Positions 1-64,000 of a DNA stretch of 64,000 nt are shown one piece after another. The notes beneath the pieces were generated by a model. That model made no database searches. It had not been told where the DNA came from and was given only the letters and a program-made list of their open reading frames with translations. How positions within the stretch are numbered: position 1 is the stretch's first letter; every line of letters begins with the position of its first letter. The stretch lies in the sequence record NC_061421.1. One strand, written 5' to 3'. A program made the translations under genes and the position numbers.

Positions 1-20
1 AATACCGGCCATGAAATATT

Positions 21-1412
21 TCATACCGACACCTCTATTTTAATCGCAGGGTGGTGTTTGTATTCCGTGAAGACGAAGTCCTCAAAGGTGAGTTCAAATA
101 ATCCTTTCTTTGGAACGACCACCGCCGAATCGTAATAGTGCTCAGAACGAACAAAACATTCTACTGGTTTATACGGCTCACGAGTAAGCTGTAATTTCAC
201 TTCCTCGATCTGGTTAAGGTAGATATGGACGTTAGTCAGATTACCAACCAACTGTTTTGGCGCCATCCCCAACTCATGGGCAAAGGCCAGTAACATGAAT
301 GCGTAGAACGCCTGGTTATACGGTTCGCCGACGGGTAAGTCCACGGAACGCATTGAGTACTTAAGACTCAACCACTGCGTAGGGACATGATTCTCAGTGA
401 GCCACTCCGCTTTACGTTCTGCCGACATCTTAGGTTGATTACAATGTTCTTCTGCGTAGCAGTCGGACATGTGATCTTCCCAGAGATCCTGGAAGTACGG
501 GTTAGCGTTATTCGCGCACCAATCCAAACGCTCGCGCAGCGTCATCTCTTCCACGTAGAACTCTACGAGGAAATGACAGGGAGTGAGGCACGGTTTTCCG
601 TTGATAACGTTTTCCTGCGGTGTCACCTTTACCGTCTTAGTTCGCGGTACCCCGTGACTGGCCAGAAAATCTTCGCAGTTATCGGTCTTACCGTGATCTT
701 CCAGGCGCGGCCAGAAGATCGCATAAAGGTCCGGGCTGTGGGTTTTTAAATGTTCCCACATCTCGTCATTAGTGAGAGTAACTTCTTTCGTTTCCTCTGG
801 CATCCAGAGTGGGTTCCACGCCGAGATGAGAATCCGGCGGGATTCTGGATTGTTCCGCAGCAGGTCTAAAACATATGCGACTTGATCAACGCCTTTCTTC
901 TTAAGCGGGTCTTCCGAGAAGTTTCGCCAGGCGCTACCATACGGCGCATTCAGATCATTTACGTGATGTGCGATTACCGAGCGCGTACGCGGTACGTTAT
1001 GCGAATCCAACCACACGTGACCCTCTTCGACTGGGCGAATAGAGATCTTCTTACTGAAGAACTCGATGTACGCATCTTCGTTGTTTTCTTCCAGCCAACG
1101 CAAACGCTCGTAATTCTCCAACTCCACTTCCGTAGAGACGTTTTCCTTCAACCGCCACGGCGCCCAGAAATCCCCTTTCCCGTCCTCGGTGATCATCGAC
1201 TCCATATGGAGCTCACCATTAAGGATAGAACGGAACTCTCGCCAAGCCAGTTTACGAGAAACAAACTTTGTGGTGAGTAACGGGAACTCACCTTTTGATA
1301 GATCGTATTTTAATCTGGCATCAAAAATACCGATAGTCCCTGTCCCGGTACGATCGCCGCGCACTCGTCCTGTTTCCAAGACTTCCTGGAGTAATTCAAG
1401 GTATTGTTTCAT
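21..1412 (-). CDS. thyA: Thymidylate synthase with three inserted modules
   Basis: DRTGTGT, FPLLTTK, SRRILISAWNP, catalytic PCH, RSVD..G.PYN and HIYLNQ motifs; 463 aa because of insertions. Confidence 0.95.
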   Translation of the reverse strand: MKQYLELLQEVLETGRVRGDRTGTGTIGIFDARLKYDLSKGEFPLLTTKFVSRKLAWREFRSILNGELHMESMITEDGKGDFWAPWRLKENVSTEVELENYERLRWLEENNEDAYIEFFSKKISIRPVEEGHVWLDSHNVPRTRSVIAHHVNDLNAPYGSAWRNFSEDPLKKKGVDQVAYVLDLLRNNPESRRILISAWNPLWMPEETKEVTLTNDEMWEHLKTHSPDLYAIFWPRLEDHGKTDNCEDFLASHGVPRTKTVKVTPQENVINGKPCLTPCHFLVEFYVEEMTLRERLDWCANNANPYFQDLWEDHMSDCYAEEHCNQPKMSAERKAEWLTENHVPTQWLSLKYSMRSVDLPVGEPYNQAFYAFMLLAFAHELGMAPKQLVGNLTNVHIYLNQIEEVKLQLTREPYKPVECFVRSEHYYDSAVVVPKKGLFELTFEDFVFTEYKHHPAIKIEVSV

Positions 1413-1642
1413 TTATTCTCATTCTCCCCTATTTCAGTTAATTTCAACATCAAGTTATTGCGTGCGTTTAGCATAGTCTGTGTATTTTTAAAACCTATGC
1501 GCAGTTCACCACCGGAATAGAAGAGAACTTTAAAAAACGCATAATCGTTTCGGTCTTCTGGCCATGCCGGCCCAACAAACTTTATGTCGCTTAGATCAAT
1601 CATAAAACTTTGATCTGTACCATCGAGTATCGTAGTTAACAT
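1409..1642 (-). CDS. Hypothetical protein (77 aa)
   Basis: ORF overlaps neighbours at both ends in a co-oriented operon. Confidence 0.7.
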   Translation of the reverse strand: MLTTILDGTDQSFMIDLSDIKFVGPAWPEDRNDYAFFKVLFYSGGELRIGFKNTQTMLNARNNLMLKLTEIGENENK

Positions 1643-2031
1643 TCACTTTCCTCAGTAAAAATTTTATCGATGTACGGCGTTTTATTGACCCCAACAAATT
1701 CCCCGGTAAACCATCCGTCGGAGAGACGAACGATCTTGTAATAAAACATCCGGTTAAATCGCGTTCCGTTTTTCTTTGTGATCATGTTCGTTATTGCTGC
1801 CGGCAAACAAAAGGCACCAGACATGATCTTTCTTTCGTATCCTTTACCGACCCGGAATCGGAATTCTTCTGTGGTTGTATCAACCTCAAAGTCGATCGAT
1901 GAATACAATTCCGGTTGTAGGTCCCGGAAACCTGCGGAGAGATAACAGCTCCCACCAGGCATTAAGCGAAGGTAAATGCTCTTTTGTTTCAGCGTAAGCT
2001 TGGGAATATTCTCGAGTTTCTCAAAGGGCAT
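1636..2031 (-). CDS. Hypothetical protein, paralog of 3723..4133
   Basis: Start moved to MPFEK (2031); shares IDFE..FRFRVG..G.F.LP and DGW..G.F with 3723..4133. Confidence 0.75.
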   Translation of the reverse strand: MPFEKLENIPKLTLKQKSIYLRLMPGGSCYLSAGFRDLQPELYSSIDFEVDTTTEEFRFRVGKGYERKIMSGAFCLPAAITNMITKKNGTRFNRMFYYKIVRLSDGWFTGEFVGVNKTPYIDKIFTEESEC

Positions 2032-2536
2032 CTGAGTTTGCTCCAAATTGGAAAGGTGAAAAGAAGTTGATAACCATTTCGACCTTTTCTTTGTCAATAA
2101 AGAACTTCCCAACTTCGTTATAGTCTGGGTCAAGGAAGTCGACGAGCCTTTCTTTAAAATACTCGCAAACCACATCGTTTTGTTTCATTTCACTGATGGC
2201 GGAGACTCTCAGTATAACTTCGCCTTCAATCTTGTTGATGTGGTAATTCACGGTGTACCCGCGCAGCGCGGTGTTGATTTCTCCAACATGGAGTGTTTCG
2301 ACGTAGAAGCTAGAATAGCCAAATTGACCATCCCAGTTTTCTTTTAGAACCAGTTCGAATTTCTCCTCGACTCTGCGCAGGATTTGCGTAAAATCTTTTT
2401 CAAGTTCAGGAATTACTTTTCTTTTACGCTCTTCTAATTCATCAACGTAAAGGAAAAGCTCTTTAAACTTATTCCCTCCGCGAGTAGAGAGTTCTTTTTC
2501 TTTTTTCAAAAACCAAAATATTTGATCGAGTTTCAT
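2021..2536 (-). CDS. Hypothetical protein
   Basis: GGAGG RBS before MKLDQ at 2536; downstream of terminator. Confidence 0.7.
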   Translation of the reverse strand: MKLDQIFWFLKKEKELSTRGGNKFKELFLYVDELEERKRKVIPELEKDFTQILRRVEEKFELVLKENWDGQFGYSSFYVETLHVGEINTALRGYTVNYHINKIEGEVILRVSAISEMKQNDVVCEYFKERLVDFLDPDYNEVGKFFIDKEKVEMVINFFSPFQFGANSDAL

Positions 2537-2579
2537 TTTTATTCCTCCGTAATTTATCAAAATAAAACAAGACGGAATA

Positions 2580-2609
2580 AAAAGAGAGGGGGAGATTCCC
2601 CTCTCTTTT
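2580..2609 (-). terminator. Intrinsic terminator hairpin
   Basis: AAAAGAGAGGGG-gagatt-CCCCTCTCTTTT right after macrodomain stop. Confidence 0.8.
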
Positions 2610-3209
2610 CTATTTACCCGTGCGAGTGTTTACCCAGGAAGACAAATGCTTCAGTTTGTCACGATGAGCGAGTAGCTTGCTCCAGCTTTTCTCGGGTTTG
2701 TTGGTGGAATCTCCAACTACCCTTTGATAGGCGTAGACGATTTGATCGTAAGAAACTTCAGCCGGCATCCCGCCAGTGGCCGTACAGAAGAGAGGCATGA
2801 CAACCTCAGAAATTTTCCTGTCGGGTGTCATCTTATTGAAATAAACAATTTGACAGAATGCAGCGAGGGCCACACGGTAAGCGATATCTTTTTCTTTTGC
2901 GGGGCTAGGAAAACGCATAGTCGGCGCGTAGCACAGCTGTAGATTACCGCCTAAAGAAACAGTAATAGCTTGGCCCACCGGCATTTCTTTACCCCAGAAA
3001 CGCTCGATAGCAAATTGTACTGCATCTTGAGAATCGGGAAATTTATTCGCTATAACTTTGTCGAAGCCGCCATCCATGATCCCGAATGAATTACCTGGCG
3101 TAATAACGCAGTCGTAATCTTTTCCCGGGATCAGCGCATTAAAGTCGCCTTTCTGGTAATGTTGGCGGGGTGAAAGATTTACTCTGTCAACGATCTTTAG
3201 ATTAAACAT
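2610..3209 (-). CDS. Macrodomain (ADP-ribose / Appr-1''-p processing) protein
   Basis: KGD, TPGNSFGIMDGGFD, PTMRFP and P.F.TATGG motifs. Confidence 0.88.
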   Translation of the reverse strand: MFNLKIVDRVNLSPRQHYQKGDFNALIPGKDYDCVITPGNSFGIMDGGFDKVIANKFPDSQDAVQFAIERFWGKEMPVGQAITVSLGGNLQLCYAPTMRFPSPAKEKDIAYRVALAAFCQIVYFNKMTPDRKISEVVMPLFCTATGGMPAEVSYDQIVYAYQRVVGDSTNKPEKSWSKLLAHRDKLKHLSSWVNTRTGK

Positions 3210-3213
3210 TTTA

Positions 3214-3699
3214 TTACCTTCCTAGATTAAAGAGTGATTGTAAAGGGCTCAGTAATGGTTTCTTGTAGTTTCGATAGACGATCTCGATTGATAACTTTGC
3301 TCCGGATTTGGAGGTCAAAAGAAGTACATCTGAAATGTATCGGGTTTTCAGGAGCTTCTTCTTCTGATAAATCTCAAGAACTTTCTCGGCTTTCTCGTCG
3401 ATAAGGTAATCGCTATCTAGCCTTACTCGAATTTCTTTCAGTGCATTAGTTCGAATCGCAAGTTGAAAGTCGATAGAGAGTCGAGGCGCTGTCACCTTGA
3501 CAGACCCTTTCTCCCCGATACCGTTCTTCAACTTCTCATGGAAAGCAACGCTGGCTGATTTGTCCCGTAAATATTCGGTGACTTCGTCTATCGTCTTGGA
3601 GATAACAGCGATCAGTGCGATCTCTAGACTTTGGGGTTCTTCTTCCACCGGTTCTTCAAGTGATTGAAACAATTTAGCAAGTGGGTCGGCTGAGGTCAT
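3214..3699 (-). CDS. Hypothetical protein (161 aa)
   Basis: RBS (GGAG) and tight packing. Confidence 0.7.
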   Translation of the reverse strand: MTSADPLAKLFQSLEEPVEEEPQSLEIALIAVISKTIDEVTEYLRDKSASVAFHEKLKNGIGEKGSVKVTAPRLSIDFQLAIRTNALKEIRVRLDSDYLIDEKAEKVLEIYQKKKLLKTRYISDVLLLTSKSGAKLSIEIVYRNYKKPLLSPLQSLFNLGR

Positions 3700-3722
3700 T
3701 TTTTACTCCTACTTTTATCAGA

Positions 3723-4133
3723 TCAAATCCAACGATCGTTAGGGCGAATAAAGGTTTGGAAAACGCCGTACCACCAACCGTCGTCTTTCAAAACGGGTTG
3801 GAAGTAGGCAGAACGCCGCATTGACCCGACCTGATTTTTCCCTGCAGCAATAATATTCTTGTACCAAATAGTGCGTAGTACTGCACTAGGAAGCTGGAAT
3901 TTCCCGCCCACTAAAGGACGGTCGTAATTTTCCCCTACACGAAAACGAAACCTACCATTGTTAGGCTCGTATTCAAAGTCGATAGTATTGTTTTCCCCCT
4001 CTTCTAATCCCCAGAGAAATGTCTTTGATAATGAACAGTCCGAATCGCGCGACAGTCGAATGTAAGGTACTGTATAGACTTGCTCACGCGGAGTAGAGGT
4101 AGTGGGAGTATATGGTATCTTGATAAAAGGCAT
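3723..4133 (-). CDS. Hypothetical protein, paralog of 1636..2031
   Basis: Shared motifs MPF.K, IDFE, FRFRVG, DGW. Confidence 0.75.
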   Translation of the reverse strand: MPFIKIPYTPTTSTPREQVYTVPYIRLSRDSDCSLSKTFLWGLEEGENNTIDFEYEPNNGRFRFRVGENYDRPLVGGKFQLPSAVLRTIWYKNIIAAGKNQVGSMRRSAYFQPVLKDDGWWYGVFQTFIRPNDRWI

Positions 4134-4163
4134 GTAATTCTCCTTGACTAAAAAATAAAAGAA

Positions 4164-4187
4164 TAGAGGGGAATTAATTCCCCTCTA
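4164..4187 (-). terminator. Terminator-like perfect 24-bp palindrome
   Basis: TAGAGGGGAATT-AATTCCCCTCTA with A-tract on the left (U-tract on minus). Confidence 0.75.
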
Positions 4188-4192
4188 CGTTA

Positions 4193-4555
4193 TTAGCAGA
4201 CGATCGAATCAACGAACAGTGCGGTATTGCTGCGAGTCGGCTGAATTTGCTTTTCGATGGTCGGGAAGAATTTACCGGCGGCGTTAATGAAAAGAAACGC
4301 GGTGTCTTTCTCGCCGCGACCTACTTTTTCGGCCGATAGAACACTAACCGGGAAAGGAACAACTTTGACTTTATCAATCACTGCCGGACCAAGGTAAAGC
4401 TCGATCATTTCCGCAAACTTTTTACGGGTCGCTGGATCACCGTAAACTTTAATTGTTTTCCCTTTTACCAGGTTATTGAGAATGAACGCTGCGTAGTGAA
4501 GCAGCGCTGTATTGTTGAAAGTACCTGTAACGCGGATCGATTGAATTCGTTTCAT
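4193..4555 (-). CDS. Hypothetical protein
   Basis: ATGA overlap with upstream stop at 4552-4555. Confidence 0.7.
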   Translation of the reverse strand: MKRIQSIRVTGTFNNTALLHYAAFILNNLVKGKTIKVYGDPATRKKFAEMIELYLGPAVIDKVKVVPFPVSVLSAEKVGRGEKDTAFLFINAAGKFFPTIEKQIQPTRSNTALFVDSIVC

Positions 4556-5109
4556 TTCGTGAACACCCAATAAACACTGTAGAAGTTGATCGCATGAATA
4601 CCGGAAGAGAGGGTATCAAGTTCCCCTAGGTCATCAGGGTCAATAAGGTTGACCTTTAACCCTGTCGCCAACAAACGTTTCAGATTGTAAGCCACGGCTG
4701 TCTGAGGAATCCGAAACGTAATCGCTTGTTGGTTTCTGAAGTGACTAACCAAATCGCGAGGGGCATCACCTAAACGTTCTAGATACTTAGCGAACGTTTC
4801 GCCATCTAACCCGTCTAACGACCACTGCCAAACGACACCGTCTGCCGCAACGACAGCCACTCCTTTATAACGATACGGTTTTTGGTATTCTCCCCATTTG
4901 ATACTCTCTGGCTGATAGCAAGAATTGTAATCTGTGATCCTCAGTTCTTCGCCAGGTTCTGCTTCATCGACCATTTCAGCAAAAGCGGGAAGGAGAATAG
5001 TCTCACCGGCAGCGTTTTTAGCATGGGCGACAATTTCACCCTCAGTGAGCCCATAAGCATCAGCTGCGTAAACCCCACGTTCAAACTTCAATTTTATCTG
5101 CTGAGTCAT
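4552..5109 (-). CDS. Hypothetical protein (185 aa)
   Basis: Coupled to kptA stop by 4-nt overlap. Confidence 0.7.
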   Translation of the reverse strand: MTQQIKLKFERGVYAADAYGLTEGEIVAHAKNAAGETILLPAFAEMVDEAEPGEELRITDYNSCYQPESIKWGEYQKPYRYKGVAVVAADGVVWQWSLDGLDGETFAKYLERLGDAPRDLVSHFRNQQAITFRIPQTAVAYNLKRLLATGLKVNLIDPDDLGELDTLSSGIHAINFYSVYWVFTK

Positions 5110-5675
5110 TCTTTCTTTTCCTCTATTTTAAAACAGCCAACCGGAACGTGCCTGACTAACCAGACCCCGTTCAACGCTTTGTAGAACACGTAGCCGAGCT
5201 CAATTAATTTCTCGGCATCTACGCTCAGTACCACGAGAGAGCCTTTCTTAGCGTACCGTAAACCCACTAACCGCGCCGTCTCAATGTGATCGGTCAAATG
5301 GACAAACTGACGAGATTGCGGATTGAGTCCGTTCTCAAAAATGCTCTCTAAGTTACCCGATGCGGTACCGTGGTACAAAACCCTAGGAGGGGTCTCTTTG
5401 CTAAAAGACATTTCATTCACTGGGAAAGAATGCCCTTGTACCGCTCTGATTGCCGAAAGGTCTTTGGAAAGACTGAATCGTTTCTTGTCGTCTGTTTCAA
5501 CGACGTACATTAACTCCTCTAAACTGACCTCTTTTTTCTGCTCACTGAAAGCAGCAATAAGATCGTCGAGTTTTACATATCCAAATTCGTCCGGCGTTAA
5601 TTTCAATGCCTGAGGGCGATGACGTAAAACAAAACAGAGCGTTTTAGACAGTTTAATGGGGTCATTCATTAGCAT
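5106..5675 (-). CDS. kptA: RNA 2'-phosphotransferase (Tpt1/KptA family)
   Basis: SK.L..VLRH.P, IRAVQGHS, LYHGT and SRQFVHL motifs. Confidence 0.93.
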   Translation of the reverse strand: MLMNDPIKLSKTLCFVLRHRPQALKLTPDEFGYVKLDDLIAAFSEQKKEVSLEELMYVVETDDKKRFSLSKDLSAIRAVQGHSFPVNEMSFSKETPPRVLYHGTASGNLESIFENGLNPQSRQFVHLTDHIETARLVGLRYAKKGSLVVLSVDAEKLIELGYVFYKALNGVWLVRHVPVGCFKIEEKKE

Positions 5676-6180
5676 GAATACTCTTGTTAATGTAAATATT
5701 CCACCCCGGACTCACCCATACTGGAATTTTAAAACCTAAATGGTCTTCTTCTCGATAACCCCAATCTTCCCTTTTAGTAAATGAAAAGAAACGATCGCGA
5801 TCCGCTCTCAACTTATCGTAATAGGCAAACATTTTGTGATCAATTGCCTCTGCTTTATATTTCGCATAGAGCCATTTGCGATACTGCGCTTCCATTTCAT
5901 TGTATTCCACCGGCTCATACCCAGAAAGAATCGTCACACCACCAGTAACATTTTCGGGGTAGCACTGGAGTCCATCCCAAATAGCGGGAAGGGGGATAAA
6001 GTCACCCAGTTCCCAAATATCGAACATGGGTGTCAGAACAGAGCGTGGCTCATCCGGGCAAACACTGAATGTTGCGTTACGGAAAGCGGCTTCTTTATCT
6101 TCAGCGGCAATTAATAACACCGTCGCTTCTTTAGACTCAGGAAGATCGTAAAACTTCTCACTTGCCAGAAAAAGTTTCAT
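5662..6180 (-). CDS. Hypothetical protein (172 aa)
   Basis: Overlapping co-oriented ORF. Confidence 0.7.
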   Translation of the reverse strand: MKLFLASEKFYDLPESKEATVLLIAAEDKEAAFRNATFSVCPDEPRSVLTPMFDIWELGDFIPLPAIWDGLQCYPENVTGGVTILSGYEPVEYNEMEAQYRKWLYAKYKAEAIDHKMFAYYDKLRADRDRFFSFTKREDWGYREEDHLGFKIPVWVSPGWNIYINKSIHANE

Positions 6181-6455
6181 TATCGTTCCCCTATTGCGCC
6201 TAGTTCAGTTTTAACCCAACTAAAACAATATTTCCCTTCGTACTGTGTATTCATGAGCGCCTTAGGAGTGGTTTTGGTAGGATCAAAAACACAGACGAAG
6301 ATACGATTGAAACGTTCTTCTCCCTTGTAGATAAATAACCCCTCGCGATTAAAAACTGCGGATACGAACCCTGGTAAAGTTTTAAGAAATTCTAATGCCT
6401 TTTCTTGGTCTTTTTTAAGGTTCCCTGTTGAAAATTCCACATTAATTACTTTCAT
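6180..6455 (-). CDS. Hypothetical protein (91 aa)
   Basis: Coupled to neighbours. Confidence 0.65.
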   Translation of the reverse strand: MKVINVEFSTGNLKKDQEKALEFLKTLPGFVSAVFNREGLFIYKGEERFNRIFVCVFDPTKTTPKALMNTQYEGKYCFSWVKTELGAIGER

Positions 6456-7161
6456 TATTATTCCCCTGTGCAGTTAGACCAAAATAATGACATTTACCTT
6501 GCGCAGCAACTCGGTATTTCTTTGCGTGCGCTGCACCAAGCGCAGTGTAAAACTTGAGATTGCTGATGTAGTCAATATTCCTTTCCGTAAACTCTTCACG
6601 TGTCTGCCCGAACCGAATACCGATCTCTTGGTACAACCCGTTAAAGATATCTTCATCGAGATAAGACATTGCGTAAAGTTGATCGGCGTCCCGAATAATG
6701 CCGAATAAATAACGCATACCGGTACCACCGGGATACTGCGGAAAAGGGTCGTCGAAGTTATAATGCGTGAATCCAACTAATAAAGTGATCATCGCTTTAT
6801 TAGCCGTAGGAAACTCACACCAGAAACCTAATTGCTCAAGTTGCTGTAAAGCGTGCTCGATATTTTTCCAGTCATCTTTCTCTCCCAAATGACAGAAATC
6901 GTGAACTAACCCTGCAATGACGGCTGATTCAAAATCCTTCTCAGAGAGTCCGTAATTTGATGGCTCAAGATTAGAAAGAAGATAACTTGTTAATACACCA
7001 ACGCCAATTAAATGGTGCGTAGAATGATAAGGGCGGTCGACGTTGTGTTTTTCCACCCACTGCATCATTTTACCGTATCGATTAAAGAATTGTCGTCCCC
7101 AGATAGGGTTAAACTCTTCTAACGAATACGCTTCCCAGAAGTTTGAAAATTCACTATTCAT
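6442..7161 (-). CDS. HD-domain metal-dependent phosphohydrolase
   Basis: PYHSTHH, AGLVHDFCH and IRDAD motifs. Confidence 0.85.
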   Translation of the reverse strand: MNSEFSNFWEAYSLEEFNPIWGRQFFNRYGKMMQWVEKHNVDRPYHSTHHLIGVGVLTSYLLSNLEPSNYGLSEKDFESAVIAGLVHDFCHLGEKDDWKNIEHALQQLEQLGFWCEFPTANKAMITLLVGFTHYNFDDPFPQYPGGTGMRYLFGIIRDADQLYAMSYLDEDIFNGLYQEIGIRFGQTREEFTERNIDYISNLKFYTALGAAHAKKYRVAAQGKCHYFGLTAQGNNNESN

Positions 7162-7867
7162 TGCTAACCTCGTAGTAAGCCATATTGACCGCCTTTAACG
7201 TTTTAACGATCATTTCAGAATCAAATATGGTTTGGTTCCAGTTACGGTGAGTGGCGACGTAGAATTCGTGTTCCTCGGGCGTAAACTCAATATAGAAGCT
7301 GTGGTCAGCATCAACAAGGGCGGAAATTTTATTAGTGGCAGCACAGTAGAGAACTTTAGTACCCGCTAACTCAGAAATACGTTTAAGTTTATCCGGGTTA
7401 ATTAAAGGGTGTGCTAAAAACGACTCTACTGTCCCCTTAAACGGGAGAATATTCATTTCGCCGTTAGAGGAGTCCGTCGGTCCCAGGTATTTCCTCACCG
7501 CAATCTGACAATATTCTTCGACCTGATTACAATATACTTCCATCAACTCTTTCGGAACTTCGAAGAGTTTTTTCTCCAGGCGGTCGATTAATCCATTTGT
7601 CATAATCTCGTCGTTGCGAATCAAGACCATCGGAAACCATTTCTGCAATAAACAGAAGAATCGAGGGTCCACTCCATGATTCGTTAAATAACTAACGAAC
7701 TCGGTGGTTCCAATACCTGCTATCCAACCAAAAGGTTTATTAGTACCGGGAGGGATAAAGTCTTCGTCTGACCAAAAAGCGCGAAGATAATGTTGATCGC
7801 GACTGAGAGCCTGAACAAAGAAAGTAAATTCTGGTTTAAGATTTAAGAAACGTTCGATGAGCTGCAT
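7154..7867 (-). CDS. Hypothetical protein (237 aa)
   Basis: Coupled ORF. Confidence 0.7.
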   Translation of the reverse strand: MQLIERFLNLKPEFTFFVQALSRDQHYLRAFWSDEDFIPPGTNKPFGWIAGIGTTEFVSYLTNHGVDPRFFCLLQKWFPMVLIRNDEIMTNGLIDRLEKKLFEVPKELMEVYCNQVEEYCQIAVRKYLGPTDSSNGEMNILPFKGTVESFLAHPLINPDKLKRISELAGTKVLYCAATNKISALVDADHSFYIEFTPEEHEFYVATHRNWNQTIFDSEMIVKTLKAVNMAYYEVSNE

Positions 7868-8355
7868 TAGTTATTCTCCAGATGGATACGAATTTTAAAA
7901 TCAACAAACGGTGTAATCTCTTGTCCATTGAGTAAGAGGGGCGTGGTGTAGTCAGTTATTATTCTAAACGCCCGTAACTCAAAACCAATGATTATGGTGA
8001 AATCAACCACCACACCTTCTCTGAATACAGAGAATGTTTCTCTAGGAACATTCCCTAACCCAGTACTACGGAGAATCATCTCGTTAGTACTTACGAATGT
8101 TGTAGTGATAGGTGAGTCGCTTTCCGGGTCTTTCCATAAACGACTCACCGAAAGGACTTCGATACTGGTAATTCTCTTGTTGTCTGGAACAATATTTTTC
8201 AGTTTGTGGATGCGGTCGTCTGAGATCGTTAAATCGAAGAAAGGGACATCAGCATTTTCAAGTTTTGGGTCGTTCAATAACCTTTGAGTTTCCTTTACTT
8301 TAGCACTATCGCTGAGATTACTAGCCATGATTCTTCGAATATCGTCAAGTAACAT
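7867..8355 (-). CDS. Hypothetical early protein (162 aa)
   Basis: AAGGAG RBS; first gene after promoter motif at 8388. Confidence 0.75.
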   Translation of the reverse strand: MLLDDIRRIMASNLSDSAKVKETQRLLNDPKLENADVPFFDLTISDDRIHKLKNIVPDNKRITSIEVLSVSRLWKDPESDSPITTTFVSTNEMILRSTGLGNVPRETFSVFREGVVVDFTIIIGFELRAFRIITDYTTPLLLNGQEITPFVDFKIRIHLENN

Positions 8356-8387
8356 TTTGTTCTCCTTTAATTTTCCTCTACATCTAA

Positions 8388-8405
8388 GTGATATAGACTT
8401 GAAAA
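8388..8405 (-). promoter_or_regulatory. Putative early (virion RNAP) promoter
   Basis: Minus strand TTTTCAAGTCTATATCAC, about 32 nt upstream of ATG 8355; matches four other copies. Confidence 0.7.
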
Positions 8406-8434
8406 CGAATCGAAAAAAAAAACAATACAGTAAC

Positions 8435-8464
8435 CTCTCCCTCTGGCCTAGGCCAGAGGGAGAG
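8435..8464. terminator. Perfect 30-bp palindrome, terminator of the membrane protein gene
   Basis: CTCTCCCTCTGGCCT-AGGCCAGAGGGAGAG; A-rich run to the left. Confidence 0.75.
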
Positions 8465-8469
8465 TACGG

Positions 8470-8877
8470 TTAAAGTTGTACGCCTAACGCTGCCGCAACG
8501 ACGACCGCAACGAAGATCGAAAGAATACCGGAAAGGATATACCAGACAAACCACAGGCGGGAGTTACCGTTGCGATTCTGGCGCTTGTAAATGTAGACCG
8601 GTGCGATCAACCACCACCAGGCAGACGGAACGAAAGCGCCTTCTTTTTTCAGTGACTCACGGTCGTAGACGAACCACACGGTAAACAACACCAGCGAGAT
8701 CAGCCAGCCGATGGACGGCAGCGCGACCTGAATCGCAGTGAAGATCGGTTGTGAGAAAATGATGAAGAGCATGAAGAACGGCGTCATCAATTGAGGCAGG
8801 GTGCCTTTCTTGAAGAAGATGTGGCCGTTGTTATCGCGGAATTGATTATCGTTCAAATTGATGGTATCGGTAGACAT
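8470..8877 (-). CDS. Multi-pass membrane protein in a stand-alone transcription unit
   Basis: 3-4 hydrophobic segments, PSAWWWLIAPVYIY motif. Confidence 0.8.
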   Translation of the reverse strand: MSTDTINLNDNQFRDNNGHIFFKKGTLPQLMTPFFMLFIIFSQPIFTAIQVALPSIGWLISLVLFTVWFVYDRESLKKEGAFVPSAWWWLIAPVYIYKRQNRNGNSRLWFVWYILSGILSIFVAVVVAAALGVQL

Positions 8878-8945
8878 ATATTGACTCGCTTATGTAAGTG
8901 TGTTTAAAGGGTAAATTTTAAGTTTACTATCTCAATTGCATAATA

Positions 8946-8963
8946 GGGATATAGATGTCAAAT
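8946..8963 (-). promoter_or_regulatory. Putative early promoter (variant)
   Basis: Minus strand ATTTGACATCTATATCCC; one mismatch in the core. Confidence 0.55.
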
Positions 8964-9506
8964 TTGTTTGATATCGAGTTCGGGGATAGGCATTTCACGA
9001 AAGATACATTCGTTCTCTACTACTGCCCCTAAACCACCTTCCGCATAAACAGCCTTTAACCCGCGTTTCTGATACCGGCGTTTACCGATGGGGGTTTCTG
9101 ACATGCTGTCATTAGTGAAGAGAAGAAATATTCTTTTCCCATCAAAGTCAGTGTAGAGAGAATAGTCCGTTTCGACCCCTTCCTCTTCACCATCCTCGGC
9201 AAAGCAGAAATCAACAACACCCATTGATATTAACCAGAAGAGGCGCTTGTACTCCCCCAGAAGTTTCGTGTCATCGAGGAGTATTTCCCCGGGTTGGTTG
9301 ATCCTCTCCACGATACTTGCATCGATCAGTTCTGCGTTAGGTTCTTCGGGATCGTACAGATCAGAAAGTATATCCCATGCCCCATCTCTTCCAACGCTGA
9401 CAAAAAGAAACTGATCATTGTCTTCATCGTACATCACCTTGAGACAGTCTTTCTCGATCAGACTTAAAGCGGTACGATACTTTTCTAATAAAGATTCGTT
9501 TTCCAT
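8958..9506 (-). CDS. Hypothetical acidic protein (182 aa)
   Basis: Co-oriented ORF abutting neighbour. Confidence 0.7.
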   Translation of the reverse strand: MENESLLEKYRTALSLIEKDCLKVMYDEDNDQFLFVSVGRDGAWDILSDLYDPEEPNAELIDASIVERINQPGEILLDDTKLLGEYKRLFWLISMGVVDFCFAEDGEEEGVETDYSLYTDFDGKRIFLLFTNDSMSETPIGKRRYQKRGLKAVYAEGGLGAVVENECIFREMPIPELDIKQI

Positions 9507-9938
9507 TTAATTCACCTCAATTTGCATAAAGTTTTGTCTTGCGTTTACGTAGATATCAAGTTGGACATCATCCCGAGTACAGTAGTCAAAGAAATCAAAC
9601 TTTGACCCGAAGAAACGATACAAACTGGCCCAACCTCCGTAATTGTCAATATGCTGAGAAAATTGTTCAAAGACGGCAAAAACTCTATCCGGGTCATCAT
9701 TGGATTCTGTATCCTCCGCGCTGTCTATACAGCAAGGATCAATATACATCTGATACGCTTGCTCCGCAAAAGAATGATGAAGAATATCCCCGGCGTGTTT
9801 AGAGTCCGCATTTTCAGACGTACAAACCACCGCCCAGAAAAGTGCCGTCATGACATTTTCTCTGTCCTCTGTACGTTCAATTCTCCGCAGCCCGATTGCC
9901 AGTCTTTCCGGAATTTCAACTATGAAGGTCTTCTCCAA
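9507..9938 (-). CDS. Hypothetical protein (143 aa)
   Basis: TTG start, packed ORF. Confidence 0.65.
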   Translation of the reverse strand: MEKTFIVEIPERLAIGLRRIERTEDRENVMTALFWAVVCTSENADSKHAGDILHHSFAEQAYQMYIDPCCIDSAEDTESNDDPDRVFAVFEQFSQHIDNYGGWASLYRFFGSKFDFFDYCTRDDVQLDIYVNARQNFMQIEVN

Positions 9939-11055
9939 TTTCTTTTACCCTCAGTACAAAATAGAAATGACCTTCCGTTGCGAGATTATGCGGATTGCCC
10001 TCTATAGTACAACCGTTCCATATCTGGAGGTCGTAATTACTTTCTTTCTCGATGATTTCCACTGGCTTTCCGTAATCAGAGAAAAAGTTAAACAAATTCT
10101 CTTTTACGTAAATCAGGAGTTTATCGCCGTCAAGGTCAACCCCCGGTTTCTTCAATTTTAGCTTAAGGATAAAGTCATTTTTATCCAATTCAAGAACCGC
10201 GTTGGCAACAAAATCTTGACCCTGCGTTAGATCAATTGTTGATTTTCCTTTCAACTCCTTGACAGTGATATTTTTCAGCACTGTCTCAGAAATGTAATCG
10301 GAAATTTTACGAGAGAAGAAACCGATGCTGTCAATATACTCTTTTTCTAGCTGTGTTTTCATTTCCTCGCTGAATGACAGGAGTTGTTTATAAACATCCG
10401 CTGGCGTTCCTTTTACCGAGAATTTATTTACATACGCCCCGGCAGAACAAAGAACGATTTCATCGATTCTTTTTTCCCTGTCGCGGAAAATGTCCCACGG
10501 AGAATAAAGAATAGTAAAACTCCGGTCCTCGCTGAGTTTTTCACTAAGCCACATCATCCAACCGCGCAAAAGTGTTTTACGGTTATCAGTATGGGAACAA
10601 TAACCGTATTGCGATCTGCTACTCGATGAAAAACCGTACATCTTGGTTTTAGCTTCCGTCAGGCACCTGACCTCATCATCCCAGTCGTCAATTTCAACCG
10701 CCGGTGCAATACGGTAAATTCCCATAAAGTCACGATGAAGAAAAACAGAAACAGAGTTGAGCGAACTACTTACACGCGCGATAACTGTATTTTCTCCCCT
10801 GACCAACATACTTTCCTTTCTTGATAACTCCCCCTGAAGATTTTTAAGGGTCTCGTCACCAGGTAGTAAAGATTGGATGAGATCTTTCTCTACTTCTTTT
10901 TTGGTCTTCAGCCAATATTCATCCGGATTTTCAATTTCAGCGGCGGGCCGTGAGGGGCCCTTTTCCTTTTTACCATGGTTGAAACCTTTATAAACACAGA
11001 AGAGAAGGATAGCGGTAAAAATACAGAACATGGAAATACCAAATGTATCGATCAT
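9916..11055 (-). CDS. Membrane-anchored hypothetical protein (379 aa)
   Basis: N-terminal hydrophobic helix followed by basic residues. Confidence 0.75.
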   Translation of the reverse strand: MIDTFGISMFCIFTAILLFCVYKGFNHGKKEKGPSRPAAEIENPDEYWLKTKKEVEKDLIQSLLPGDETLKNLQGELSRKESMLVRGENTVIARVSSSLNSVSVFLHRDFMGIYRIAPAVEIDDWDDEVRCLTEAKTKMYGFSSSSRSQYGYCSHTDNRKTLLRGWMMWLSEKLSEDRSFTILYSPWDIFRDREKRIDEIVLCSAGAYVNKFSVKGTPADVYKQLLSFSEEMKTQLEKEYIDSIGFFSRKISDYISETVLKNITVKELKGKSTIDLTQGQDFVANAVLELDKNDFILKLKLKKPGVDLDGDKLLIYVKENLFNFFSDYGKPVEIIEKESNYDLQIWNGCTIEGNPHNLATEGHFYFVLRVKEIGEDLHS

Positions 11056-11255
11056 TTTTTATTTTCCTTTGAGAATTCAACAAATTCTCCGGCAAATTGA
11101 ACCAGTTCAGCGCCATTAGGTTGCGTATCGGTATTCAGCATACCTGCAGCCACCAAGACGTCGTAAAGCGCTTCTGCTAACAGTTTGCGTTGATGGAAAA
11201 CTTCGTTCGGATCGGTATCAGGAAGATAGACTTTAGACATGTTTAATTTCTCCAT
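11052..11255 (-). CDS. Hypothetical protein (67 aa)
   Basis: 4-nt overlap with next gene. Confidence 0.65.
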   Translation of the reverse strand: MEKLNMSKVYLPDTDPNEVFHQRKLLAEALYDVLVAAGMLNTDTQPNGAELVQFAGEFVEFSKENKK

Positions 11256-11260
11256 TAGAG

Positions 11261-11665
11261 TTAGTGTTTGTTATTTACCACTACGGACGCCTTCTCAGGG
11301 TTGGAATCGTGCGCCACGATAATCTCCCCGATATCTTCACGGAAGACGTATTTCAATGTTGTCGATAACGCGTCATTGTGAATGATATCGATTACACCAC
11401 TTTTCTCGTTCTGAGTTTGAATGGTTAAGTCAATACTTTCCCATTCAACGATATCCAACTCACGGTTAGACGACATAAACCAAATGTTATCACCTACGCC
11501 GTCCTTTGTATCCGTGAAAACGGCCAAGTAACGTTCATTAGGGATAAGGTGAGTAAAGCGATCACTGGCAATCCAGAAAGGGATGAGCACATTACCAAAT
11601 CTCAACACGAGATTGGCTTGCTCGCCTTTGTCATTAACGGGAACTTCATCATTCTCTAGAATCAT
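11261..11665 (-). CDS. Hypothetical protein (134 aa)
   Basis: GGAGGGGAG RBS. Confidence 0.7.
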   Translation of the reverse strand: MILENDEVPVNDKGEQANLVLRFGNVLIPFWIASDRFTHLIPNERYLAVFTDTKDGVGDNIWFMSSNRELDIVEWESIDLTIQTQNEKSGVIDIIHNDALSTTLKYVFREDIGEIIVAHDSNPEKASVVVNNKH

Positions 11666-11666
11666 A

Positions 11667-12602
11667 CTACTCCCCTCCGAAAGATTGCTGAATAGCTGTA
11701 CGTATATCGATAATTGGGAGAGGAATAATTGTATCCCAATCCAGCGCCGGGCGGGCAGCGATAAATGCGTTGCGGCGTCTCTGTAGTTCTTCCTTTAACA
11801 GGTCATCATCTTTAAAATAATACCCTTTCTCCAGAAGATCAAAGATTTCTATTTCGCCTACGCCGAATTCATCGACTAATTTCCAGTAAACCTCAAAGCC
11901 ATCATCGGTCAACCAACCCGGTGCTGTTCCGCCATGTTCTTCCCAGCCCAGTTCCCCTAATTGATAAGCCGTCCAATAATAGACAGGGTCAGGGACAATT
12001 TTATTTTTATTATTGAATCGTTCCCTGTAAGTCTCGTAAGAGGAACACCCTGGTTTTTCCATCCATTTCCGTAACGCGATATGAGTCATGTACTTTAACA
12101 TGAAGTAACGGATACGCGCAGAGGCGTCGATGCGGGAAAGTGAATCTGGATTTACAACTTCCTGCGCTACCGGGACGTAGGGATCAGCATCTTCAATTTG
12201 AATAAAGAGATGCGATTTCTCCAAAAACAACACTGTCAATCGACCAAGGTTGGTAAGTTTACCTTCTTTAGTAAGAATCTTTTGCTCCACTGCACGGTCA
12301 ATGAAAAATTCGATACCGCCAGCGAAACCGAAAAAGTCCGCAAAAGGAGAAAGGCCGGATACGGCCTTTATTTGCGCTAACCAGAAAACTTGTGTGTCGT
12401 GCGGCGTACCGCAGCCACAAAATCCAAGGGTATCGTAAAGAAAGAATTGTTCGGCGTCAGAAAAAACAGTCTTTACTCCGTTTAGAAGGATTGAGGTATC
12501 GCCGCGCCAGCTCTCCAATATTTCCATTGTAGGTTCGTCCAATAAAGGTATAATCGGATTTTGTTCTCTCATGCTACCGTATTTTATTTCAATAGTTTCC
12601 AT
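11667..12602 (-). CDS. Hypothetical protein with FCGCG and EHGG..WLT..G motifs
   Basis: 311-aa ORF with RBS; apparent internal duplication. Confidence 0.7.
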   Translation of the reverse strand: METIEIKYGSMREQNPIIPLLDEPTMEILESWRGDTSILLNGVKTVFSDAEQFFLYDTLGFCGCGTPHDTQVFWLAQIKAVSGLSPFADFFGFAGGIEFFIDRAVEQKILTKEGKLTNLGRLTVLFLEKSHLFIQIEDADPYVPVAQEVVNPDSLSRIDASARIRYFMLKYMTHIALRKWMEKPGCSSYETYRERFNNKNKIVPDPVYYWTAYQLGELGWEEHGGTAPGWLTDDGFEVYWKLVDEFGVGEIEIFDLLEKGYYFKDDDLLKEELQRRRNAFIAARPALDWDTIIPLPIIDIRTAIQQSFGGE

Positions 12603-12612
12603 GTTAGTTTCC

Positions 12613-12960
12613 TCAATGTAAATACTGTTGATTTGGTGGGGTAAAGTAAATGGTTACGGGGGGATCGTTATTAAAGATAACGTCTAGGTCCGCACTCGTG
12701 TCTGTATTTGAAACAACTTTAACCCAAGTAAATGTATAAGTTTCGTGCTTATTTAACGCGTTGAGAATGGAGGCCATTTCTGACTTTCCAATATTATCAA
12801 GGCAATAAAGAGGGTTGTAGATAATGTTAGTTTCCGTTTCTTTCCGTGGGTACATTAAGAGATATACTTTGCCCACTTCCATTCCAGCTGGGCCCTCTTT
12901 TACAGATGAGAAACGATAAACAAGATCTCTTCCGTGTAAACTGAAAATACTCTGATTCAC
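12613..12960 (-). CDS. Hypothetical protein (115 aa)
   Basis: GTG start with GAAGG RBS after terminator. Confidence 0.65.
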   Translation of the reverse strand: MNQSIFSLHGRDLVYRFSSVKEGPAGMEVGKVYLLMYPRKETETNIIYNPLYCLDNIGKSEMASILNALNKHETYTFTWVKVVSNTDTSADLDVIFNNDPPVTIYFTPPNQQYLH

Positions 12961-13000
12961 GTGCTCACCTTCCGTTTCAGATTAAGCGAATAGAAAATAA

Positions 13001-13028
13001 AAAAGGAGAGGCGAAAGCCTCTCCTTTT
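13001..13028. terminator. Intrinsic terminator hairpin
   Basis: AAAAGGAGAGGC-gaaa-GCCTCTCCTTTT. Confidence 0.85.
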
Positions 13029-13042
13029 ATTCAGCGATAGGG

Positions 13043-13555
13043 TCAATGAACAATCTTAATGAGAACTTCATTAATCGAACACAGAACCGAATCATCTTTA
13101 CGGTTATTGGCGTAAAAATACGCGTATTCATTCCCTTCGTCGTCAGGAAGTACCGTGAAGGAAATGTCAGCCGCAACCTCCAGCCCAGTATAGAACCAGC
13201 CCGTAGAAAGTTTCCCTGGGACCAAATCTACTCTTAAAGCCATAGGTATTAAACTGTCGTAACCACCTATCGCTTTAACTACAGTCACGCAATTTAGTCC
13301 GGGGACCAGGGTCTGGTTATTTCGATGTCGTTCAGAAATATCCCCTAAAGTATGAGAATGAGACTGATGTTGGAATAACGTATAAGTGGCAACGTCACAC
13401 GAGAAAGCCCCTTTATAGAGTTCATCGTTTTTTAACTCAACACCAGGCGGGAGCGGATAGATCTTCATCATAACCACACCTCCTGTATTAGAGAGCGAAC
13501 TGGTCTTCAGTAGCGACCTTATTTCTTCAACGGTCATTTCCTTTATTTCGGGCAT
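13043..13555 (-). CDS. Hypothetical protein (170 aa)
   Basis: AGAGAG RBS; ends before terminator. Confidence 0.7.
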   Translation of the reverse strand: MPEIKEMTVEEIRSLLKTSSLSNTGGVVMMKIYPLPPGVELKNDELYKGAFSCDVATYTLFQHQSHSHTLGDISERHRNNQTLVPGLNCVTVVKAIGGYDSLIPMALRVDLVPGKLSTGWFYTGLEVAADISFTVLPDDEGNEYAYFYANNRKDDSVLCSINEVLIKIVH

Positions 13556-13571
13556 TTGTTTCTCTCTGTTT

Positions 13572-14021
13572 TTAATTAGCAGGCGGCGGGTTGTTTTTCA
13601 GCCGATTTGCTTCCATTACCGGTAAATTAGCCTCAGTTGGGACGTAGATAACCTGATTCTTGGTTTGCTGTAAACTGTCTACCCAAAGGTAACGTAGATA
13701 CGCTTCGTTATTCTTCAGGCTGTCACCGATGATCTTGTTGGCCCGTGCTACGCCGCCAGCACGAATGACTTCTGCTTCGGCTAAGCTTTTAGCTGACTCT
13801 TTCTTAGCCTCCGCCTCCTGCACAGCTATTTGACGGTCTTGAGTGGCCTTCATCAGCGCGGCCTTACCTGCCATACCCTGCTGCCATACGTTGTAATACG
13901 GGCAGCCTGCCATGAGTAGTACAATAAAAGCCACAACTCCGATTGCTACCCATTTACCTACTTTCTTCAACAATGCTTTCAGTGTCTCATTGTCGGTGTC
14001 GGTGTTATTGTAATAGCGCAT
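13572..14021 (-). CDS. SPFH/prohibitin-like single-pass membrane protein (short form)
   Basis: TM helix, coiled-coil AEAEVIRAGG, and YLRYLW..VIYVPTEANLP motif. Confidence 0.7.
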   Translation of the reverse strand: MRYYNNTDTDNETLKALLKKVGKWVAIGVVAFIVLLMAGCPYYNVWQQGMAGKAALMKATQDRQIAVQEAEAKKESAKSLAEAEVIRAGGVARANKIIGDSLKNNEAYLRYLWVDSLQQTKNQVIYVPTEANLPVMEANRLKNNPPPAN

Positions 14022-14272
14022 TATTTTTCCTGTTTAGTTAAGGTTAGTGGTTCACGCGCCATAACTTCATTGACGGTTACTCTTAGACCGGACTGCGCAA
14101 GGATTGCAACCACCTCTTCGGCGCGTTCCGTGGATACGTCAGGTTCGCCGGCTATTTGATTGAGCGTTGTCTCAATGCAGTATTTATTCAGTAATTCTGA
14201 AATAAGTTTACCGATGGAGCTTTTACCCGTTCGTGCCGGGCCGATTATATTGATCGTAATTTCGTTTTTCAT
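14021..14272 (-). CDS. Small P-loop-containing protein (83 aa)
   Basis: IIGPARTGKS Walker A; too short for a complete kinase. Confidence 0.6.
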   Translation of the reverse strand: MKNEITINIIGPARTGKSSIGKLISELLNKYCIETTLNQIAGEPDVSTERAEEVVAILAQSGLRVTVNEVMAREPLTLTKQEK

Positions 14273-14299
14273 TTTGTTTTCCTGTTAGGTTAAACTAAA

Positions 14300-14989
14300 T
14301 CATTTATTGGTTTTGGTGATATACCATTTCCAAAGACCGTAGAACGCGTTCATCAAGAACACCGCCCATTGCGCAACCTGCGCCCATGAACCCGGTTGAT
14401 TAAGCGCCGGGATCACCCACAGATAAATCGTGACGCAGTTGATAATGATCCAGAGAATCCATTGCTCTGGCTGCTGCTTGATCATCATCCACATGGCGAT
14501 GAGCGATGCGACTAAGCAGAATGCGTCTAAGGCAGGAAACGGATCCTGCGTCGTTTTCAGGTATTCGGTCAGGCCATACCAGAAGATAACCCCAACAACC
14601 AGATATGTTATCACGTCACGTAAAGTGATCGTTTTAACCGCTACGTCAGCTTTGGCTGGAGTTTTGCCCAGGTCTTTCGTCCAGTAATAAATACCGATAA
14701 ACTGCATGGGAAGGTAAATAGCGTTCAACGCCGCATTCGCGTAGAGTCCGGTATTGTACGAAACAATACCGTAGGTAATTACACCAACGGTTCCCCAGTA
14801 GTAATTGGAGACACGACCTTTCGCTACCAGAATAACGCAGATCACGTTAGTCAGCGCCGCCGTAAATTCAAGTGGGCTGGCGCTCCAGCTACCAGCGCCC
14901 ACTAAGATCAACGCAATGATCAGCCAAAGGTATTCGACTTTCTTCCAGTGCGCAAAGTCAGTGAACGTTTTCAATACAAGTGTATTCAT
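14300..14989 (-). CDS. pnuC: Nicotinamide riboside transporter PnuC
   Basis: About 7 TM segments; V.LVAKG..SNY.WG, YLPMQFIGIYYW, PALDAF...S.IAM, EQWILWI..N motifs. Confidence 0.93.
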   Translation of the reverse strand: MNTLVLKTFTDFAHWKKVEYLWLIIALILVGAGSWSASPLEFTAALTNVICVILVAKGRVSNYYWGTVGVITYGIVSYNTGLYANAALNAIYLPMQFIGIYYWTKDLGKTPAKADVAVKTITLRDVITYLVVGVIFWYGLTEYLKTTQDPFPALDAFCLVASLIAMWMMIKQQPEQWILWIIINCVTIYLWVIPALNQPGSWAQVAQWAVFLMNAFYGLWKWYITKTNK

Positions 14990-15138
14990 TTTGTGCTCGC
15001 TCGTTGATAGTTGAGAAAAATGGAAATATAACCTGCGCTATGAATATTGAGGTTATCGCCGAACATAGCGCGATAAAGGGGATAACTGTCTCCCAGTATC
15101 CTCTTTATTTTACGTTGCGTACGACGTTGATGGGTCAT
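14986..15138 (-). CDS. Small basic protein (50 aa) between nadR and pnuC
   Basis: GAGGAG RBS before MTHQRR; stop overlaps pnuC ATG (ATGA). Confidence 0.6.
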   Translation of the reverse strand: MTHQRRTQRKIKRILGDSYPLYRAMFGDNLNIHSAGYISIFLNYQRASTK

Positions 15139-15151
15139 GTATCTATTCTCC

Positions 15152-16366
15152 TCAATCAGAAGACTTATGGTGACAGCGATCTTCGACACTATCTACCATC
15201 GCCTGAATCAAAGTAGTAATCGATCCGTCAGAAGGCGCGGTTTGGAACTTACCGGGCTCATCTTTCCGTACTGCGTCCCACCCCAGGAACCCTTCGTTAA
15301 ATGCCAGTAATTGATCTACGGCCGCACGGGCTTGATCTAAACGGCCTTTGTACGAGTCGCCAGTAATAAATACCGTACGCCCCCGAGGAGTTTGGTTTTT
15401 AAACTCCAGGAGCATTTGTTGGAATAACCCGTCAGTTTTCTCTCGATCCGGATTTAAACGCAAGCCGTCATCGACCCACGGGACTTCAGGAGACAGTATC
15501 AGAACGAGGTCGTAGTGTTCTTCGGCTGCGATGGCGGAGACGATAGGGTTAGGTTTACCTTCGTACAGACGATGGTAATACTCCGTGACGAAAGCGTTAG
15601 TATCGACGAAACAAAGTCGATTAGAGGTTCGTAACGCTTCCTCCTCCAACTCTTTGTGACGATACGCAATCAACGGGTAGTCAGAACTACGCAGTGTTAA
15701 CTCAGAGCCCGCTAAGACGGTTTCACAGTACGTACGGCCGTACTCTTCTACCCAGCTGGTGTTGTAGAGTTTAGCGAGGTTCTTGACGAGATTTGATTTA
15801 CCCGCGCTCTCGACACCCATGACGACAACCCGCAGACAATAGTCCTTACGGACAATACTGGGGAGATATTCCCAGTTGGCGTAAAGGTTATCACGTACTT
15901 TAGTGGCCGAGATAGGAACACGAGTACGTTCACTGTCAACGATGACGTGCTCAACAAAACCGAGGTGAGTTTTGTATTTCTCATCGTAATCCAGTTCGCT
16001 ACTGAAGATTGCGATAGATTGAGCTTGGCTGTGTTTAGCAGCCAGTTTCCCGGCCTCGCTGAAAATCTTTGCCCCTAATAAAGCGGCGTATTCCTGCCAG
16101 CCGTTAGGATATTCCGGCACCGAAGCTTCGTCGATGAAATCGATCGTAACGTGTTCGGTATCGGCGTAGGTTTGTTGCAACCAGCGCAGACGGTTTTTGA
16201 AGTTCAACACCTGCTGATCGCGGGGAGATTGTTTGTCCAACCAACGTTGGTCGTGAGATAATACCACGAGGACGTGTTTCGATTGGACAGCAGCTTCTGT
16301 AATTAGGTTGATGTGCCCCAAAGTCAGGGGTGCAAACTTACCGATGACGACGCCTAAATCAAACAT
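15152..16366 (-). CDS. nadR: NadR-type NMN adenylyltransferase / ribosylnicotinamide kinase without HTH
   Basis: GKFAPLTLGH (HIGH-like), ISATKVR, Walker A GVESAGKS, EYGR, FVDTNA, PWVDDGLR. Confidence 0.93.
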   Translation of the reverse strand: MFDLGVVIGKFAPLTLGHINLITEAAVQSKHVLVVLSHDQRWLDKQSPRDQQVLNFKNRLRWLQQTYADTEHVTIDFIDEASVPEYPNGWQEYAALLGAKIFSEAGKLAAKHSQAQSIAIFSSELDYDEKYKTHLGFVEHVIVDSERTRVPISATKVRDNLYANWEYLPSIVRKDYCLRVVVMGVESAGKSNLVKNLAKLYNTSWVEEYGRTYCETVLAGSELTLRSSDYPLIAYRHKELEEEALRTSNRLCFVDTNAFVTEYYHRLYEGKPNPIVSAIAAEEHYDLVLILSPEVPWVDDGLRLNPDREKTDGLFQQMLLEFKNQTPRGRTVFITGDSYKGRLDQARAAVDQLLAFNEGFLGWDAVRKDEPGKFQTAPSDGSITTLIQAMVDSVEDRCHHKSSD

Positions 16367-16385
16367 TGACTTTCACCTCTTAAAC

Positions 16386-16697
16386 TCAAGCGAAATGATG
16401 ATACAAACGATGTAAGTGGTAACCTTTGTAGTTCATCGCGGTGAAGCCTTGTTCGTTCTTTACCACGACTTTGGCTGCGTAATCCTCCATCAAAAGGAAA
16501 TCGCGCCCTGACTTAGAAAGAATATCTCCATCATAAACCGGACCATCAACAATCAACTGATTCATGGTGCCGATGACATGCCCGACATCTTTGCGTTCGA
16601 GTAACATCGTCACGGTTTTCTCTAACTCGGCCGCGTACGCCAGATCGCTTTCTTCTTCGTTATCAAGATTGCAGATTTCGATAATGGTGTTCAACAT
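16386..16697 (-). CDS. Hypothetical protein (103 aa)
   Basis: GAGG RBS; GPVYDGDILSK motif. Confidence 0.7.
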   Translation of the reverse strand: MLNTIIEICNLDNEEESDLAYAAELEKTVTMLLERKDVGHVIGTMNQLIVDGPVYDGDILSKSGRDFLLMEDYAAKVVVKNEQGFTAMNYKGYHLHRLYHHFA

Positions 16698-16709
16698 TTT
16701 CTTTTCCTC

Positions 16710-17105
16710 TTATTCTTCAGTCCAGGGATGAATTTCCCAGTTACGTACTTTATACTTACGATTCTCAAATTGTCGGCTACGAATGTAAACATCGACCTTG
16801 AGGCTGGTTGCGGTTGGCACTAAAAATATAACGAGATGCGCAGGTTCATTTTGATAAACTTCCGCAATTGAAACAAACGCAGAGAAAGGGAGCGATTGCT
16901 TTTCTGCACGCCGGAAGTTATCGTACAGTAGTCGCACTGCGCGGCGAGCGAACAGTTGATCATGGTACCAGCTATGCCGAATACTTTTCCTTCCTGTCTT
17001 TAATTTCAAAAAGAACAGGCGTTTTTCCGCCCAAGGTAAAAGATAACCTACTCCCGTGAGTGCACCTGACCAGAACACCCACGATAGCGTTTTAAATAAA
17101 CCCAT
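16710..17105 (-). CDS. Membrane-anchored hypothetical protein
   Basis: N-terminal hydrophobic segment; GGAG RBS. Confidence 0.7.
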   Translation of the reverse strand: MGLFKTLSWVFWSGALTGVGYLLPWAEKRLFFLKLKTGRKSIRHSWYHDQLFARRAVRLLYDNFRRAEKQSLPFSAFVSIAEVYQNEPAHLVIFLVPTATSLKVDVYIRSRQFENRKYKVRNWEIHPWTEE

Positions 17106-17113
17106 AATTCTCC

Positions 17114-17347
17114 TTAATTAACGGGCGGTTTCTTGAAAGGATTATAGATATTCAGATACCAGATTAACCCCACGAAGATACCGATACAGATAAAAGGCCA
17201 TGCGATACCGATCGTCAGCACCTTCCACATTTTCATCCGTAAAACTACCCGACGATATTTTGGATTAACAATAGGTTTCCAAACGATCATCAGGAAAACC
17301 GCCAACCAAATAGCGCCGCCAGAAAAAGCGAGTATTGCGAGGTCCAT
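17114..17347 (-). CDS. Two-TM small membrane protein
   Basis: Two hydrophobic helices; GGAGGAG RBS. Confidence 0.75.
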   Translation of the reverse strand: MDLAILAFSGGAIWLAVFLMIVWKPIVNPKYRRVVLRMKMWKVLTIGIAWPFICIGIFVGLIWYLNIYNPFKKPPVN

Positions 17348-17356
17348 TTTCTCCTC

Positions 17357-17917
17357 CTAAAATGTATTGTTATTTGACGTCCAGTTTTTGTCTTCTGGGA
17401 ATTCAACGCCAACAAAAACTTCACTGACTAATGCTGGGATTATTTTAATTAAATCTTTTTCAATATTTTCCCAATGGGCGCAGTGTATAGCATGAAGTTT
17501 TTTGTAAGCAAGGCCACCCGAATTTGTCTTGATAATATTCAGTTCTTCTACTAAATCCCTGATCGGACAAATGTCGAACCATCCCTTTTTCGCACAGCGG
17601 TCAAACTCAAGTATTTCTTTTCGCGCTATGGTCCTTCTAAAGATATCGTCGCCTGGATCTGGCCAAGAAATGGCGCGGGTAATGGGGTGAAGATCGCGGA
17701 AAGTATCGATTGTTTTAAGGAAGAGTTCCTGGGATTTGTTCTTCCTGTTATTGACCCCTTGAAATGCGTTAATCGGTTTTTCGTCGTATTGAAGTAATGC
17801 GACTTGGTTGACCGGTTCTGTTTGTTCAGTCACCGGGCGAGAATTTACCGGGGGCGCAAGAAACAACTCCTTATCTTTTCCCGTTGCGATAACCACACCA
17901 AAAATTTTAATTAGCAT
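17357..17917 (-). CDS. Hypothetical protein with FDIC..LHAIHC motif
   Basis: 186-aa packed ORF. Confidence 0.7.
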   Translation of the reverse strand: MLIKIFGVVIATGKDKELFLAPPVNSRPVTEQTEPVNQVALLQYDEKPINAFQGVNNRKNKSQELFLKTIDTFRDLHPITRAISWPDPGDDIFRRTIARKEILEFDRCAKKGWFDICPIRDLVEELNIIKTNSGGLAYKKLHAIHCAHWENIEKDLIKIIPALVSEVFVGVEFPEDKNWTSNNNTF

Positions 17918-18178
17918 TTATAACCCCTTTACTGAGAATTGCTTTAAACCATGACGATAATGAACCCGACTCTTAAGTCTACCACCCAAATCAACACATC
18001 GACGAAAACGTGCGTTTAACAGCGCCCTTCCGCAACGCCTCCCGCCAAAAAACTGAAATCCGGAATCAATCCCGTCAATATACTGTTTACCGATTTTAAT
18101 CAGAAACAAATGGTTTTTAGTAATCGAACTTCGTTTCAGTAAAGACCTTTGCTGCTTTAAACATTTCTTCAATGCCAT
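17918..18178 (-). CDS. Small very basic protein (86 aa)
   Basis: GGAGG RBS before MALKK at 18178; the ORF-track start at 18307 overlaps another gene. Confidence 0.6.
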   Translation of the reverse strand: MALKKCLKQQRSLLKRSSITKNHLFLIKIGKQYIDGIDSGFQFFGGRRCGRALLNARFRRCVDLGGRLKSRVHYRHGLKQFSVKGL

Positions 18179-18188
18179 ATTTCCCTCC

Positions 18189-18314
18189 TTATTCCAAGGA
18201 ATTATAGAGCTTCTTACAGATTGCAAAGAATACCCTGAGAATAGCGCCGGAGATATACCACGCGCCGCCGTAACAAACAATGACAAAAATAAGAATTTTC
18301 CATTCAACGGGCAT
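18189..18314 (-). CDS. Single-TM micropeptide (41 aa)
   Basis: GGAGG RBS before MPVEWKILIFV. Confidence 0.6.
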   Translation of the reverse strand: MPVEWKILIFVIVCYGGAWYISGAILRVFFAICKKLYNSLE

Positions 18315-18347
18315 ATTACACCTCCGGTATTTAAGAAATAAAATAAA

Positions 18348-18375
18348 GAGAGGGAGGGAATTTTCCCTCCCTCTC
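18348..18375 (-). terminator. Intrinsic terminator hairpin
   Basis: GAGAGGGAGGGAA-tt-TTCCCTCCCTCTC with A-tract on the left. Confidence 0.8.
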
Positions 18376-18378
18376 CGG

Positions 18379-19014
18379 TCAGTATAAGTTTTCTGAGTAC
18401 AACTCGTCGTTAATGATAACAACATCGGGGCGCGTTGCGTTAATCTGCCCAGCGTGTTTCGCGATGATAAAGGCGTCTTCGCGATTCCAATAACGATCCC
18501 ATTGGTCGATAAAGCCTTGTCCTTCACCGTGCGGGAATTTAATCTCCGGTTCACCTGCTAGTTTCCGCAGACGCTTTATTTCGTCACCGATAAGGTGTTG
18601 AAGATTACTACCGTGGCGAGCGGAAGGGATAACGAGTTTTTCAACAGGTTTCATTCCACGTCCTTCCTGTAGAACTTCCCGCGTATTTACCTCACCCCAG
18701 ACATTAGCGGCAGAGACAATCCGAACCTGAACAAAAACCCCGGGTGAAGGTTCATGGACGCAGATCGCAGGAAGAGCAGATCTTTGTTCTTCCGATAGTA
18801 CCTCATTACCAGAATAACCTTTCTCTTTACGGAAATGAGATTCCGCAGTCTGTACTGAGGCTAGAATATCCTTTGCGAACGCTCGCGCTTCTTCGATGGT
18901 ATAATCCCGACCGTTCAGAAGCCCGCCAACATTAATGACTTTGTCCTCTTCAGTATCGTAATCGCGTACCGTTACTGAAGAGTAATCTCCCCGATGAGAA
19001 AGGTGAATGGTCAT
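18379..19014 (-). CDS. Hypothetical protein, C-terminal RH..QGFID..R..A..AGQ..LYSE domain
   Basis: Motif string resembles a conserved phage family of unknown function. Confidence 0.75.
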   Translation of the reverse strand: MTIHLSHRGDYSSVTVRDYDTEEDKVINVGGLLNGRDYTIEEARAFAKDILASVQTAESHFRKEKGYSGNEVLSEEQRSALPAICVHEPSPGVFVQVRIVSAANVWGEVNTREVLQEGRGMKPVEKLVIPSARHGSNLQHLIGDEIKRLRKLAGEPEIKFPHGEGQGFIDQWDRYWNREDAFIIAKHAGQINATRPDVVIINDELYSENLY

Positions 19015-19304
19015 TTTTTATTTACCTCGCGGGTCAGTTGCCGAAAACTGAGTCTTTGCCCCAGTTTGATCGTACGGATGGGGAGTTCGATCGAACCGCA
19101 GGCGTTAGCCACAATCGTTCCCGTTGGTGTCCCTACGACCGCGGTGAACTCATCGGGTTCTTTTTCGATTAAGTTAGATGCGGCCAAAAAGAGTGCGTCA
19201 TTGCTCGCCATCAGGCGCAATTCGGACTCATTAATGATATCGCCGATATACGGATATTTTGTGTCCCCAATCGGCTGAGTTTTACTGACCTTTTTAGCGA
19301 TCAT
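19011..19304 (-). CDS. Hypothetical protein (97 aa)
   Basis: 4-nt overlaps at both ends. Confidence 0.7.
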   Translation of the reverse strand: MIAKKVSKTQPIGDTKYPYIGDIINESELRLMASNDALFLAASNLIEKEPDEFTAVVGTPTGTIVANACGSIELPIRTIKLGQRLSFRQLTREVNKK

Positions 19305-19735
19305 TCTTTACCTCCGTCAATGACAGAGAACGGATTGGCTTTTTTCATCGGGGTAACGTTGTCCGTCGAAGTTACTGGATCAACTTCTTCTTTCCCTGTG
19401 ATCACAGGGTACGGCAGCGCTAAATTCTGGTCGCTGGTATCCGGGTTGAGGACAACGCGTACTTTATCCCATGAAAAGGTGTCGCTGGCTAATTTACCGC
19501 CGAATCGACCCTCGAAAAACAACCCTTCATCAAAAGATTGTAGCTGGCAGGAATGCGGAGAAATGTTGAGTACTAAATACTCGTACCCCTCGACGTCGGG
19601 TGTGGGTTTAATAAAGCTCCGTAAAATGGGGTTAGTACTGATACATTTACCATTAAGGGCAATAAAAATTCGGTTCCCTTGATCACAGTGCCATTTATAA
19701 GCTGCGTCGAAAAGTGCTTTGTTCAGTGAGGACAT
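19301..19735 (-). CDS. sspB: SspB-like ClpXP adaptor
   Basis: A.Y.W..D, LVLNISP, F.GRFGG matching SspB (IVLNIAP..FNARFGG); disordered tail ending FSVIDGGKE. Confidence 0.75.
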   Translation of the reverse strand: MSSLNKALFDAAYKWHCDQGNRIFIALNGKCISTNPILRSFIKPTPDVEGYEYLVLNISPHSCQLQSFDEGLFFEGRFGGKLASDTFSWDKVRVVLNPDTSDQNLALPYPVITGKEEVDPVTSTDNVTPMKKANPFSVIDGGKE

Positions 19736-19759
19736 TTGATTCTCCTTGGATTGGTTTCA

Positions 19760-20251
19760 TTAGGGTGATATAGTCTTCAAAATGCTTCGAGTTTCTTCCC
19801 AGAATTGGACTAACCATTCCCCACTCTTAGGCGTCACTACTTTGACGTTGTCTTCCCAAACCCTCGCGCCCTTCTCCATTCGCCAGTCCCCAAAAACGTA
19901 GTAGTGCGTAAAGGGTAATTCTGACGCAATAAGCGCGTTGTATTGGTGGCGGTAAGCGTTGAGTTTTGCGAGATTGGCAGATTTAATAATCGAGAGAAAA
20001 TCTGGGTGCTGAATAATCTCTAATTTCTTACCGAACGCTTTGGCTTCATTCCCCCACAATCCGCGAAGGTATTGATGTTTGAAGCCTGTTTTCGCGTAGT
20101 ACCAAAACCCCTCCATACTTTCAAAGTTTCCGTATTCGGGATGCTCAAATGGCGTGCGAGGAAAATGCGAAAGAAAGAAGCCCAGTCGGTTCTTTGACTT
20201 GGAATAAATGTTGATGTGGTCGATGCCATCATTGTTTGGGTCGAAAGTCAT
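19760..20251 (-). CDS. NADAR-like (T4 30.3-type) protein
   Basis: DGIDHINIYSK, LSHF..TPF, F.SMEGFWYYAK, G.EAK..GK, K.N.AKL, final N-less W motif; recognised by memory only. Confidence 0.55.
   Translation of the reverse strand: MTFDPNNDGIDHINIYSKSKNRLGFFLSHFPRTPFEHPEYGNFESMEGFWYYAKTGFKHQYLRGLWGNEAKAFGKKLEIIQHPDFLSIIKSANLAKLNAYRHQYNALIASELPFTHYYVFGDWRMEKGARVWEDNVKVVTPKSGEWLVQFWEETRSILKTISP
19765..19782 (-). promoter_or_regulatory. Putative early promoter embedded in the 3' end of the upstream gene
   Basis: Minus strand TTTTGAAGACTATATCAC, 30 nt upstream of sspB-like ATG. Confidence 0.65.
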
Positions 20252-20507
20252 CAGGTGCCACCTTATTGTACGCATAAGTTTTACGGAGGATATACTTTCT
20301 CATCGGTCCCCAATAATTATTTTCGATGCGATAGATTAAGTGTAATTGTTTGATGTTATAATCGAACCACCTCTCCGCTGTATCAAGAAATAAAAGAATA
20401 GGAGACATTAATTTACGCGCTTTAATAATTTTTCTTTTACTTGTCCACGTGACTTTAACCAAGACCTGGCTCAATAATGCATTCAAATCACTGTTGTCTA
20501 TCGCCAT
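20229..20507 (-). CDS. Hypothetical basic protein (92 aa)
   Basis: Packed co-oriented ORF. Confidence 0.6.
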   Translation of the reverse strand: MAIDNSDLNALLSQVLVKVTWTSKRKIIKARKLMSPILLFLDTAERWFDYNIKQLHLIYRIENNYWGPMRKYILRKTYAYNKVAPDDFRPKQ

Positions 20508-20508
20508 T

Positions 20509-20736
20509 TCAGAACCCCGGGGTTGATATCCAAAACCAAACTTCTTCGTAAATACGAAAAAACGTTGGCCACAAGAGTAGAGCTGTTCCCACTACGCATA
20601 CGAGATTGATTATTTTCTTCTTTAGGGGTAATGGCCGAAATAAATCAACAATAGAGAACACCACCATAAGGGCAAAAATTAACGCAACAAAAAGTAAAAT
20701 CCACTCTCCAAAAATATTTTGCGGGTAAAGGTTCAT
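20509..20736 (-). CDS. Two-TM small membrane protein
   Basis: Two hydrophobic helices; GGAAAGAG RBS. Confidence 0.75.
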   Translation of the reverse strand: MNLYPQNIFGEWILLFVALIFALMVVFSIVDLFRPLPLKKKIINLVCVVGTALLLWPTFFRIYEEVWFWISTPGF

Positions 20737-20746
20737 TTCTCTTTCC

Positions 20747-21154
20747 TTATCGCCAGTAAATGATCAGGTACCCTATTAGCGCTAGCGCTGTAATAGTAGA
20801 GGCTATGAACCTTTCATTACGCAAAAAACCACCTTTTGTTTTTACCGCTGAAAAGGGCGGTTTCCCCTCGTTGAGCCGTGTCACGATTGTCTCTACTTCG
20901 TGATAGTAGTTTTCATACCGTTCAGAGATCCCCTTCTCATCGTAGAGTAAGTCATCCATTTTATACCTTAACGGTAGAAAGTTACGTGACAGAATATAAC
21001 CGTCATTATCTTTTATTATCGCCCACTTCGGTTCAATGGAAGAACTGGTACGCGGGAACAGTTTAATATCAGGGTTTCGTTTTGTTGCGACGACATAAAA
21101 CTTAGGTTCTTTACTCTCCGTTATCTTTATATCCCCGCCAATTATTTCCACCAT
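20747..21154 (-). CDS. C-terminally anchored membrane protein, paralog of 21142..21570
   Basis: KWAIIKDNDGYILSRNFLPLRY; C-terminal TM. Confidence 0.7.
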   Translation of the reverse strand: MVEIIGGDIKITESKEPKFYVVATKRNPDIKLFPRTSSSIEPKWAIIKDNDGYILSRNFLPLRYKMDDLLYDEKGISERYENYYHEVETIVTRLNEGKPPFSAVKTKGGFLRNERFIASTITALALIGYLIIYWR

Positions 21155-21570
21155 ACTGTTATCCCCTGATGAATGAGAAAACCGACAGAAAAAAGAAAAC
21201 CCGCCGATAACATTCCCGCCACGACTTGTAATACCGGGTTTTGATTGAAAACTGCTTTAGCTTGATTCCATCGGGTGTTACCAAAGCCTATTTCAAAGCC
21301 AGCAATTACACGCTCATTTAAACGATTTGCTTCTTTTTCTGCACCTTCTTTAAAATGGTAAGCGAATAACTCATGGCACCCAAGCGCATCGACCATCTTT
21401 CCGTTATTTCCCGGATAGCACAAGGGAAGTTCATTGGAGGAAATAGGCGTACCGTTAATGTTCACGACAATCCAACTTCCCCGCGCTTCTGGGTGCTCAA
21501 TCACCCGAAAGAATTTTCTTTCGATATAATAAAACTGAGGGCCCGAAGGCCCTCTTTTATTTTTTGCCAA
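21142..21570 (-). CDS. C-terminally anchored membrane protein, paralog of 20747..21154
   Basis: SWIVVNINGTPISSNELPLCY; C-terminal TM; TTG start with AAGGGG RBS. Confidence 0.65.
   Translation of the reverse strand: MAKNKRGPSGPQFYYIERKFFRVIEHPEARGSWIVVNINGTPISSNELPLCYPGNNGKMVDALGCHELFAYHFKEGAEKEANRLNERVIAGFEIGFGNTRWNQAKAVFNQNPVLQVVAGMLSAGFLFSVGFLIHQGITVWWK
21537..21554 (-). terminator. cUUCGg hairpin downstream of dut, inside the 5' end of the next ORF
   Basis: Minus strand GAGGGCC-ttcg-GGCCCTC followed by AGTTTTATT. Confidence 0.55.
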
Positions 21571-21588
21571 AGGACAATCCCCTTTAGA

Positions 21589-22176
21589 TTACTTGACGCC
21601 AGAGGAACCCCAGCCGCTATCGCCGCGTTCAGAAGACGCGCTGAAAGACTTGACCTCTTTCAGCGCCAGATGCCATACAGGGACGACAACGAGCTGGCTG
21701 ATACGATCGCCCGGGTTGACGGTGAACGGAACGTCAGAGCGGTTCCAGAGCGGTATACCGATGGTTCCGGTGTAGTCACTGTCAATGACCCCGGTCAGGT
21801 TTCCGAGAACGATGCCGTTTTTGTACCCTAACCCAGAGCGCGGATGAGTATTCAGCATGAAGTTCGGGTTATTCAGGTGAATGGCCACACCGGAGGAGAT
21901 CATCTTACATTCGCCCGGGTTCAGTACCACTGGTGCATCGATGGCTGCGCGCAGATCGACTGCCGCAGAACCGGGGGTGGCGTAATCCAGTTTACCCCAT
22001 TCGTTTTCGTAACGCGGGTCATGGTAGATGATTTCAGCGGCAACGAAATTGCGCGGATCGAGTTCCCCGAGACGGACACGCTGGACTGCGTCGACAATGT
22101 TTTCTAATTGGGAGTGATGTACAATCCCGCCCGCGTCGGTATGAAAGTAACGCAGGACTTCATTTGGTTCAGACAT
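21589..22176 (-). CDS. dut: Trimeric dUTPase with N-terminal extension
   Basis: AAVDLRA, PRSGLG, GVIDSDYTG, GDRISQL, RGDSGWGSSG; start moved to MSEPN. Confidence 0.95.
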   Translation of the reverse strand: MSEPNEVLRYFHTDAGGIVHHSQLENIVDAVQRVRLGELDPRNFVAAEIIYHDPRYENEWGKLDYATPGSAAVDLRAAIDAPVVLNPGECKMISSGVAIHLNNPNFMLNTHPRSGLGYKNGIVLGNLTGVIDSDYTGTIGIPLWNRSDVPFTVNPGDRISQLVVVPVWHLALKEVKSFSASSERGDSGWGSSGVK

Positions 22177-22244
22177 GTTAAACTCTCTTAGATTGTTGCG
22201 GTGATTATTCAAACAAAGTCTCCCTACCGTTGAAAAATATAGCC

Positions 22245-22268
22245 GGGAGAGGGAATTACCCCTCTCCC
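22245..22268 (-). terminator. Terminator hairpin
   Basis: GGGAGAGGG-aattac-CCCTCTCCC after the 22276 stop. Confidence 0.7.
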
Positions 22269-22275
22269 TAAACTA

Positions 22276-24345
22276 CTATACGGTTTCGTAGTCGGTAATC
22301 TGACGACTGGTGTAAATGAACTTATACGGGTTGGGTTTGCTGTATTGTGCCACCGCCCCGACGGGGGTGTTGTACAGCTGAATTTCCCCAGAGCCGTATG
22401 ACGCGAAGGTTAACTTAGTGCCATTATCACTGGAACAACTGTAGAAGAACGACACTCCGCGTCCGTAGACGTTATTACCCACGGTGTCTTTACCGATGGC
22501 GTAAAGCGCGCCGCGAACGGTGTCGGTTACCTGGTTGCCACTCACCACGGATTCAAAATGAGCGACGTAAGTGTCCAGGCCGTACTCCTCGATCGGATAC
22601 CCGTCAACATTACGGTATGTAGACTGGAAACGAATCCCTGTGACGCCGGTAGTGACAAGAGAACCACGTTTGGCGCCCGTACCGTTACCAAAGTGATTTT
22701 CTATCGTACAACCAACCTCGAGGAATGTCCCTTTGACGCCTAACGAAATAGTTTGCCGATCCGCGCTGTGATGAGTCCCGTAAGTAAACCCATTGGCAAA
22801 TTTACAGTTTTGCACGAAGACTTCCGCGCCGTGGTTATTTAAGCACGCGCTGCCACAGGTTCCGGTAACGTTAATCCCTTTTGCCCAGAGTGATGGTTTC
22901 GCGTTCAGAATAATACTTTCCGCGCCGACCCCTATGTCAGTGTCGTTTATCGCAATGTTCTCAAGGTAAACACAACTGTTCCCGGTGACGTTCAACCCGC
23001 TCCCGGTCGCCACCACTTTAAGGTCGCTATCAGGTTTACGACTGTTCGATGTCTGTACCAGTATCGCAGACGAGGTAACACAGTAAGACCCCGGCGTAGC
23101 GACAACGGTACTTGGGCCATCAACCAAGGTTAACCGTTTAGGGAGTCCTTTGTCATCTAATACCCCGTAGTCAAGAACTCCGGCGACTGACAAATCGCTA
23201 GACAAGTACTGATAAACGGTGGTGCTATCGGAATACAGTGACCAGTTAGTGATCGAGAGATTACCCGTCAAGATAGGTTTGGTTGTCCCTTCACCGATAA
23301 TTGTCAGCGTTCGGTCAGCAATCGTTTTTCGTACGAAAAGCGAGGTAGTGTCTTTAATGATAATTGTACTGGCAGCCGGGGATTTATCCAGTGCCCCGTT
23401 AAGTGTTTTCAGCGGAGCAGAAGAAGTCCCCTCGTTATTGTCTGCGCCTAAATTGCCGTCGACATAGTAGGTGACACCAAACGGATAAAACCATTCTGCC
23501 AGATCCAGATCGGTACTGAATCGCATTAAACCTTGGGATAACGCCCCAGTGTATTGGAACTTATCCTTGAGCGAATCAAATACCGCGGGAAGTTTCGGAA
23601 CGCTGTTTAAACAATTGTTCGCGTTATCATACGAGGTTTCGTAAGACGGTCCCGTTAGTTCCAGTAATTGGCCGCTTCGGAATCGCGCGACGGTTGTTTC
23701 TGCTGTTAGTGCCGCAGACGTCAACGATTGAGTGCTGTCATTCCCCAGAACGATCCCGGTGTGACTAGCGGTAGGCAGGAAAGAGCCCTGTTTGCCCACC
23801 ACAAAATTCTCACCATTGATGCGACTCTTACCTGAAAGAGTAAAAGTTTTTCCATCGGACTGGTAGAGTTGATACGATGATCTTACCCAGTCGCGTATGG
23901 TGGACTCTTGTCCGAAGTACACTTCTAAAGATCCTGTGTACATCAATGAGGTTGAAACGGTTTTGACCGTGTATACCCCAATCGTGGTGGTAAGCGCGGT
24001 GGGATTGAAAGATTCACGTAAGATATCCGTCATGTCTAACTGAAGACCGTAATAACTATTCAGTCGATTGACGATATCCTCTGTGGTGAGTATCCCGGCG
24101 GTAGACATGAACACAATGGGCTCTGGAATGACTTTCGACAACGGCACTCGATTGTATTCGAAGATAGCCGAATCGCGATAATCTCCGCTGTCCGTTGCCA
24201 CGGCAGTGATGCGCGTATTAAACTCTCCACCTGTGATGGCAGTGAGGTTGATGAACTCCAGATCAGAGTCTTTGAAAAACGCGTCGTATTGCGTATTGAG
24301 CTGGCGTATCAGGAGCGCTTTGCTCTTTAAGGAAAAGTCGGTCAT
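22276..24345 (-). CDS. Virion protein: phiKZ-like baseplate/fibre anchor domain plus beta-helix (putative tailspike)
   Basis: N-term LIRQLN..NTRI..YNRV.L..LN.YYGL.L...DI; YYVDG...DNNEGT..PLKT beta-helix cap; paralog of 24361. Confidence 0.75.
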   Translation of the reverse strand: MTDFSLKSKALLIRQLNTQYDAFFKDSDLEFINLTAITGGEFNTRITAVATDSGDYRDSAIFEYNRVPLSKVIPEPIVFMSTAGILTTEDIVNRLNSYYGLQLDMTDILRESFNPTALTTTIGVYTVKTVSTSLMYTGSLEVYFGQESTIRDWVRSSYQLYQSDGKTFTLSGKSRINGENFVVGKQGSFLPTASHTGIVLGNDSTQSLTSAALTAETTVARFRSGQLLELTGPSYETSYDNANNCLNSVPKLPAVFDSLKDKFQYTGALSQGLMRFSTDLDLAEWFYPFGVTYYVDGNLGADNNEGTSSAPLKTLNGALDKSPAASTIIIKDTTSLFVRKTIADRTLTIIGEGTTKPILTGNLSITNWSLYSDSTTVYQYLSSDLSVAGVLDYGVLDDKGLPKRLTLVDGPSTVVATPGSYCVTSSAILVQTSNSRKPDSDLKVVATGSGLNVTGNSCVYLENIAINDTDIGVGAESIILNAKPSLWAKGINVTGTCGSACLNNHGAEVFVQNCKFANGFTYGTHHSADRQTISLGVKGTFLEVGCTIENHFGNGTGAKRGSLVTTGVTGIRFQSTYRNVDGYPIEEYGLDTYVAHFESVVSGNQVTDTVRGALYAIGKDTVGNNVYGRGVSFFYSCSSDNGTKLTFASYGSGEIQLYNTPVGAVAQYSKPNPYKFIYTSRQITDYETV

Positions 24346-24360
24346 TTTAAAATGCCCCTG

Positions 24361-26400
24361 TTAAGCGGTATAAATAAACTGGTACGGCGTCAATACTTGC
24401 GTGGCCGGTTTCGATCCAATATCCGTGTCGAACAATGCAATCTTCCCTACCGAATTCGGTGTAAAGGAAAACGCGCTGTTGTCAGTTTTACAACTCCAGT
24501 ATTGTGCTGCTGCGCTATTAAGAGAGTTTGTCCCTACGCAGTAGTGCGAAAGGTTACCGAGTGTGTTCGTTACAGAAGTAGACTGGCACGCGATGTTAAG
24601 AGAGAACGTCCCTTCCCCGGAGTCACTGACATGATTACCGTCACAGGCGGTGTACGTCGAATTAATACGGAGGATTGTCCCGTAAGAAGCCAAACGCGAT
24701 GCTGAGGACGTATGATTTCCATCAAAGCCGCAATAGCTGACAGTAGCACGATTCTCAATAACCCAGTACTTAACATTCATGGACGGGAGTACACGGTCGG
24801 TAGAATAACGGAAACCACCGGCGAAACCAAACTGAGCGATGCAATTCTGATGCGCGACGTTATAACCATAACTCCCGAAAGACGGGTCTTTAAATGTCCA
24901 CCCAAAGGTGCACTGCGACATGTAAAGATAGCCGTATGCGCGAGGGACGGTCATGTCCGCAATGAAACCGTTGTAGGAGAGATCGAAGTTACATTTCTCC
25001 ATAAACACATTGGCACTATCAGCGACCGAACCCGACAGAGTTTTAGCAATCAGGTAAACATTCGTATCCGGCTTACGATTATCCGAGAGATGGACATAAA
25101 CTCGACCGTTGGTATTGTCAACGTAGAAAGAGTGCGGAGTATTCGCGCAATCCACCGCGGATGTTTTTGCTAATAGTCTCCCGTACCCGGTAACCGAAGA
25201 AACTGTTTTATCTACCAACGTGGCAATGTCAGTCGCTGACGTATACCAGGTATTCGCATCGTAACCCGACCAGTTAGTGGTTTGGCGACTGGAGGTAAAG
25301 ACAGGATTACTGTCTCCGTAGCCTACGATATCCACTGTCCGGTTACGGATTGTTTGCGTCCAACCTGAATCGGCGTCGTAGTAGGCATCGCTATAACCCT
25401 TAACACGAATCACGCGGGCGGCGGGTAACGCATTGAGCGCACGTTTAAATGTTTTAAACGCCGTCGCTGCGGTTGTACCGTCGTTAGTATCTACGCCGGT
25501 TTTGATATCGACATAATAGACAGTGCCTGTCGCGGCGCGTTTGGTTGTAACATCAAAAGTGAGGTTGTAGCTCAAAACACCCGCATTCAGTGACGCAGTG
25601 ATTCCTAAAGTTTCCGGGATCGCAGAAAGTTGAGATGGCACTACTGGCATTTTGGGCAATAGCGCGCCGGTATTATCGTAAGACGTTTCCCCATTTAATC
25701 CCAGTATCTCCACTAAACGGTTATTCCGAAAACGCGCTAAGAGTTTATTCGTCGTGCTTTTATAACTGTTACTCGGAATGACTTTACCGGTCGGTGACAA
25801 ATACAACGCAGTGATGCCGTTTCGTTGTGCAAGGCTTCTGGAGACATCGACAACTGTCTGGCCGTTAATTGTCCAGTGACCGCCCATGTAATTGATAGTA
25901 CTGTAATCCGCCGCGACCATAAATTGCAACGCATTAAAGTAACTATATACCGCGTCTTGCGTACCCAGATAGATAGTTACGTCACCCGTATAAACCAGAT
26001 GGTTATCAGCAATGCTAAGTGTAATTTTCCGTACACCAGGGGCCACGTCATCCGGGCGATAAGGACCGTCAACAATGTCAGTGCTGGTCAACGCCAGTTC
26101 ATATTTTTGGTTGATGTAAGGAATAAGGTCAACGAGACGTGAAAGCGCGAGGTCTTCCAATTGGCAATACGGTCGCGCTAAAAGCTTCTTGAAGCTCAGG
26201 CGGTTATATTGTACAGCAACCCCTAAGGATTGCAAAGAAGAACCGTTGGAGAGCGTTATGGAAGTATTCAGTCCATTAATCACGGTTGTGTTAGTAGCGG
26301 GCGTCCCTAACGAGATTGTGGAGATCGTATAGTTCGTACCGTTCGCTTCATTAATCAGATCGATCGCGATCTGTTTTGGGGTCTGTTTCAGATCAACCAT
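24361..26400 (-). CDS. Virion protein: phiKZ-like anchor domain plus beta-helix (putative tailspike)
   Basis: LINEAN..NTSI..YNRL..LIPYINQKYEL.L...DI; YYVD..GVDTNDGT..FKT; C-term PYQFIYTA vs PYKFIYTS. Confidence 0.75.
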   Translation of the reverse strand: MVDLKQTPKQIAIDLINEANGTNYTISTISLGTPATNTTVINGLNTSITLSNGSSLQSLGVAVQYNRLSFKKLLARPYCQLEDLALSRLVDLIPYINQKYELALTSTDIVDGPYRPDDVAPGVRKITLSIADNHLVYTGDVTIYLGTQDAVYSYFNALQFMVAADYSTINYMGGHWTINGQTVVDVSRSLAQRNGITALYLSPTGKVIPSNSYKSTTNKLLARFRNNRLVEILGLNGETSYDNTGALLPKMPVVPSQLSAIPETLGITASLNAGVLSYNLTFDVTTKRAATGTVYYVDIKTGVDTNDGTTAATAFKTFKRALNALPAARVIRVKGYSDAYYDADSGWTQTIRNRTVDIVGYGDSNPVFTSSRQTTNWSGYDANTWYTSATDIATLVDKTVSSVTGYGRLLAKTSAVDCANTPHSFYVDNTNGRVYVHLSDNRKPDTNVYLIAKTLSGSVADSANVFMEKCNFDLSYNGFIADMTVPRAYGYLYMSQCTFGWTFKDPSFGSYGYNVAHQNCIAQFGFAGGFRYSTDRVLPSMNVKYWVIENRATVSYCGFDGNHTSSASRLASYGTILRINSTYTACDGNHVSDSGEGTFSLNIACQSTSVTNTLGNLSHYCVGTNSLNSAAAQYWSCKTDNSAFSFTPNSVGKIALFDTDIGSKPATQVLTPYQFIYTA

Positions 26401-26440
26401 TTCAATTCTTCCCTCAATTTACGGGGCGTGAGAAGTGCAT

Positions 26441-26449
26441 TCATAGAAA
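26441..26449 (-). promoter_or_regulatory. Putative late promoter (TATG motif)
   Basis: Minus strand TTTCTATGA, about 42 nt upstream of ATG 26400. Confidence 0.55.
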
Positions 26450-26490
26450 GGTTTTAGGGGTAAAAAGAAAAAATGGCGACAGGTGAAAAT

Positions 26491-26522
26491 AAGGAGAAGA
26501 GAGCAAAAGCTCTCTTCTCCTT
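26491..26522 (-). terminator. Intrinsic terminator hairpin
   Basis: AAGGAGAAGAGAGC-aaaa-GCTCTCTTCTCCTT. Confidence 0.85.
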
Positions 26523-26531
26523 TAATTTACA

Positions 26532-26933
26532 TTATTCGTCGTCTTCGAAGTCTTCCGGTCCAGATTGGTAGTCGTCGTCTTCGTCGTCTTCGTCAAAATC
26601 ATCGAGGTCTTCTTCATCGAGAAGATCCGGATCGGTCTCTTCGAGGTACCAGTCGTTATCGGCCAGTAACGCATTGAAAGAATCGCTACCCGCTTCGATT
26701 AACGCTTCGGTGACGGCCCCGGAATCGTTTTCGGTAACACTCACAACGGTGAGGTCTTCCCCGTCAACGCTTTTGTCGGCGACGTCCGGTTTGTACAACT
26801 CGAATCCTATCTGAGTGTTAACTGTTTCCAACGTCTCAGAAAGATCCAGCGGATCGACGGGTCGGCCATTTTTATCAGTGACTTCGAACGTTTCTTCTTC
26901 GGTATTGAATTTCAGGATTGTGCGGTGGGTCAT
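26532..26933 (-). CDS. Highly acidic protein (133 aa) with D/E tail
   Basis: C-term DEEDLDDFDEDDEDDDYQSGPEDFEDDE. Confidence 0.75.
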   Translation of the reverse strand: MTHRTILKFNTEEETFEVTDKNGRPVDPLDLSETLETVNTQIGFELYKPDVADKSVDGEDLTVVSVTENDSGAVTEALIEAGSDSFNALLADNDWYLEETDPDLLDEEDLDDFDEDDEDDDYQSGPEDFEDDE

Positions 26934-27259
26934 TTCCAGTCCTCTTGTTTACGTTTAAGGAAAAGTGCATCGATTACCTTGAGATCAATGGCGATCACTT
27001 CGGTATCGGCATGGGGTTGTAAAAAGTAAAGCGATAGGGTTTCGGTGTCCGTCAATTTTCCAACGACATTAAAAAGAACACCATTAACCATTCCACTAAC
27101 GCCGGTTTTCAGGTTTAGGGCAACGATTAATTGTCGTCCTAATAGGTCACAATTATTTCCAGGGTATTCATTTTTTAACTTAAATAAAACACGGGAAATC
27201 TTTTCTTGCCATTTCGGGATGACAAGCTGTAAGAGTTCGGTTCGAGTGAGAGCTAACAT
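26930..27259 (-). CDS. Hypothetical protein (109 aa)
   Basis: 4-nt overlap with the acidic gene. Confidence 0.7.
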   Translation of the reverse strand: MLALTRTELLQLVIPKWQEKISRVLFKLKNEYPGNNCDLLGRQLIVALNLKTGVSGMVNGVLFNVVGKLTDTETLSLYFLQPHADTEVIAIDLKVIDALFLKRKQEDWK

Positions 27260-27373
27260 ATTTTTACCTGGTGTGATTTTTCTTCATAATAACTTTGCGT
27301 TATTTTTGATGTTTTTAGGTCGGGAAAAAATGAAGGGTTATTGGTATGTGAACACCAAAAACTAACAAGGTAA

Positions 27374-27595
27374 ATGACAAAGATGAGTCTCGCAATTATT
27401 CCTACTACAGCACAAAAGATCGTGGAAATTACTCGTAGCAAAATCGACCCAAATGCAGTAACGCTAATTTTTGAAGACGGTAAAGACGAAACCTTTTTGG
27501 ACTGGTTTGTTCAGAAACACAAACCCGCAGTAGGTCGTTTCTTGGCGAAAGATGTGGAAGGATTTACGCACGTCATCGACAGTATTGAAGCTTAA
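27374..27595 (+). CDS. Hypothetical protein (73 aa), isolated plus-strand gene
   Basis: AAGG RBS, TATG at 27345-27348, ends before a bidirectional hairpin. Confidence 0.65.
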   Translation: MTKMSLAIIPTTAQKIVEITRSKIDPNAVTLIFEDGKDETFLDWFVQKHKPAVGRFLAKDVEGFTHVIDSIEA

Positions 27596-27605
27596 AACAA
27601 GATAC

Positions 27606-27639
27606 AGATTGGTGAGGGGTTAATTCCCCTCACCAATCT
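27606..27639. terminator. Bidirectional terminator between convergent genes
   Basis: AGATTGGTGAGGGG-ttaatt-CCCCTCACCAATCT. Confidence 0.8.
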
Positions 27640-27883
27640 ACTCTATGTTTGTATTTAAAACGTCTTGCTCGGAATAGAACTTATCTTCTACTACGCTGTC
27701 AAACGCCATAGAACGCATCAGGAGCGATTCAACTGGTCTATGGTAATAAACCTTATTATCCCAGGGAGGAAGCAAATTAGAGAGCAATAAGGCGGCTTCC
27801 GTGACCAACGGTAAATTGTCATCGGGTACAAAAGAAAGTGCTTCGTCCAATGCTTCGAGCAAAACATGGCGGGGGGTAAACAT
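27638..27883 (-). CDS. Hypothetical protein (81 aa)
   Basis: AAGGA RBS before MFTPRH at 27883. Confidence 0.6.
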   Translation of the reverse strand: MFTPRHVLLEALDEALSFVPDDNLPLVTEAALLLSNLLPPWDNKVYYHRPVESLLMRSMAFDSVVEDKFYSEQDVLNTNIE

Positions 27884-27914
27884 TACGTAATCGTCCTTAT
27901 TAAAAAAGAATAAG

Positions 27915-27934
27915 GTGAGGACCGAAGTCCTCAC
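27915..27934 (-). terminator. cUUCGg hairpin with downstream U-tract
   Basis: Minus strand GTGAGGAC-ttcg-GTCCTCAC-CTTATTCTTTTTT. Confidence 0.7.
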
Positions 27935-28031
27935 GCTCATTTGTCTTCACTGAATGTCTCGTCATTAACCGGCACTGTGAATAACAGTTAATTAAGAGTT
28001 TCCGAGGGTGTCTTATTTCCTCATCACACTA

Positions 28032-28049
28032 GTGATATAGATGTGAAAA
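28032..28049 (-). promoter_or_regulatory. Putative early promoter
   Basis: Minus strand TTTTCACATCTATATCAC. Confidence 0.7.
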
Positions 28050-28059
28050 AAGGTGGGGA

Positions 28060-29856
28060 TTAAGAAAGGTATGCGTAAATCTGGCGATTTTTAGCGTCTA
28101 TACCAGTAAGGTTGACAGTGATCGTGGTACCATCGGTGGAAATACCCACTGTGAAACTGACTCCCGTAGGTGTGCTACTACTATCACCCCAACGATTAGT
28201 AGGATAGGTTTTAAGATTGCCGAGATCGGTGATTAATGTCGGGTTAGTCGTCTCCCACCCCATGAGTAACGGGACTCTTAGGTATTCTAAGTTGCCAGCT
28301 GAGCCATCTCTTGATTCGATATTGAGATTGTAGACATTAGGAATTTGATATTTAGTTAATGCAGTCCGGGTGAATGAAAATGAGGCAGTGCCCCCGGCGT
28401 TTAATGTAATGTTTACGGGGCTACCGATAGAAACGCGACCATTCCTAATTTGAAATACGCCTACTGTACAAGCATTTGAGATACCGTGGTTGCCGAAATA
28501 CGTTTTACTAGCGGCAATAGCGGTTTCTTTAACAAAACCAAGATAACCGCCACTGAAATAAGAACCAGTAACAACAGTTACCATCGACGAACCATTTCCG
28601 GTCGTAATGATATCGTATTCCGGAGTTGCTGTCCCTGTGCCATCGTCATTCACCCCTCTTGTAGTTCTGATTCCGGTGAGTACCAAGACGGAGTCGTCAG
28701 ATTGGAGAATATTACATTGTTCGGTTGTCCCCGCCGTACCTTTACTACCATTACGCTGAATTGAGCAGGTAGAACAAGTGATTGAGGATCCCCCCATCAC
28801 CGCCAAACCTGCTTTTCCGTTCCTATCAATCAGCTCACCGGTGTATGTGTTACCTACCGACTGGTAAAGATAGATACCTTCTCCATCGTTCCACTCGATT
28901 CTCACACCCACAAACGCATTATTATTTGCGCCAGTCAGTAAAGAGATTGCCCGACCGGTATTGGCGTTAAAAGTTGTGTCCATTAATCTGGAGTCAATTA
29001 AATTGTTAGCGCCGAGATTACACCCGTGAATGTTACACCCTCTAGCGTACAAGGTACCTACGTAGTTAGATTTACCTAAGCCTATAGCCCAACGATAAAT
29101 ACCACAACGCTCAAATCGACAACCGTTAAGTTGACCGCTACCCTGCATCAAATTGACCGATTTATCTCTCCCGTCAAAATTGATACCGACGAAATTATGT
29201 CGCCCGGTGAAAGCGAATAAGTAACTCGCCCCCGCGCCCAGTCTTATAACTGTCCCGGTATTATCGAAACTACTGTTTGATGGTGTGGTATAGGGTCGAT
29301 AGCAACTCCCGTAAATACAGAACCCCATAGGTATGGTCACGGTACCTGCATGAACATAAACCCCGACTACCGGCGGATATACTAGATACTTTTCCCCGGC
29401 GTCAATTGCGGCTTTCAATGCATAATCAACGTTGACTTCTACACCAACAGTACTCTTAATGAGCAGTTGATCTTCTTTCGTCATATACGAAAGAATGTTA
29501 GAGGATAAAAGATCAGTGACCTTCGCATTCCCTATCTCACTTATTGAATCCATTTCCTCGTTTAAATCGCGGAGATTGAGGTACTTATTTAATGCATAGA
29601 CACCATTATCAGTTACCACTTGCAAAACGTTCTGCGATGACAGCGTCACTGTGGTTATGGTACCTGTTAAACCCCCAAGATCGAAGAACTGATTGCTTTC
29701 TTCATGAAATAGTACGCTTTCCGTACCTGATGGAATAACTGCACCAACTTCGGCTTTGATAATGTTACTTTCGTCGACCCCGTATAACTGAGCGTTTACT
29801 TGATTCTGTACCTTTAACCCTGTTGATCCGGAAGGTTGTACTAAACGATCTAACAT
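28060..29856 (-). CDS. Tailspike with Kuttervirus TSP1/TSP3-like head domain and beta-helix
   Basis: N-term QPSGSTG..NQ..A..YGV.ES; D.A..AAID cap; repetitive beta-helix with N/C/G ladders. Confidence 0.85.
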   Translation of the reverse strand: MLDRLVQPSGSTGLKVQNQVNAQLYGVDESNIIKAEVGAVIPSGTESVLFHEESNQFFDLGGLTGTITTVTLSSQNVLQVVTDNGVYALNKYLNLRDLNEEMDSISEIGNAKVTDLLSSNILSYMTKEDQLLIKSTVGVEVNVDYALKAAIDAGEKYLVYPPVVGVYVHAGTVTIPMGFCIYGSCYRPYTTPSNSSFDNTGTVIRLGAGASYLFAFTGRHNFVGINFDGRDKSVNLMQGSGQLNGCRFERCGIYRWAIGLGKSNYVGTLYARGCNIHGCNLGANNLIDSRLMDTTFNANTGRAISLLTGANNNAFVGVRIEWNDGEGIYLYQSVGNTYTGELIDRNGKAGLAVMGGSSITCSTCSIQRNGSKGTAGTTEQCNILQSDDSVLVLTGIRTTRGVNDDGTGTATPEYDIITTGNGSSMVTVVTGSYFSGGYLGFVKETAIAASKTYFGNHGISNACTVGVFQIRNGRVSIGSPVNITLNAGGTASFSFTRTALTKYQIPNVYNLNIESRDGSAGNLEYLRVPLLMGWETTNPTLITDLGNLKTYPTNRWGDSSSTPTGVSFTVGISTDGTTITVNLTGIDAKNRQIYAYLS

Positions 29857-29869
29857 GTTATTTCCTCTT

Positions 29870-29891
29870 AAAAGGGGAATAAACCCCTTTT
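29870..29891. terminator. Short terminator hairpin
   Basis: AAAAGGGG-aataaa-CCCCTTTT. Confidence 0.65.
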
Positions 29892-29901
29892 TATTAAAAG
29901 T

Positions 29902-32649
29902 TTAACTATTCCCACCAATCAGAAGATCCATGATGGACGTGAAGCACCACCAGTTCAGTTCTTCTTTATTCAGACCGTAGCGGGTTTCGCCTTCTTCCGA
30001 TTTATCAGCAATGAAGCAGCTATACTCTTTCCAGTCTAAGTCGTACTTTTCCATTATTTCAATGGCAGCTTGGACAGTAGGGCCAGAGTGAAGTTTACCC
30101 TCGTCTCCTTTTGGACACGCTTCTTCTTTCCATCTCCAAACGGAGGGTAGCTGCGCAATCTCAGCAAACGCATGTGTTTCTTTACTCGTGCGAACTCTGA
30201 GATCGTCTTTCAACGTAGCATCAGAAGTAGAGGAAACTCCGTTTGTGGCGTATACTGTAGTAAAACGGAAACTACTCGCACCCATGGCATGGGTATTATC
30301 CGCTTTTGGCTGCATCCCGCTGGAGTTAATAACAAAACCAATACTATTAGAAATGGCATTGAGATAGAGTCGACCTACCGAATCGGCGGTCATACTTGCC
30401 ATCACGGTGGTCTGATCACCAGAGGTGTAGAAATAAACACCTTTAGTGGTAGTATTAGTTGAGTTGATGCCAATGTTGATATCACTGGCTGTTGTTACAC
30501 TACCACCACTACTGATCGTACTTCCAGAAGAGATTTTACCCAGCGCAGAAATATCGCCCGCATTAGAGAACGTAATGTAGTCCGTCGGCGTAGTAGCGCC
30601 GGTGATGTCGTTAATGTACGAGAAAATAAGTACACCATTATCATCTACACGATTAGTCCATTCGCGAGAAAGTAGCGTTGTATTGCTGATAGTGGAGCGA
30701 GTACTGAAAGCTTTGAATGTGAAGTCATTCAGAATACACTGATTAAACTGGAACGAACGAATACGGGCAGTGGCAGTGCTGTAGTCGACGATAATATCGA
30801 CATTACGGTTATAACTACTTAACGCAGCGTACGCCGTATTGAAGTAACAGCGATCGAAACCGATATTCATCGTTCCTTGGGTGATTTGTACCAGTTTACC
30901 GTTCGTATCGCTATATGTACCTTGGGCGTTATTAGTGGCTAAACGGCAGGAAGAGAACAGTACGTTGAACGTATTTTCCAAATATGCTACCGGAACAGGC
31001 GTTACGGTCTCATTACCGTTCTGGCTAAACACAACGCCATAGAAGGCACAGTGCGCAGCATAAATCATGCTAAGACATTTTGCATTTCGGTTATGCGTCT
31101 CGACGTGTCCGCCAAACCAGTTAATCGCATGATGGGGGTAAGACTTACTCAGCCCAATAATTCTCACCATGGTGCAGTTATTGGCAGTTGCTGTTTCTAC
31201 TGCGCAGTTAATGAATGTTAATTGGTTTGAATCGTCTCCGGTTGCGCCATTGTTTCCGGCACCAGAGTAAACAGAAATTTCAATACCCGCAGAAGCCTGC
31301 GTAGTATCTTTCATATCTGTCGTACTTTGAATATTTAAACCGATAAAGATGCTGTCGAAGGTCAATTCGGATACAAGACCTTTCGCAAAACCGTATGTTC
31401 CAACGTTAGTCAATAAACAGCGTTGTGCAGGCAACCAAGTTGTTGCATCACCAAGAACAATTCCGCGGTTATAGTTCGAGTTAGCTCGAAAACCGATGTT
31501 CTCCATAATCACGCGACAACGAGTGACCTTTAACGCATCAATATTGTCGGCGGCAGTTTGAATAATTGAAGCTGACATACCGTCGCCAACAATACGTAAA
31601 CAAGTCTGGAAAGTTGTCCCAGTTCCCGTTCCTTGCATGGTCACAGTCAGGCCAGACTTAATGGGGTAAACACCACCGGGGAAATATAGTGTAATACCAA
31701 CAAAATATGAAGAAGATGTCACTGATTTAACTGGTCGGTATTTTACCGCATCATTAATAGCGGCTTGTATCGCGGGTGCCCAGTCCCAAGTCTCCGGATC
31801 ATCAGGATCGGTTTTATTGGTGATTAACCCTGCGTATTCCCAAATGTTTTTAACCTGGGCGCTAAAGAAATCATTAAGCGTTTGGATCTTGGTACTAAGT
31901 GGTGTCCCTCTTCCGAATGCTAGGGCTTTAGTTATATTTGGATCGATCATTTCCCCTTTTGTGAAACGATCGTTTAGTTCGAGCTGGATGTTTTTGCCCG
32001 TTAAGGTACCGATATTACTCGCGCCGTTCGGTCCGGTGTACGTAGCCAGAAACGCTTCGTTAACTTTCTCTACGTCGTCACTGCCGAAACAGATCGCTAC
32101 TACGGTTTGATTTTCTTTTACTGGAGTAGCGAGTTTAAAACTCAACGTATTGTCGGCAACTAATTCAAATCCAACGTCTTTGAATTGACGCAAACCATCA
32201 ACGTAAACTTCCTGGACTGAGATATTCCCAGTCAGCGGAACAGTAAAAGTTTGCTCTCCGCCGTTACTCAGTCCACCGTTATAAACCCACTGAACAATCG
32301 CTCCTTTATCTTTCAGAGCTTTGTTCAATAGAGCGTAGGTCCCGTAGGTAATTTGTTCGCCGTCGCTATTAAGCAGAGGGGTGACGCCCGACCCGGCATT
32401 CACCCACCCTTGTACGTGTTCTTTCGTAGCGTCGGTATAAACGAAAAAGGTATCGCCACTGACTGTGTTAGCGAGGCCGCTGGCAGTATCACTATAGGCG
32501 TTTTCAAACAGAATACTTTCACGCAATTTTTTGAGCGTGACTTTATAAGTATCATTCTCTTCTTTGACTTGTGCGATGGGAATAAACCCATTCTCAGAGG
32601 CTACCGACAATGCCGGTAATTCGGTAATTTTTAAACTAGACTTATCCAT
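29902..32649 (-). CDS. Tailspike: KISEL anchor, one XD-type module, beta-helix, C-terminal S74-like intramolecular chaperone
   Basis: KITEL..FENAY..FFVY; WVYNGG..GGE; TWDWAPAIQAAI; STSDATLK..LP.VWRW..H.GPTVQ. Confidence 0.88.
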   Translation of the reverse strand: MDKSSLKITELPALSVASENGFIPIAQVKEENDTYKVTLKKLRESILFENAYSDTASGLANTVSGDTFFVYTDATKEHVQGWVNAGSGVTPLLNSDGEQITYGTYALLNKALKDKGAIVQWVYNGGLSNGGEQTFTVPLTGNISVQEVYVDGLRQFKDVGFELVADNTLSFKLATPVKENQTVVAICFGSDDVEKVNEAFLATYTGPNGASNIGTLTGKNIQLELNDRFTKGEMIDPNITKALAFGRGTPLSTKIQTLNDFFSAQVKNIWEYAGLITNKTDPDDPETWDWAPAIQAAINDAVKYRPVKSVTSSSYFVGITLYFPGGVYPIKSGLTVTMQGTGTGTTFQTCLRIVGDGMSASIIQTAADNIDALKVTRCRVIMENIGFRANSNYNRGIVLGDATTWLPAQRCLLTNVGTYGFAKGLVSELTFDSIFIGLNIQSTTDMKDTTQASAGIEISVYSGAGNNGATGDDSNQLTFINCAVETATANNCTMVRIIGLSKSYPHHAINWFGGHVETHNRNAKCLSMIYAAHCAFYGVVFSQNGNETVTPVPVAYLENTFNVLFSSCRLATNNAQGTYSDTNGKLVQITQGTMNIGFDRCYFNTAYAALSSYNRNVDIIVDYSTATARIRSFQFNQCILNDFTFKAFSTRSTISNTTLLSREWTNRVDDNGVLIFSYINDITGATTPTDYITFSNAGDISALGKISSGSTISSGGSVTTASDINIGINSTNTTTKGVYFYTSGDQTTVMASMTADSVGRLYLNAISNSIGFVINSSGMQPKADNTHAMGASSFRFTTVYATNGVSSTSDATLKDDLRVRTSKETHAFAEIAQLPSVWRWKEEACPKGDEGKLHSGPTVQAAIEIMEKYDLDWKEYSCFIADKSEEGETRYGLNKEELNWWCFTSIMDLLIGGNS

Positions 32650-32693
32650 TTCGGTACCTGTATAGTCTGGGTAAATAAGAGGGTATCTAGATC

Positions 32694-32703
32694 GTCATAA
32701 AAA
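32694..32703 (-). promoter_or_regulatory. Putative late promoter (TATG)
   Basis: Minus strand TTTTTATGAC right after hairpin. Confidence 0.6.
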
Positions 32704-32708
32704 CACAA

Positions 32709-32732
32709 GAGCAGGGCCAATTGGCCCTGCTC
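32709..32732 (-). terminator. Perfect 24-bp palindrome terminator
   Basis: GAGCAGGGCCAA-TTGGCCCTGCTC. Confidence 0.75.
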
Positions 32733-32756
32733 GTTATAGACAAATTATAAAACAAT

Positions 32757-32951
32757 TCAACTACCAGAATTGTCCTCGTTAGTCCTGTCTTCTAAAAGAA
32801 AAGAATCATCCAAACCCTTTTCTGATAGGAACCCAAGAGCAGCTTCTTGATAGTTTTCTACTTCTTCGAAGGAAACAATAGCCTCTCCTAGTTCAATCCT
32901 TGAAAGAAAATAGACGTTATCCCGAGCTGTATCTTTGTAAATATAAATCAT
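32757..32951 (-). CDS. Small acidic protein (64 aa) translationally coupled to a tailspike
   Basis: TGATG overlap at 32949-32953. Confidence 0.6.
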   Translation of the reverse strand: MIYIYKDTARDNVYFLSRIELGEAIVSFEEVENYQEAALGFLSEKGLDDSFLLEDRTNEDNSGS

Positions 32952-34936
32952 CACAAATACCCTAAAGTCGGATGTTGATCGGAAAACCAAACTGCGGGCA
33001 GTTTAACTTGAATGGTACCAACAAACCCGGTAAAGTTAAGTCCGGCGTACCCATATTGAGATGTCCCAGTATCGCAAGACAACATGTAAGTACCCATGTA
33101 ATTATCCGCGGTGAGGGTAATACCTGTTTTTGTCAGTGAGTTTAAAATATCCTGCTGTGGACCTAGGGCATAGCCACTATAGTTTTCACTCATTGACACC
33201 ACGTTAGTCGTGGCATTATTAGTAAAAGACTGAGATGAGACTAAACGACATACGCCACGTACGTAAACATTGCCGGTAGTTGCGGAGCCAGCTTTGACCG
33301 AACAGGATACATGAAATTTCTGTTGGCTATTACTGTTATTAATCGGCGTACCCCAGAGAAGGTTAACTGAGTTAGTTGTACTTGTGGCAGTGATTGTCAC
33401 CGGGATCAAACCGTCAGAGTCTGCATCTGCTGCAGAACCGTAGACAATAGTTGAGCCGTTAGCAACTACGTACCACTGCCCAATTGCTCTGGCGGTAGGT
33501 AAGGCCGCACCCGCGGTACCGTTAAATAATAACCCAGCGCTATTCAAAATGTAACCGTCAGTAGTATCGTAGGACGGCAAAAAGCGATAGGTTTGTCCAC
33601 GTAACGGGTAACGTATTCTGATTTTGATCAGGTTAGTGGGATCGTACGCCTTATAACTCCCATAAGCACTATTAACGTGTGGGCCATAGCAGAAAATATT
33701 TACGTTGTCAAGGTCGATAGCGGTGCGTGTAGTGGTCGCATAACCGATCGTTCTGACGCCACGATAAGGGTCGTTAACAAACGCGTACATGTAGATGTTT
33801 CCGCCGATCATTTTAAAGTTATTTTCGCCCGCGCCGGTTGTGCGAGATGGGCAGTTGGCTAAATAACGGAAACCCTCGACGTGACATTCAACCAACGTAT
33901 CTTGACCGATGTTCACTGGCGAATAAAAGACAACATCGTTTGTATTGTAGTCGAAGCTACAACCAAAATATTTAAACATGTGAACAGTGTCGTTTCGGTA
34001 AACTCCGCCCAAATAGTTATCGCCGATGAGACAGTTAACAAAACGCATGTTCTCGCCGGAGTTAATGCAGTTTGTGCCGGCGTCAGTTACTACGCCGTAC
34101 GCATTTCGATAAAAGTCACAATTCTCCACAACATCCAAATACGTATCGGTAGAACCGATTCTAATTCCGCCGTAAAATTGTGCAACTTTCACACCTGTAA
34201 TTTTTACTTCCCTTACATGGACATAACCACCAGACGGGTAAGTGGTGTTCCCAAGAGAAATACCGTGGAAGGTCGTTTTGTCGTATCCAGGACCTAAAAT
34301 AAAAAGTGCATTAGTGTCCAACACTTCGGTGTAGCTGGCAGAACTCCCTGCATTATTAGTAAATGGATTGGCTGCAGATCGGGTAAGTCCTGTAAACTCG
34401 CCAGTTATCTCTACGCCGTTCCCGGTAGTAAAGGCGCTAAAATCCCATGTCTGGTTAGTGTCGACAACGATAGAAACAAACGGTGGGACCCGTACTGTCG
34501 CTGTCATTTTATAAACTGTTTCGCCGGTGGCGTTATCTAATGGCGGTACACGCAGACGATAAGTCCCGTTTGCGATATAACCTCTAGCGATAACAATTTT
34601 AACAATGTCAGTAGTTATCTTATTAATACACTGAGAGAGATTATTTAAAGAAGCAGAAAACCCGGCCATCCATACGTTAATAGGTTTTGTTGTATCGAGG
34701 AGCCAGTTAGCTCCTTTGGCCGTTTTAAATACGCTGTAGTCGTTATCTGCGACTGTAGAACTTGCTCTGTATGTCATTATTTCATTTACGTCAGGCCCGT
34801 CAACGACCGCTCGTTTTAATAGAACGCGCTGACCGTCAAACCAAGGTTCTAAAGACCGTAACTCAGTTACGGACCCTACGGTCAAAAGAGAATATTCGCC
34901 GTTACTCCCTCGTGGCTTATTGAAATCAGTAAGCAT
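32951..34936 (-). CDS. Tailspike/depolymerase with short FNKPRGS head
   Basis: SV.ELR.LEPW..GQ.V.L tailspike N-domain; NSGEN.RF..C, CSFDY beta-helix motifs shared with 35011. Confidence 0.85.
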   Translation of the reverse strand: MLTDFNKPRGSNGEYSLLTVGSVTELRSLEPWFDGQRVLLKRAVVDGPDVNEIMTYRASSTVADNDYSVFKTAKGANWLLDTTKPINVWMAGFSASLNNLSQCINKITTDIVKIVIARGYIANGTYRLRVPPLDNATGETVYKMTATVRVPPFVSIVVDTNQTWDFSAFTTGNGVEITGEFTGLTRSAANPFTNNAGSSASYTEVLDTNALFILGPGYDKTTFHGISLGNTTYPSGGYVHVREVKITGVKVAQFYGGIRIGSTDTYLDVVENCDFYRNAYGVVTDAGTNCINSGENMRFVNCLIGDNYLGGVYRNDTVHMFKYFGCSFDYNTNDVVFYSPVNIGQDTLVECHVEGFRYLANCPSRTTGAGENNFKMIGGNIYMYAFVNDPYRGVRTIGYATTTRTAIDLDNVNIFCYGPHVNSAYGSYKAYDPTNLIKIRIRYPLRGQTYRFLPSYDTTDGYILNSAGLLFNGTAGAALPTARAIGQWYVVANGSTIVYGSAADADSDGLIPVTITATSTTNSVNLLWGTPINNSNSQQKFHVSCSVKAGSATTGNVYVRGVCRLVSSQSFTNNATTNVVSMSENYSGYALGPQQDILNSLTKTGITLTADNYMGTYMLSCDTGTSQYGYAGLNFTGFVGTIQVKLPAVWFSDQHPTLGYL

Positions 34937-34963
34937 TGTAACACCTCAAAATTGAAAGACGAA

Positions 34964-34975
34964 GTCATAGAAAAA
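34964..34975 (-). promoter_or_regulatory. Putative late promoter (TATG)
   Basis: Minus strand TTTTTCTATGAC, 30 nt upstream of ATG. Confidence 0.6.
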
Positions 34976-35004
34976 TCGGAGGAGACACTTGGTCTCCTCC
35001 GATT
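34974..35004 (-). terminator. Intrinsic terminator hairpin
   Basis: AATCGGAGGAGAC-acttg-GTCTCCTCCGATT. Confidence 0.8.
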
Positions 35005-35010
35005 AATTTA

Positions 35011-37278
35011 CTACTCGTTAATAAACCAATGTACGGGGGCTTTAACGTAAATAGTTCCTACTAACCCAGTGAAGTTAATAGAAACTCCTATTTGATCCGA
35101 ATATGCAGCCTTTCTTACCGACATTGGGAATGCAATATACCCTACGTCAGTTAAACCGGTTAATGTTTTCTTCTTATTAAAGTGAGAATCTACCCCAACA
35201 GACGTACCTTGTGTGTTGGCTAACTGTGAACGAGTCTCTGTGATTGTGGCCACGCTACCAGAAACAGTACCTGTATAAGTTGGCGTATCGTAGTACTTAA
35301 TGTAGTTATACAAGTAAAGTCCTGATACGTAGTCACTCCCTAATCTTACCGAAATTGCGGAGGCAAAAAGAGGGTTAAAGTTGTTTGCTGAATCAAATCT
35401 TTTTAAGCATTCAAGAGTAATAACATTACTTGCTAGAGTAGAAGTGATTTTAATCGTTGCGAGCCCATCTTCATCCAGCGTAGCGAGTTTGGTAATGGTT
35501 ACACCGGTTCCAGTAAAACTAAACTTATGTTGAGTTCGACTATCGGTTTGGTTGTTGAAATCAGTATCTGTTGCCACTGTATCCCATTTCCAGCGCCACC
35601 CCATCAAAGATTGTTGATAATCACTCAAAACAGGAGTAGTGGCGCGAAGGGAACCGGATGGTGCTAATGTATTGTATCCGCCCTTAACAACGCAAACAAA
35701 CTGGTCCCCGGTATTATCTCCGTAACCAGCAACGGTTCCCTGGCCTGTGAGGGAGTAATAAGGAGCCCAATAGTAATCCGATAAAGACCATGCGCACTCA
35801 TTGAAGGTTACCCCGAGGTCTTTCGTTGGGCAGGAAATCATTTGGCGTGCGTGGTTCGCTCTAAAAGTGTCAGAGTAATAAGGAGAGGTGTACTGGTTAG
35901 GGTAGAGGTAGACGCCATTGAACATGAAAATGTTTCGAATGTTCCATGTGTTACCTGGATAGATCTGAGTGAGCTGAGGTTGATTTACCAACATATTACC
36001 AAAGCCTTCGATCCATCCTCTTTCCATCGTGACACGGGTATTAGAGGAATAAAGTGAGCATCTAAAAACATCCCCTGCCGTGTAGTCCAAACTCGTGTCA
36101 ATGATACTAACTATCGCGCCCTTATCAAACCAGAAATGAGCGGTATCGTTATTCCCAATAACCCCGTTAATGAATACTATCTTTTCACCGGAGTTAACAA
36201 TAGTTTGGTTAGTTTCGAACCACACCCCGATTTGGTTATTTGCAATATTGAAATCAGAAAAAGTATTGCAATAAAAGTTAATGTAGTTGATACGCAGACC
36301 GTACTTAAATCCTTCCACCCTGAAATTCTTGACATTAAGATCCCTGACAGACATCGGGAGCGTTCCATAGGTGGCAATTCTAATACCCGCGGCGTTACTT
36401 GTTGACTTTCCTGGGCCTAAAATAAAGAAAGACCCGCCATTAGCGTTAAAGAAATTCGACCCCTGAGTATCGACGAAATTACTATCCGGCATCTGGCCAG
36501 CTGCAACACCGGTGATACCTTCATTCGTGATAACGATCGCGTCATCATTTGTTAGAGAAGTGACTAAATAAATATTCCCATAAGAGACTAAAGAAAAGAA
36601 CGAGGGGATTTTAACTTGTTTCTCTAGCACGTATTTATCGGAAAACTGAGGAAAGAAAATCTGAGTGCTAACACCGAAAGTATTCTTGTTAGCGGAAATT
36701 TTGGCGGTAGTAAAATCAACAATTTTTTGGATTGCGGCTCCTGTACCCGTACCGTCGCTTTTCACTCCGGCCAAACGAATATCTACCCCTTTAGAGACAT
36801 CAACTTTCCAACGGGCACCTTTGGGAGTCACCATAATTGAGAAGTCATTATCAGCGGAAGCAACGTCGCTAGAATCATAATTGGCAATAATATTGATTAG
36901 CGGACCGCCTTGTACAGCACGCTCTAAAATAATTTTTTGCCCTGCGTACCACGGCTCAAATTTTCGCAGATCGGCGATAGTCGCGACAGATACTGTTGTC
37001 AGTGTAGATGGAAACGCCAGAACAGTAAAAGAACCTGCGTTCGTAGTTACCGTGGCTGTGGTTCCGGTAACAGAAACGCCACTCACAACTCCGGTGATAG
37101 CGGTAGTATTAAAAATCTCTTTTGATTCTGGAAGAATAGCAAAAGAGTAATTTGTCAGGTCGTTACCGACTTCCAGTGAACTGATAGACGTTTGCGGGAT
37201 GTTCAATAACTGAGAAAGAACCTCGCCGCTTGATTGTACGGATGTACTTCCACCCGGCTGAATAAAATTAGTTTGCAT
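35011..37278 (-). CDS. Tailspike with TSP1/TSP3-like head domain and beta-helix
   Basis: Start at MQTNFIQPGGSTS; DLRKFEPWYAGQKI; NSGEKIVF, TSLDY. Confidence 0.85.
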   Translation of the reverse strand: MQTNFIQPGGSTSVQSSGEVLSQLLNIPQTSISSLEVGNDLTNYSFAILPESKEIFNTTAITGVVSGVSVTGTTATVTTNAGSFTVLAFPSTLTTVSVATIADLRKFEPWYAGQKIILERAVQGGPLINIIANYDSSDVASADNDFSIMVTPKGARWKVDVSKGVDIRLAGVKSDGTGTGAAIQKIVDFTTAKISANKNTFGVSTQIFFPQFSDKYVLEKQVKIPSFFSLVSYGNIYLVTSLTNDDAIVITNEGITGVAAGQMPDSNFVDTQGSNFFNANGGSFFILGPGKSTSNAAGIRIATYGTLPMSVRDLNVKNFRVEGFKYGLRINYINFYCNTFSDFNIANNQIGVWFETNQTIVNSGEKIVFINGVIGNNDTAHFWFDKGAIVSIIDTSLDYTAGDVFRCSLYSSNTRVTMERGWIEGFGNMLVNQPQLTQIYPGNTWNIRNIFMFNGVYLYPNQYTSPYYSDTFRANHARQMISCPTKDLGVTFNECAWSLSDYYWAPYYSLTGQGTVAGYGDNTGDQFVCVVKGGYNTLAPSGSLRATTPVLSDYQQSLMGWRWKWDTVATDTDFNNQTDSRTQHKFSFTGTGVTITKLATLDEDGLATIKITSTLASNVITLECLKRFDSANNFNPLFASAISVRLGSDYVSGLYLYNYIKYYDTPTYTGTVSGSVATITETRSQLANTQGTSVGVDSHFNKKKTLTGLTDVGYIAFPMSVRKAAYSDQIGVSINFTGLVGTIYVKAPVHWFINE

Positions 37279-37301
37279 TTTAGGTCCTATCAAAACGTGA
37301 A

Positions 37302-37331
37302 AAGCGAAGGAGGAGAAACTCTCCTTCGCTT
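37302..37331 (-). terminator. Terminator hairpin
   Basis: AAGCGAAGGAG-gagaaact-CTCCTTCGCTT. Confidence 0.75.
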
Positions 37332-37345
37332 ATTTTCTTACATTA

Positions 37346-37639
37346 TCAGGATTGACCGTTAATACCAAAACTAGCAGATAGTTCTTTCTCTGCTTGTTCT
37401 AATATTTCTTCCCCTGATTGGCTTTCAGTAACGATTTTGAAAGTTACTGCCCCTTGAGAAAACCCTTCTATATCCACCGTAAAGAAAATCTCGGCGATAT
37501 CTCCTATATATTTTCCCCCGTAATTAATACTTGTAGCCGTATACGTGGCTTCTAGGGATTTTAAAGAAGGTGTAGATGAAGATCCAATTTCATCAATTTT
37601 CTCTTTCGTATAAAATTCTTTGACTACAGTAAAGCTCAT
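37346..37639 (-). CDS. Small tailspike-associated protein (97 aa)
   Basis: Follows spike stop by 11 nt, GAGG RBS; MSFTV.KE..TYTA..F.V..G...F..EQAE..L pattern. Confidence 0.7.
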   Translation of the reverse strand: MSFTVVKEFYTKEKIDEIGSSSTPSLKSLEATYTATSINYGGKYIGDIAEIFFTVDIEGFSQGAVTFKIVTESQSGEEILEQAEKELSASFGINGQS

Positions 37640-37650
37640 CTTCAGTCCTC

Positions 37651-40302
37651 TTATATTTGGGTTATTTCTATCTCGATACCGTAGATATTACCTGCCACTG
37701 GGGTATCGGTGTTTTGAGAAGTACCTCGGTAAAGTGCAGGTGGGATAATAATATCAAAACATTGACCGTTATTAGCTGAGAAATATCCTGCCTGCAGACC
37801 GCTGAATGTTTGCGCGAATATTGTGTTTGTAGTAAAGCTTGACAGCGCCGATAACGTGGTAGTGTAAACGCTATTATTGACCGTAGTTTCAGCTTTGAGC
37901 TTCTCTAGTTCCACTACGGAAGCAACGTAACTTTGTCCCTGAGTACTGACAATATAAGAACGACTGTTAACGTGGTTAGCGCCATTAACTCTTAATTCGA
38001 CTTTAAACGTACTATTGACGGGCAAATTCGAAAATCTTATAATGCCATTGGAGGTTTCGGACGTTGACCCTGACGTTAACTTAGTGCGATAGCATATTCT
38101 AGCGCCCTTCAACTGAATAGGCGCTCTGGCACCGTAGGGAGAGACGCCATAGGTAGATCTTCCATACGTGTAAGTCGAACCGTCACTAGTAGGGTATGCT
38201 AAATTATCCCAAACGTTGTAACTATTAGTTCCGCCTGCAGATGGAACAATAACAGAACCATCGGTATAACCATATTGGTTGTCGTCATTTTCCCAACGAA
38301 CGTCGACTAATGCGTTTGTACTCTCGGTTACGAAAGTCCTTACTAAATCGCCGAAATTACCTTGTTTCACTCCGTCAAATCGAGTATGGACCGTACTCTC
38401 TACAAAACCAGAATATGCTCTGACATAAAAGATTATTTGCGGATCATTAGTATATGTCGTCCCTACCCATCCACCAACGTCAAATGTCGAGGAATACATA
38501 AACGCACGATCGGCACTATTACCACCGCCCAAGACAACTGCGCGACTTGACTTACCGACGGCAGAGCCAAAGTTAAAATAGTATCTCTTAACTGTTGTAC
38601 CGTAGAAACTTTGCCAGGCTGATTTTGAATAAAAGAGAATACCCTGCAAACAATGACGTATGTTTAAGTTATCTGCATAGAAGTTTTCTGTCCAAGAAAT
38701 CTCGTTGCAGACAACGACAGCGGCAGATAAAATGTAACCATGTGCGTGGAAATTAACTAGTTCGTTACCCCAGCCATCGGCGAATCTCGCAAAATGTAAG
38801 GGGTTAACTTTGTCCTCACAAAATGCGTAGATCCCCGAAATCTTACCGGGGTTCCAGCAAGGGGCACCTGCGTTCGTGTTAAAGAATTTTATCCCGTACG
38901 TTTCCCCGCTTGTGGCATATTTGTGATTTATTTTTACCGTGTCCATCCCTGTTCCATCACCACCTCGAATATGTAACGGGTAGTTAGTAACATCGATAGA
39001 AACGCTGCCGTAAAAGGTATACATTGTATTATTTGGCGGGATAATAATAAGAGGTATACCACCATCTCTTGAACATTTAACCGCGTTCTTTAACGGAGTT
39101 GTAATGTCACTACCTTCAGTAACTCCGTACTCTGAAAGATTAATTTCCCTTTTCTCCCTGATTCTCTCCCAGTAATACCCATTCCCAGCCGCGACTGTGC
39201 CTCCGTCATCGGTCCCTGTCCCTATATGCCCAATGAATTGACCCCCGCCCGAAGTACTCCCAGTGTAATACCCCTTCAGGTTTACTTTCTCGCCTTCAAA
39301 ATTAGGTCTTCTGTTTCTGAGATCATCGAAGGAGTTTACGCCGTAGAACCCCTGAACTACTTGCTCCAGGCTTACGCCGTAAGAAGTATTCACTTTGGTA
39401 GCGCCAGTTGTTTGGCCTAGCGTTAAGAGAACCTCAGCCGGCGTCCCTGATACCTGTGCGGTAATAATCGAGCGAGAACCACCGAGTAAGACTTCAACAA
39501 CGTCGTTCGCTTTCAGCGCTTTCGAAAGATTAATTTTCAGCCCGGTGCTGTCTACTTCGTAGTGTTTATTCAGAACTTGTTTTGAGCCGTTGATGTAAAT
39601 GGCAGGAACCGTACTGAACGTCCACGACGGGGTAAGCGATGTTTCCCCGCCCACTGCTGCGCCGTCGTTATATAACCACGTTACGTTGACGTAGTCAGTA
39701 ATCCCGGGTTCCACAGGCGTCACAGGAGTACCTGGGTATGGTCTGACGTAGAAGACAACGAAAGCACCGGCGGTTAATGCGCCTTTTAATTTTACTTTGT
39801 TCGATAACCGATCGAACGTATAGTTCAACCCTTTGAACTGATGTCCGCCATTCAAGAACATCTCTGAGACATCAAAACAGTCGAACGGTAACGCGATCTC
39901 TGTCTCGCCGCCGTTAGCAGAACCGTTGTTATACAGGTAGCTAACGTATGACGTATAGGAGCCGAATTTACCATCAGCCATCATTTTCCCGGTGCCGTAG
40001 ATAACCGGTGTATTGTCTTTATAAAGGGCTGTGGCAGAAGCACCGTTGACGTTAGTAAACGCAGCGACGTAGAATTGGCTCTCGTCGGTATAGACGTAGA
40101 AGATTTCATCTTTGACGGTGGCCGCAATACCTTCTGCGAGGGTTTCGTAAGCGTTTTCAAAGAGAAGGTTAGCGCGAAGATTATTTAGGGTGGTGCGGTA
40201 TGTTTCCTTTTCAGCGCCCGCTACTGCCACTGGCAATAGAGCAGATTCTGGAACAATACCCTTACTCGAAAGTTCGGAAATTTTTCTTGTGTTATTGGCC
40301 AT
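37651..40302 (-). CDS. Hub tailspike: KISEL anchor, two XD-type modules, tailspike N-domain and beta-helix
   Basis: Start moved to MANNTRKISEL (GAGG RBS); YLYNNGSANGGETEI and WLYNDGAAVGGETSL; SFDDLR..P..GEKV.L.GYY.G..GGGQF. Confidence 0.88.
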   Translation of the reverse strand: MANNTRKISELSSKGIVPESALLPVAVAGAEKETYRTTLNNLRANLLFENAYETLAEGIAATVKDEIFYVYTDESQFYVAAFTNVNGASATALYKDNTPVIYGTGKMMADGKFGSYTSYVSYLYNNGSANGGETEIALPFDCFDVSEMFLNGGHQFKGLNYTFDRLSNKVKLKGALTAGAFVVFYVRPYPGTPVTPVEPGITDYVNVTWLYNDGAAVGGETSLTPSWTFSTVPAIYINGSKQVLNKHYEVDSTGLKINLSKALKANDVVEVLLGGSRSIITAQVSGTPAEVLLTLGQTTGATKVNTSYGVSLEQVVQGFYGVNSFDDLRNRRPNFEGEKVNLKGYYTGSTSGGGQFIGHIGTGTDDGGTVAAGNGYYWERIREKREINLSEYGVTEGSDITTPLKNAVKCSRDGGIPLIIIPPNNTMYTFYGSVSIDVTNYPLHIRGGDGTGMDTVKINHKYATSGETYGIKFFNTNAGAPCWNPGKISGIYAFCEDKVNPLHFARFADGWGNELVNFHAHGYILSAAVVVCNEISWTENFYADNLNIRHCLQGILFYSKSAWQSFYGTTVKRYYFNFGSAVGKSSRAVVLGGGNSADRAFMYSSTFDVGGWVGTTYTNDPQIIFYVRAYSGFVESTVHTRFDGVKQGNFGDLVRTFVTESTNALVDVRWENDDNQYGYTDGSVIVPSAGGTNSYNVWDNLAYPTSDGSTYTYGRSTYGVSPYGARAPIQLKGARICYRTKLTSGSTSETSNGIIRFSNLPVNSTFKVELRVNGANHVNSRSYIVSTQGQSYVASVVELEKLKAETTVNNSVYTTTLSALSSFTTNTIFAQTFSGLQAGYFSANNGQCFDIIIPPALYRGTSQNTDTPVAGNIYGIEIEITQI

Positions 40303-40342
40303 TGCAAGAAACCTCATTGTCGGCAATAGGGCTGTAAAAATA

Positions 40343-40354
40343 GTCATAGGAAAA
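40343..40354 (-). promoter_or_regulatory. Putative late promoter (TATG)
   Basis: Minus strand TTTTCCTATGAC; its ATG was mis-picked as the ORF start 40347. Confidence 0.6.
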
Positions 40355-40357
40355 CAA

Positions 40358-40387
40358 ATAGAGAGGGGCCGAAAAGCCCCTCTCTAT
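40358..40387 (-). terminator. Intrinsic terminator hairpin
   Basis: ATAGAGAGGGGC-cgaaaa-GCCCCTCTCTAT. Confidence 0.8.
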
Positions 40388-40469
40388 GATTATTGTTACA
40401 CACGTTATCACAAAGTTGAATTGTAATCAAAGCTTACAATTACCACAAATGTTTTCGCTTCCCTGTAAA

Positions 40470-42698
40470 TTAAATTAAGCTTTTCGCAATAACAGTAGGC
40501 GGCACATTAGCAATAGCTGCTGCAGTTACTGTCGCGGATGCGACGATATCGAGAATACCCGCGCCTGTTGTCGCATCAAACCTGACTACACGGTAAGTTC
40601 CGGTCGCGCCTGCGATGGAAATAAAAGCACCTTCGTAGAGTCCGTTTGGGTTTTGGAAAGTTACTGACCGACTACCACTGGTGGTGGTTACTGTACCGGA
40701 TATTGTATCTAACGTTCCCGAAAGTACAACTCTGTATTCGTTCCAGCGAGTCGCACTAGGCACCGTCGTTCGCACGATACTTCCCTGAATGTGGGTACCG
40801 CTGATAAGACCGGGGGCGCCAGTTAAGTCAGTTACCGTCTTATCTGGTCCGCGATAACCACCGTTATTGGTGCCAAAATAAATACCGCCATCCCCTACGT
40901 TGTTAGCGAAGAAGCTGTCAGGGTGAATAATATTCACGTTCACAAAACGCCCGTCGGTAGAAGTCCCAGTACGGTATTGATAAGGAGCAACGTTGTTAAC
41001 CATGTAGACAATTAAATCTGACATGTTAGCGCGAATCCAGAAGAAAGACCCTGCCGTAAAGCCAGAAAGTACGGATTTATTCCAATTACTTCCTCTATTG
41101 TTTGTCCAGCGCCAACGACCGGCTTTACTTGGAGTATAAGTGATTGTACTAGGGGTGTTATTCACCATTACAGCCCCGGACGAACCTTCGTCAAAATCAT
41201 TATTATCAAGAACAAAGATATTATCTACTTGTTGGAGATTGATCCAGTAACGCGCGTTGGTCGAACCTAATCGTTGATTTTTAAAGGTATTAGAACGAAC
41301 ATAAAGATTACTAATCCTTTGCCCTTCTCCACTAGTTACTTGGTTAATACCGCCGTAACAATTATCTGAAATATTATTTTCAAAATAAATATTATCATAG
41401 GTACAAGTACCTGTGTTCCAAGAACGAATGCGTAATGGACAGGTTTCAATATTACCTTCATTAGTGGAATAAATATTGAAAAACTGATTACCCTGAATAA
41501 CTATGTTTTTGATGTAAGCGCCGTTAGGGGAATTGTCGTCATTTGTCAAATAAACACCTGACTGTATCGAAGTATCGACCAAGTTATTTTTAATAATCAC
41601 ATTTTGCACGTACGTATACAACTTAAACGCGGCCTGTGTGTTTGAAACTTTGTTATCGCTGATCAGAGCATTGTTTACTGGATAATTAGGGTCGAAACTT
41701 CCGCATGAGATTGCGTCATCCCCCACTCGTTCCACTTTATTATTCTGTGCAGTGATGTCGGTTGTGCGATAAAAATGAATTCCATCAGTACCGGCCTTCA
41801 CCGTGTTACCGCCAATATGATCGTGAACGTAACAGTTACGTACAGTGACATTTTTAGAATAATCGAATTGAATACCGTAACCGATAGCATTGGCTTCGTC
41901 AACAAACTCAATCACACCATCGCCAGAGTTAGAAATATACAACGACTTAGGGCCAATTGTCCCAGTGTAACTATTGTAGTTAGGGCGGGTTATTTTAAAA
42001 TGACCAAAGTAGTGTCGGTACTTTGTTACGCTGACTGATTCCGAACCAATCCTAATTCCTTGTCCTAGATGGTTAATTCTGAACTCGGTCAGACTCATAC
42101 CGGCCCCTCTGAAAATGACTCCCTGAGTAGGGACTATGACTGGGGCGTCAAGACGATAGATACCTGGTTTTTGCTGGTAAATGACCTTACCGGAATTGAA
42201 AGCAGCAGTAACAGCGGAGCTACTATCAGTATTCCCGCTAGGGTCCGCACCATATTGTTCCAACGTCGCATATCCCAAAACATCCTCAAGATACCCTTTA
42301 TCTTGCAAAGGAATAATTTTAGTCCCGCCGACCTCACTAACGAGCGCAGCCGATGTTATCTTCCTACTTGTCGGTAATCTTACCTGATTATTGTCATATC
42401 CTAATACTGGGTTAGCAACGCCCGACACATTCTGATATTGCAACACCCACAGTTTTGCAACTGTTTCATAGACGAAGAAGACATCGCCCGACACAGTAGC
42501 ATCTAGTCCAGCGTCTACAGATAAGAAAGCGTTATCAAAGCCCAGAGTTTGGCGAAGATCGTTGATCTTAGTTGCTTTGGTAAATGCGACGCCTGCATCG
42601 GTCTTTGCGTTAATAGGGACGACGTCATTTTCTTTAATGACGCCTGCATCACCTAGTTCAGAAATTTTGATTCCAATGGAATCTGGCAATTTAGGCAT
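40470..42698 (-). CDS. Tailspike: KISEL anchor plus pectate-lyase/GH28-like beta-helix
   Basis: KISEL..FDNAF..FFVY; YGADPSG..DS..A..AA; GTDGIHF, GDDAIS motifs. Confidence 0.88.
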   Translation of the reverse strand: MPKLPDSIGIKISELGDAGVIKENDVVPINAKTDAGVAFTKATKINDLRQTLGFDNAFLSVDAGLDATVSGDVFFVYETVAKLWVLQYQNVSGVANPVLGYDNNQVRLPTSRKITSAALVSEVGGTKIIPLQDKGYLEDVLGYATLEQYGADPSGNTDSSSAVTAAFNSGKVIYQQKPGIYRLDAPVIVPTQGVIFRGAGMSLTEFRINHLGQGIRIGSESVSVTKYRHYFGHFKITRPNYNSYTGTIGPKSLYISNSGDGVIEFVDEANAIGYGIQFDYSKNVTVRNCYVHDHIGGNTVKAGTDGIHFYRTTDITAQNNKVERVGDDAISCGSFDPNYPVNNALISDNKVSNTQAAFKLYTYVQNVIIKNNLVDTSIQSGVYLTNDDNSPNGAYIKNIVIQGNQFFNIYSTNEGNIETCPLRIRSWNTGTCTYDNIYFENNISDNCYGGINQVTSGEGQRISNLYVRSNTFKNQRLGSTNARYWINLQQVDNIFVLDNNDFDEGSSGAVMVNNTPSTITYTPSKAGRWRWTNNRGSNWNKSVLSGFTAGSFFWIRANMSDLIVYMVNNVAPYQYRTGTSTDGRFVNVNIIHPDSFFANNVGDGGIYFGTNNGGYRGPDKTVTDLTGAPGLISGTHIQGSIVRTTVPSATRWNEYRVVLSGTLDTISGTVTTTSGSRSVTFQNPNGLYEGAFISIAGATGTYRVVRFDATTGAGILDIVASATVTAAAIANVPPTVIAKSLI

Positions 42699-42729
42699 TT
42701 TTCCACCCTCAGGGTTAAAAGAAAGTTAA

Positions 42730-42744
42730 TCATACGAAACAAAA
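42730..42744 (-). promoter_or_regulatory. Putative late promoter (TATG)
   Basis: Minus strand TTTTGTTTCGTATGA, identical to 45154-45168 on plus. Confidence 0.65.
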
Positions 42745-42745
42745 C

Positions 42746-42769
42746 TGAGAGGGGCGTAAACCCCTCTCA
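42746..42769. terminator. Hairpin at the divergent junction
   Basis: TGAGAGGGG-cgtaaa-CCCCTCTCA. Confidence 0.7.
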
Positions 42770-42855
42770 ACGTATGTTTAATAATGTTTCACTTGCAATG
42801 ACAGAACAGCGGTTGATAAATCGTGGGAGTATAACCAATCTTAATCACGGTCACG

Positions 42856-42884
42856 ATAGTCAATGCTATGATACGATTGACTAT
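42856..42884 (+). promoter_or_regulatory. TATG motif inside a 9-bp inverted repeat
   Basis: ATAGTCAAT-gcTATGatacg-ATTGACTAT, 38 nt upstream of ATG 42908. Confidence 0.45.
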
Positions 42885-42907
42885 TAGAGACAATATAAGG
42901 TAAAATT

Positions 42908-45121
42908 ATGGCCAGTGAGATCTATGTAAAGCTCAGTGAAATGGATCGCCCATCAAAACCGGTAAACGATTCCGATCTGGTTTTTATTGCACAAAATGAA
43001 TCAGGGGTTGTTGAGTCTAAAGCGGCGGCCATCTCTGATCTGCGCGCGCTTCTTAATTTTGAAAATGCTTACACTACCACCACACTAGGTTTAGCCGATA
43101 CTGAAGCTAACCAAATCTTCTACGTTTTTGTCGATGCAACAAAAACGACAGTAAAATCTTATATTAATCGTAACGGCATCGCGGAGGCTATCCTTAACGC
43201 GGACGGCACTTTAAAAATCAATTACACTCTCGTCGGAATCGACGCTATTCAGAAAGAAATTAATTCCGTTTATTCCACGGGTGGGTCCAATAGCGTCGGT
43301 CATGTAAGAACAGAGATTGAGTCAAATTCAGCTAGTGTGGCAAAAACGCTGAACGGGCTCCCGGTTAACATTTGGGAATTTTCTAATTTAGTGACTAAAA
43401 AAGACAACCCGAATGATCCCTCTACTTGGGACTGGTCGCCAGCTGTAAGCGCAGCTATTGATAAGTGTATTTATCAAAAGCAAATTAATATCTCCAACGC
43501 ACAAAGATATTGTTCAGGTTGGCTCTTCTTCCCACCGGGAAAATATAGATTAGACAGTAAAATTGTCAAAGATTTAAGTTCTATTACGTACGAGACAGGT
43601 AAACCCCGTTTTAGGATTATGGGCCAAGGGGCTTACATTTCTTCTAATGTTAATAAGGATTATTTGTTAACGTTTACTGGTGGTAGATTGGAAATGGACG
43701 GAATAACGTTCATTAAAGAACCGGGTATTTTTGCTTACTACATTAAACTCGGAAGTGAAGTGACTGCTAACTCAATGGCCGTTGGCGGGAGATTCTCTAA
43801 TCTTAACTTCATGTCGCCCACTAAAGCGATAACCTTCGGTCAGTGTTACGATGCAGTATTTGATTGCATCTACATGACTGGGTTTGTTGCAGTTGACGAT
43901 AGCGATACAAATAACCCTGCGACGGGGATTCATATCTTACCTCAAGCCACGGACAACTCCAACAACATCGTGTTCATCAGACCACACATTGAAACGTCGT
44001 ACACTAAAAACTACATAGCTATTAAAGTAGATCCAACTTCTACCTCCAGTACACACCACAACATTAAATTTGAAGGCGGTCATATTGAGACGCACTTCTA
44101 CGGAGCGAAGTGGTTTAGTTTAGGCGGCGGTACTCAGTTTAATTTCGACACTGTAGTTTTTACAGACAACGGGTCAGGTGGTACGGATACTGCGGGCACT
44201 TACGAATTAGGGTACATCAACCAAGGGATTGTTAAATTTACCGGTTGTACTTTCCAAACACTAAGAAAATCTAGTGTTGCGTATGACAGTTCGATTCACA
44301 CTTCAATGATAAGGTTCGGATCTAGCACTAACACTGGTCGAATTTTCGACAGTTGCTATTTCTCATCGGCATTTTCCGAAGTCTCTGGTAACGGCACGAT
44401 CGCTCCGATTTTTGATGTCAGTGCAAGTACCCAGGGTAAAAGAGCGTACCAACTTATTAACTGCGCAATTAATAATTTTACCAGAAGAATATCAAGTGGT
44501 TTAATTCTTAATGATCTTAAAGTTGCGACAAGGAAATATATTGTCGATGTTGATAGTGACAACAATAGCGCCCTATCTATTTACTACACTAACACCGATG
44601 GATCTTTCAATCCAACTACTCCGATCCTTTCGGTGGCGCAAGATGGAACAATAAGTGGCTACCTCATTAAAACTACGGCTTCAATTTCAAGCGGAAATAT
44701 TCTCCAAATTGGGAATAACAATACTACTGCTGGCGATCGAAGACTGGATTTCTACCCGTACGGCAACACTACTTTAGGAGGTAGAATTTTACTTGGTAAC
44801 ACCGGACCGATGACTTTTACTAGTTATTTATCCGGTATGAACTTTGTTGCTAACGGAGGCGCTAGTCAGTTTAATTTCATGGGGTCAGTAGTACCGAATA
44901 GCAACGCGAACTATGACTTTGGTTCCGCAGCGCTTTCGTGGAAGAACGCTTACTTTACCGGGACTATAACTGTCAACGGTAATCCCGTAGGAGTTAAAGT
45001 AGCGGTACCTTCCTCGGCTACTTCGGCGGGTAGCGTTGGTCAATGGGCGGCTGATACAAATTATCTTTACGTTTGCATCGCCACAAATACTTGGGTGCGG
45101 TCAGCATTGACTACCTGGTAA
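42908..45121 (+). CDS. Tailspike: KISEL-type anchor plus beta-helix related to 29902
   Basis: KLSEM..FENAY..FYVF; NIWEF..TWDWSPAVSAAI; HHNIKFEGGHIETH; C-term GQWAADTNYLYVC.ATNTW.R. Confidence 0.88.
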   Translation: MASEIYVKLSEMDRPSKPVNDSDLVFIAQNESGVVESKAAAISDLRALLNFENAYTTTTLGLADTEANQIFYVFVDATKTTVKSYINRNGIAEAILNADGTLKINYTLVGIDAIQKEINSVYSTGGSNSVGHVRTEIESNSASVAKTLNGLPVNIWEFSNLVTKKDNPNDPSTWDWSPAVSAAIDKCIYQKQINISNAQRYCSGWLFFPPGKYRLDSKIVKDLSSITYETGKPRFRIMGQGAYISSNVNKDYLLTFTGGRLEMDGITFIKEPGIFAYYIKLGSEVTANSMAVGGRFSNLNFMSPTKAITFGQCYDAVFDCIYMTGFVAVDDSDTNNPATGIHILPQATDNSNNIVFIRPHIETSYTKNYIAIKVDPTSTSSTHHNIKFEGGHIETHFYGAKWFSLGGGTQFNFDTVVFTDNGSGGTDTAGTYELGYINQGIVKFTGCTFQTLRKSSVAYDSSIHTSMIRFGSSTNTGRIFDSCYFSSAFSEVSGNGTIAPIFDVSASTQGKRAYQLINCAINNFTRRISSGLILNDLKVATRKYIVDVDSDNNSALSIYYTNTDGSFNPTTPILSVAQDGTISGYLIKTTASISSGNILQIGNNNTTAGDRRLDFYPYGNTTLGGRILLGNTGPMTFTSYLSGMNFVANGGASQFNFMGSVVPNSNANYDFGSAALSWKNAYFTGTITVNGNPVGVKVAVPSSATSAGSVGQWAADTNYLYVCIATNTWVRSALTTW

Positions 45122-45124
45122 CTC

Positions 45125-45154
45125 ATAGAGGAGGGCGAAATCGCCCTCCTCTAT
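45125..45154 (+). terminator. Intrinsic terminator hairpin
   Basis: ATAGAGGAGGGCGA-aa-TCGCCCTCCTCTAT then TTTGTTT. Confidence 0.85.
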
Positions 45155-45169
45155 TTTGTTTCGTATGAC
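45154..45169 (+). promoter_or_regulatory. Putative late promoter (TATG)
   Basis: TTTTGTTTCGTATGAC, 32 nt upstream of ATG. Confidence 0.65.
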
Positions 45170-45198
45170 CATTTTCAAATAATAACCGGAGCCAGATA

Positions 45199-47454
45199 AT
45201 GTCCGATATTTTTTCTCAAAAGATCTCTGAGTTACAGTCCAGTACAGGGCCGAGTGAAAACGCCTATTTCCCTCTTTCTGAAGCCAATAACGACTTCTCA
45301 GAGAAGGTGAGTATCACTACCTTAAGGGAAACTATTGGTTTTGAGAATGCTTTCCCTACCGTCGCTATTGCGTTACTGGCGACTAAAGAAAGCGACGTCT
45401 TCTTCGTTTATGAGGACGATAAAAAAGAAAACGTTTTGGGTTATGTCAATCAGGGTAACGGGAGTTATTCTGCCTTGATGACTGACAGTAACACTCAGCT
45501 GCGCTATGCTACAAGTAGCTTTGTTGTTAATAGTTTATTCTTTTTGCGGGGCGCGGAGAGTTTCGAAGAACTTAGAACAATTAAGCCATGGTACGAAGGA
45601 CAACGCATTAAACTTAAGAGTTACTACGTTAACGGTTTAACGGGTGGCGGTGAGTTTGTTGCGCGATTAACAGGCGGTGTAGATGACGGCGGTTTTATCG
45701 CGGCGGGAGAAGGGTATTATTGGGAACGTGCTGGCGATGAAATCTCACTTAACAATTACGGGGTCTATTATCAGGATATAAATGCAAACGGGAAAATTAA
45801 TTTCTCTAACGCCGTTCAATCTGCAATTAATAGGGCCAAAAATAAAAAGCTTCCGCTTATTACTAATTTCCCATCTGAAAACCATTACGTTAAAGGTGGG
45901 ATTTACCTCGAATCAGGTATTGATATTACAGGAATAAAATCGATCGAGGGGGCGTTACCCATTATCATCGATTCTTCCATTTTTACGGGTCTGAACGCTA
46001 TCGGTTACCCCGGTATAACATGGGTCCTGTTAAATATTAATGGCTCTTTAGGTACGGACGGTATGATATTCGGTACCAGTGTAGGTAATCAGACCCTTGA
46101 TACAATAGCGATAAGGGATCTTAATCCCAGATCAAAACCTTTAGGCGGGCAATTACACACTTTTTCTGGTACCACAATTAACGGTGCGCTTTGTGCTACC
46201 GGTTTTGATGGCCCTGGTGTTTATCTCTCAAACTGTTACGATTCTAATATTCAAGATATTCGGGCCATCGAATCAGGGAATATTTCTTGGTGGTCCATTT
46301 CGATAGATTCATATCCCAAAGACAGTACTTCTTCGCTGGACACCTCCAATCATTTAGTGATTGGGAGTATTGAACCTCACGATTGCCATGAACGAATTTT
46401 GAATGTCAACGCCTCCGCTTCCTCGGTCGACCATATACATGAAGAAGCGAGCTATGTAACGGACACAACTACTTGGGGTTCGGCTACGGTTTCTAGTAAC
46501 GGTTTTGGGTGGACGAACACGCTTCTGGCTGGTTGGTGTTCTCGCTTTGGTGTGGTAAGGGTTCTACCGAAGAGCACTAATACAGGAAAGCATGTAACGA
46601 CGGTAGTCTCAGATCAAATTTCTATCGATACTTTTCAGACAGAAGGGAACCTCGGCCTCCATTTCACTTATACAAACCCCGTGAAAGGTTCTTCGTACGG
46701 AACAATTGAAGTAGGTACCGATCTTTATATTACGACCAATGTTCCGGGTTCGATAGGTCATTGTTTAGTAAAAGGCGCTAATTCCGTCGTCACTCAGCTC
46801 AGTAAGAAACTTAATGTTAGATCAATGATGATCACGGGGTCTTCTTCATCACTTGTTGACTCTGGTGGCGTATACGGGAACTTAGAGGCTATTGTCGCAA
46901 CTATCGATAGCGGCGTAGTCAGTAAAGGTTCTATAACCACCTTAACGTCTACAGGAAGTACTTCCCTCTCTAACATCGGTATTGTTACTCTCACTTTAAA
47001 CGGGACACGGACAACGGTCAAAGATTGTTACATCAGTGGTGTTTCTAGTTTTTCTGGGGATGGAGTTGTATCAGGGACTACACTTGTTGGAGCAAGCAGT
47101 TTTTCTGGATCGTTTACTTGTTTCGGTATCAAAACAAACGCGAATTTATCTATCAGTAACACCTCTGCGCAGACATATAACTTCTCTTTACGTGATTCGT
47201 TTATTAATGGGCAACTTTCAATAACGAACTACGTTAAAGTGAACATCGACTTCGTCAGGGTCATTAATCTTTACATTTCCATTACTAGCGGATTCTTACT
47301 TCTTTCAAATATCCAAATGACCGGGTCATTAACGGGGAATGTAATAAGTTCAACCAACGTCCCGGCTTTGGGTTCTTCGACGACTGACCCTACTAATGGA
47401 AATAGTTACATTTTCCAATCTGGGGGTTGGAAAATGATAAATATAACTGCATAG
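45199..47454 (+). CDS. Tailspike: KISEL anchor, tailspike N-domain, beta-helix
   Basis: QKISEL..FENAF..FFVY; SFEELR.IKPWYEGQRI.L.SYY..GGGEF. Confidence 0.88.
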   Translation: MSDIFSQKISELQSSTGPSENAYFPLSEANNDFSEKVSITTLRETIGFENAFPTVAIALLATKESDVFFVYEDDKKENVLGYVNQGNGSYSALMTDSNTQLRYATSSFVVNSLFFLRGAESFEELRTIKPWYEGQRIKLKSYYVNGLTGGGEFVARLTGGVDDGGFIAAGEGYYWERAGDEISLNNYGVYYQDINANGKINFSNAVQSAINRAKNKKLPLITNFPSENHYVKGGIYLESGIDITGIKSIEGALPIIIDSSIFTGLNAIGYPGITWVLLNINGSLGTDGMIFGTSVGNQTLDTIAIRDLNPRSKPLGGQLHTFSGTTINGALCATGFDGPGVYLSNCYDSNIQDIRAIESGNISWWSISIDSYPKDSTSSLDTSNHLVIGSIEPHDCHERILNVNASASSVDHIHEEASYVTDTTTWGSATVSSNGFGWTNTLLAGWCSRFGVVRVLPKSTNTGKHVTTVVSDQISIDTFQTEGNLGLHFTYTNPVKGSSYGTIEVGTDLYITTNVPGSIGHCLVKGANSVVTQLSKKLNVRSMMITGSSSSLVDSGGVYGNLEAIVATIDSGVVSKGSITTLTSTGSTSLSNIGIVTLTLNGTRTTVKDCYISGVSSFSGDGVVSGTTLVGASSFSGSFTCFGIKTNANLSISNTSAQTYNFSLRDSFINGQLSITNYVKVNIDFVRVINLYISITSGFLLLSNIQMTGSLTGNVISSTNVPALGSSTTDPTNGNSYIFQSGGWKMINITA

Positions 47455-47456
47455 TT

Positions 47457-47488
47457 AAAAACTCAGTCCTAAAAAGGACTGAGTTTTT
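47457..47488 (+). terminator. Intrinsic terminator hairpin
   Basis: AAAAACTCAGTCCT-aaaa-AGGACTGAGTTTTT. Confidence 0.85.
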
Positions 47489-47496
47489 TATATGAC
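47484..47496 (+). promoter_or_regulatory. Putative late promoter (TATG)
   Basis: TTTTTTATATGAC, 26 nt upstream of ATG. Confidence 0.6.
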
Positions 47497-47519
47497 CACC
47501 TCCATTCAGGATTAAAGAC

Positions 47520-49559
47520 ATGTCTAATGAAACACAGAAAATTAGCGAGTTGAACCCTGCTACTACGCTGACTGAACACACTCTGTTCCCCGTGGTCTCT
47601 GAACAGACGGAGACCAGTAACACAGATATCTCGACACTGCGTTCAGTCTTGTTGTTCGACAAAGCTTTCAACTCAATCGCAGAAGGTACAGATGGAACGG
47701 AGAAAGGAGAGTCTTATTTTGTTTACACGGATGCAACCAAAACCGCGGTACAGGGTTACGTCAACCAAGGTGGGGGTTCTTACACGCCACTTGTAGATAT
47801 CAATGGCGTCGCAGTCCGGTATATCTCCGGGCAGACGCTACGAGGGTTAGATTATTTTACTAACGGCGTAGATTCCTTCGCTAAGTTACGGACACTATCG
47901 CCTCTATACGCTGGGCAACGCGTAAAGTTGAAAAGTTGGGTAGCGGGTGGAAAAACAGGTGGTGGGGAATTTATCGCCGGAATCGGATCGGCGACGGATG
48001 ACAACGGCACGATTGCCGCCGGGAATGGATTCTACTGGCAACGGATTATTTCCGATCGGTTGTCTTTTGAGGATTTCGGTGCGGTCGGGGATGGTGTACT
48101 GGACGATACCAGTAACATTCAAAAAGCGGTCAACTACTGTGCTAAGAACGGCATTGCACTAACGTGTTTAGGGAAAGTCTACGCAGTCAGTACCGTAAAT
48201 TTCCCAACCGATTTAGTGATCGATATGTGTAACGCGGTACTTTTGTCGTTACCCTCTGTTACGACGGGTTATACCTTAACAATCAGCGGTTATTTGTCTC
48301 CTGCGGCTAATCCAGGAAAATTTGATAATATTCGTGTTCAGCGTACCTTAATTAATACTCATCAGCCCGACACTAACAGCGTCGTAGACGGCGTGTCATT
48401 TGGAGTTGATGCGCACAATATTTCCTTCTATAATCTCAAGGTCTCTGGGTTTAGGGACGGAGTTTGTTTTAACGGGAAAAGTGCTTATCTCATTCGTTTA
48501 TACAGCCCGATCATTGGGCAGTGTTGGCGCCGAGGGATGGCCTTTTATGCGAATACTGATTCCAATGAAAACGTGACCATTTACGGCGGCGTGATTGCGG
48601 ATTGTTGTAATTTCACTTTCGACGGTACTGGGGTCTACTTATCAGGGAGTGCCTCAAGTATTGATGTCAGGTTCTTTGGGACCAGTTTTGATTATTGCGA
48701 CATCTCAGTTGATCTTTATCAATCTAACGTCGAGCTTCACGGTTGTCACTTGGAAAACAATAATAACAACCCCCATATTCGACTTTCGTACACCTCAACC
48801 AAAAACCAACCCTATCTGATCATGAAAGGGGGAACAATGGGAGGCGGACCGAACGCGAACTCGTGGAGCGGTATTCCGATAGAAAATAGTACGGGTCGTC
48901 CTTACCTCGTCTTCATTACCAACACTGGCGGTGCCCACGTTGACATTGATGGAACTGACACCAGTAAATACATGACAGGAGTCAGGAGAACTACCGAGAT
49001 CGTAGGTGTAGAGGGCGATAACTACCAGTTGATCGGGACCTTAAGGGTGAGGAACAAAATGACCTCTGGGAACATGGATAACGCCAGTCGCCCCATGCGA
49101 CCTTGTAGTGCCCTTAACGTGATTCTGATCAACCAATATCAAACTGCCGCATGGACACCGAGTTACACTAACGCTGACCTCACTTATACGATTGATACTA
49201 CGAATTACTCTAACCCTAATTCACCGCACTCACGAAAAATTACACAAGGAAGCGTACGTAATGTCTCTTACTGGCAGGACGTGACACTGCGCGGCGGAGA
49301 TATTTTCCACGCGGAGGCCGAAATCAAAATCACATCATTGACGGCTGGTTACGTCGCGCTTAGAGTGGATTTTTACGACTCTGCCGGGAACGTAATACAA
49401 TCGTCAATCAAATCCGTATCTGCGGTGACGGCTGATTGGAATAACGTGTGGGTCTGGTTACGCGCACCAAACGGTACAGTCAAGGCAAAAGTTCAAGAGT
49501 ACTTAAACGGTTTTGTCGGAACGGCGTATTTCACCAATGAACACGTTTGGATTTCTTAA
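47520..49559 (+). CDS. Tailspike/depolymerase: KISEL anchor, N-domain, beta-helix, C-terminal CBM-like sandwich
   Basis: QKISEL; SFAKLR.L.P.YAGQRV.L; FEDFGAVGDGVLDDT..IQKA; GTSFDY. Confidence 0.9.
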   Translation: MSNETQKISELNPATTLTEHTLFPVVSEQTETSNTDISTLRSVLLFDKAFNSIAEGTDGTEKGESYFVYTDATKTAVQGYVNQGGGSYTPLVDINGVAVRYISGQTLRGLDYFTNGVDSFAKLRTLSPLYAGQRVKLKSWVAGGKTGGGEFIAGIGSATDDNGTIAAGNGFYWQRIISDRLSFEDFGAVGDGVLDDTSNIQKAVNYCAKNGIALTCLGKVYAVSTVNFPTDLVIDMCNAVLLSLPSVTTGYTLTISGYLSPAANPGKFDNIRVQRTLINTHQPDTNSVVDGVSFGVDAHNISFYNLKVSGFRDGVCFNGKSAYLIRLYSPIIGQCWRRGMAFYANTDSNENVTIYGGVIADCCNFTFDGTGVYLSGSASSIDVRFFGTSFDYCDISVDLYQSNVELHGCHLENNNNNPHIRLSYTSTKNQPYLIMKGGTMGGGPNANSWSGIPIENSTGRPYLVFITNTGGAHVDIDGTDTSKYMTGVRRTTEIVGVEGDNYQLIGTLRVRNKMTSGNMDNASRPMRPCSALNVILINQYQTAAWTPSYTNADLTYTIDTTNYSNPNSPHSRKITQGSVRNVSYWQDVTLRGGDIFHAEAEIKITSLTAGYVALRVDFYDSAGNVIQSSIKSVSAVTADWNNVWVWLRAPNGTVKAKVQEYLNGFVGTAYFTNEHVWIS

Positions 49560-49572
49560 GAAGGAACTCACT

Positions 49573-49794
49573 ATGTTTCAAGTAGGCGACACCGTTCGCA
49601 TCCTTTCTTGTCAAACTCGAGAAGACTTAGTCGGGAAAGAAACGACCATCAGTGCACTGGACGCTAAACTGGAAGATTTGGCTTGGGCAGATATCTACGG
49701 AATGGATCAATATATTTCGGTGGTCATCGATACCGATGCACGATTTATTGCGGCTCAACTGGAACTCGTAGCCAGTGACATTGAAGGCTCTTAA
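49573..49794 (+). CDS. Small protein (73 aa), SH3/KOW-like start
   Basis: AAGGA RBS before MFQVGDTVRI. Confidence 0.6.
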   Translation: MFQVGDTVRILSCQTREDLVGKETTISALDAKLEDLAWADIYGMDQYISVVIDTDARFIAAQLELVASDIEGS

Positions 49795-49799
49795 GCTAT

Positions 49800-49833
49800 A
49801 GGCAATGAGGGGACCTAGGTCCCCTCATTGCCT
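49800..49833 (+). terminator. Perfect 34-bp palindrome terminator
   Basis: AGGCAATGAGGGGACCT-AGGTCCCCTCATTGCCT. Confidence 0.8.
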
Positions 49834-49846
49834 TGTTTCGTATGAC
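49833..49846 (+). promoter_or_regulatory. Putative late promoter (TATG)
   Basis: TTGTTTCGTATGAC, 30 nt upstream of ATG 49874. Confidence 0.65.
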
Positions 49847-49873
49847 CGGTTAGCTTTCTTCAGGAAAACAAAT

Positions 49874-51868
49874 ATGTCTAATGATACTCAAAAAATTTCG
49901 GAATTAGGGAGTGCGACTAGCATCCCTGAGAACTCAATGGTCCCTATAGTGACGGCTCCTACCGAAACGAATCAGATCACTCTTTCTTCGTTGCGCTCAG
50001 TATTAAATTTCGAAAGTGCTTTTGATACTATCGAATTAGGATTGGCCGGAACAAAAAAGAACGAACCCTTCTTCGTTTACACTGATGATACGCGGTCGTT
50101 TGTTAACGGGTATATCAACCAAGGAGGTGACACTTTTGCATCGCTTCTCGATAAGGACGGTAAGCAAATCAATAATGTTGTTTACAGTAAAATCATTGGG
50201 AGCGTTTATCGTGGATTTGTTACCGGGCTCTGTCAGAACGCTGGGTTTGCAAACGATAACATTGTCGTCTTAAAGAAAGGGTTAGTGCTCTCGGGAATCA
50301 TGGTAGTCATCGACACTACTTCGCTCCGTTTTTATTTCAGCAACAATTCGACACTCACTGTTGACCATTGGACGCAGAGCGGCGATGACCTTGTGGCGAC
50401 GGATTCCTCAGGGAATAACGTTATACTAGTAGACGGTTGGTCACAGTTATTAACGGGCGGTACTCTCCCTGTTGACGTAAGAAGCGAGACTATTGATTTC
50501 TGGGAAAGAATTAAAACCAACGGGCAATTTGATCTGACAGCTAGGCCAAACGACCCGAAAGGAATTGCAGGTATCGTTTTTGGCGGTAAGAATAACAAAG
50601 GTGCGTTGGTTATTGACCAGCGAGGTCGTCTCCAAACCTATGCGATTAAAAATGGTGTCATGTCGGCGGCCAGAATGGCCATCCCTGTAACGGAACCTTA
50701 CGGTTATGGCACCGGGTCACGGTTAGGAAGTATCACTCGCTTCCCGGTCAGTGGCGCGGAAGACGATAGTCTCTCTTCTTCTATTATTTTTCTACCTCAA
50801 GCAGATGGATCGGCGAAAGCATATTTGGCGGGGCCAGGACTATATACAAACTTTGCTGCGCCTTTTCCTGATGCCGTAAAACGCGTAGCTAAAGAGATTG
50901 TTACAGCCGACCTTTTACCAAGTGCTTTATTGAATTCTTCTACAAACCCAACCGATTGGCTCAGCACAGAGTCTTGGGTTAAATTAGTGACGGTCAATGA
51001 CAATATTCAGGGTTCAGTATTCAGCGGTATTTATTCCGGTGGGGCGGGTTTATCAGAAGCTGTATGTGCTTACTTGATTGAGTTCCAATCGAAACCGTCG
51101 AACGTGACCACGGTCAACGCAAACACACTGCGCTACTACCTTAGAATTACGTCGCTCCGTTCTCGGGGAGATCTGCGTTACAACTCAGGAACGGTACGTT
51201 TTGGGGTGGTGCGAGATGCTACGGCTAATACTTCGACACTTTATGCGCGCTTAGCGGTTCGTTCTGAGAACTCTTCCCTTATCCCTTTGCGCGCTGATCC
51301 GCCTGGTTCCGATGGCGTCGCGAAAGTAACCATCAATACTGTATTAAACAGCTATGTTACGGTTGAGCCAGCCGGGATCGTATATCTTCCCGTTACGGAG
51401 TCGCTGACTACCAACGTCGCTGTTCAGCTCAATAATGGGACGTATGCTCAGACACGCGGAGCGGTGATTCGATTGACGAATAATCTTTCAGCCAACACCC
51501 GAGGATCCTTCGTTACCTCGGGGGAATTCGCCGCAAACGATACTTTATCTGCTATCAACCGGGGCTACGCCGGGCTAGGAGCAGTGACGGCTGCCCGAGT
51601 ATCAACAGGGAAATATACGATCACAGGAGCCTCTACAGGAACTTCCTCGGTTTCTTGGAAAATTACGTCACCATTTGGATCGTTTGGCTCCGGTATTCAG
51701 AATTTGGTGGCGGTAATCGAATCAGATGTTTCTAATGTCATTACCGTAGGCGTGAGAAAAATTCTTTATACCGCGGATACTACTACAGGCGCGGTCACGA
51801 CATCATTAGGGGATTATGTTGACATCCCAGTTGACACTTGGATCGATATTCATACTACGCTCAACTGA
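49874..51868 (+). CDS. Tail fibre: KISEL anchor with a non-beta-helix body and fibre-type C-terminal domain
   Basis: Start moved to MSNDTQKISEL; C-term A..V.TG.Y.I.G...W...P....DIP..WIDI. Confidence 0.75.
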   Translation: MSNDTQKISELGSATSIPENSMVPIVTAPTETNQITLSSLRSVLNFESAFDTIELGLAGTKKNEPFFVYTDDTRSFVNGYINQGGDTFASLLDKDGKQINNVVYSKIIGSVYRGFVTGLCQNAGFANDNIVVLKKGLVLSGIMVVIDTTSLRFYFSNNSTLTVDHWTQSGDDLVATDSSGNNVILVDGWSQLLTGGTLPVDVRSETIDFWERIKTNGQFDLTARPNDPKGIAGIVFGGKNNKGALVIDQRGRLQTYAIKNGVMSAARMAIPVTEPYGYGTGSRLGSITRFPVSGAEDDSLSSSIIFLPQADGSAKAYLAGPGLYTNFAAPFPDAVKRVAKEIVTADLLPSALLNSSTNPTDWLSTESWVKLVTVNDNIQGSVFSGIYSGGAGLSEAVCAYLIEFQSKPSNVTTVNANTLRYYLRITSLRSRGDLRYNSGTVRFGVVRDATANTSTLYARLAVRSENSSLIPLRADPPGSDGVAKVTINTVLNSYVTVEPAGIVYLPVTESLTTNVAVQLNNGTYAQTRGAVIRLTNNLSANTRGSFVTSGEFAANDTLSAINRGYAGLGAVTAARVSTGKYTITGASTGTSSVSWKITSPFGSFGSGIQNLVAVIESDVSNVITVGVRKILYTADTTTGAVTTSLGDYVDIPVDTWIDIHTTLN

Positions 51869-51879
51869 TTGAGGTTTAA

Positions 51880-53541
51880 ATGAACTATTATTACATTGAT
51901 TCTTCCGCTACAGTTAACGGCGTTGGGACAAAAGGTAACCCCTTTAATTCGATTCAGTCAGCCATTGACGCCAACTTAACTCATCCTCTAACACTATACC
52001 TTAAAGCAGGTCAAACCTACGAACTAGCGTATTATAATCGTACCACTGCCAGTTTCTTTAACAATAAAACAGGCGTCCAGTCCGTCATTACTCGATACGG
52101 TACTGGTGCCAAGCCAATTCTCACCAGTAATAACGATACAATTATCATTGATGCGTACGCGTGCCAGATAAAATTTGAGAATATTCGCATTTCCCCAAAA
52201 CCAGGGTCAGAAAGAACCGCCATCTATCTTAACCTGATCCCGATAGGCGATAGTGCCAATAACAACATTTGTAACTTAACGCTAAACAAGGTTGATTTTA
52301 TTGGCACCCCTGAATCAATAGGGGGGATGAACGGGATTAACCGCGTGTTCTGTTTAAACAGTTTGGTCGATTATGCCGGTCTCAGTAATATTGCGCATAA
52401 ACTCTTAATCAGTAACTGTACATTTGACAACGTTAACGCTGGCGTTCAGTTGAGAGGTAACCCTGATCTCTCAGACAAAACGACCTATCACGGTGACCAG
52501 AAGAAAAGTTATGGTTTTAGAGTGATTAATTGCTCGTTTACGAATATCATTAACTCGGCGGTGTTCATCGGGTGGGCGGCAAGTAAAAATCAATCGAGAG
52601 ATGTCATTGGTGATGATATGGCGACAGGTGTAGACGGTTTGTACTATTCCAGTTACCGTTACAACGTCTACAATACATCAACGGGTGCGTCTCAAGCAGA
52701 CGTCCCAGTCTGGTTCTCTGGAACGCGTTATCTGACATTACAGAATTTCGAAATTCATGGCGCCGGCCCGGCTTACCCCGACCGTCAAACCATTGACTTT
52801 GATTATCATTGTCACTATTGCGTGGCGCGTTACGGGTACACCTCAAACAACGCACGTGGTTCAATGATTATCCAAGGACCTTTCAGTAACAGCTGGTACA
52901 GTTCTAAAGGATACACACCATTGTCCAATGATGCGTATACTTTGTACTATACGCTTGGTTTTGGGTCGATTGGCAACGTCATTGAATACGTTATTTCTTT
53001 CAACGACGGGGTAGGGAGAACGACCAGTACTGCTGATAAATATTGGCAGAAAACTTCTGCGTTCCGATACGTTTATGATAACGTAGTGCGTAACTGTGTC
53101 TTTATTGATACCGTGACCACGGCGAACGATAACGTGATTGCCATTAACCCACAGACAGACGACAGTTTAACTGCGCTGAGCCTGACTTTGGACAGTAACA
53201 TTTTCTACTATGCTAACAAGACCGCCACGGAATTAGTCACTCCTGCTTCGATGACTAACTTCCCGACCATGATGTCTAAATTCAAATTGAAAAATAATAT
53301 TTTCTTTTCTGAAAAATGGGCAGGTGCAACGCCGACTTCAACGGGACTGATCGAAGAAGGGAATCTCTTTACTAACCCTGCTTTTTTACAAGGGTTGTCG
53401 AACAGTTCTTTTGCGGGCTTGAAAGAAGCGTTGTTGGCTATCAAATTGAAAATGACTAGTCCTTGTATTGGGAGTGGCTCATCAAACAATAACCCAGACT
53501 TTATCGGTAAAGTTGGGAACAACATCGGATCAATTCAATAA
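51880..53541 (+). CDS. Anchorless beta-helix polysaccharide depolymerase-like protein
   Basis: Begins directly with YYIDS...NG.GT..NPF.SIQ.AI beta-helix cap; ends F.NP.F...SP.IG.G. Confidence 0.8.
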   Translation: MNYYYIDSSATVNGVGTKGNPFNSIQSAIDANLTHPLTLYLKAGQTYELAYYNRTTASFFNNKTGVQSVITRYGTGAKPILTSNNDTIIIDAYACQIKFENIRISPKPGSERTAIYLNLIPIGDSANNNICNLTLNKVDFIGTPESIGGMNGINRVFCLNSLVDYAGLSNIAHKLLISNCTFDNVNAGVQLRGNPDLSDKTTYHGDQKKSYGFRVINCSFTNIINSAVFIGWAASKNQSRDVIGDDMATGVDGLYYSSYRYNVYNTSTGASQADVPVWFSGTRYLTLQNFEIHGAGPAYPDRQTIDFDYHCHYCVARYGYTSNNARGSMIIQGPFSNSWYSSKGYTPLSNDAYTLYYTLGFGSIGNVIEYVISFNDGVGRTTSTADKYWQKTSAFRYVYDNVVRNCVFIDTVTTANDNVIAINPQTDDSLTALSLTLDSNIFYYANKTATELVTPASMTNFPTMMSKFKLKNNIFFSEKWAGATPTSTGLIEEGNLFTNPAFLQGLSNSSFAGLKEALLAIKLKMTSPCIGSGSSNNNPDFIGKVGNNIGSIQ

Positions 53542-53551
53542 CGCACCAAAC

Positions 53552-53583
53552 ACAGACAGAGGGGCATGAGCCCCTCTGTCTGT
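53552..53583. terminator. Bidirectional terminator at the convergent junction
   Basis: ACAGACAGAGGGGC-atga-GCCCCTCTGTCTGT. Confidence 0.85.
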
Positions 53584-53592
53584 TTATATCTT

Positions 53593-54159
53593 TTATTCGT
53601 CGGCTTGTTCAACCAGAATGAATTTGCTGTCTTCGGTATTAATCGCTTTACCGCTCTCAGTAAGCAGTGAACCGCGAGGAATTTTGCTACCGCCACTACA
53701 GGTAACATCCAGATTACCAGACCAAACATGGCTGTTATAAGTTGTACCGGCTTTAGTCTGAATCGTCACCACCGCCGTTTCACCGGTCGGAATGAACGGT
53801 AAATAATCTGACGCATTAGCGATATCTTCAACGTCGATGTACAGGCTGTATTTTGCCTTGATCAGCGGTAAAAGATCCGCAATCGTCGACGCGGTCTCTG
53901 GTAGCACAAGAGTCGGGCCGACGGATGACATCAGTTTGTTCAGTTCGATGCGAGTGTAGGTAAAGGTCTTGCTACCCGTCACCGGGGAACGGCCTGTAAC
54001 GAGTACAGAGATACGATCTTCGGTACCCGGTACAGTTGAACCGGTGATGTTACCGAAGCTCAGATAACTCGCGTTAAGCGGCGTGGTGAGGTTATTCTGC
54101 TGACTGATCAGATCAGCGAGAATCTCAAATTTGGGACGACCGAATAAATCGACGTACAT
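53593..54159 (-). CDS. Virion protein with a phiKZ-like anchor domain only, plus acidic tail motif
   Basis: Start moved to MYVDLF (GGAG RBS); DLI..N..YTRI.L..LLP.I..KY.L.I...DI; tail GSLLTESGKAINTEDSKFILVE. Confidence 0.7.
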   Translation of the reverse strand: MYVDLFGRPKFEILADLISQQNNLTTPLNASYLSFGNITGSTVPGTEDRISVLVTGRSPVTGSKTFTYTRIELNKLMSSVGPTLVLPETASTIADLLPLIKAKYSLYIDVEDIANASDYLPFIPTGETAVVTIQTKAGTTYNSHVWSGNLDVTCSGGSKIPRGSLLTESGKAINTEDSKFILVEQADE

Positions 54160-54209
54160 GGGGTATACTCCATCTGATAATTGTAAGCTTACACAATAAT
54201 GCACGCTGC

Positions 54210-54596
54210 CTACCAGACAGGTTCCCCACGATCAATGAAACGAATCCTCTCTTTCTTACAGAGTTTCGCTAGAATATCCTTGAGTAAGTGGCGGTGACAA
54301 AAACAATCGTGTCCGCAATAACAAGCCAAACAAATACGCCCTTGGTTGATCAACCATATCCAGGGTTCAGGATCTCTCTTAAATCGTTCGCGAGTTAATT
54401 TATAGTATATCTCGACGTATTCCGCTTGATTCACAATTCCTTGTTTATACGGCCAGAGGAGTTCGGGTGTTGGGGCAAATATTTTCTCACCTGACTTTAG
54501 CGTGGTGTCAACAAATAAAATATCTAATCCTTCCCATTTCCGCCAATCAGGGATTCTCCCAGTCCAAACCTCTAGCTGTTTAAAATCATGAAACAT
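54210..54596 (-). CDS. DUF488-like protein
   Basis: FAPT..LL..YK, Y..L..ER, CLACYC..CFCHRHLL; GGAGG RBS before MFHDF. Confidence 0.6.
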   Translation of the reverse strand: MFHDFKQLEVWTGRIPDWRKWEGLDILFVDTTLKSGEKIFAPTPELLWPYKQGIVNQAEYVEIYYKLTRERFKRDPEPWIWLINQGRICLACYCGHDCFCHRHLLKDILAKLCKKERIRFIDRGEPVW

Positions 54597-54659
54597 TTTT
54601 CCTCCAAATTGAAGCAAAAAAAAAACAGTTTACGGATCCTTTTCCCTAGACCCGAAGGT

Positions 54660-55184
54660 CTAGGAATTGTTGATATCAAGCCACAAAAGAAAACGTTTGA
54701 TTTTTTTATCAGCGTTATGATCAAGCGGGTAATCGTCCTTGTAGGTATCGCTGAGTCTAACCTCGAAGAAATCAGGGTCTCTACCTAGCGGATAAAGGAA
54801 ATGTAAAACATACCGCTGTTTGCCATAAGCATCAAGAAACGTCCAGAGCGCAAATCGTTGGAAAGGGTATTCAGTCACCGTCAATTGTAATTTATCAAGT
54901 AGGCGATAGAGTTCCTTAATCCCAATATCTAAGGCTTCGATGGAGATTACTTGAATGGGGACTTCTAATTGAGACGAAAACTTAAACCCTCTGGTTCGAT
55001 ATTCTTTAATCGGCATGTTTAAATAATCTTTGAGTAATTTCCTGGCGTGTCTCTTATACCAGATATCAGGATGCCACTGACTTGGATCACTCATGAGTTT
55101 ACCGAATTCAAGGTGTTCTATTTCATAAGCCGCGAGTTTTTCTACTGCGATAAAAAACTCTTTCTTGCTGACACTGAGTCGCAT
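54660..55184 (-). CDS. Hypothetical protein (174 aa)
   Basis: AAGGAGAG RBS. Confidence 0.7.
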   Translation of the reverse strand: MRLSVSKKEFFIAVEKLAAYEIEHLEFGKLMSDPSQWHPDIWYKRHARKLLKDYLNMPIKEYRTRGFKFSSQLEVPIQVISIEALDIGIKELYRLLDKLQLTVTEYPFQRFALWTFLDAYGKQRYVLHFLYPLGRDPDFFEVRLSDTYKDDYPLDHNADKKIKRFLLWLDINNS

Positions 55185-55209
55185 TGACGCTCTCCTTAAA
55201 ATAAAAAAG

Positions 55210-55231
55210 GAGAGGAGCCAATGCCCCTCTC
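55210..55231 (-). terminator. Imperfect terminator hairpin
   Basis: GAGAGG..CCTCTC with A-tract on the left. Confidence 0.45.
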
Positions 55232-55238
55232 ACTGTAT

Positions 55239-55799
55239 TTACGCCCGCAGGCTCTTAGCCCATTCATCATTGATACCGGCAGCCTGCGCCGTTTTACGGT
55301 TGACGTATTCGGTCATATCCGGATCGTGACGAGTCACGAGGAAATGAAGCGCACGAATACCACCCAACCAGAAGTCAGTGTCCAGGAATTTATATTCACA
55401 CGCCGGGTGAATAACAACGAATTCCCAGCACTCGTGCTCGTCGCCTTCAGCGGTGGTGATATTACGGTATTGAACTTGACCGCTGACGTCGTTCAAATAA
55501 CGCTCTACGGCTACTTGCGATAAGGCATGGCCAGTGGGCACTTCAAAACCCAGGCCGAGGAACAGCGAATGCGTCAGGCTCATTTTGGCGATACGGTCGA
55601 CGTACTCTTCATGCAGCTCCAGGATCTTTTCTTTCGGCAGAGGCGCTTCGCCGTCTTTCATAGTTTCCGGATAGGTAGCGTCCACCGGAACGAAGTCCTC
55701 ATTCTTGAAATCATTCAGGAGCTCTTGACTTACTTCTGCACCAATACTTTTTGCCGCGGCGACTGCTTCGTTTACAATGGTGTTTTCCATGCTACTCAA
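55239..55799 (-). CDS. Hypothetical acidic protein (186 aa)
   Basis: Flanked by terminators. Confidence 0.75.
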   Translation of the reverse strand: MSSMENTIVNEAVAAAKSIGAEVSQELLNDFKNEDFVPVDATYPETMKDGEAPLPKEKILELHEEYVDRIAKMSLTHSLFLGLGFEVPTGHALSQVAVERYLNDVSGQVQYRNITTAEGDEHECWEFVVIHPACEYKFLDTDFWLGGIRALHFLVTRHDPDMTEYVNRKTAQAAGINDEWAKSLRA

Positions 55800-55820
55800 T
55801 ACCTAATTTTGATAAAAGAA

Positions 55821-55844
55821 AAAAGCGGGGAAATCCCCGCTTTT
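55821..55844. terminator. Intrinsic terminator hairpin
   Basis: AAAAGCGGGG-aaat-CCCCGCTTTT. Confidence 0.85.
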
Positions 55845-55882
55845 GTTTTACGGTTACTTAAGAATACTGCGTCGATTATTTA

Positions 55883-56344
55883 TTAATCGAACAGCTCTTT
55901 AGTTTTGCTGTAAATTTCGCGACGGACCAGCTCGTGGTCGGCGTGCTCTTTACGACGATACGCGATAGTGACGGACGGATCTTTCATAGTGCCATCGGCC
56001 TTTTTGCCGGTCGGCGGCGTGTAGTTGGCAGCAATGCCAGTTTCGCCGGTGCGGATGATACCCCAGACGCGTTTGTTATCGCGGTGCTCTTTCAGATGTT
56101 CGATCGCTTTCGGGCCGATGTTGTGCAGCACGGCGGTCGCGTACAGACTTTCGTAACGCTGGACAGCTTCGATGCTGTCTTTGATTTCAGCCGGCGCATT
56201 TTCCATGAAGGTGTCAACACCTTCTTTTTGGGAGATAGTGCCGTGTTCGGTGATAAACAGGTTATCGCCAATTTTACCGGAGAGGTCGATAACCTCTTTG
56301 GAGATTTCAGCAACGACTTCTTTCTTTTCTTTTACTTCAGACAT
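55883..56344 (-). CDS. Hypothetical protein (153 aa) with long leader
   Basis: GAGGA RBS; monocistronic. Confidence 0.8.
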   Translation of the reverse strand: MSEVKEKKEVVAEISKEVIDLSGKIGDNLFITEHGTISQKEGVDTFMENAPAEIKDSIEAVQRYESLYATAVLHNIGPKAIEHLKEHRDNKRVWGIIRTGETGIAANYTPPTGKKADGTMKDPSVTIAYRRKEHADHELVRREIYSKTKELFD

Positions 56345-56504
56345 GTGTACATCCTCAATTGAGTGTTTTTTCGATGAGATAAAATAACTGCAGTTTTTAC
56401 TACTTCACTGTCGACTGACGATCAACCCAGAGCGACGGAATGATTTAACTTTACAGACAGAAGAGTTTGATTCGTATCAGAGTGACTACTTAGCTTAAGA
56501 TACA

Positions 56505-57155
56505 TTAATCAAACTCCGGGTATTTTGTTAGTATATTCTCAACAACACGGAGATCTTTATAGAGATCGACCGGAGCAGGTAGTTGTTCATTGGAGTCGAG
56601 AATATCTTCGTAATTAGCCGAGATAGTATACTGAAGAAAAATCTCTTTCAAATGTTTCTTCACCATTTCGCTACCTATCCGTAAGGTACTTACGGAGTAG
56701 AATAACTTCATCACATCCAAGTAAATAAATTTAAACTGTCGGGGTGAGTTGTCAAAGATTGCTGAGTCTGCGACATCGATTAATAACTCTTTAGCGTCAG
56801 ACGCCTTTTTCAGTATTGTTTCACGTAAGAGTTTTTCATCCACCTCTTCCGGTATTTGCGTTTCAACCATTTCGCGAAGAATAGAAAAAACCGGTGCGAG
56901 TTTAAAGATTAACGAAAGATCCTTTTTGTCTTTATCATACGCTATCAGCGGGACAGTGACCCTTTCGTCGGTCATGAGATTATATTCAGTGTATTGAAAA
57001 TAATCTCCTAGGGGGTCTTGTATTTCCAAAATAGCGGTATGTAGCAGTTCGGAGAAAATCACATTCTGGTTCTTAACACTGGTTTCTATCAGCGCCTCGA
57101 TGACGGCAATTTTTTCTAGCAGGGTTTCGCGGTCAATGATTTTTTCACCAAACAT
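56505..57155 (-). CDS. Hypothetical early protein (216 aa)
   Basis: AAGGAG RBS; downstream of promoter motif at 57210. Confidence 0.75.
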   Translation of the reverse strand: MFGEKIIDRETLLEKIAVIEALIETSVKNQNVIFSELLHTAILEIQDPLGDYFQYTEYNLMTDERVTVPLIAYDKDKKDLSLIFKLAPVFSILREMVETQIPEEVDEKLLRETILKKASDAKELLIDVADSAIFDNSPRQFKFIYLDVMKLFYSVSTLRIGSEMVKKHLKEIFLQYTISANYEDILDSNEQLPAPVDLYKDLRVVENILTKYPEFD

Positions 57156-57209
57156 ATTTTATCTCCTTTAGATTAAGAGGGAAAGTTTTTCTTTCCCTTG
57201 TACACTAAA

Positions 57210-57227
57210 GTGATATATATCTTAAAT
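57210..57227 (-). promoter_or_regulatory. Putative early promoter
   Basis: Minus strand ATTTAAGATATATATCAC. Confidence 0.65.
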
Positions 57228-57958
57228 TAGTTTGAAACGGCTCCGAGACACTCAAAGAGATAACCCGACATGAATTCTGCCGATGACGGATTGGTGTATT
57301 GACCGCCGACATTATCCGAACGACGAATGGCAGAATAAATGTCAGCGAAGGCGGTAGCTTTTGCATCGTCAAATACGACCTTCAGAAGCCCTCTACGGGT
57401 CGCAGCATAAAAGTCAGCCGCTTCTACTGCCTCAGCGACAAAATCGCTGACAAAGCTTTCTTGGTCGTTATATTGGTCAACTACCAGCGGATGTGCATTT
57501 TTCAACAGGACGTAAAACTCCCTGCCGATGGAACTCATTATTTCCGTGCGCTGATCGACTTGAGTTTGAAATGACTTATACAGTTCGTTACTGTACGAGG
57601 TCACCCAGTTGGTACCGATCTGCCGAGCCTCTTCACGGAACTTGGTTTCTGGGCTGAGGTAATACCCGATCCCTTCGGTCAACGTCAAGTAGCTCAACGC
57701 ATTGGGTTGATTAAAGTCAACGTTCAAGTGAAGAACGTTACCTTCTACTCTATAAGTCTGAACGTCAGGGTCGCTGACAATCGAAATGTCTTCCAGTTGG
57801 TATTTCTCACTGATTGCGTGCATTGCATAAACAAACACTTGACCAGGAGTAAAAATCCCTTCGATCGTTTCTTTCACAGTTTGTGCTAATGCGATATTGA
57901 ATTGATTCGCATTTGAGTTAATGCCTTTCAGACCGTTTAACAGGCTGGATGCTTGCAT
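57227..57958 (-). CDS. Putative virion protein (243 aa)
   Basis: GAGG RBS; TATG at 57995-57998; located in the head module. Confidence 0.6.
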   Translation of the reverse strand: MQASSLLNGLKGINSNANQFNIALAQTVKETIEGIFTPGQVFVYAMHAISEKYQLEDISIVSDPDVQTYRVEGNVLHLNVDFNQPNALSYLTLTEGIGYYLSPETKFREEARQIGTNWVTSYSNELYKSFQTQVDQRTEIMSSIGREFYVLLKNAHPLVVDQYNDQESFVSDFVAEAVEAADFYAATRRGLLKVVFDDAKATAFADIYSAIRRSDNVGGQYTNPSSAEFMSGYLFECLGAVSN

Positions 57959-58053
57959 CGTGGTATTCCTCTGCGGGCGGAGTGAGTATCTTTACATATT
58001 AGAAAACGCACTGTAAAGTTTAAAAGATTACGTACTGCTAGTTATAGAGCATA

Positions 58054-58078
58054 GAGAGAGGGGTAAAACCCCTCTCTC
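58054..58078 (-). terminator. Terminator hairpin
   Basis: GAGAGAGGGG-taaaa-CCCCTCTCTC. Confidence 0.75.
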
Positions 58079-58084
58079 CTTTGG

Positions 58085-58246
58085 TTAGTGTCGTTGCTTT
58101 TCGTCGGTGACTGTCGGGAGGTTTACTCCTTTATACTTGCATTCTTTAAAGACATTACGCAAGAATCGCTGACGTGTCTCTTCACGTTGTTTTTCAACGC
58201 GTTCATCGCCAGGGTATCTGGCAATATAGCATGGACGTTTAACCAT
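58085..58246 (-). CDS. Small basic protein (53 aa), absent from the ORF track
   Basis: AAAGGTG RBS; MVKRPCYIARYPGDERVEKQREETRQRFLRNVFKECKYKGVNLPTVTDEKQRH; ends at terminator. Confidence 0.6.
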   Translation of the reverse strand: MVKRPCYIARYPGDERVEKQREETRQRFLRNVFKECKYKGVNLPTVTDEKQRH

Positions 58247-58284
58247 AGTTTCACCTTTAGTTTTCGTGGGCTTTACCGGCCCGG

Positions 58285-58974
58285 TTAGACTGTGGGGTTA
58301 CTTTTGTTCGCTATCCACTGACTTGTAAGTGTTTTGAGTGCATTGCCGTTGTCGACATACGTACTCAAATTACTGTTGTCAGTGTATACTACATTACGGT
58401 CCTCGCTATTGGTAGTAGCGGAGACAATGACTAAATTTCCCTTGACCAATGGATTGGCCGTCAAAATAGTACGAAGCGTGTAACCCACGATTTCGATAAG
58501 ATCAGACAACTGCTTGTAACGGTACTGTCCATCATTGGTCGTGTCCTCTTCGTAATCTTTACGGAAGGATTCGAATAAATAGTAACCTACCCATAACGGT
58601 GCCACCGCATAGATACTCGGATTGAAAACGTTATCAATCCGTGGCAGGAGACTATACTGATACAGCGTCGTCACGCCATAACCCAGATTTGCCAGTGTGT
58701 TAAGAACATAGTTATCTGGGAGGGCGTTGATCTTGGCTTCAATACCCGAAGCGCTATTCGGGAGTGCAACCTTTAAATGCGCAATAAGTTTTGCACGAAT
58801 ATCGGTTTCACGTAAATTGATTGGCCAAGATAAAAGTGGGACCTGTTTAAACGGTTTGTTGACACCTGCGAAATCCCCAACGACAGGGGTGACTACCCAA
58901 GGCGTTAAAAGATTGACCGATTGGACAATCGCAGGTAAAGTACTGTCATCGTAAATTCCAACGGATGTCGGCAT
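58285..58974 (-). CDS. Putative virion structural protein (229 aa)
   Basis: GAGGGG RBS; TATG at 59030-59033. Confidence 0.6.
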   Translation of the reverse strand: MPTSVGIYDDSTLPAIVQSVNLLTPWVVTPVVGDFAGVNKPFKQVPLLSWPINLRETDIRAKLIAHLKVALPNSASGIEAKINALPDNYVLNTLANLGYGVTTLYQYSLLPRIDNVFNPSIYAVAPLWVGYYLFESFRKDYEEDTTNDGQYRYKQLSDLIEIVGYTLRTILTANPLVKGNLVIVSATTNSEDRNVVYTDNSNLSTYVDNGNALKTLTSQWIANKSNPTV

Positions 58975-59050
58975 TACATTCCCCTCTTCGTAATAAATAT
59001 AACTTATATTAAATCGGATTTAACCGTTACATAGAGTAACAAGATAAAAT

Positions 59051-59078
59051 AAAAAGAGGAGCAAATGCTCCTCTTTTT
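59051..59078. terminator. Intrinsic terminator hairpin
   Basis: AAAAAGAGGAGCA-aa-TGCTCCTCTTTTT. Confidence 0.85.
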
Positions 59079-59079
59079 A

Positions 59080-59826
59080 TTACCATTTAGAGACAAGACC
59101 CGTTTTACCAGAAATAAACGGAGTACGATCCATCTGACGAATAGCATCAACCGTGGCTTTGAAACTCGACTCCACGGAGACCAAACTTTGGTCATTGGCC
59201 ATACTGCGAATAATCGCTGGTTGTACCGGGACAATCAGTGCCGACTCGCAAGACGGTGACATGTATTTGTTTGCGCAAGACAAACCGGGTTCGTTTACGA
59301 GATCCCAGGTAATAATGTTATCGACGTATTTACGAACCTTACCGCCAACCACTCTGTCGGTCGCCATACTGCGAATACTGAACGCCAGATTCTCGTCTGG
59401 GTTAGACATGATTTTCTCAAAATCTTCACGTCTGGCTCCCGTAGAACAAATCTCACCCATGATGGCGCAAATGCGCTGACCGTTAGGCAGAACGAAATTC
59501 GGCACAACCCAAACCTTGCGGATATGAAATGCCCAGTTACGTTCATCAATGGTGTGGATACGTTGAATGAATTTACGATAGTCGGCGTAATCGTATTCTT
59601 TGGGGTGACCCCATTCGCCGCGTAAATACCCTTCTCTCACGCGTTTCTGGAAAAGACCATTCTCCGCTAATATACGCTCAACACGTTGCTGGTCATATAC
59701 CGCACCAATACTGTTGTCGAACTCTAACGCCCCTAAAATAACTTCAAGGTAGTTGTTGTCCAGACGTTTAATATTCCCTACTCGGTTTACACCTTTCAGT
59801 GCTGTTACCTCAAATGACATCCCCAT
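59080..59826 (-). CDS. Prohead (head maturation) serine protease, phiKZ gp175/SPN3US gp245-like
   Basis: LRGEWGHP, AFHI, NLAFSIRS, ITWDLVNEPG motifs. Confidence 0.88.
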   Translation of the reverse strand: MGMSFEVTALKGVNRVGNIKRLDNNYLEVILGALEFDNSIGAVYDQQRVERILAENGLFQKRVREGYLRGEWGHPKEYDYADYRKFIQRIHTIDERNWAFHIRKVWVVPNFVLPNGQRICAIMGEICSTGARREDFEKIMSNPDENLAFSIRSMATDRVVGGKVRKYVDNIITWDLVNEPGLSCANKYMSPSCESALIVPVQPAIIRSMANDQSLVSVESSFKATVDAIRQMDRTPFISGKTGLVSKW

Positions 59827-59829
59827 GGC

Positions 59830-60558
59830 TTACCACCGCACAATATTAGAATGATTCATGAACTCATACGATAGCAGACCCGCCTTACGTTCTTTGGCCT
59901 GATTGAATTCGCTTTCCGATAGCGGGAACATTTCAACCTGACTTTGATCGAAAGGTTCTTCTTTATACTTTTCCAGGGCAGGGATAATCATTCGATAAAA
60001 CCCTCTTTTCAGATCGAAGAAGGGTGAGAATTTTACCGATGGGCTGTCAACCTGAATCAGTATTCGGGTTTCAATGGCTTTACTGTAGTCGTCTTTGATG
60101 ACTCTGAGTTCATCGATGAAACACTTTCCGACAACACGGGAGGGGTATCGTTGATCTTCAGTGTCGACGTTGACAAGCCATCTTTCTTCTGACCACTCTG
60201 CCATAGGGCAGATGACTTTCGTCGGACGGAGCGAACCTTCAACGGACAACGCATAAATCGTATACCCTCCTAACCATTCGTCCTTGCCCGCGCAATGTGC
60301 TTTACTGTCCATGAAATCCCGCAACGCCACGCCATAACCCCGTAAGCAATCAATGATTGTAATCCCGGTACAAACCCGTTTGACGGATTCATCTTCTCCG
60401 TTCATGGTTCGTTGGATCTCCCGAGGAATAAAAACCGGGATATTGGGATTAGGAGAGATATGGTAAAGTGTGCGGTGATGAGTATCGACTTCGAGCTCAT
60501 TAACGGCGTGCTCTTGTTGTTTACTGATGAAACTTTGAAGTCTCTCGTATGGGCTCAT
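59830..60558 (-). CDS. Putative virion protein, possible ADP-ribosyltransferase-like fold
   Basis: LYHIS..F.PR..ED...RVCTG.T..CL..Y, E.W motif; sits between vRNAP subunit and protease. Confidence 0.45.
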   Translation of the reverse strand: MSPYERLQSFISKQQEHAVNELEVDTHHRTLYHISPNPNIPVFIPREIQRTMNGEDESVKRVCTGITIIDCLRGYGVALRDFMDSKAHCAGKDEWLGGYTIYALSVEGSLRPTKVICPMAEWSEERWLVNVDTEDQRYPSRVVGKCFIDELRVIKDDYSKAIETRILIQVDSPSVKFSPFFDLKRGFYRMIIPALEKYKEEPFDQSQVEMFPLSESEFNQAKERKAGLLSYEFMNHSNIVRW

Positions 60559-60559
60559 G

Positions 60560-61285
60560 TTACGCCCTCAGTAAACGTTCGATCGGTTGGGTTACTTCGT
60601 TCGGGTTAACAATAGCCGAATCCAGACCATCTCCGGTATAACTCCCCGAAATTTTCGCAGTGGTATCGGAAGACCCATCCACAACGTTACGTAAAGGTAT
60701 CCAGGTGAACGGCGTAGTACGCAGCTCACTGTAGCTGTGGATATGCTCACGTAAAGGAACTTTACGGTTACTTTCAATACGGGCTAACTGGGCGATGATC
60801 ATTTCACCGATAGTCGGTGTCGCAACCAACTTTGTTCCCGTATACTCTTCGGTTTCCGCAAAGAAGCTACCTAACGTAATGTAGTTGTAAAAGAACGGAA
60901 TCCTTCCTCGTGCTAAGATCTCTTCGAACAGGTAATAAAGAAGACCGTTGTCTTTTACCAAATCGATGCTTTTAACCACCGTGCTACCGGGACGGAAATA
61001 AAAGTCATAATAGCTTCGTCCAGCATATTCGAGTTGACGAATTTCCGTCGGTGTAATTTCCATCATACTCGGGGTGGTAGCAACCGCAAAATCACCCGCT
61101 TCGCTACAGATAGCAAAGAAGCCGATGATCATAATGCGTTTGCCCATACTGATTAACTGCTTCGCGCGAAAGGACTCTTGGATCACAATCCGGCAGCCGG
61201 TCGTGGTGACCAGACTGCCGTTTGGGAGTTCACGTAAAGTCGCTTGCAGCGCATCGGCATTGTGTTTCCACTGCGCGATATTCAC
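60560..61285 (-). CDS. Virion RNAP-associated subunit (phiKZ gp176/SPN3US gp244-like)
   Basis: DTTAKISGSY..GL.SA.VNP..IE.LLR C-terminus; synteny two genes before the protease. Confidence 0.6.
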   Translation of the reverse strand: MNIAQWKHNADALQATLRELPNGSLVTTTGCRIVIQESFRAKQLISMGKRIMIIGFFAICSEAGDFAVATTPSMMEITPTEIRQLEYAGRSYYDFYFRPGSTVVKSIDLVKDNGLLYYLFEEILARGRIPFFYNYITLGSFFAETEEYTGTKLVATPTIGEMIIAQLARIESNRKVPLREHIHSYSELRTTPFTWIPLRNVVDGSSDTTAKISGSYTGDGLDSAIVNPNEVTQPIERLLRA

Positions 61286-61296
61286 TGTTCGACTCC

Positions 61297-62829
61297 TTAG
61301 TACACGGTGGCGTCATCCTGTTCGATAATACCCACTTTCTCTGCCTGTTTAAAAGTCAGGACATCGAAGTTAGCCACAAGCCATTTTGCCAGATAACGGA
61401 TGGCCGCAGTATAGGCAGCAGTCGTGCCGTCCTGATCGGAATCCTGCATTTCACTTTCTACGATATCGATAATGTCTTCGGCATCGATGAACGTGAAGAT
61501 GTGCTGGCAGACTTTCTGTTTGACCAATTCGAACAGATTGGGATCGTTGTCGATGTTCCAATTCGCGTAGAACTTACCGGACTTCAGATCTTCCATCACT
61601 TTGTTCAGTGCCGCTTCTTTACTGAACCCGCTTGGCAGTTGATCTTCATTGAGATTGTTCAGCGCTTGCGCCAGTTCCGGTACGAAACAGTTCGAAAGAC
61701 GTTTCAGGAACGTGTCATGGGAATAACGTTGACGCTGAATCTCAAGCGCCTGCCAACGTTTCAGGTTTTGCTGGTCGTTGGCAATAAACTGACCCAGTAA
61801 ACGTTGACCACCGCGCGGGTCTAACACGCCACCGATCACGCTTTCTGGCGTCAGTCCCTGAGAAAGTCCCTGGCGATATACCGGACCGAATACCACAATT
61901 TCCGCGTCTTCTGCAGAGGTAGCTACTTGGCTTTTTCCGGTGAAACGAATGATCATCTGACCGCGGCGGTTACAACCACTTAGCCAGCCCAGACCATTTT
62001 TGATCAGATAGCCGTATTGCAGCTTCATCGCATTGATCGCCGCCTCGTACTCGGGTAAAGTCATACCCGTACCCGGGAGCGGGTCTTGTGACATACTGTC
62101 AACCAGGAAATAGACCACGATGCCCAGATCGGTCAGAGAAGCATCACTGAATTTCCCTTCGCAACGTTGACCGTCTTTTTGTTGGACGAGTTCTGAAACG
62201 AAGCGAGTCACTGGGCAGATTGGGGTAATCGCACAGTTGCGGAAGAGGACGTTGTAAATGGAGACAATCGTATCGGCGCCATATTTTGCGATCGCGTCGG
62301 CCAATGCGTCGTCCAGTTCACTCACGCCAGTTTTCATCCCGTCAATTAAATCTACGTCCGTTTTTTCCGGGGCGTTTTTAATACGGGTAAAAAGAGGTGC
62401 GTTGGGTTTGAACTGGGCAAACGTATCAACTACGTAAGGGTCGTAAATGATCGGTGCAGGATCGTATTGCGTAATAGTGAACTCTTTTGGTTCTACGCCT
62501 TTCATCCTGTCCAGAATTTTACCCGTTACATCAGTGATCAGTGGTACTACCGTGTTGCGGACATACCCGATCTGACGCAGCAATGCGCCGCCAACAACTT
62601 CAACCGCGCCAGCGACTGCACCTTCATGCGGTTCAACCATCCCGATGGTACGTTGGGAGTTATCAAACAACACCTGGTCATACGCTTCCAGTGAAGGTTT
62701 GTGACTCTGGAAGAACGGGAGCGATTCAGCAACCGGGCTGAATAACAGAGACCCGGTGCGCGGGAAAAGGAATAACCCTTCGTTACTGACTACCGTCTTC
62801 GCGAGGGCAATAGACTTTTTGTTTAACAT
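61297..62829 (-). CDS. Virion head protein (phiKZ gp177/SPN3US gp243-like by synteny)
   Basis: 510 aa between RNAP beta and the gp176-like gene. Confidence 0.55.
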   Translation of the reverse strand: MLNKKSIALAKTVVSNEGLFLFPRTGSLLFSPVAESLPFFQSHKPSLEAYDQVLFDNSQRTIGMVEPHEGAVAGAVEVVGGALLRQIGYVRNTVVPLITDVTGKILDRMKGVEPKEFTITQYDPAPIIYDPYVVDTFAQFKPNAPLFTRIKNAPEKTDVDLIDGMKTGVSELDDALADAIAKYGADTIVSIYNVLFRNCAITPICPVTRFVSELVQQKDGQRCEGKFSDASLTDLGIVVYFLVDSMSQDPLPGTGMTLPEYEAAINAMKLQYGYLIKNGLGWLSGCNRRGQMIIRFTGKSQVATSAEDAEIVVFGPVYRQGLSQGLTPESVIGGVLDPRGGQRLLGQFIANDQQNLKRWQALEIQRQRYSHDTFLKRLSNCFVPELAQALNNLNEDQLPSGFSKEAALNKVMEDLKSGKFYANWNIDNDPNLFELVKQKVCQHIFTFIDAEDIIDIVESEMQDSDQDGTTAAYTAAIRYLAKWLVANFDVLTFKQAEKVGIIEQDDATVY

Positions 62830-63020
62830 CAGACAATCCCCTCTTGTACACGGCGGGCGGCGATAGCAGCGCCAATAGCGGCGGCCAGATCTTCTTCGAT
62901 GTTCGCACCGTCTGGAATTCTGAGATCTTCGCTGCGCGCATTCAGCATGACGCGGCGGCCCACCTCAAGAATATTCGCAACGCTGGTTTGCGCAATTTCT
63001 TGCAAGCCTTCATTATTCAT
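62829..63020 (-). CDS. Small putative virion protein (63 aa)
   Basis: Coupled to the next gene (TGATG). Confidence 0.6.
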   Translation of the reverse strand: MNNEGLQEIAQTSVANILEVGRRVMLNARSEDLRIPDGANIEEDLAAAIGAAIAARRVQEGIV

Positions 63021-63064
63021 CTTCTTAACCTTATTTTACAAAGCGCTTTGGAAAGTAACGGGTG

Positions 63065-63091
63065 ACGAGGGGAGTACGTTTCTCCCCTCGT
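63065..63091 (-). terminator. Terminator hairpin after RNAP gene
   Basis: ACGAGGGGAG-tacgttt-CTCCCCTCGT. Confidence 0.75.
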
Positions 63092-63100
63092 TGTACACAA

Positions 63101-64000
63101 CTATTCGCTATCGTACGCTTTCAGCATTTCCTGCTGAATGTTTTCAATAAGAATGTTGCCCATCCCCAGAAGTAAAGCGGAGTTTACAATACGTGCGTTA
63201 ATTGCACGGTAGGAAAATTGTAAATCAATATCCCACGGTTGACCGCCTGGTAAGACTGGTGTTGTCGTCCGACAGATTCCTTTATAGACACCACTCACTA
63301 CGGACTTCTTCTGGTTACCAACAACTAACTTATCGCCATCGCCCATACCGCGCTGATGGGTAATGTAGATACGAATCGCCATCATATCAATCTCTAATGG
63401 CATCCCGTCAATACGGCTTGGGGTAAAGACCTGACCCGTTAAGGCGGTTTCGGTCCCCAATAACTTAGCATTCTTTGCCCGAATGCTGTCATACTTGTCA
63501 GCGATCTTACGCACCGAATCCGACATATCTTCTTTTTCACCGAAATAGAAGACCTCGATCTTTTCAACCTTACCAACGTGTTTTGCACGTGGTGCCGGGT
63601 TACCTAAACGTTTCAACGTTTCCATTGTCGATTCGTCAAAGTAGTCGAAGGTTGCGGAAACTTCGTCCTCTATAAAAGCCAGCGTGTCTTCATTATCGAC
63701 GTGCTGTCCTTCACTGACCAAGTTACGGATGGCCTGATTGAAGTTCACCATCAGCACACGAGTGTGCGTTACCAAGGTAGTCATCTTTTGCGATAAGCGT
63801 TCCGAAATCAAACTGGCATCTTCGAACGTGTTATTGTTCTCGACCAGCGCAATGTTCGTTGTTACGCCATTCTTAAAAGCGACCTGAGTAGGTTCACGCC
63901 AATCTCGCGCAAAGAATCCAGGGTGGTAAGCTACGACATGGTCTTTATCTACCTTTGCCCCAACCTCAAGATCGCATACAACTTCATGCGGCTCAGTGTG
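63101..64000 (-). CDS. Virion RNA polymerase beta-like subunit, 3' part (5' truncated by window edge)
   Basis: Frame open to 64000 (HTEPHEVV..AFKNG..TFEDASLISERL); GDGDKLVVGNQKKSV motif. Confidence 0.85.
   Translation of the reverse strand, partial: HTEPHEVVCDLEVGAKVDKDHVVAYHPGFFARDWREPTQVAFKNGVTTNIALVENNNTFEDASLISERLSQKMTTLVTHTRVLMVNFNQAIRNLVSEGQHVDNEDTLAFIEDEVSATFDYFDESTMETLKRLGNPAPRAKHVGKVEKIEVFYFGEKEDMSDSVRKIADKYDSIRAKNAKLLGTETALTGQVFTPSRIDGMPLEIDMMAIRIYITHQRGMGDGDKLVVGNQKKSVVSGVYKGICRTTTPVLPGGQPWDIDLQFSYRAINARIVNSALLLGMGNILIENIQQEMLKAYDSE

What the first reader, a model, noticed from the sequence alone, without database searches (positions are those of the whole stretch)
28060..40302. 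Hub-and-passenger code: each XD-bearing spike is followed by exactly as many unanchored spikes as it has XD modules
Seen, in transcription order: 37651..40302 (KISEL anchor, two modules at ~39945-39742 and ~39684-39478 joined by a PGTPVTPVEPG linker) is followed by 35011 (QPGGSTS head) and 32951 (KPRGSNG head); 29902 (KISEL anchor, one module at ~32295-32080) is followed by 28060 (QPSGSTG head). The W/Y-x-YNxG-x-AxGGET modules match, from memory, the XD3 docking domain of Kuttervirus CBA120 TSP4/TSP2, and the QPxGST heads match TSP1/TSP3 heads that dock on XD domains (established mechanism). Inference: two Ackermannviridae-style branched sub-trees (1+2 and 1+1) grafted onto a jumbo-phage anchor, with stoichiometry written in gene order. 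35011 and 28060 lack their own TATG motif, consistent with co-expression with their hub. Hyperbranched fibres are known in phiKp24, but this count rule and anchor combination look new to me.
Basis: partly seen in the sequence, partly recalled or inferred. Interest (0 to 1): 0.9.

Follow-up and report, generated by a model that had tools for sequence, protein, structure and literature searches.

The report
Branched tailspike docking modules of phiKp24
The window is the published Klebsiella jumbo phage phiKp24, and the finding is part of its known branched tailspike apparatus: two spikes carry docking modules and three neighbouring spikes carry the matching heads, but the proposed "count rule" is a capacity match in one lineage, not a general code.

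Summary

**Confirmed**
- gp306 (37651-40302) has two XD modules and gp301 (29902-32649) has one. They are homologous to solved CBA120 TSP4 XD3 and Shigella phage B2 gp49.
- gp304 and gp300 start with TD1-type heads, matching CBA120 TSP3/TSP1, the 859-residue tail fibre protein 4qnl and B2 gp48.
- gp303 keeps only the 17-residue N-terminal peptide.
- Genome-wide, phiKp24 has exactly 3 XD modules and 3 such N-termini.

**Already published**
- The T4gp10-like regions of gp306 and gp301 are listed in Ouyang 2022, Supplementary Data 2.
- One short T4gp10-like fragment as one attachment site is modelled in Latka 2019.

**The count rule is not general**
- It fails in relative MJ359 (1 XD, two headed followers).
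- It fails for gp313-type spikes.
- It fails in G7C-like phages and B2 (2 XD, 1 passenger) and in RaK2 (5 XD, 4 heads).
- Ackermannviridae and K64-1 do not follow the gene order.

**New detail**
- The "KISEL" domain is a separate, multi-copy jumbo-phage anchor: 9 copies in phiKp24, and 8 in Serratia phage Moabite, which has no XD or TD1.
- This favours many parallel roots plus two small sub-trees over the published single-root model.

The parts
37651..40302 (-). gp306 (GenBank numbering; RefSeq gp107), 883 aa: hub spike with KISEL domain, two XD modules and a depolymerase body
39964..40302 (-). gp306 KISEL N-terminal domain (residues 1-113)
   Evidence: No PDB, Pfam or NCBIfam relative. AF2 pLDDT 66 with no Foldseek hit.
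39721..39960 (-). gp306 XD module a (residues ~115-194)
39466..39699 (-). gp306 XD module b (residues ~202-279). It aligns to CBA120 TSP4 residues 257-333.
37346..37639 (-). gp305, 97 aa, small ORF between the hub and its first passenger. PHROG 7836, function unknown. Absent in some relatives.
35011..37278 (-). gp304, 755 aa: passenger spike with a TD1-type head (class MQTNFIQPxG). It has no TATGA element of its own.
36964..37278 (-). gp304 TD1-type head (residues 1-105)
32951..34936 (-). gp303, 661 aa: passenger spike and paralogue of gp304. It keeps only the 17-residue N-terminal peptide (34886-34936) and has its own hairpin + TATGAC element.
32757..32951 (-). gp302, 64 aa, small ORF abutting gp303. 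An ORF of the same size follows the gp303-type spike in the three annotated relatives checked.
29902..32649 (-). gp301 (RefSeq gp112), 915 aa: hub spike with KISEL-type domain (LKITEL), one XD module, a depolymerase body and a C-terminal Peptidase_S74 chaperone
32074..32310 (-). gp301 XD module (residues ~114-192)
28060..29856 (-). gp300, 598 aa: passenger spike with a TD1-type head (class MLxRLVQPxG, residues 1-105 = 29542-29856). It lies 45 nt after gp301, with a hairpin but no TATGA element.
40343..40387 (-). Hairpin + T-run + TATGAC element upstream of gp306. Like elements lie at 42729-42771 (gp307), 34964-35004 (gp303) and 32694-32732 (gp301).
   Evidence: annotated as terminators in the record
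37302..37331 (-). Hairpin without a TATGA motif between gp305 and gp304, annotated as a terminator in the record
40470..42698 (-). gp307, 742 aa: KISEL-anchored spike without XD. Shown as context: one of seven KISEL spikes in the window.
49874..53541 (+). gp312 (KISEL anchor, 0 XD) followed after 11 nt by gp313 (no anchor, no head). This is a within-genome exception to the literal count rule.

Best explanation
The region is part of the receptor-binding apparatus of Klebsiella jumbo phage phiKp24.

**Anchoring.** Nine phiKp24 proteins begin with a lineage-specific ~113-residue 'KISEL' domain. It most likely fixes each trimer to the virion independently of any XD module (inferred).

**Branching.** Two of these spikes, gp306 and gp301, carry two and one T4-gp10/XD3-type branching modules between the anchor and the depolymerase body (shown).

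**Passengers.** Three anchor-less depolymerases carry the cognate N-terminal docking element (shown):
- gp304 and gp300 have a full TD1-type head.
- gp303 has only its first 17 residues.

**Docking.** By analogy with the solved or tested pairs B2 gp49/gp48, G7C gp66/gp63.1, CBA120 XD3-TD1 and KP32 branching domain-peptide, each XD trimer docks one passenger trimer. This gives sub-complexes gp306+gp304+gp303 and gp301+gp300 (inferred from adjacency, conserved N-terminal classes and shared transcription units).

**What the count means.** The equality of XD modules and passengers reflects docking capacity (one site, one partner) inherited within this lineage. It is not a general rule written in gene order.
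For: - **Identity:** (100% over 14.8 kb).
- **XD homology:**
- **TD1 homology:**
- **Peptide-only gp303:**
- **Genome-wide census of phiKp24 by piecewise six-frame HMM scans:** 3 XD modules, 2 TD1 heads plus 1 peptide, and 9 KISEL domains.
- **Conserved order in 8 relatives:** K+2XD > head class ii > peptide class iii > K+1XD > head class i, while the catalytic bodies vary.
- **KISEL works without XD:** Moabite has 8 KISEL spikes and no XD or TD1. KISEL is not XD-like by hhalign, probability 0.2%.
- **Transcription signals:** gp304 and gp300 lack the hairpin + TATGA element that precedes gp301, 303, 306, 307, 309, 310 and 312.
- **Literature for the docking principle:** PMC11414711, PMC13352976, PMC11654681, PMC6872550.
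- **Independent lineage:** K64-1 has a hub with 5 XD-like modules flanked by 5 QPKGS/TD1 spikes.
Against: - No binding was tested. No multimer prediction was available.
- Which XD takes which head is inferred only from gene order.
- MJ359 has 4 docking-type N-termini for 3 XD modules in the fetched 46 kb.
- RaK2, G7C-like phages and B2 have more XD modules than headed passengers.
- In Ackermannviridae one XD type (XD2) joins two hubs rather than docking a passenger. gp306 module a occupies the XD2 position.
- What the KISEL domain binds is unknown, and its fold is unresolved.
- An annotated terminator hairpin lies between gp305 and gp304.
- The eight relatives share ancestry, so they count as one observation.
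Confidence: 0.62

Rival explanations
1. Published single-root model (Ouyang 2022). gp306 alone contacts the baseplate. gp301 and the other spikes hang from its T4gp10-like domains in successive peripheral layers.
For: - gp306 has the longest N-terminal structural part and two XD modules.
- Ackermannviridae give a precedent for one anchored root, TSP4.
Against: - Only 3 XD modules exist in the whole genome, for about 15 spike-like proteins.
- gp301 and seven other proteins carry the same KISEL domain as gp306 and lack a TD1 or peptide head.
- Moabite mounts 8 KISEL spikes with no XD at all.
Confidence: 0.1
2. Ackermannviridae-style hub-hub joint. gp306 module a (XD2 position) binds gp301's XD. 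The region then forms one tree, and only module b docks a head.
For: - XD2-XD2 joins TSP2 and TSP4 in CBA120-like phages.
- Foldseek aligns both gp306 modules along TSP4 residues 1-335.
- Published HHpred pairs gp301's module with XD2 positions too.
Against: - It would leave three docking-type N-termini for one free site.
- gp301 has its own KISEL anchor, unlike TSP2. Published HHpred aligns CBA120 gp163 from residue ~10 to the XD modules, so TSP2 has little room for a separate anchor.
- All three phiKp24 modules score like the XD3-position modules of a Taipeivirus, and only weakly like the XD2 positions.
Confidence: 0.12
3. No fixed stoichiometry. Heads of one class compete for the same XD site, so virions are mosaics. 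XD number sets only an upper or approximate capacity.
For: - MJ359 has two class-i TD1 heads (36% identical heads, unrelated bodies) behind a single-XD hub.
- RaK2, G7C-like phages and B2 have spare XD modules.
Against: - Eight of nine phiKp24-group genomes show exact 3:3 numbers in the loci examined.
- K64-1 shows 5:5.
- The rest of the MJ359 genome was not scanned.
Confidence: 0.25
4. Every XD-bearing spike is followed in transcription order by exactly as many unanchored spikes as it has XD modules, as a general rule.
For: It holds for the two hubs of phiKp24, LPKP23 and Centimanus, and for the 2-XD hub in all nine genomes.
Against: - It fails for the 1-XD hub in 6 of 9 genomes: MJ359, plus five with a gp313-type follower.
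- It fails for gp312/gp313 in phiKp24 itself.
- It fails in G7C-like phages and B2, where 2 XD are followed by 1 passenger.
- In K64-1 and RaK2, two passengers precede the hub.
- In Taipeivirus the order is hub, hub, head, head.
Confidence: 0.05

Closest known systems
phiKp24 hyperbranched tail fibres as published (Ouyang et al. 2022, PMC9700779)
   Same: It is the same genome. The paper's Supplementary Data 2 reports T4gp10-like regions in gp306 (residues 64-275) and gp301 (61-194), with HHpred matches to CBA120 gp163 and gp165.
   Different: - The paper proposes a single root (gp306) and says both hubs offer sites for more than one fibre.
- It did not report TD1 heads on gp300 and gp304, the peptide-only gp303, the nine-copy KISEL domain, or gp312 as a spike.
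CBA120 / Ackermannviridae TSP1-4 complex (XD2, XD3 and TD1 domains)
   Same: XD3-type modules sit N-terminal to the depolymerase body. TD1-type heads on anchor-less spikes dock on XD3.
   Different: - Only TSP4 is anchored there, and TSP2 joins through XD2-XD2. Here both hubs, and seven more proteins, carry their own unrelated KISEL anchor.
- gp306 has two XD3-like modules.
- One passenger has lost the TD1 body.
Shigella phage B2 gp49/gp48 (PDB 9d83, 9d84) and the G7C gp66/gp63.1 type (Schitoviridae)
   Same: These are the best sequence matches for the tandem XD pair (E 1.5e-26). gp48 and the 859-residue chain 4qnl (G7C tailspike per PMC11654681) match the head profile. B2 gp49/gp48 is a solved, co-purified hub-passenger complex.
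   Different: - Two XD modules serve a single passenger there.
- The N-terminal anchor is different.
- These are podophages.
KP32-type Przondovirus RBP1 branching domain + RBP2 conserved peptide (PDB 7xy1; PMC13352976)
   Same: A single XD-like module follows the anchor. The passenger attaches through a short N-terminal peptide alone, as proposed here for gp303.
   Different: - The anchor there is T7-like.
- Peptide similarity to gp303 was not tested.
Alcyoneusvirus K64-1 / RaK2 multi-depolymerase cluster (Latka 2019, PMC6872550)
   Same: These are jumbo Klebsiella phages with a hub bearing several XD-like modules, flanked by QPKGS/TD1-headed depolymerases. gp300 is 42% identical over its full length to K64-1 S2-2.
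   Different: - One hub carries 5 modules.
- There is no KISEL domain.
- Passengers lie on both sides of the hub.
- RaK2 has one head fewer than it has modules.

Membership tests
T4 gp10-like / XD3 branching domain | Sequence homology to a solved XD domain | tested here: met
   - gp306 N-terminus: 9d83_D E 1.5e-26; 7rej/7rfo (CBA120 TSP4 1-335) E 1.4e-11 over residues 257-333.
- gp301 N-terminus: 9d83_D E 6.2e-12; 7rfo E 1.2e-4.
T4 gp10-like / XD3 branching domain | Same fold | tested here: met
   - The AF2 model of gp306 residues 1-300 has pLDDT 70-87 in the XD regions.
- Foldseek: 7rfo_A E 2e-8; 9d84_B TMt 0.94, rmsd 0.9 over 68 columns.
- Overall model confidence is low (mean pLDDT 55).
T4 gp10-like / XD3 branching domain | Placed between an N-terminal virion anchor and the enzymatic beta-helix | tested here: met
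T4 gp10-like / XD3 branching domain | Binds the N-terminus of a second trimeric spike | not testable with these tools
   No multimer prediction or binding assay was available.
TD1 / Tail_spike_N head (CBA120 TSP1 and TSP3, the 4qnl tail fibre, B2 gp48) | Homology of the first ~90 residues to solved TD1 heads | tested here: met
   Profile A2 of 12 heads hits 6nw9/5w6f residues 1-87 at E 3.2e-10, 4oj5 at 4.1e-8, 4qnl at 8.3e-8 and 9d84_A at 1.8e-7.
TD1 / Tail_spike_N head | Recognised by the curated Pfam model with single sequences | tested here: not met
   - No PF18668 hit for gp300, gp304 or any of the 12 heads.
- Single-sequence PDB searches were also empty at the N-termini.
- The relationship is seen only at profile level.
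Conserved N-terminal docking peptide (KP32 RBP2 type) | [quoted passage not shown] | tested here: met
   - gp303 residue 18 aligns to gp304 residue 96.
- The peptide MLTDFNKPRGS.. is conserved in all relatives.
Ackermannviridae four-TSP complex | A single anchored root; the second hub lacks an anchor and joins through XD2-XD2 | tested here: not met
   Both hubs, plus seven other proteins, have the KISEL domain. The modules score as XD3-position type.
   - The 2-XD hub holds in 9 of 9 genomes. The 1-XD hub holds in 3 of 9.
- Counting only QPxGS-type N-termini, it holds in 8 of 9, with MJ359 the exception.
   - G7C-like hubs: 2 XD, 1 headed follower. B2: 2 XD modules in Gp49, a single partner gp48.
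- RaK2: 5 XD, 4 heads. K64-1: 5 and 5, but on both sides of the hub.
- Taipeivirus: gene order hub, hub, head, head.
KISEL jumbo-phage anchor domain (PHROG 27731; precomputed Pfam tag PF27114) | N-terminal, multi-copy, restricted to one group of jumbo phages, independent of XD | tested here: met
   - Copy number and distribution.
- hhalign against the XD profile gives probability 0.2%.
- Its binding partner and fold are unknown.

The most novel reading that the evidence does not exclude
The phiKp24-group receptor-binding apparatus is not one hyperbranched tree hanging from gp306. It is a comb of about nine spikes, each rooted by its own KISEL domain. A borrowed XD3/TD1 (and peptide) docking system adds two small sub-trees (1+2 and 1+1). 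XD3 module number sets the docking capacity, and hub-passenger pairs are kept adjacent and partly co-transcribed.
Probability: 0.45. Interest if true: 0.45.

Novelty: already known. Interest (0 to 1): 0.28.

Why it matters
**What is already known.** Branching of tailspikes through T4gp10-like modules is how multi-depolymerase Klebsiella phages recognise many capsule types. This is established, and it has been proposed for this very phage.

**What the check adds.** It gives a sharper parts list for phiKp24:
- exactly three XD3-type sites
- three cognate N-termini
- a separate nine-copy anchor domain

**Consequence.** These numbers do not fit the published single-root model. If confirmed structurally, the topology of the most complex known Klebsiella phage fibre system would need to be redrawn. 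XD and head counts would then serve as a rough, not exact, annotation aid for predicting which spikes ride on which.

Tried and rejected
- **Single-sequence PDB searches** with gp300, gp304 and gp303 found nothing at their N-termini. Only the 12-sequence profile worked.
- **Pfam and NCBIfam** gave no family for the KISEL domain, the XD modules or the heads.
- **The KISEL profile against PDB** gave one chance-level hit.
- **The AF2 model of the KISEL domain** was mediocre (pLDDT 66), and Foldseek gave no hit below E 0.5. Its fold stays unresolved.
- **The idea that the C-terminal half of KISEL is an XD2-like module** was suggested by published HHpred ranges starting at residue 61-64. It was tested by hhalign and rejected (probability 0.2%).
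- **The search for homologous proteins on the gp300 head** returned one near-identical protein, so no head structure was predicted.
- **A full-text search for PDB codes 9D80-9D84** returned only noise. The entries were identified through Foldseek descriptions and protein sizes instead.
- **A simple TNTATGAC pattern count** was uninformative.
- **gp313-type spikes as XD passengers** were considered. This was set aside because they always travel with a RaK2-gp526-like partner, whatever that partner's attachment type.

Full report
**Identity of the window.** Window 28000-42800 is 100% identical to Klebsiella phage vB_KpM_FBKp24 (phiKp24; MW394391.1 / NC_061421.1, record 214000-228800). Window coordinate = record coordinate minus 186000.

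In GenBank numbering the minus-strand genes are as follows:

| Gene | Window coordinates |
|---|---|
| gp307 | 40470-42698 |
| gp306 | 37651-40302 |
| gp305 | 37346-37639 |
| gp304 | 35011-37278 |
| gp303 | 32951-34936 |
| gp302 | 32757-32951 |
| gp301 | 29902-32649 |
| gp300 | 28060-29856 |

**Observation.**
- gp306 has two ~78-residue modules at residues ~115-194 and ~202-279, joined by the Pro/Thr/Val linker.
- gp301 has one module at residues ~114-192.
- The three modules are 26-30% identical to each other.
- gp304, gp303 and gp300 begin with the quoted QPGGSTS, KPRGSNG and QPSGSTG stretches.

- gp301 reads LKITEL, not KISEL.
- The ~113-residue 'KISEL' domain is shared by seven spikes in the window (gp301, 306, 307, 308, 309, 310, 312; 25-44% pairwise identity).
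- It also occurs in gp168 and the 207-residue gp153 elsewhere in the genome.

**Are the modules XD-like? Yes.**
- The gp306 N-terminus hits solved structures:
  - 9d83_D 'Gp49' at E 1.5e-26 and 9d80_D at 2.6e-26, with both modules aligned;
  - 7rej/7rfo at 1.4e-11 over chain residues 257-333;
  - 7xy1 at 8.8e-10 and 6w4q at 5e-8.
- gp301 hits the same set more weakly.
- Foldseek descriptions identify 7rfo/7rej as CBA120 TSP4 residues 1-335, and 9d84 as Shigella phage B2 Gp48+Gp49.
- An AF2 model of gp306 residues 1-300 is poor overall (pLDDT 55) but reaches 70-87 in the XD regions.
- That model matches 7rfo_A at E 2e-8 and a 69-residue Gp49 chain at TMt 0.94.
- An HMM of the phiKp24-group modules scores the XD3-position modules of a Taipeivirus strongly and the XD2-position ones only weakly. 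All three modules are therefore XD3-like in sequence.

**Are the heads TD1-like? Yes, at profile level.**
- Single sequences found nothing.
- A profile of 12 heads from phiKp24 and relatives (A2) hits:

| PDB chain | Description | E-value |
|---|---|---|
| 6nw9 / 5w6f | tailspike protein 3, residues 1-87 | 3.2e-10 |
| 4oj5 | tailspike protein | 4.1e-8 |
| 4qnl | tail fibre protein | 8.3e-8 |
| 9d84_A | Gp48 | 1.8e-7 |
| 5w6h | tailspike protein 4 | 0.014 |

- gp303 is a paralogue of gp304 that lacks the TD1 body. Its residue 18 aligns with gp304 residue 96. It keeps only a 17-residue N-terminal peptide, as in the branching-domain/conserved-peptide pairs validated for KP32-type phages (PMC13352976).

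**Census.**
- Piecewise six-frame HMM scans of the whole phiKp24 record find exactly 3 XD modules, 2 TD1 heads plus the gp303 peptide, and 9 KISEL domains.
- Docking sites and docking-type N-termini are therefore 3:3 genome-wide.
- Three sites cannot carry the other ~12 spikes, as the published single-root model would need.

**What the KISEL domain is.**
- It has no Pfam, NCBIfam or PDB relative. It matches PHROG 27731, function unknown.
- Its AF2 model (pLDDT 66) has no Foldseek match.
- It is not XD-like by hhalign (probability 0.2%).
- By tblastn it occurs only in 23 jumbo-phage records: the phiKp24 group, Serratia Moabite-like phages and a Pectobacterium phage. tblastn finds 4-7 places per record.
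- Moabite has eight consecutive KISEL spikes and no XD or TD1 at all. KISEL therefore attaches independently of XD.
- The XD/TD1 system looks like an add-on in the phiKp24 group.

**The count rule in relatives.**
- Eight related genomes were examined: LPKP23, MJ359, KpLz-2_45, KpZh_1, KpYy_2_45, KpXa_1, KpLz_1_41 and Centimanus.
- All keep the order K+2XD > TD1 head (MQTNFIQP class) > peptide (MLTDFNKPRGS class) > K+1XD > TD1 head (MLxRLVQP class), with varying catalytic bodies.
- This is shared ancestry, so effectively one observation.
- Exceptions:
  - MJ359 has two class-i TD1 spikes behind the 1-XD hub. Their heads are 36% identical and their bodies unrelated. Only 3 XD modules lie in the 46 kb locus.
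  - Five genomes add a gp313-type spike after the class-i passenger.
  - In phiKp24, gp313 follows gp312, which has no XD.
- gp313-type spikes seem to ride with a RaK2-gp526-like partner, whatever that partner's attachment type. gp312 residues 119-600 resemble the TD1-headed 607-residue spike of KpLz-2_45 (E 2e-26). These cases therefore argue against the literal rule but not against XD-to-head matching.

**Independent lineages.**
- G7C-like hubs (a metagenomic N4-like contig and phage U1G) have 2 XD modules and one headed follower.
- B2 gp49 (2 XD) co-purifies with the single gp48 (PMC11654681).
- Taipeivirus 0507-KN2-1 is ordered hub, hub, head, head, gp313-like.
- In Ackermannviridae, XD2 joins the two hubs and XD3 takes TD1 (PMC11414711).
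- The K64-1 and RaK2 hubs each have 5 XD-like modules. The weaker modules were seen only after one HMM iteration.
- K64-1 has 5 QPKGS/TD1 spikes, two before and three after the hub. RaK2 has 4 plus a gp313-type spike.
- Module number therefore tracks capacity, often exactly. It is neither a strict equality nor a gene-order code.

**Transcription signals.**
- Strong hairpin + T-run + TATGA elements occur at exactly seven places in the 64 kb window. All lie upstream of spike genes: gp301, 303, 306, 307, 309, 310 and 312.
- gp304 and gp300 have a hairpin but no TATGA. gp305 and gp313 follow the preceding gene after 11 nt, and gp302 abuts gp303.
- This fits co-expression of gp306 with gp304, gp301 with gp300, and gp312 with gp313. 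gp303 has its own element.
- The record annotates the gp305/gp304 hairpin as a terminator.
- Reading TATG as a phiKZ-type late promoter is from my memory and was not tested.

**Prior art.**
- Ouyang 2022 states that gp306 and gp301 contain T4gp10-like folds used for docking.
- Its Supplementary Data 2 lists the regions (gp306 64-275, gp301 61-194) with HHpred matches to CBA120 gp163 and gp165. It lists nothing for gp300, 303 or 304.
- Latka 2019 modelled anchor / T4gp10-like / conserved-peptide systems in Klebsiella phages. It suggested that a short T4gp10-like fragment corresponds to a single attachment site.
- DepoCatalog reports activity for 11 of the 14 phiKp24 receptor-binding proteins.
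- I found no paper in the held library describing the TD1 heads, the 3:3 census or the KISEL family in phiKp24.

**Verdict.**
- The sequence observation is real, and the XD/TD1 assignment is right.
- The mechanism is the established hub-passenger docking, already proposed for this phage.
- The count rule is a lineage-specific capacity match and fails as a rule.
- The useful residue is a revised topology hypothesis: many KISEL roots plus two small XD sub-trees.

No rule of the brief was knowingly breached.

Noticed in passing
window 49874-53541 (+); L004 12317-15877; L023 19614-23046; L019 22527-25991: The gp313-type spike (N-terminus MNYYYID-like; no anchor, XD or head) always lies within 13 nt of, or overlaps, a RaK2-gp526-like spike. 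That partner carries either a KISEL anchor (phiKp24 gp312) or a TD1 head (relatives, RaK2, Taipeivirus). It looks like a mobile two-gene spike pair.
   Followed up: partly
L022 14955-18536 (K64-1); L023 14042-17383 (RaK2): The Alcyoneusvirus hubs carry about five XD-like modules. RaK2's 'MSLxNL' spikes carry four more XD-like modules (2+1+1), giving 9 modules for 10 clustered spikes. In K64-1 seven modules were detected; the homologue of RaK2's two-module spike (ORF531) looks disrupted in the RefSeq annotation and was not scanned. The RaK2 number equals the edges of a single-rooted tree, which may be coincidence.
   Followed up: partly
window 40343-40348 and 40347; L003, L006, L009, L010 gp303-like ORFs: The ATG inside the TATGAC promoter-like motif creates spurious N-terminal ORF extensions. 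Examples are gp306 from 40347 and the relatives' gp303-like ORFs starting 'MTSSYSH..'.
   Followed up: yes
window 49874-51868 (+): gp312 has a KISEL anchor and a spike body homologous to a relative's passenger spike. It is not among the 14 depolymerases listed in the phiKp24 paper.
   Followed up: partly
MW394391.1 record 124602-125225 (L012) and 133771-136416: gp153 is a 207-residue protein that is little more than a KISEL domain. gp168 is a further KISEL-anchored spike far from the cluster.
   Followed up: no
window 37346-37639 (-) and 32757-32951 (-): Two small ORFs sit inside the spike operons: gp305 (97 aa, PHROG 7836) and gp302 (64 aa). gp305 is present in KpLz-2_45 but absent in LPKP23. 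They may be assembly factors.
   Followed up: no
window 22276-26400 (-): The gp294 and gp295 spikes have a third kind of N-terminus. gp295 residues 1-150 match PHROGs annotated 'virion structural protein'. The pair is conserved in all relatives and in Moabite.
   Followed up: no
L003 13675-16086 (-): MJ359's 803-residue extra passenger has a second TD1-like repeat at residues ~109-176 of the protein (domain E 2.5e-7). This resembles the tandem TD1-TD2 arrangement of Ackermannviridae spikes.
   Followed up: no
window 29902-30300 (-), gp301 residues 765-868: gp301 ends with an endosialidase-type stalk fragment and a Peptidase_S74 intramolecular chaperone domain (E 4e-8).
   Followed up: no
L007 / L008 (OZ240615.1 ends): The Centimanus record is linearised inside the spike cluster. 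A 'tail fiber protein' at 137-913 looks like the cut remainder of the gp307/gp308-type gene.
   Followed up: no
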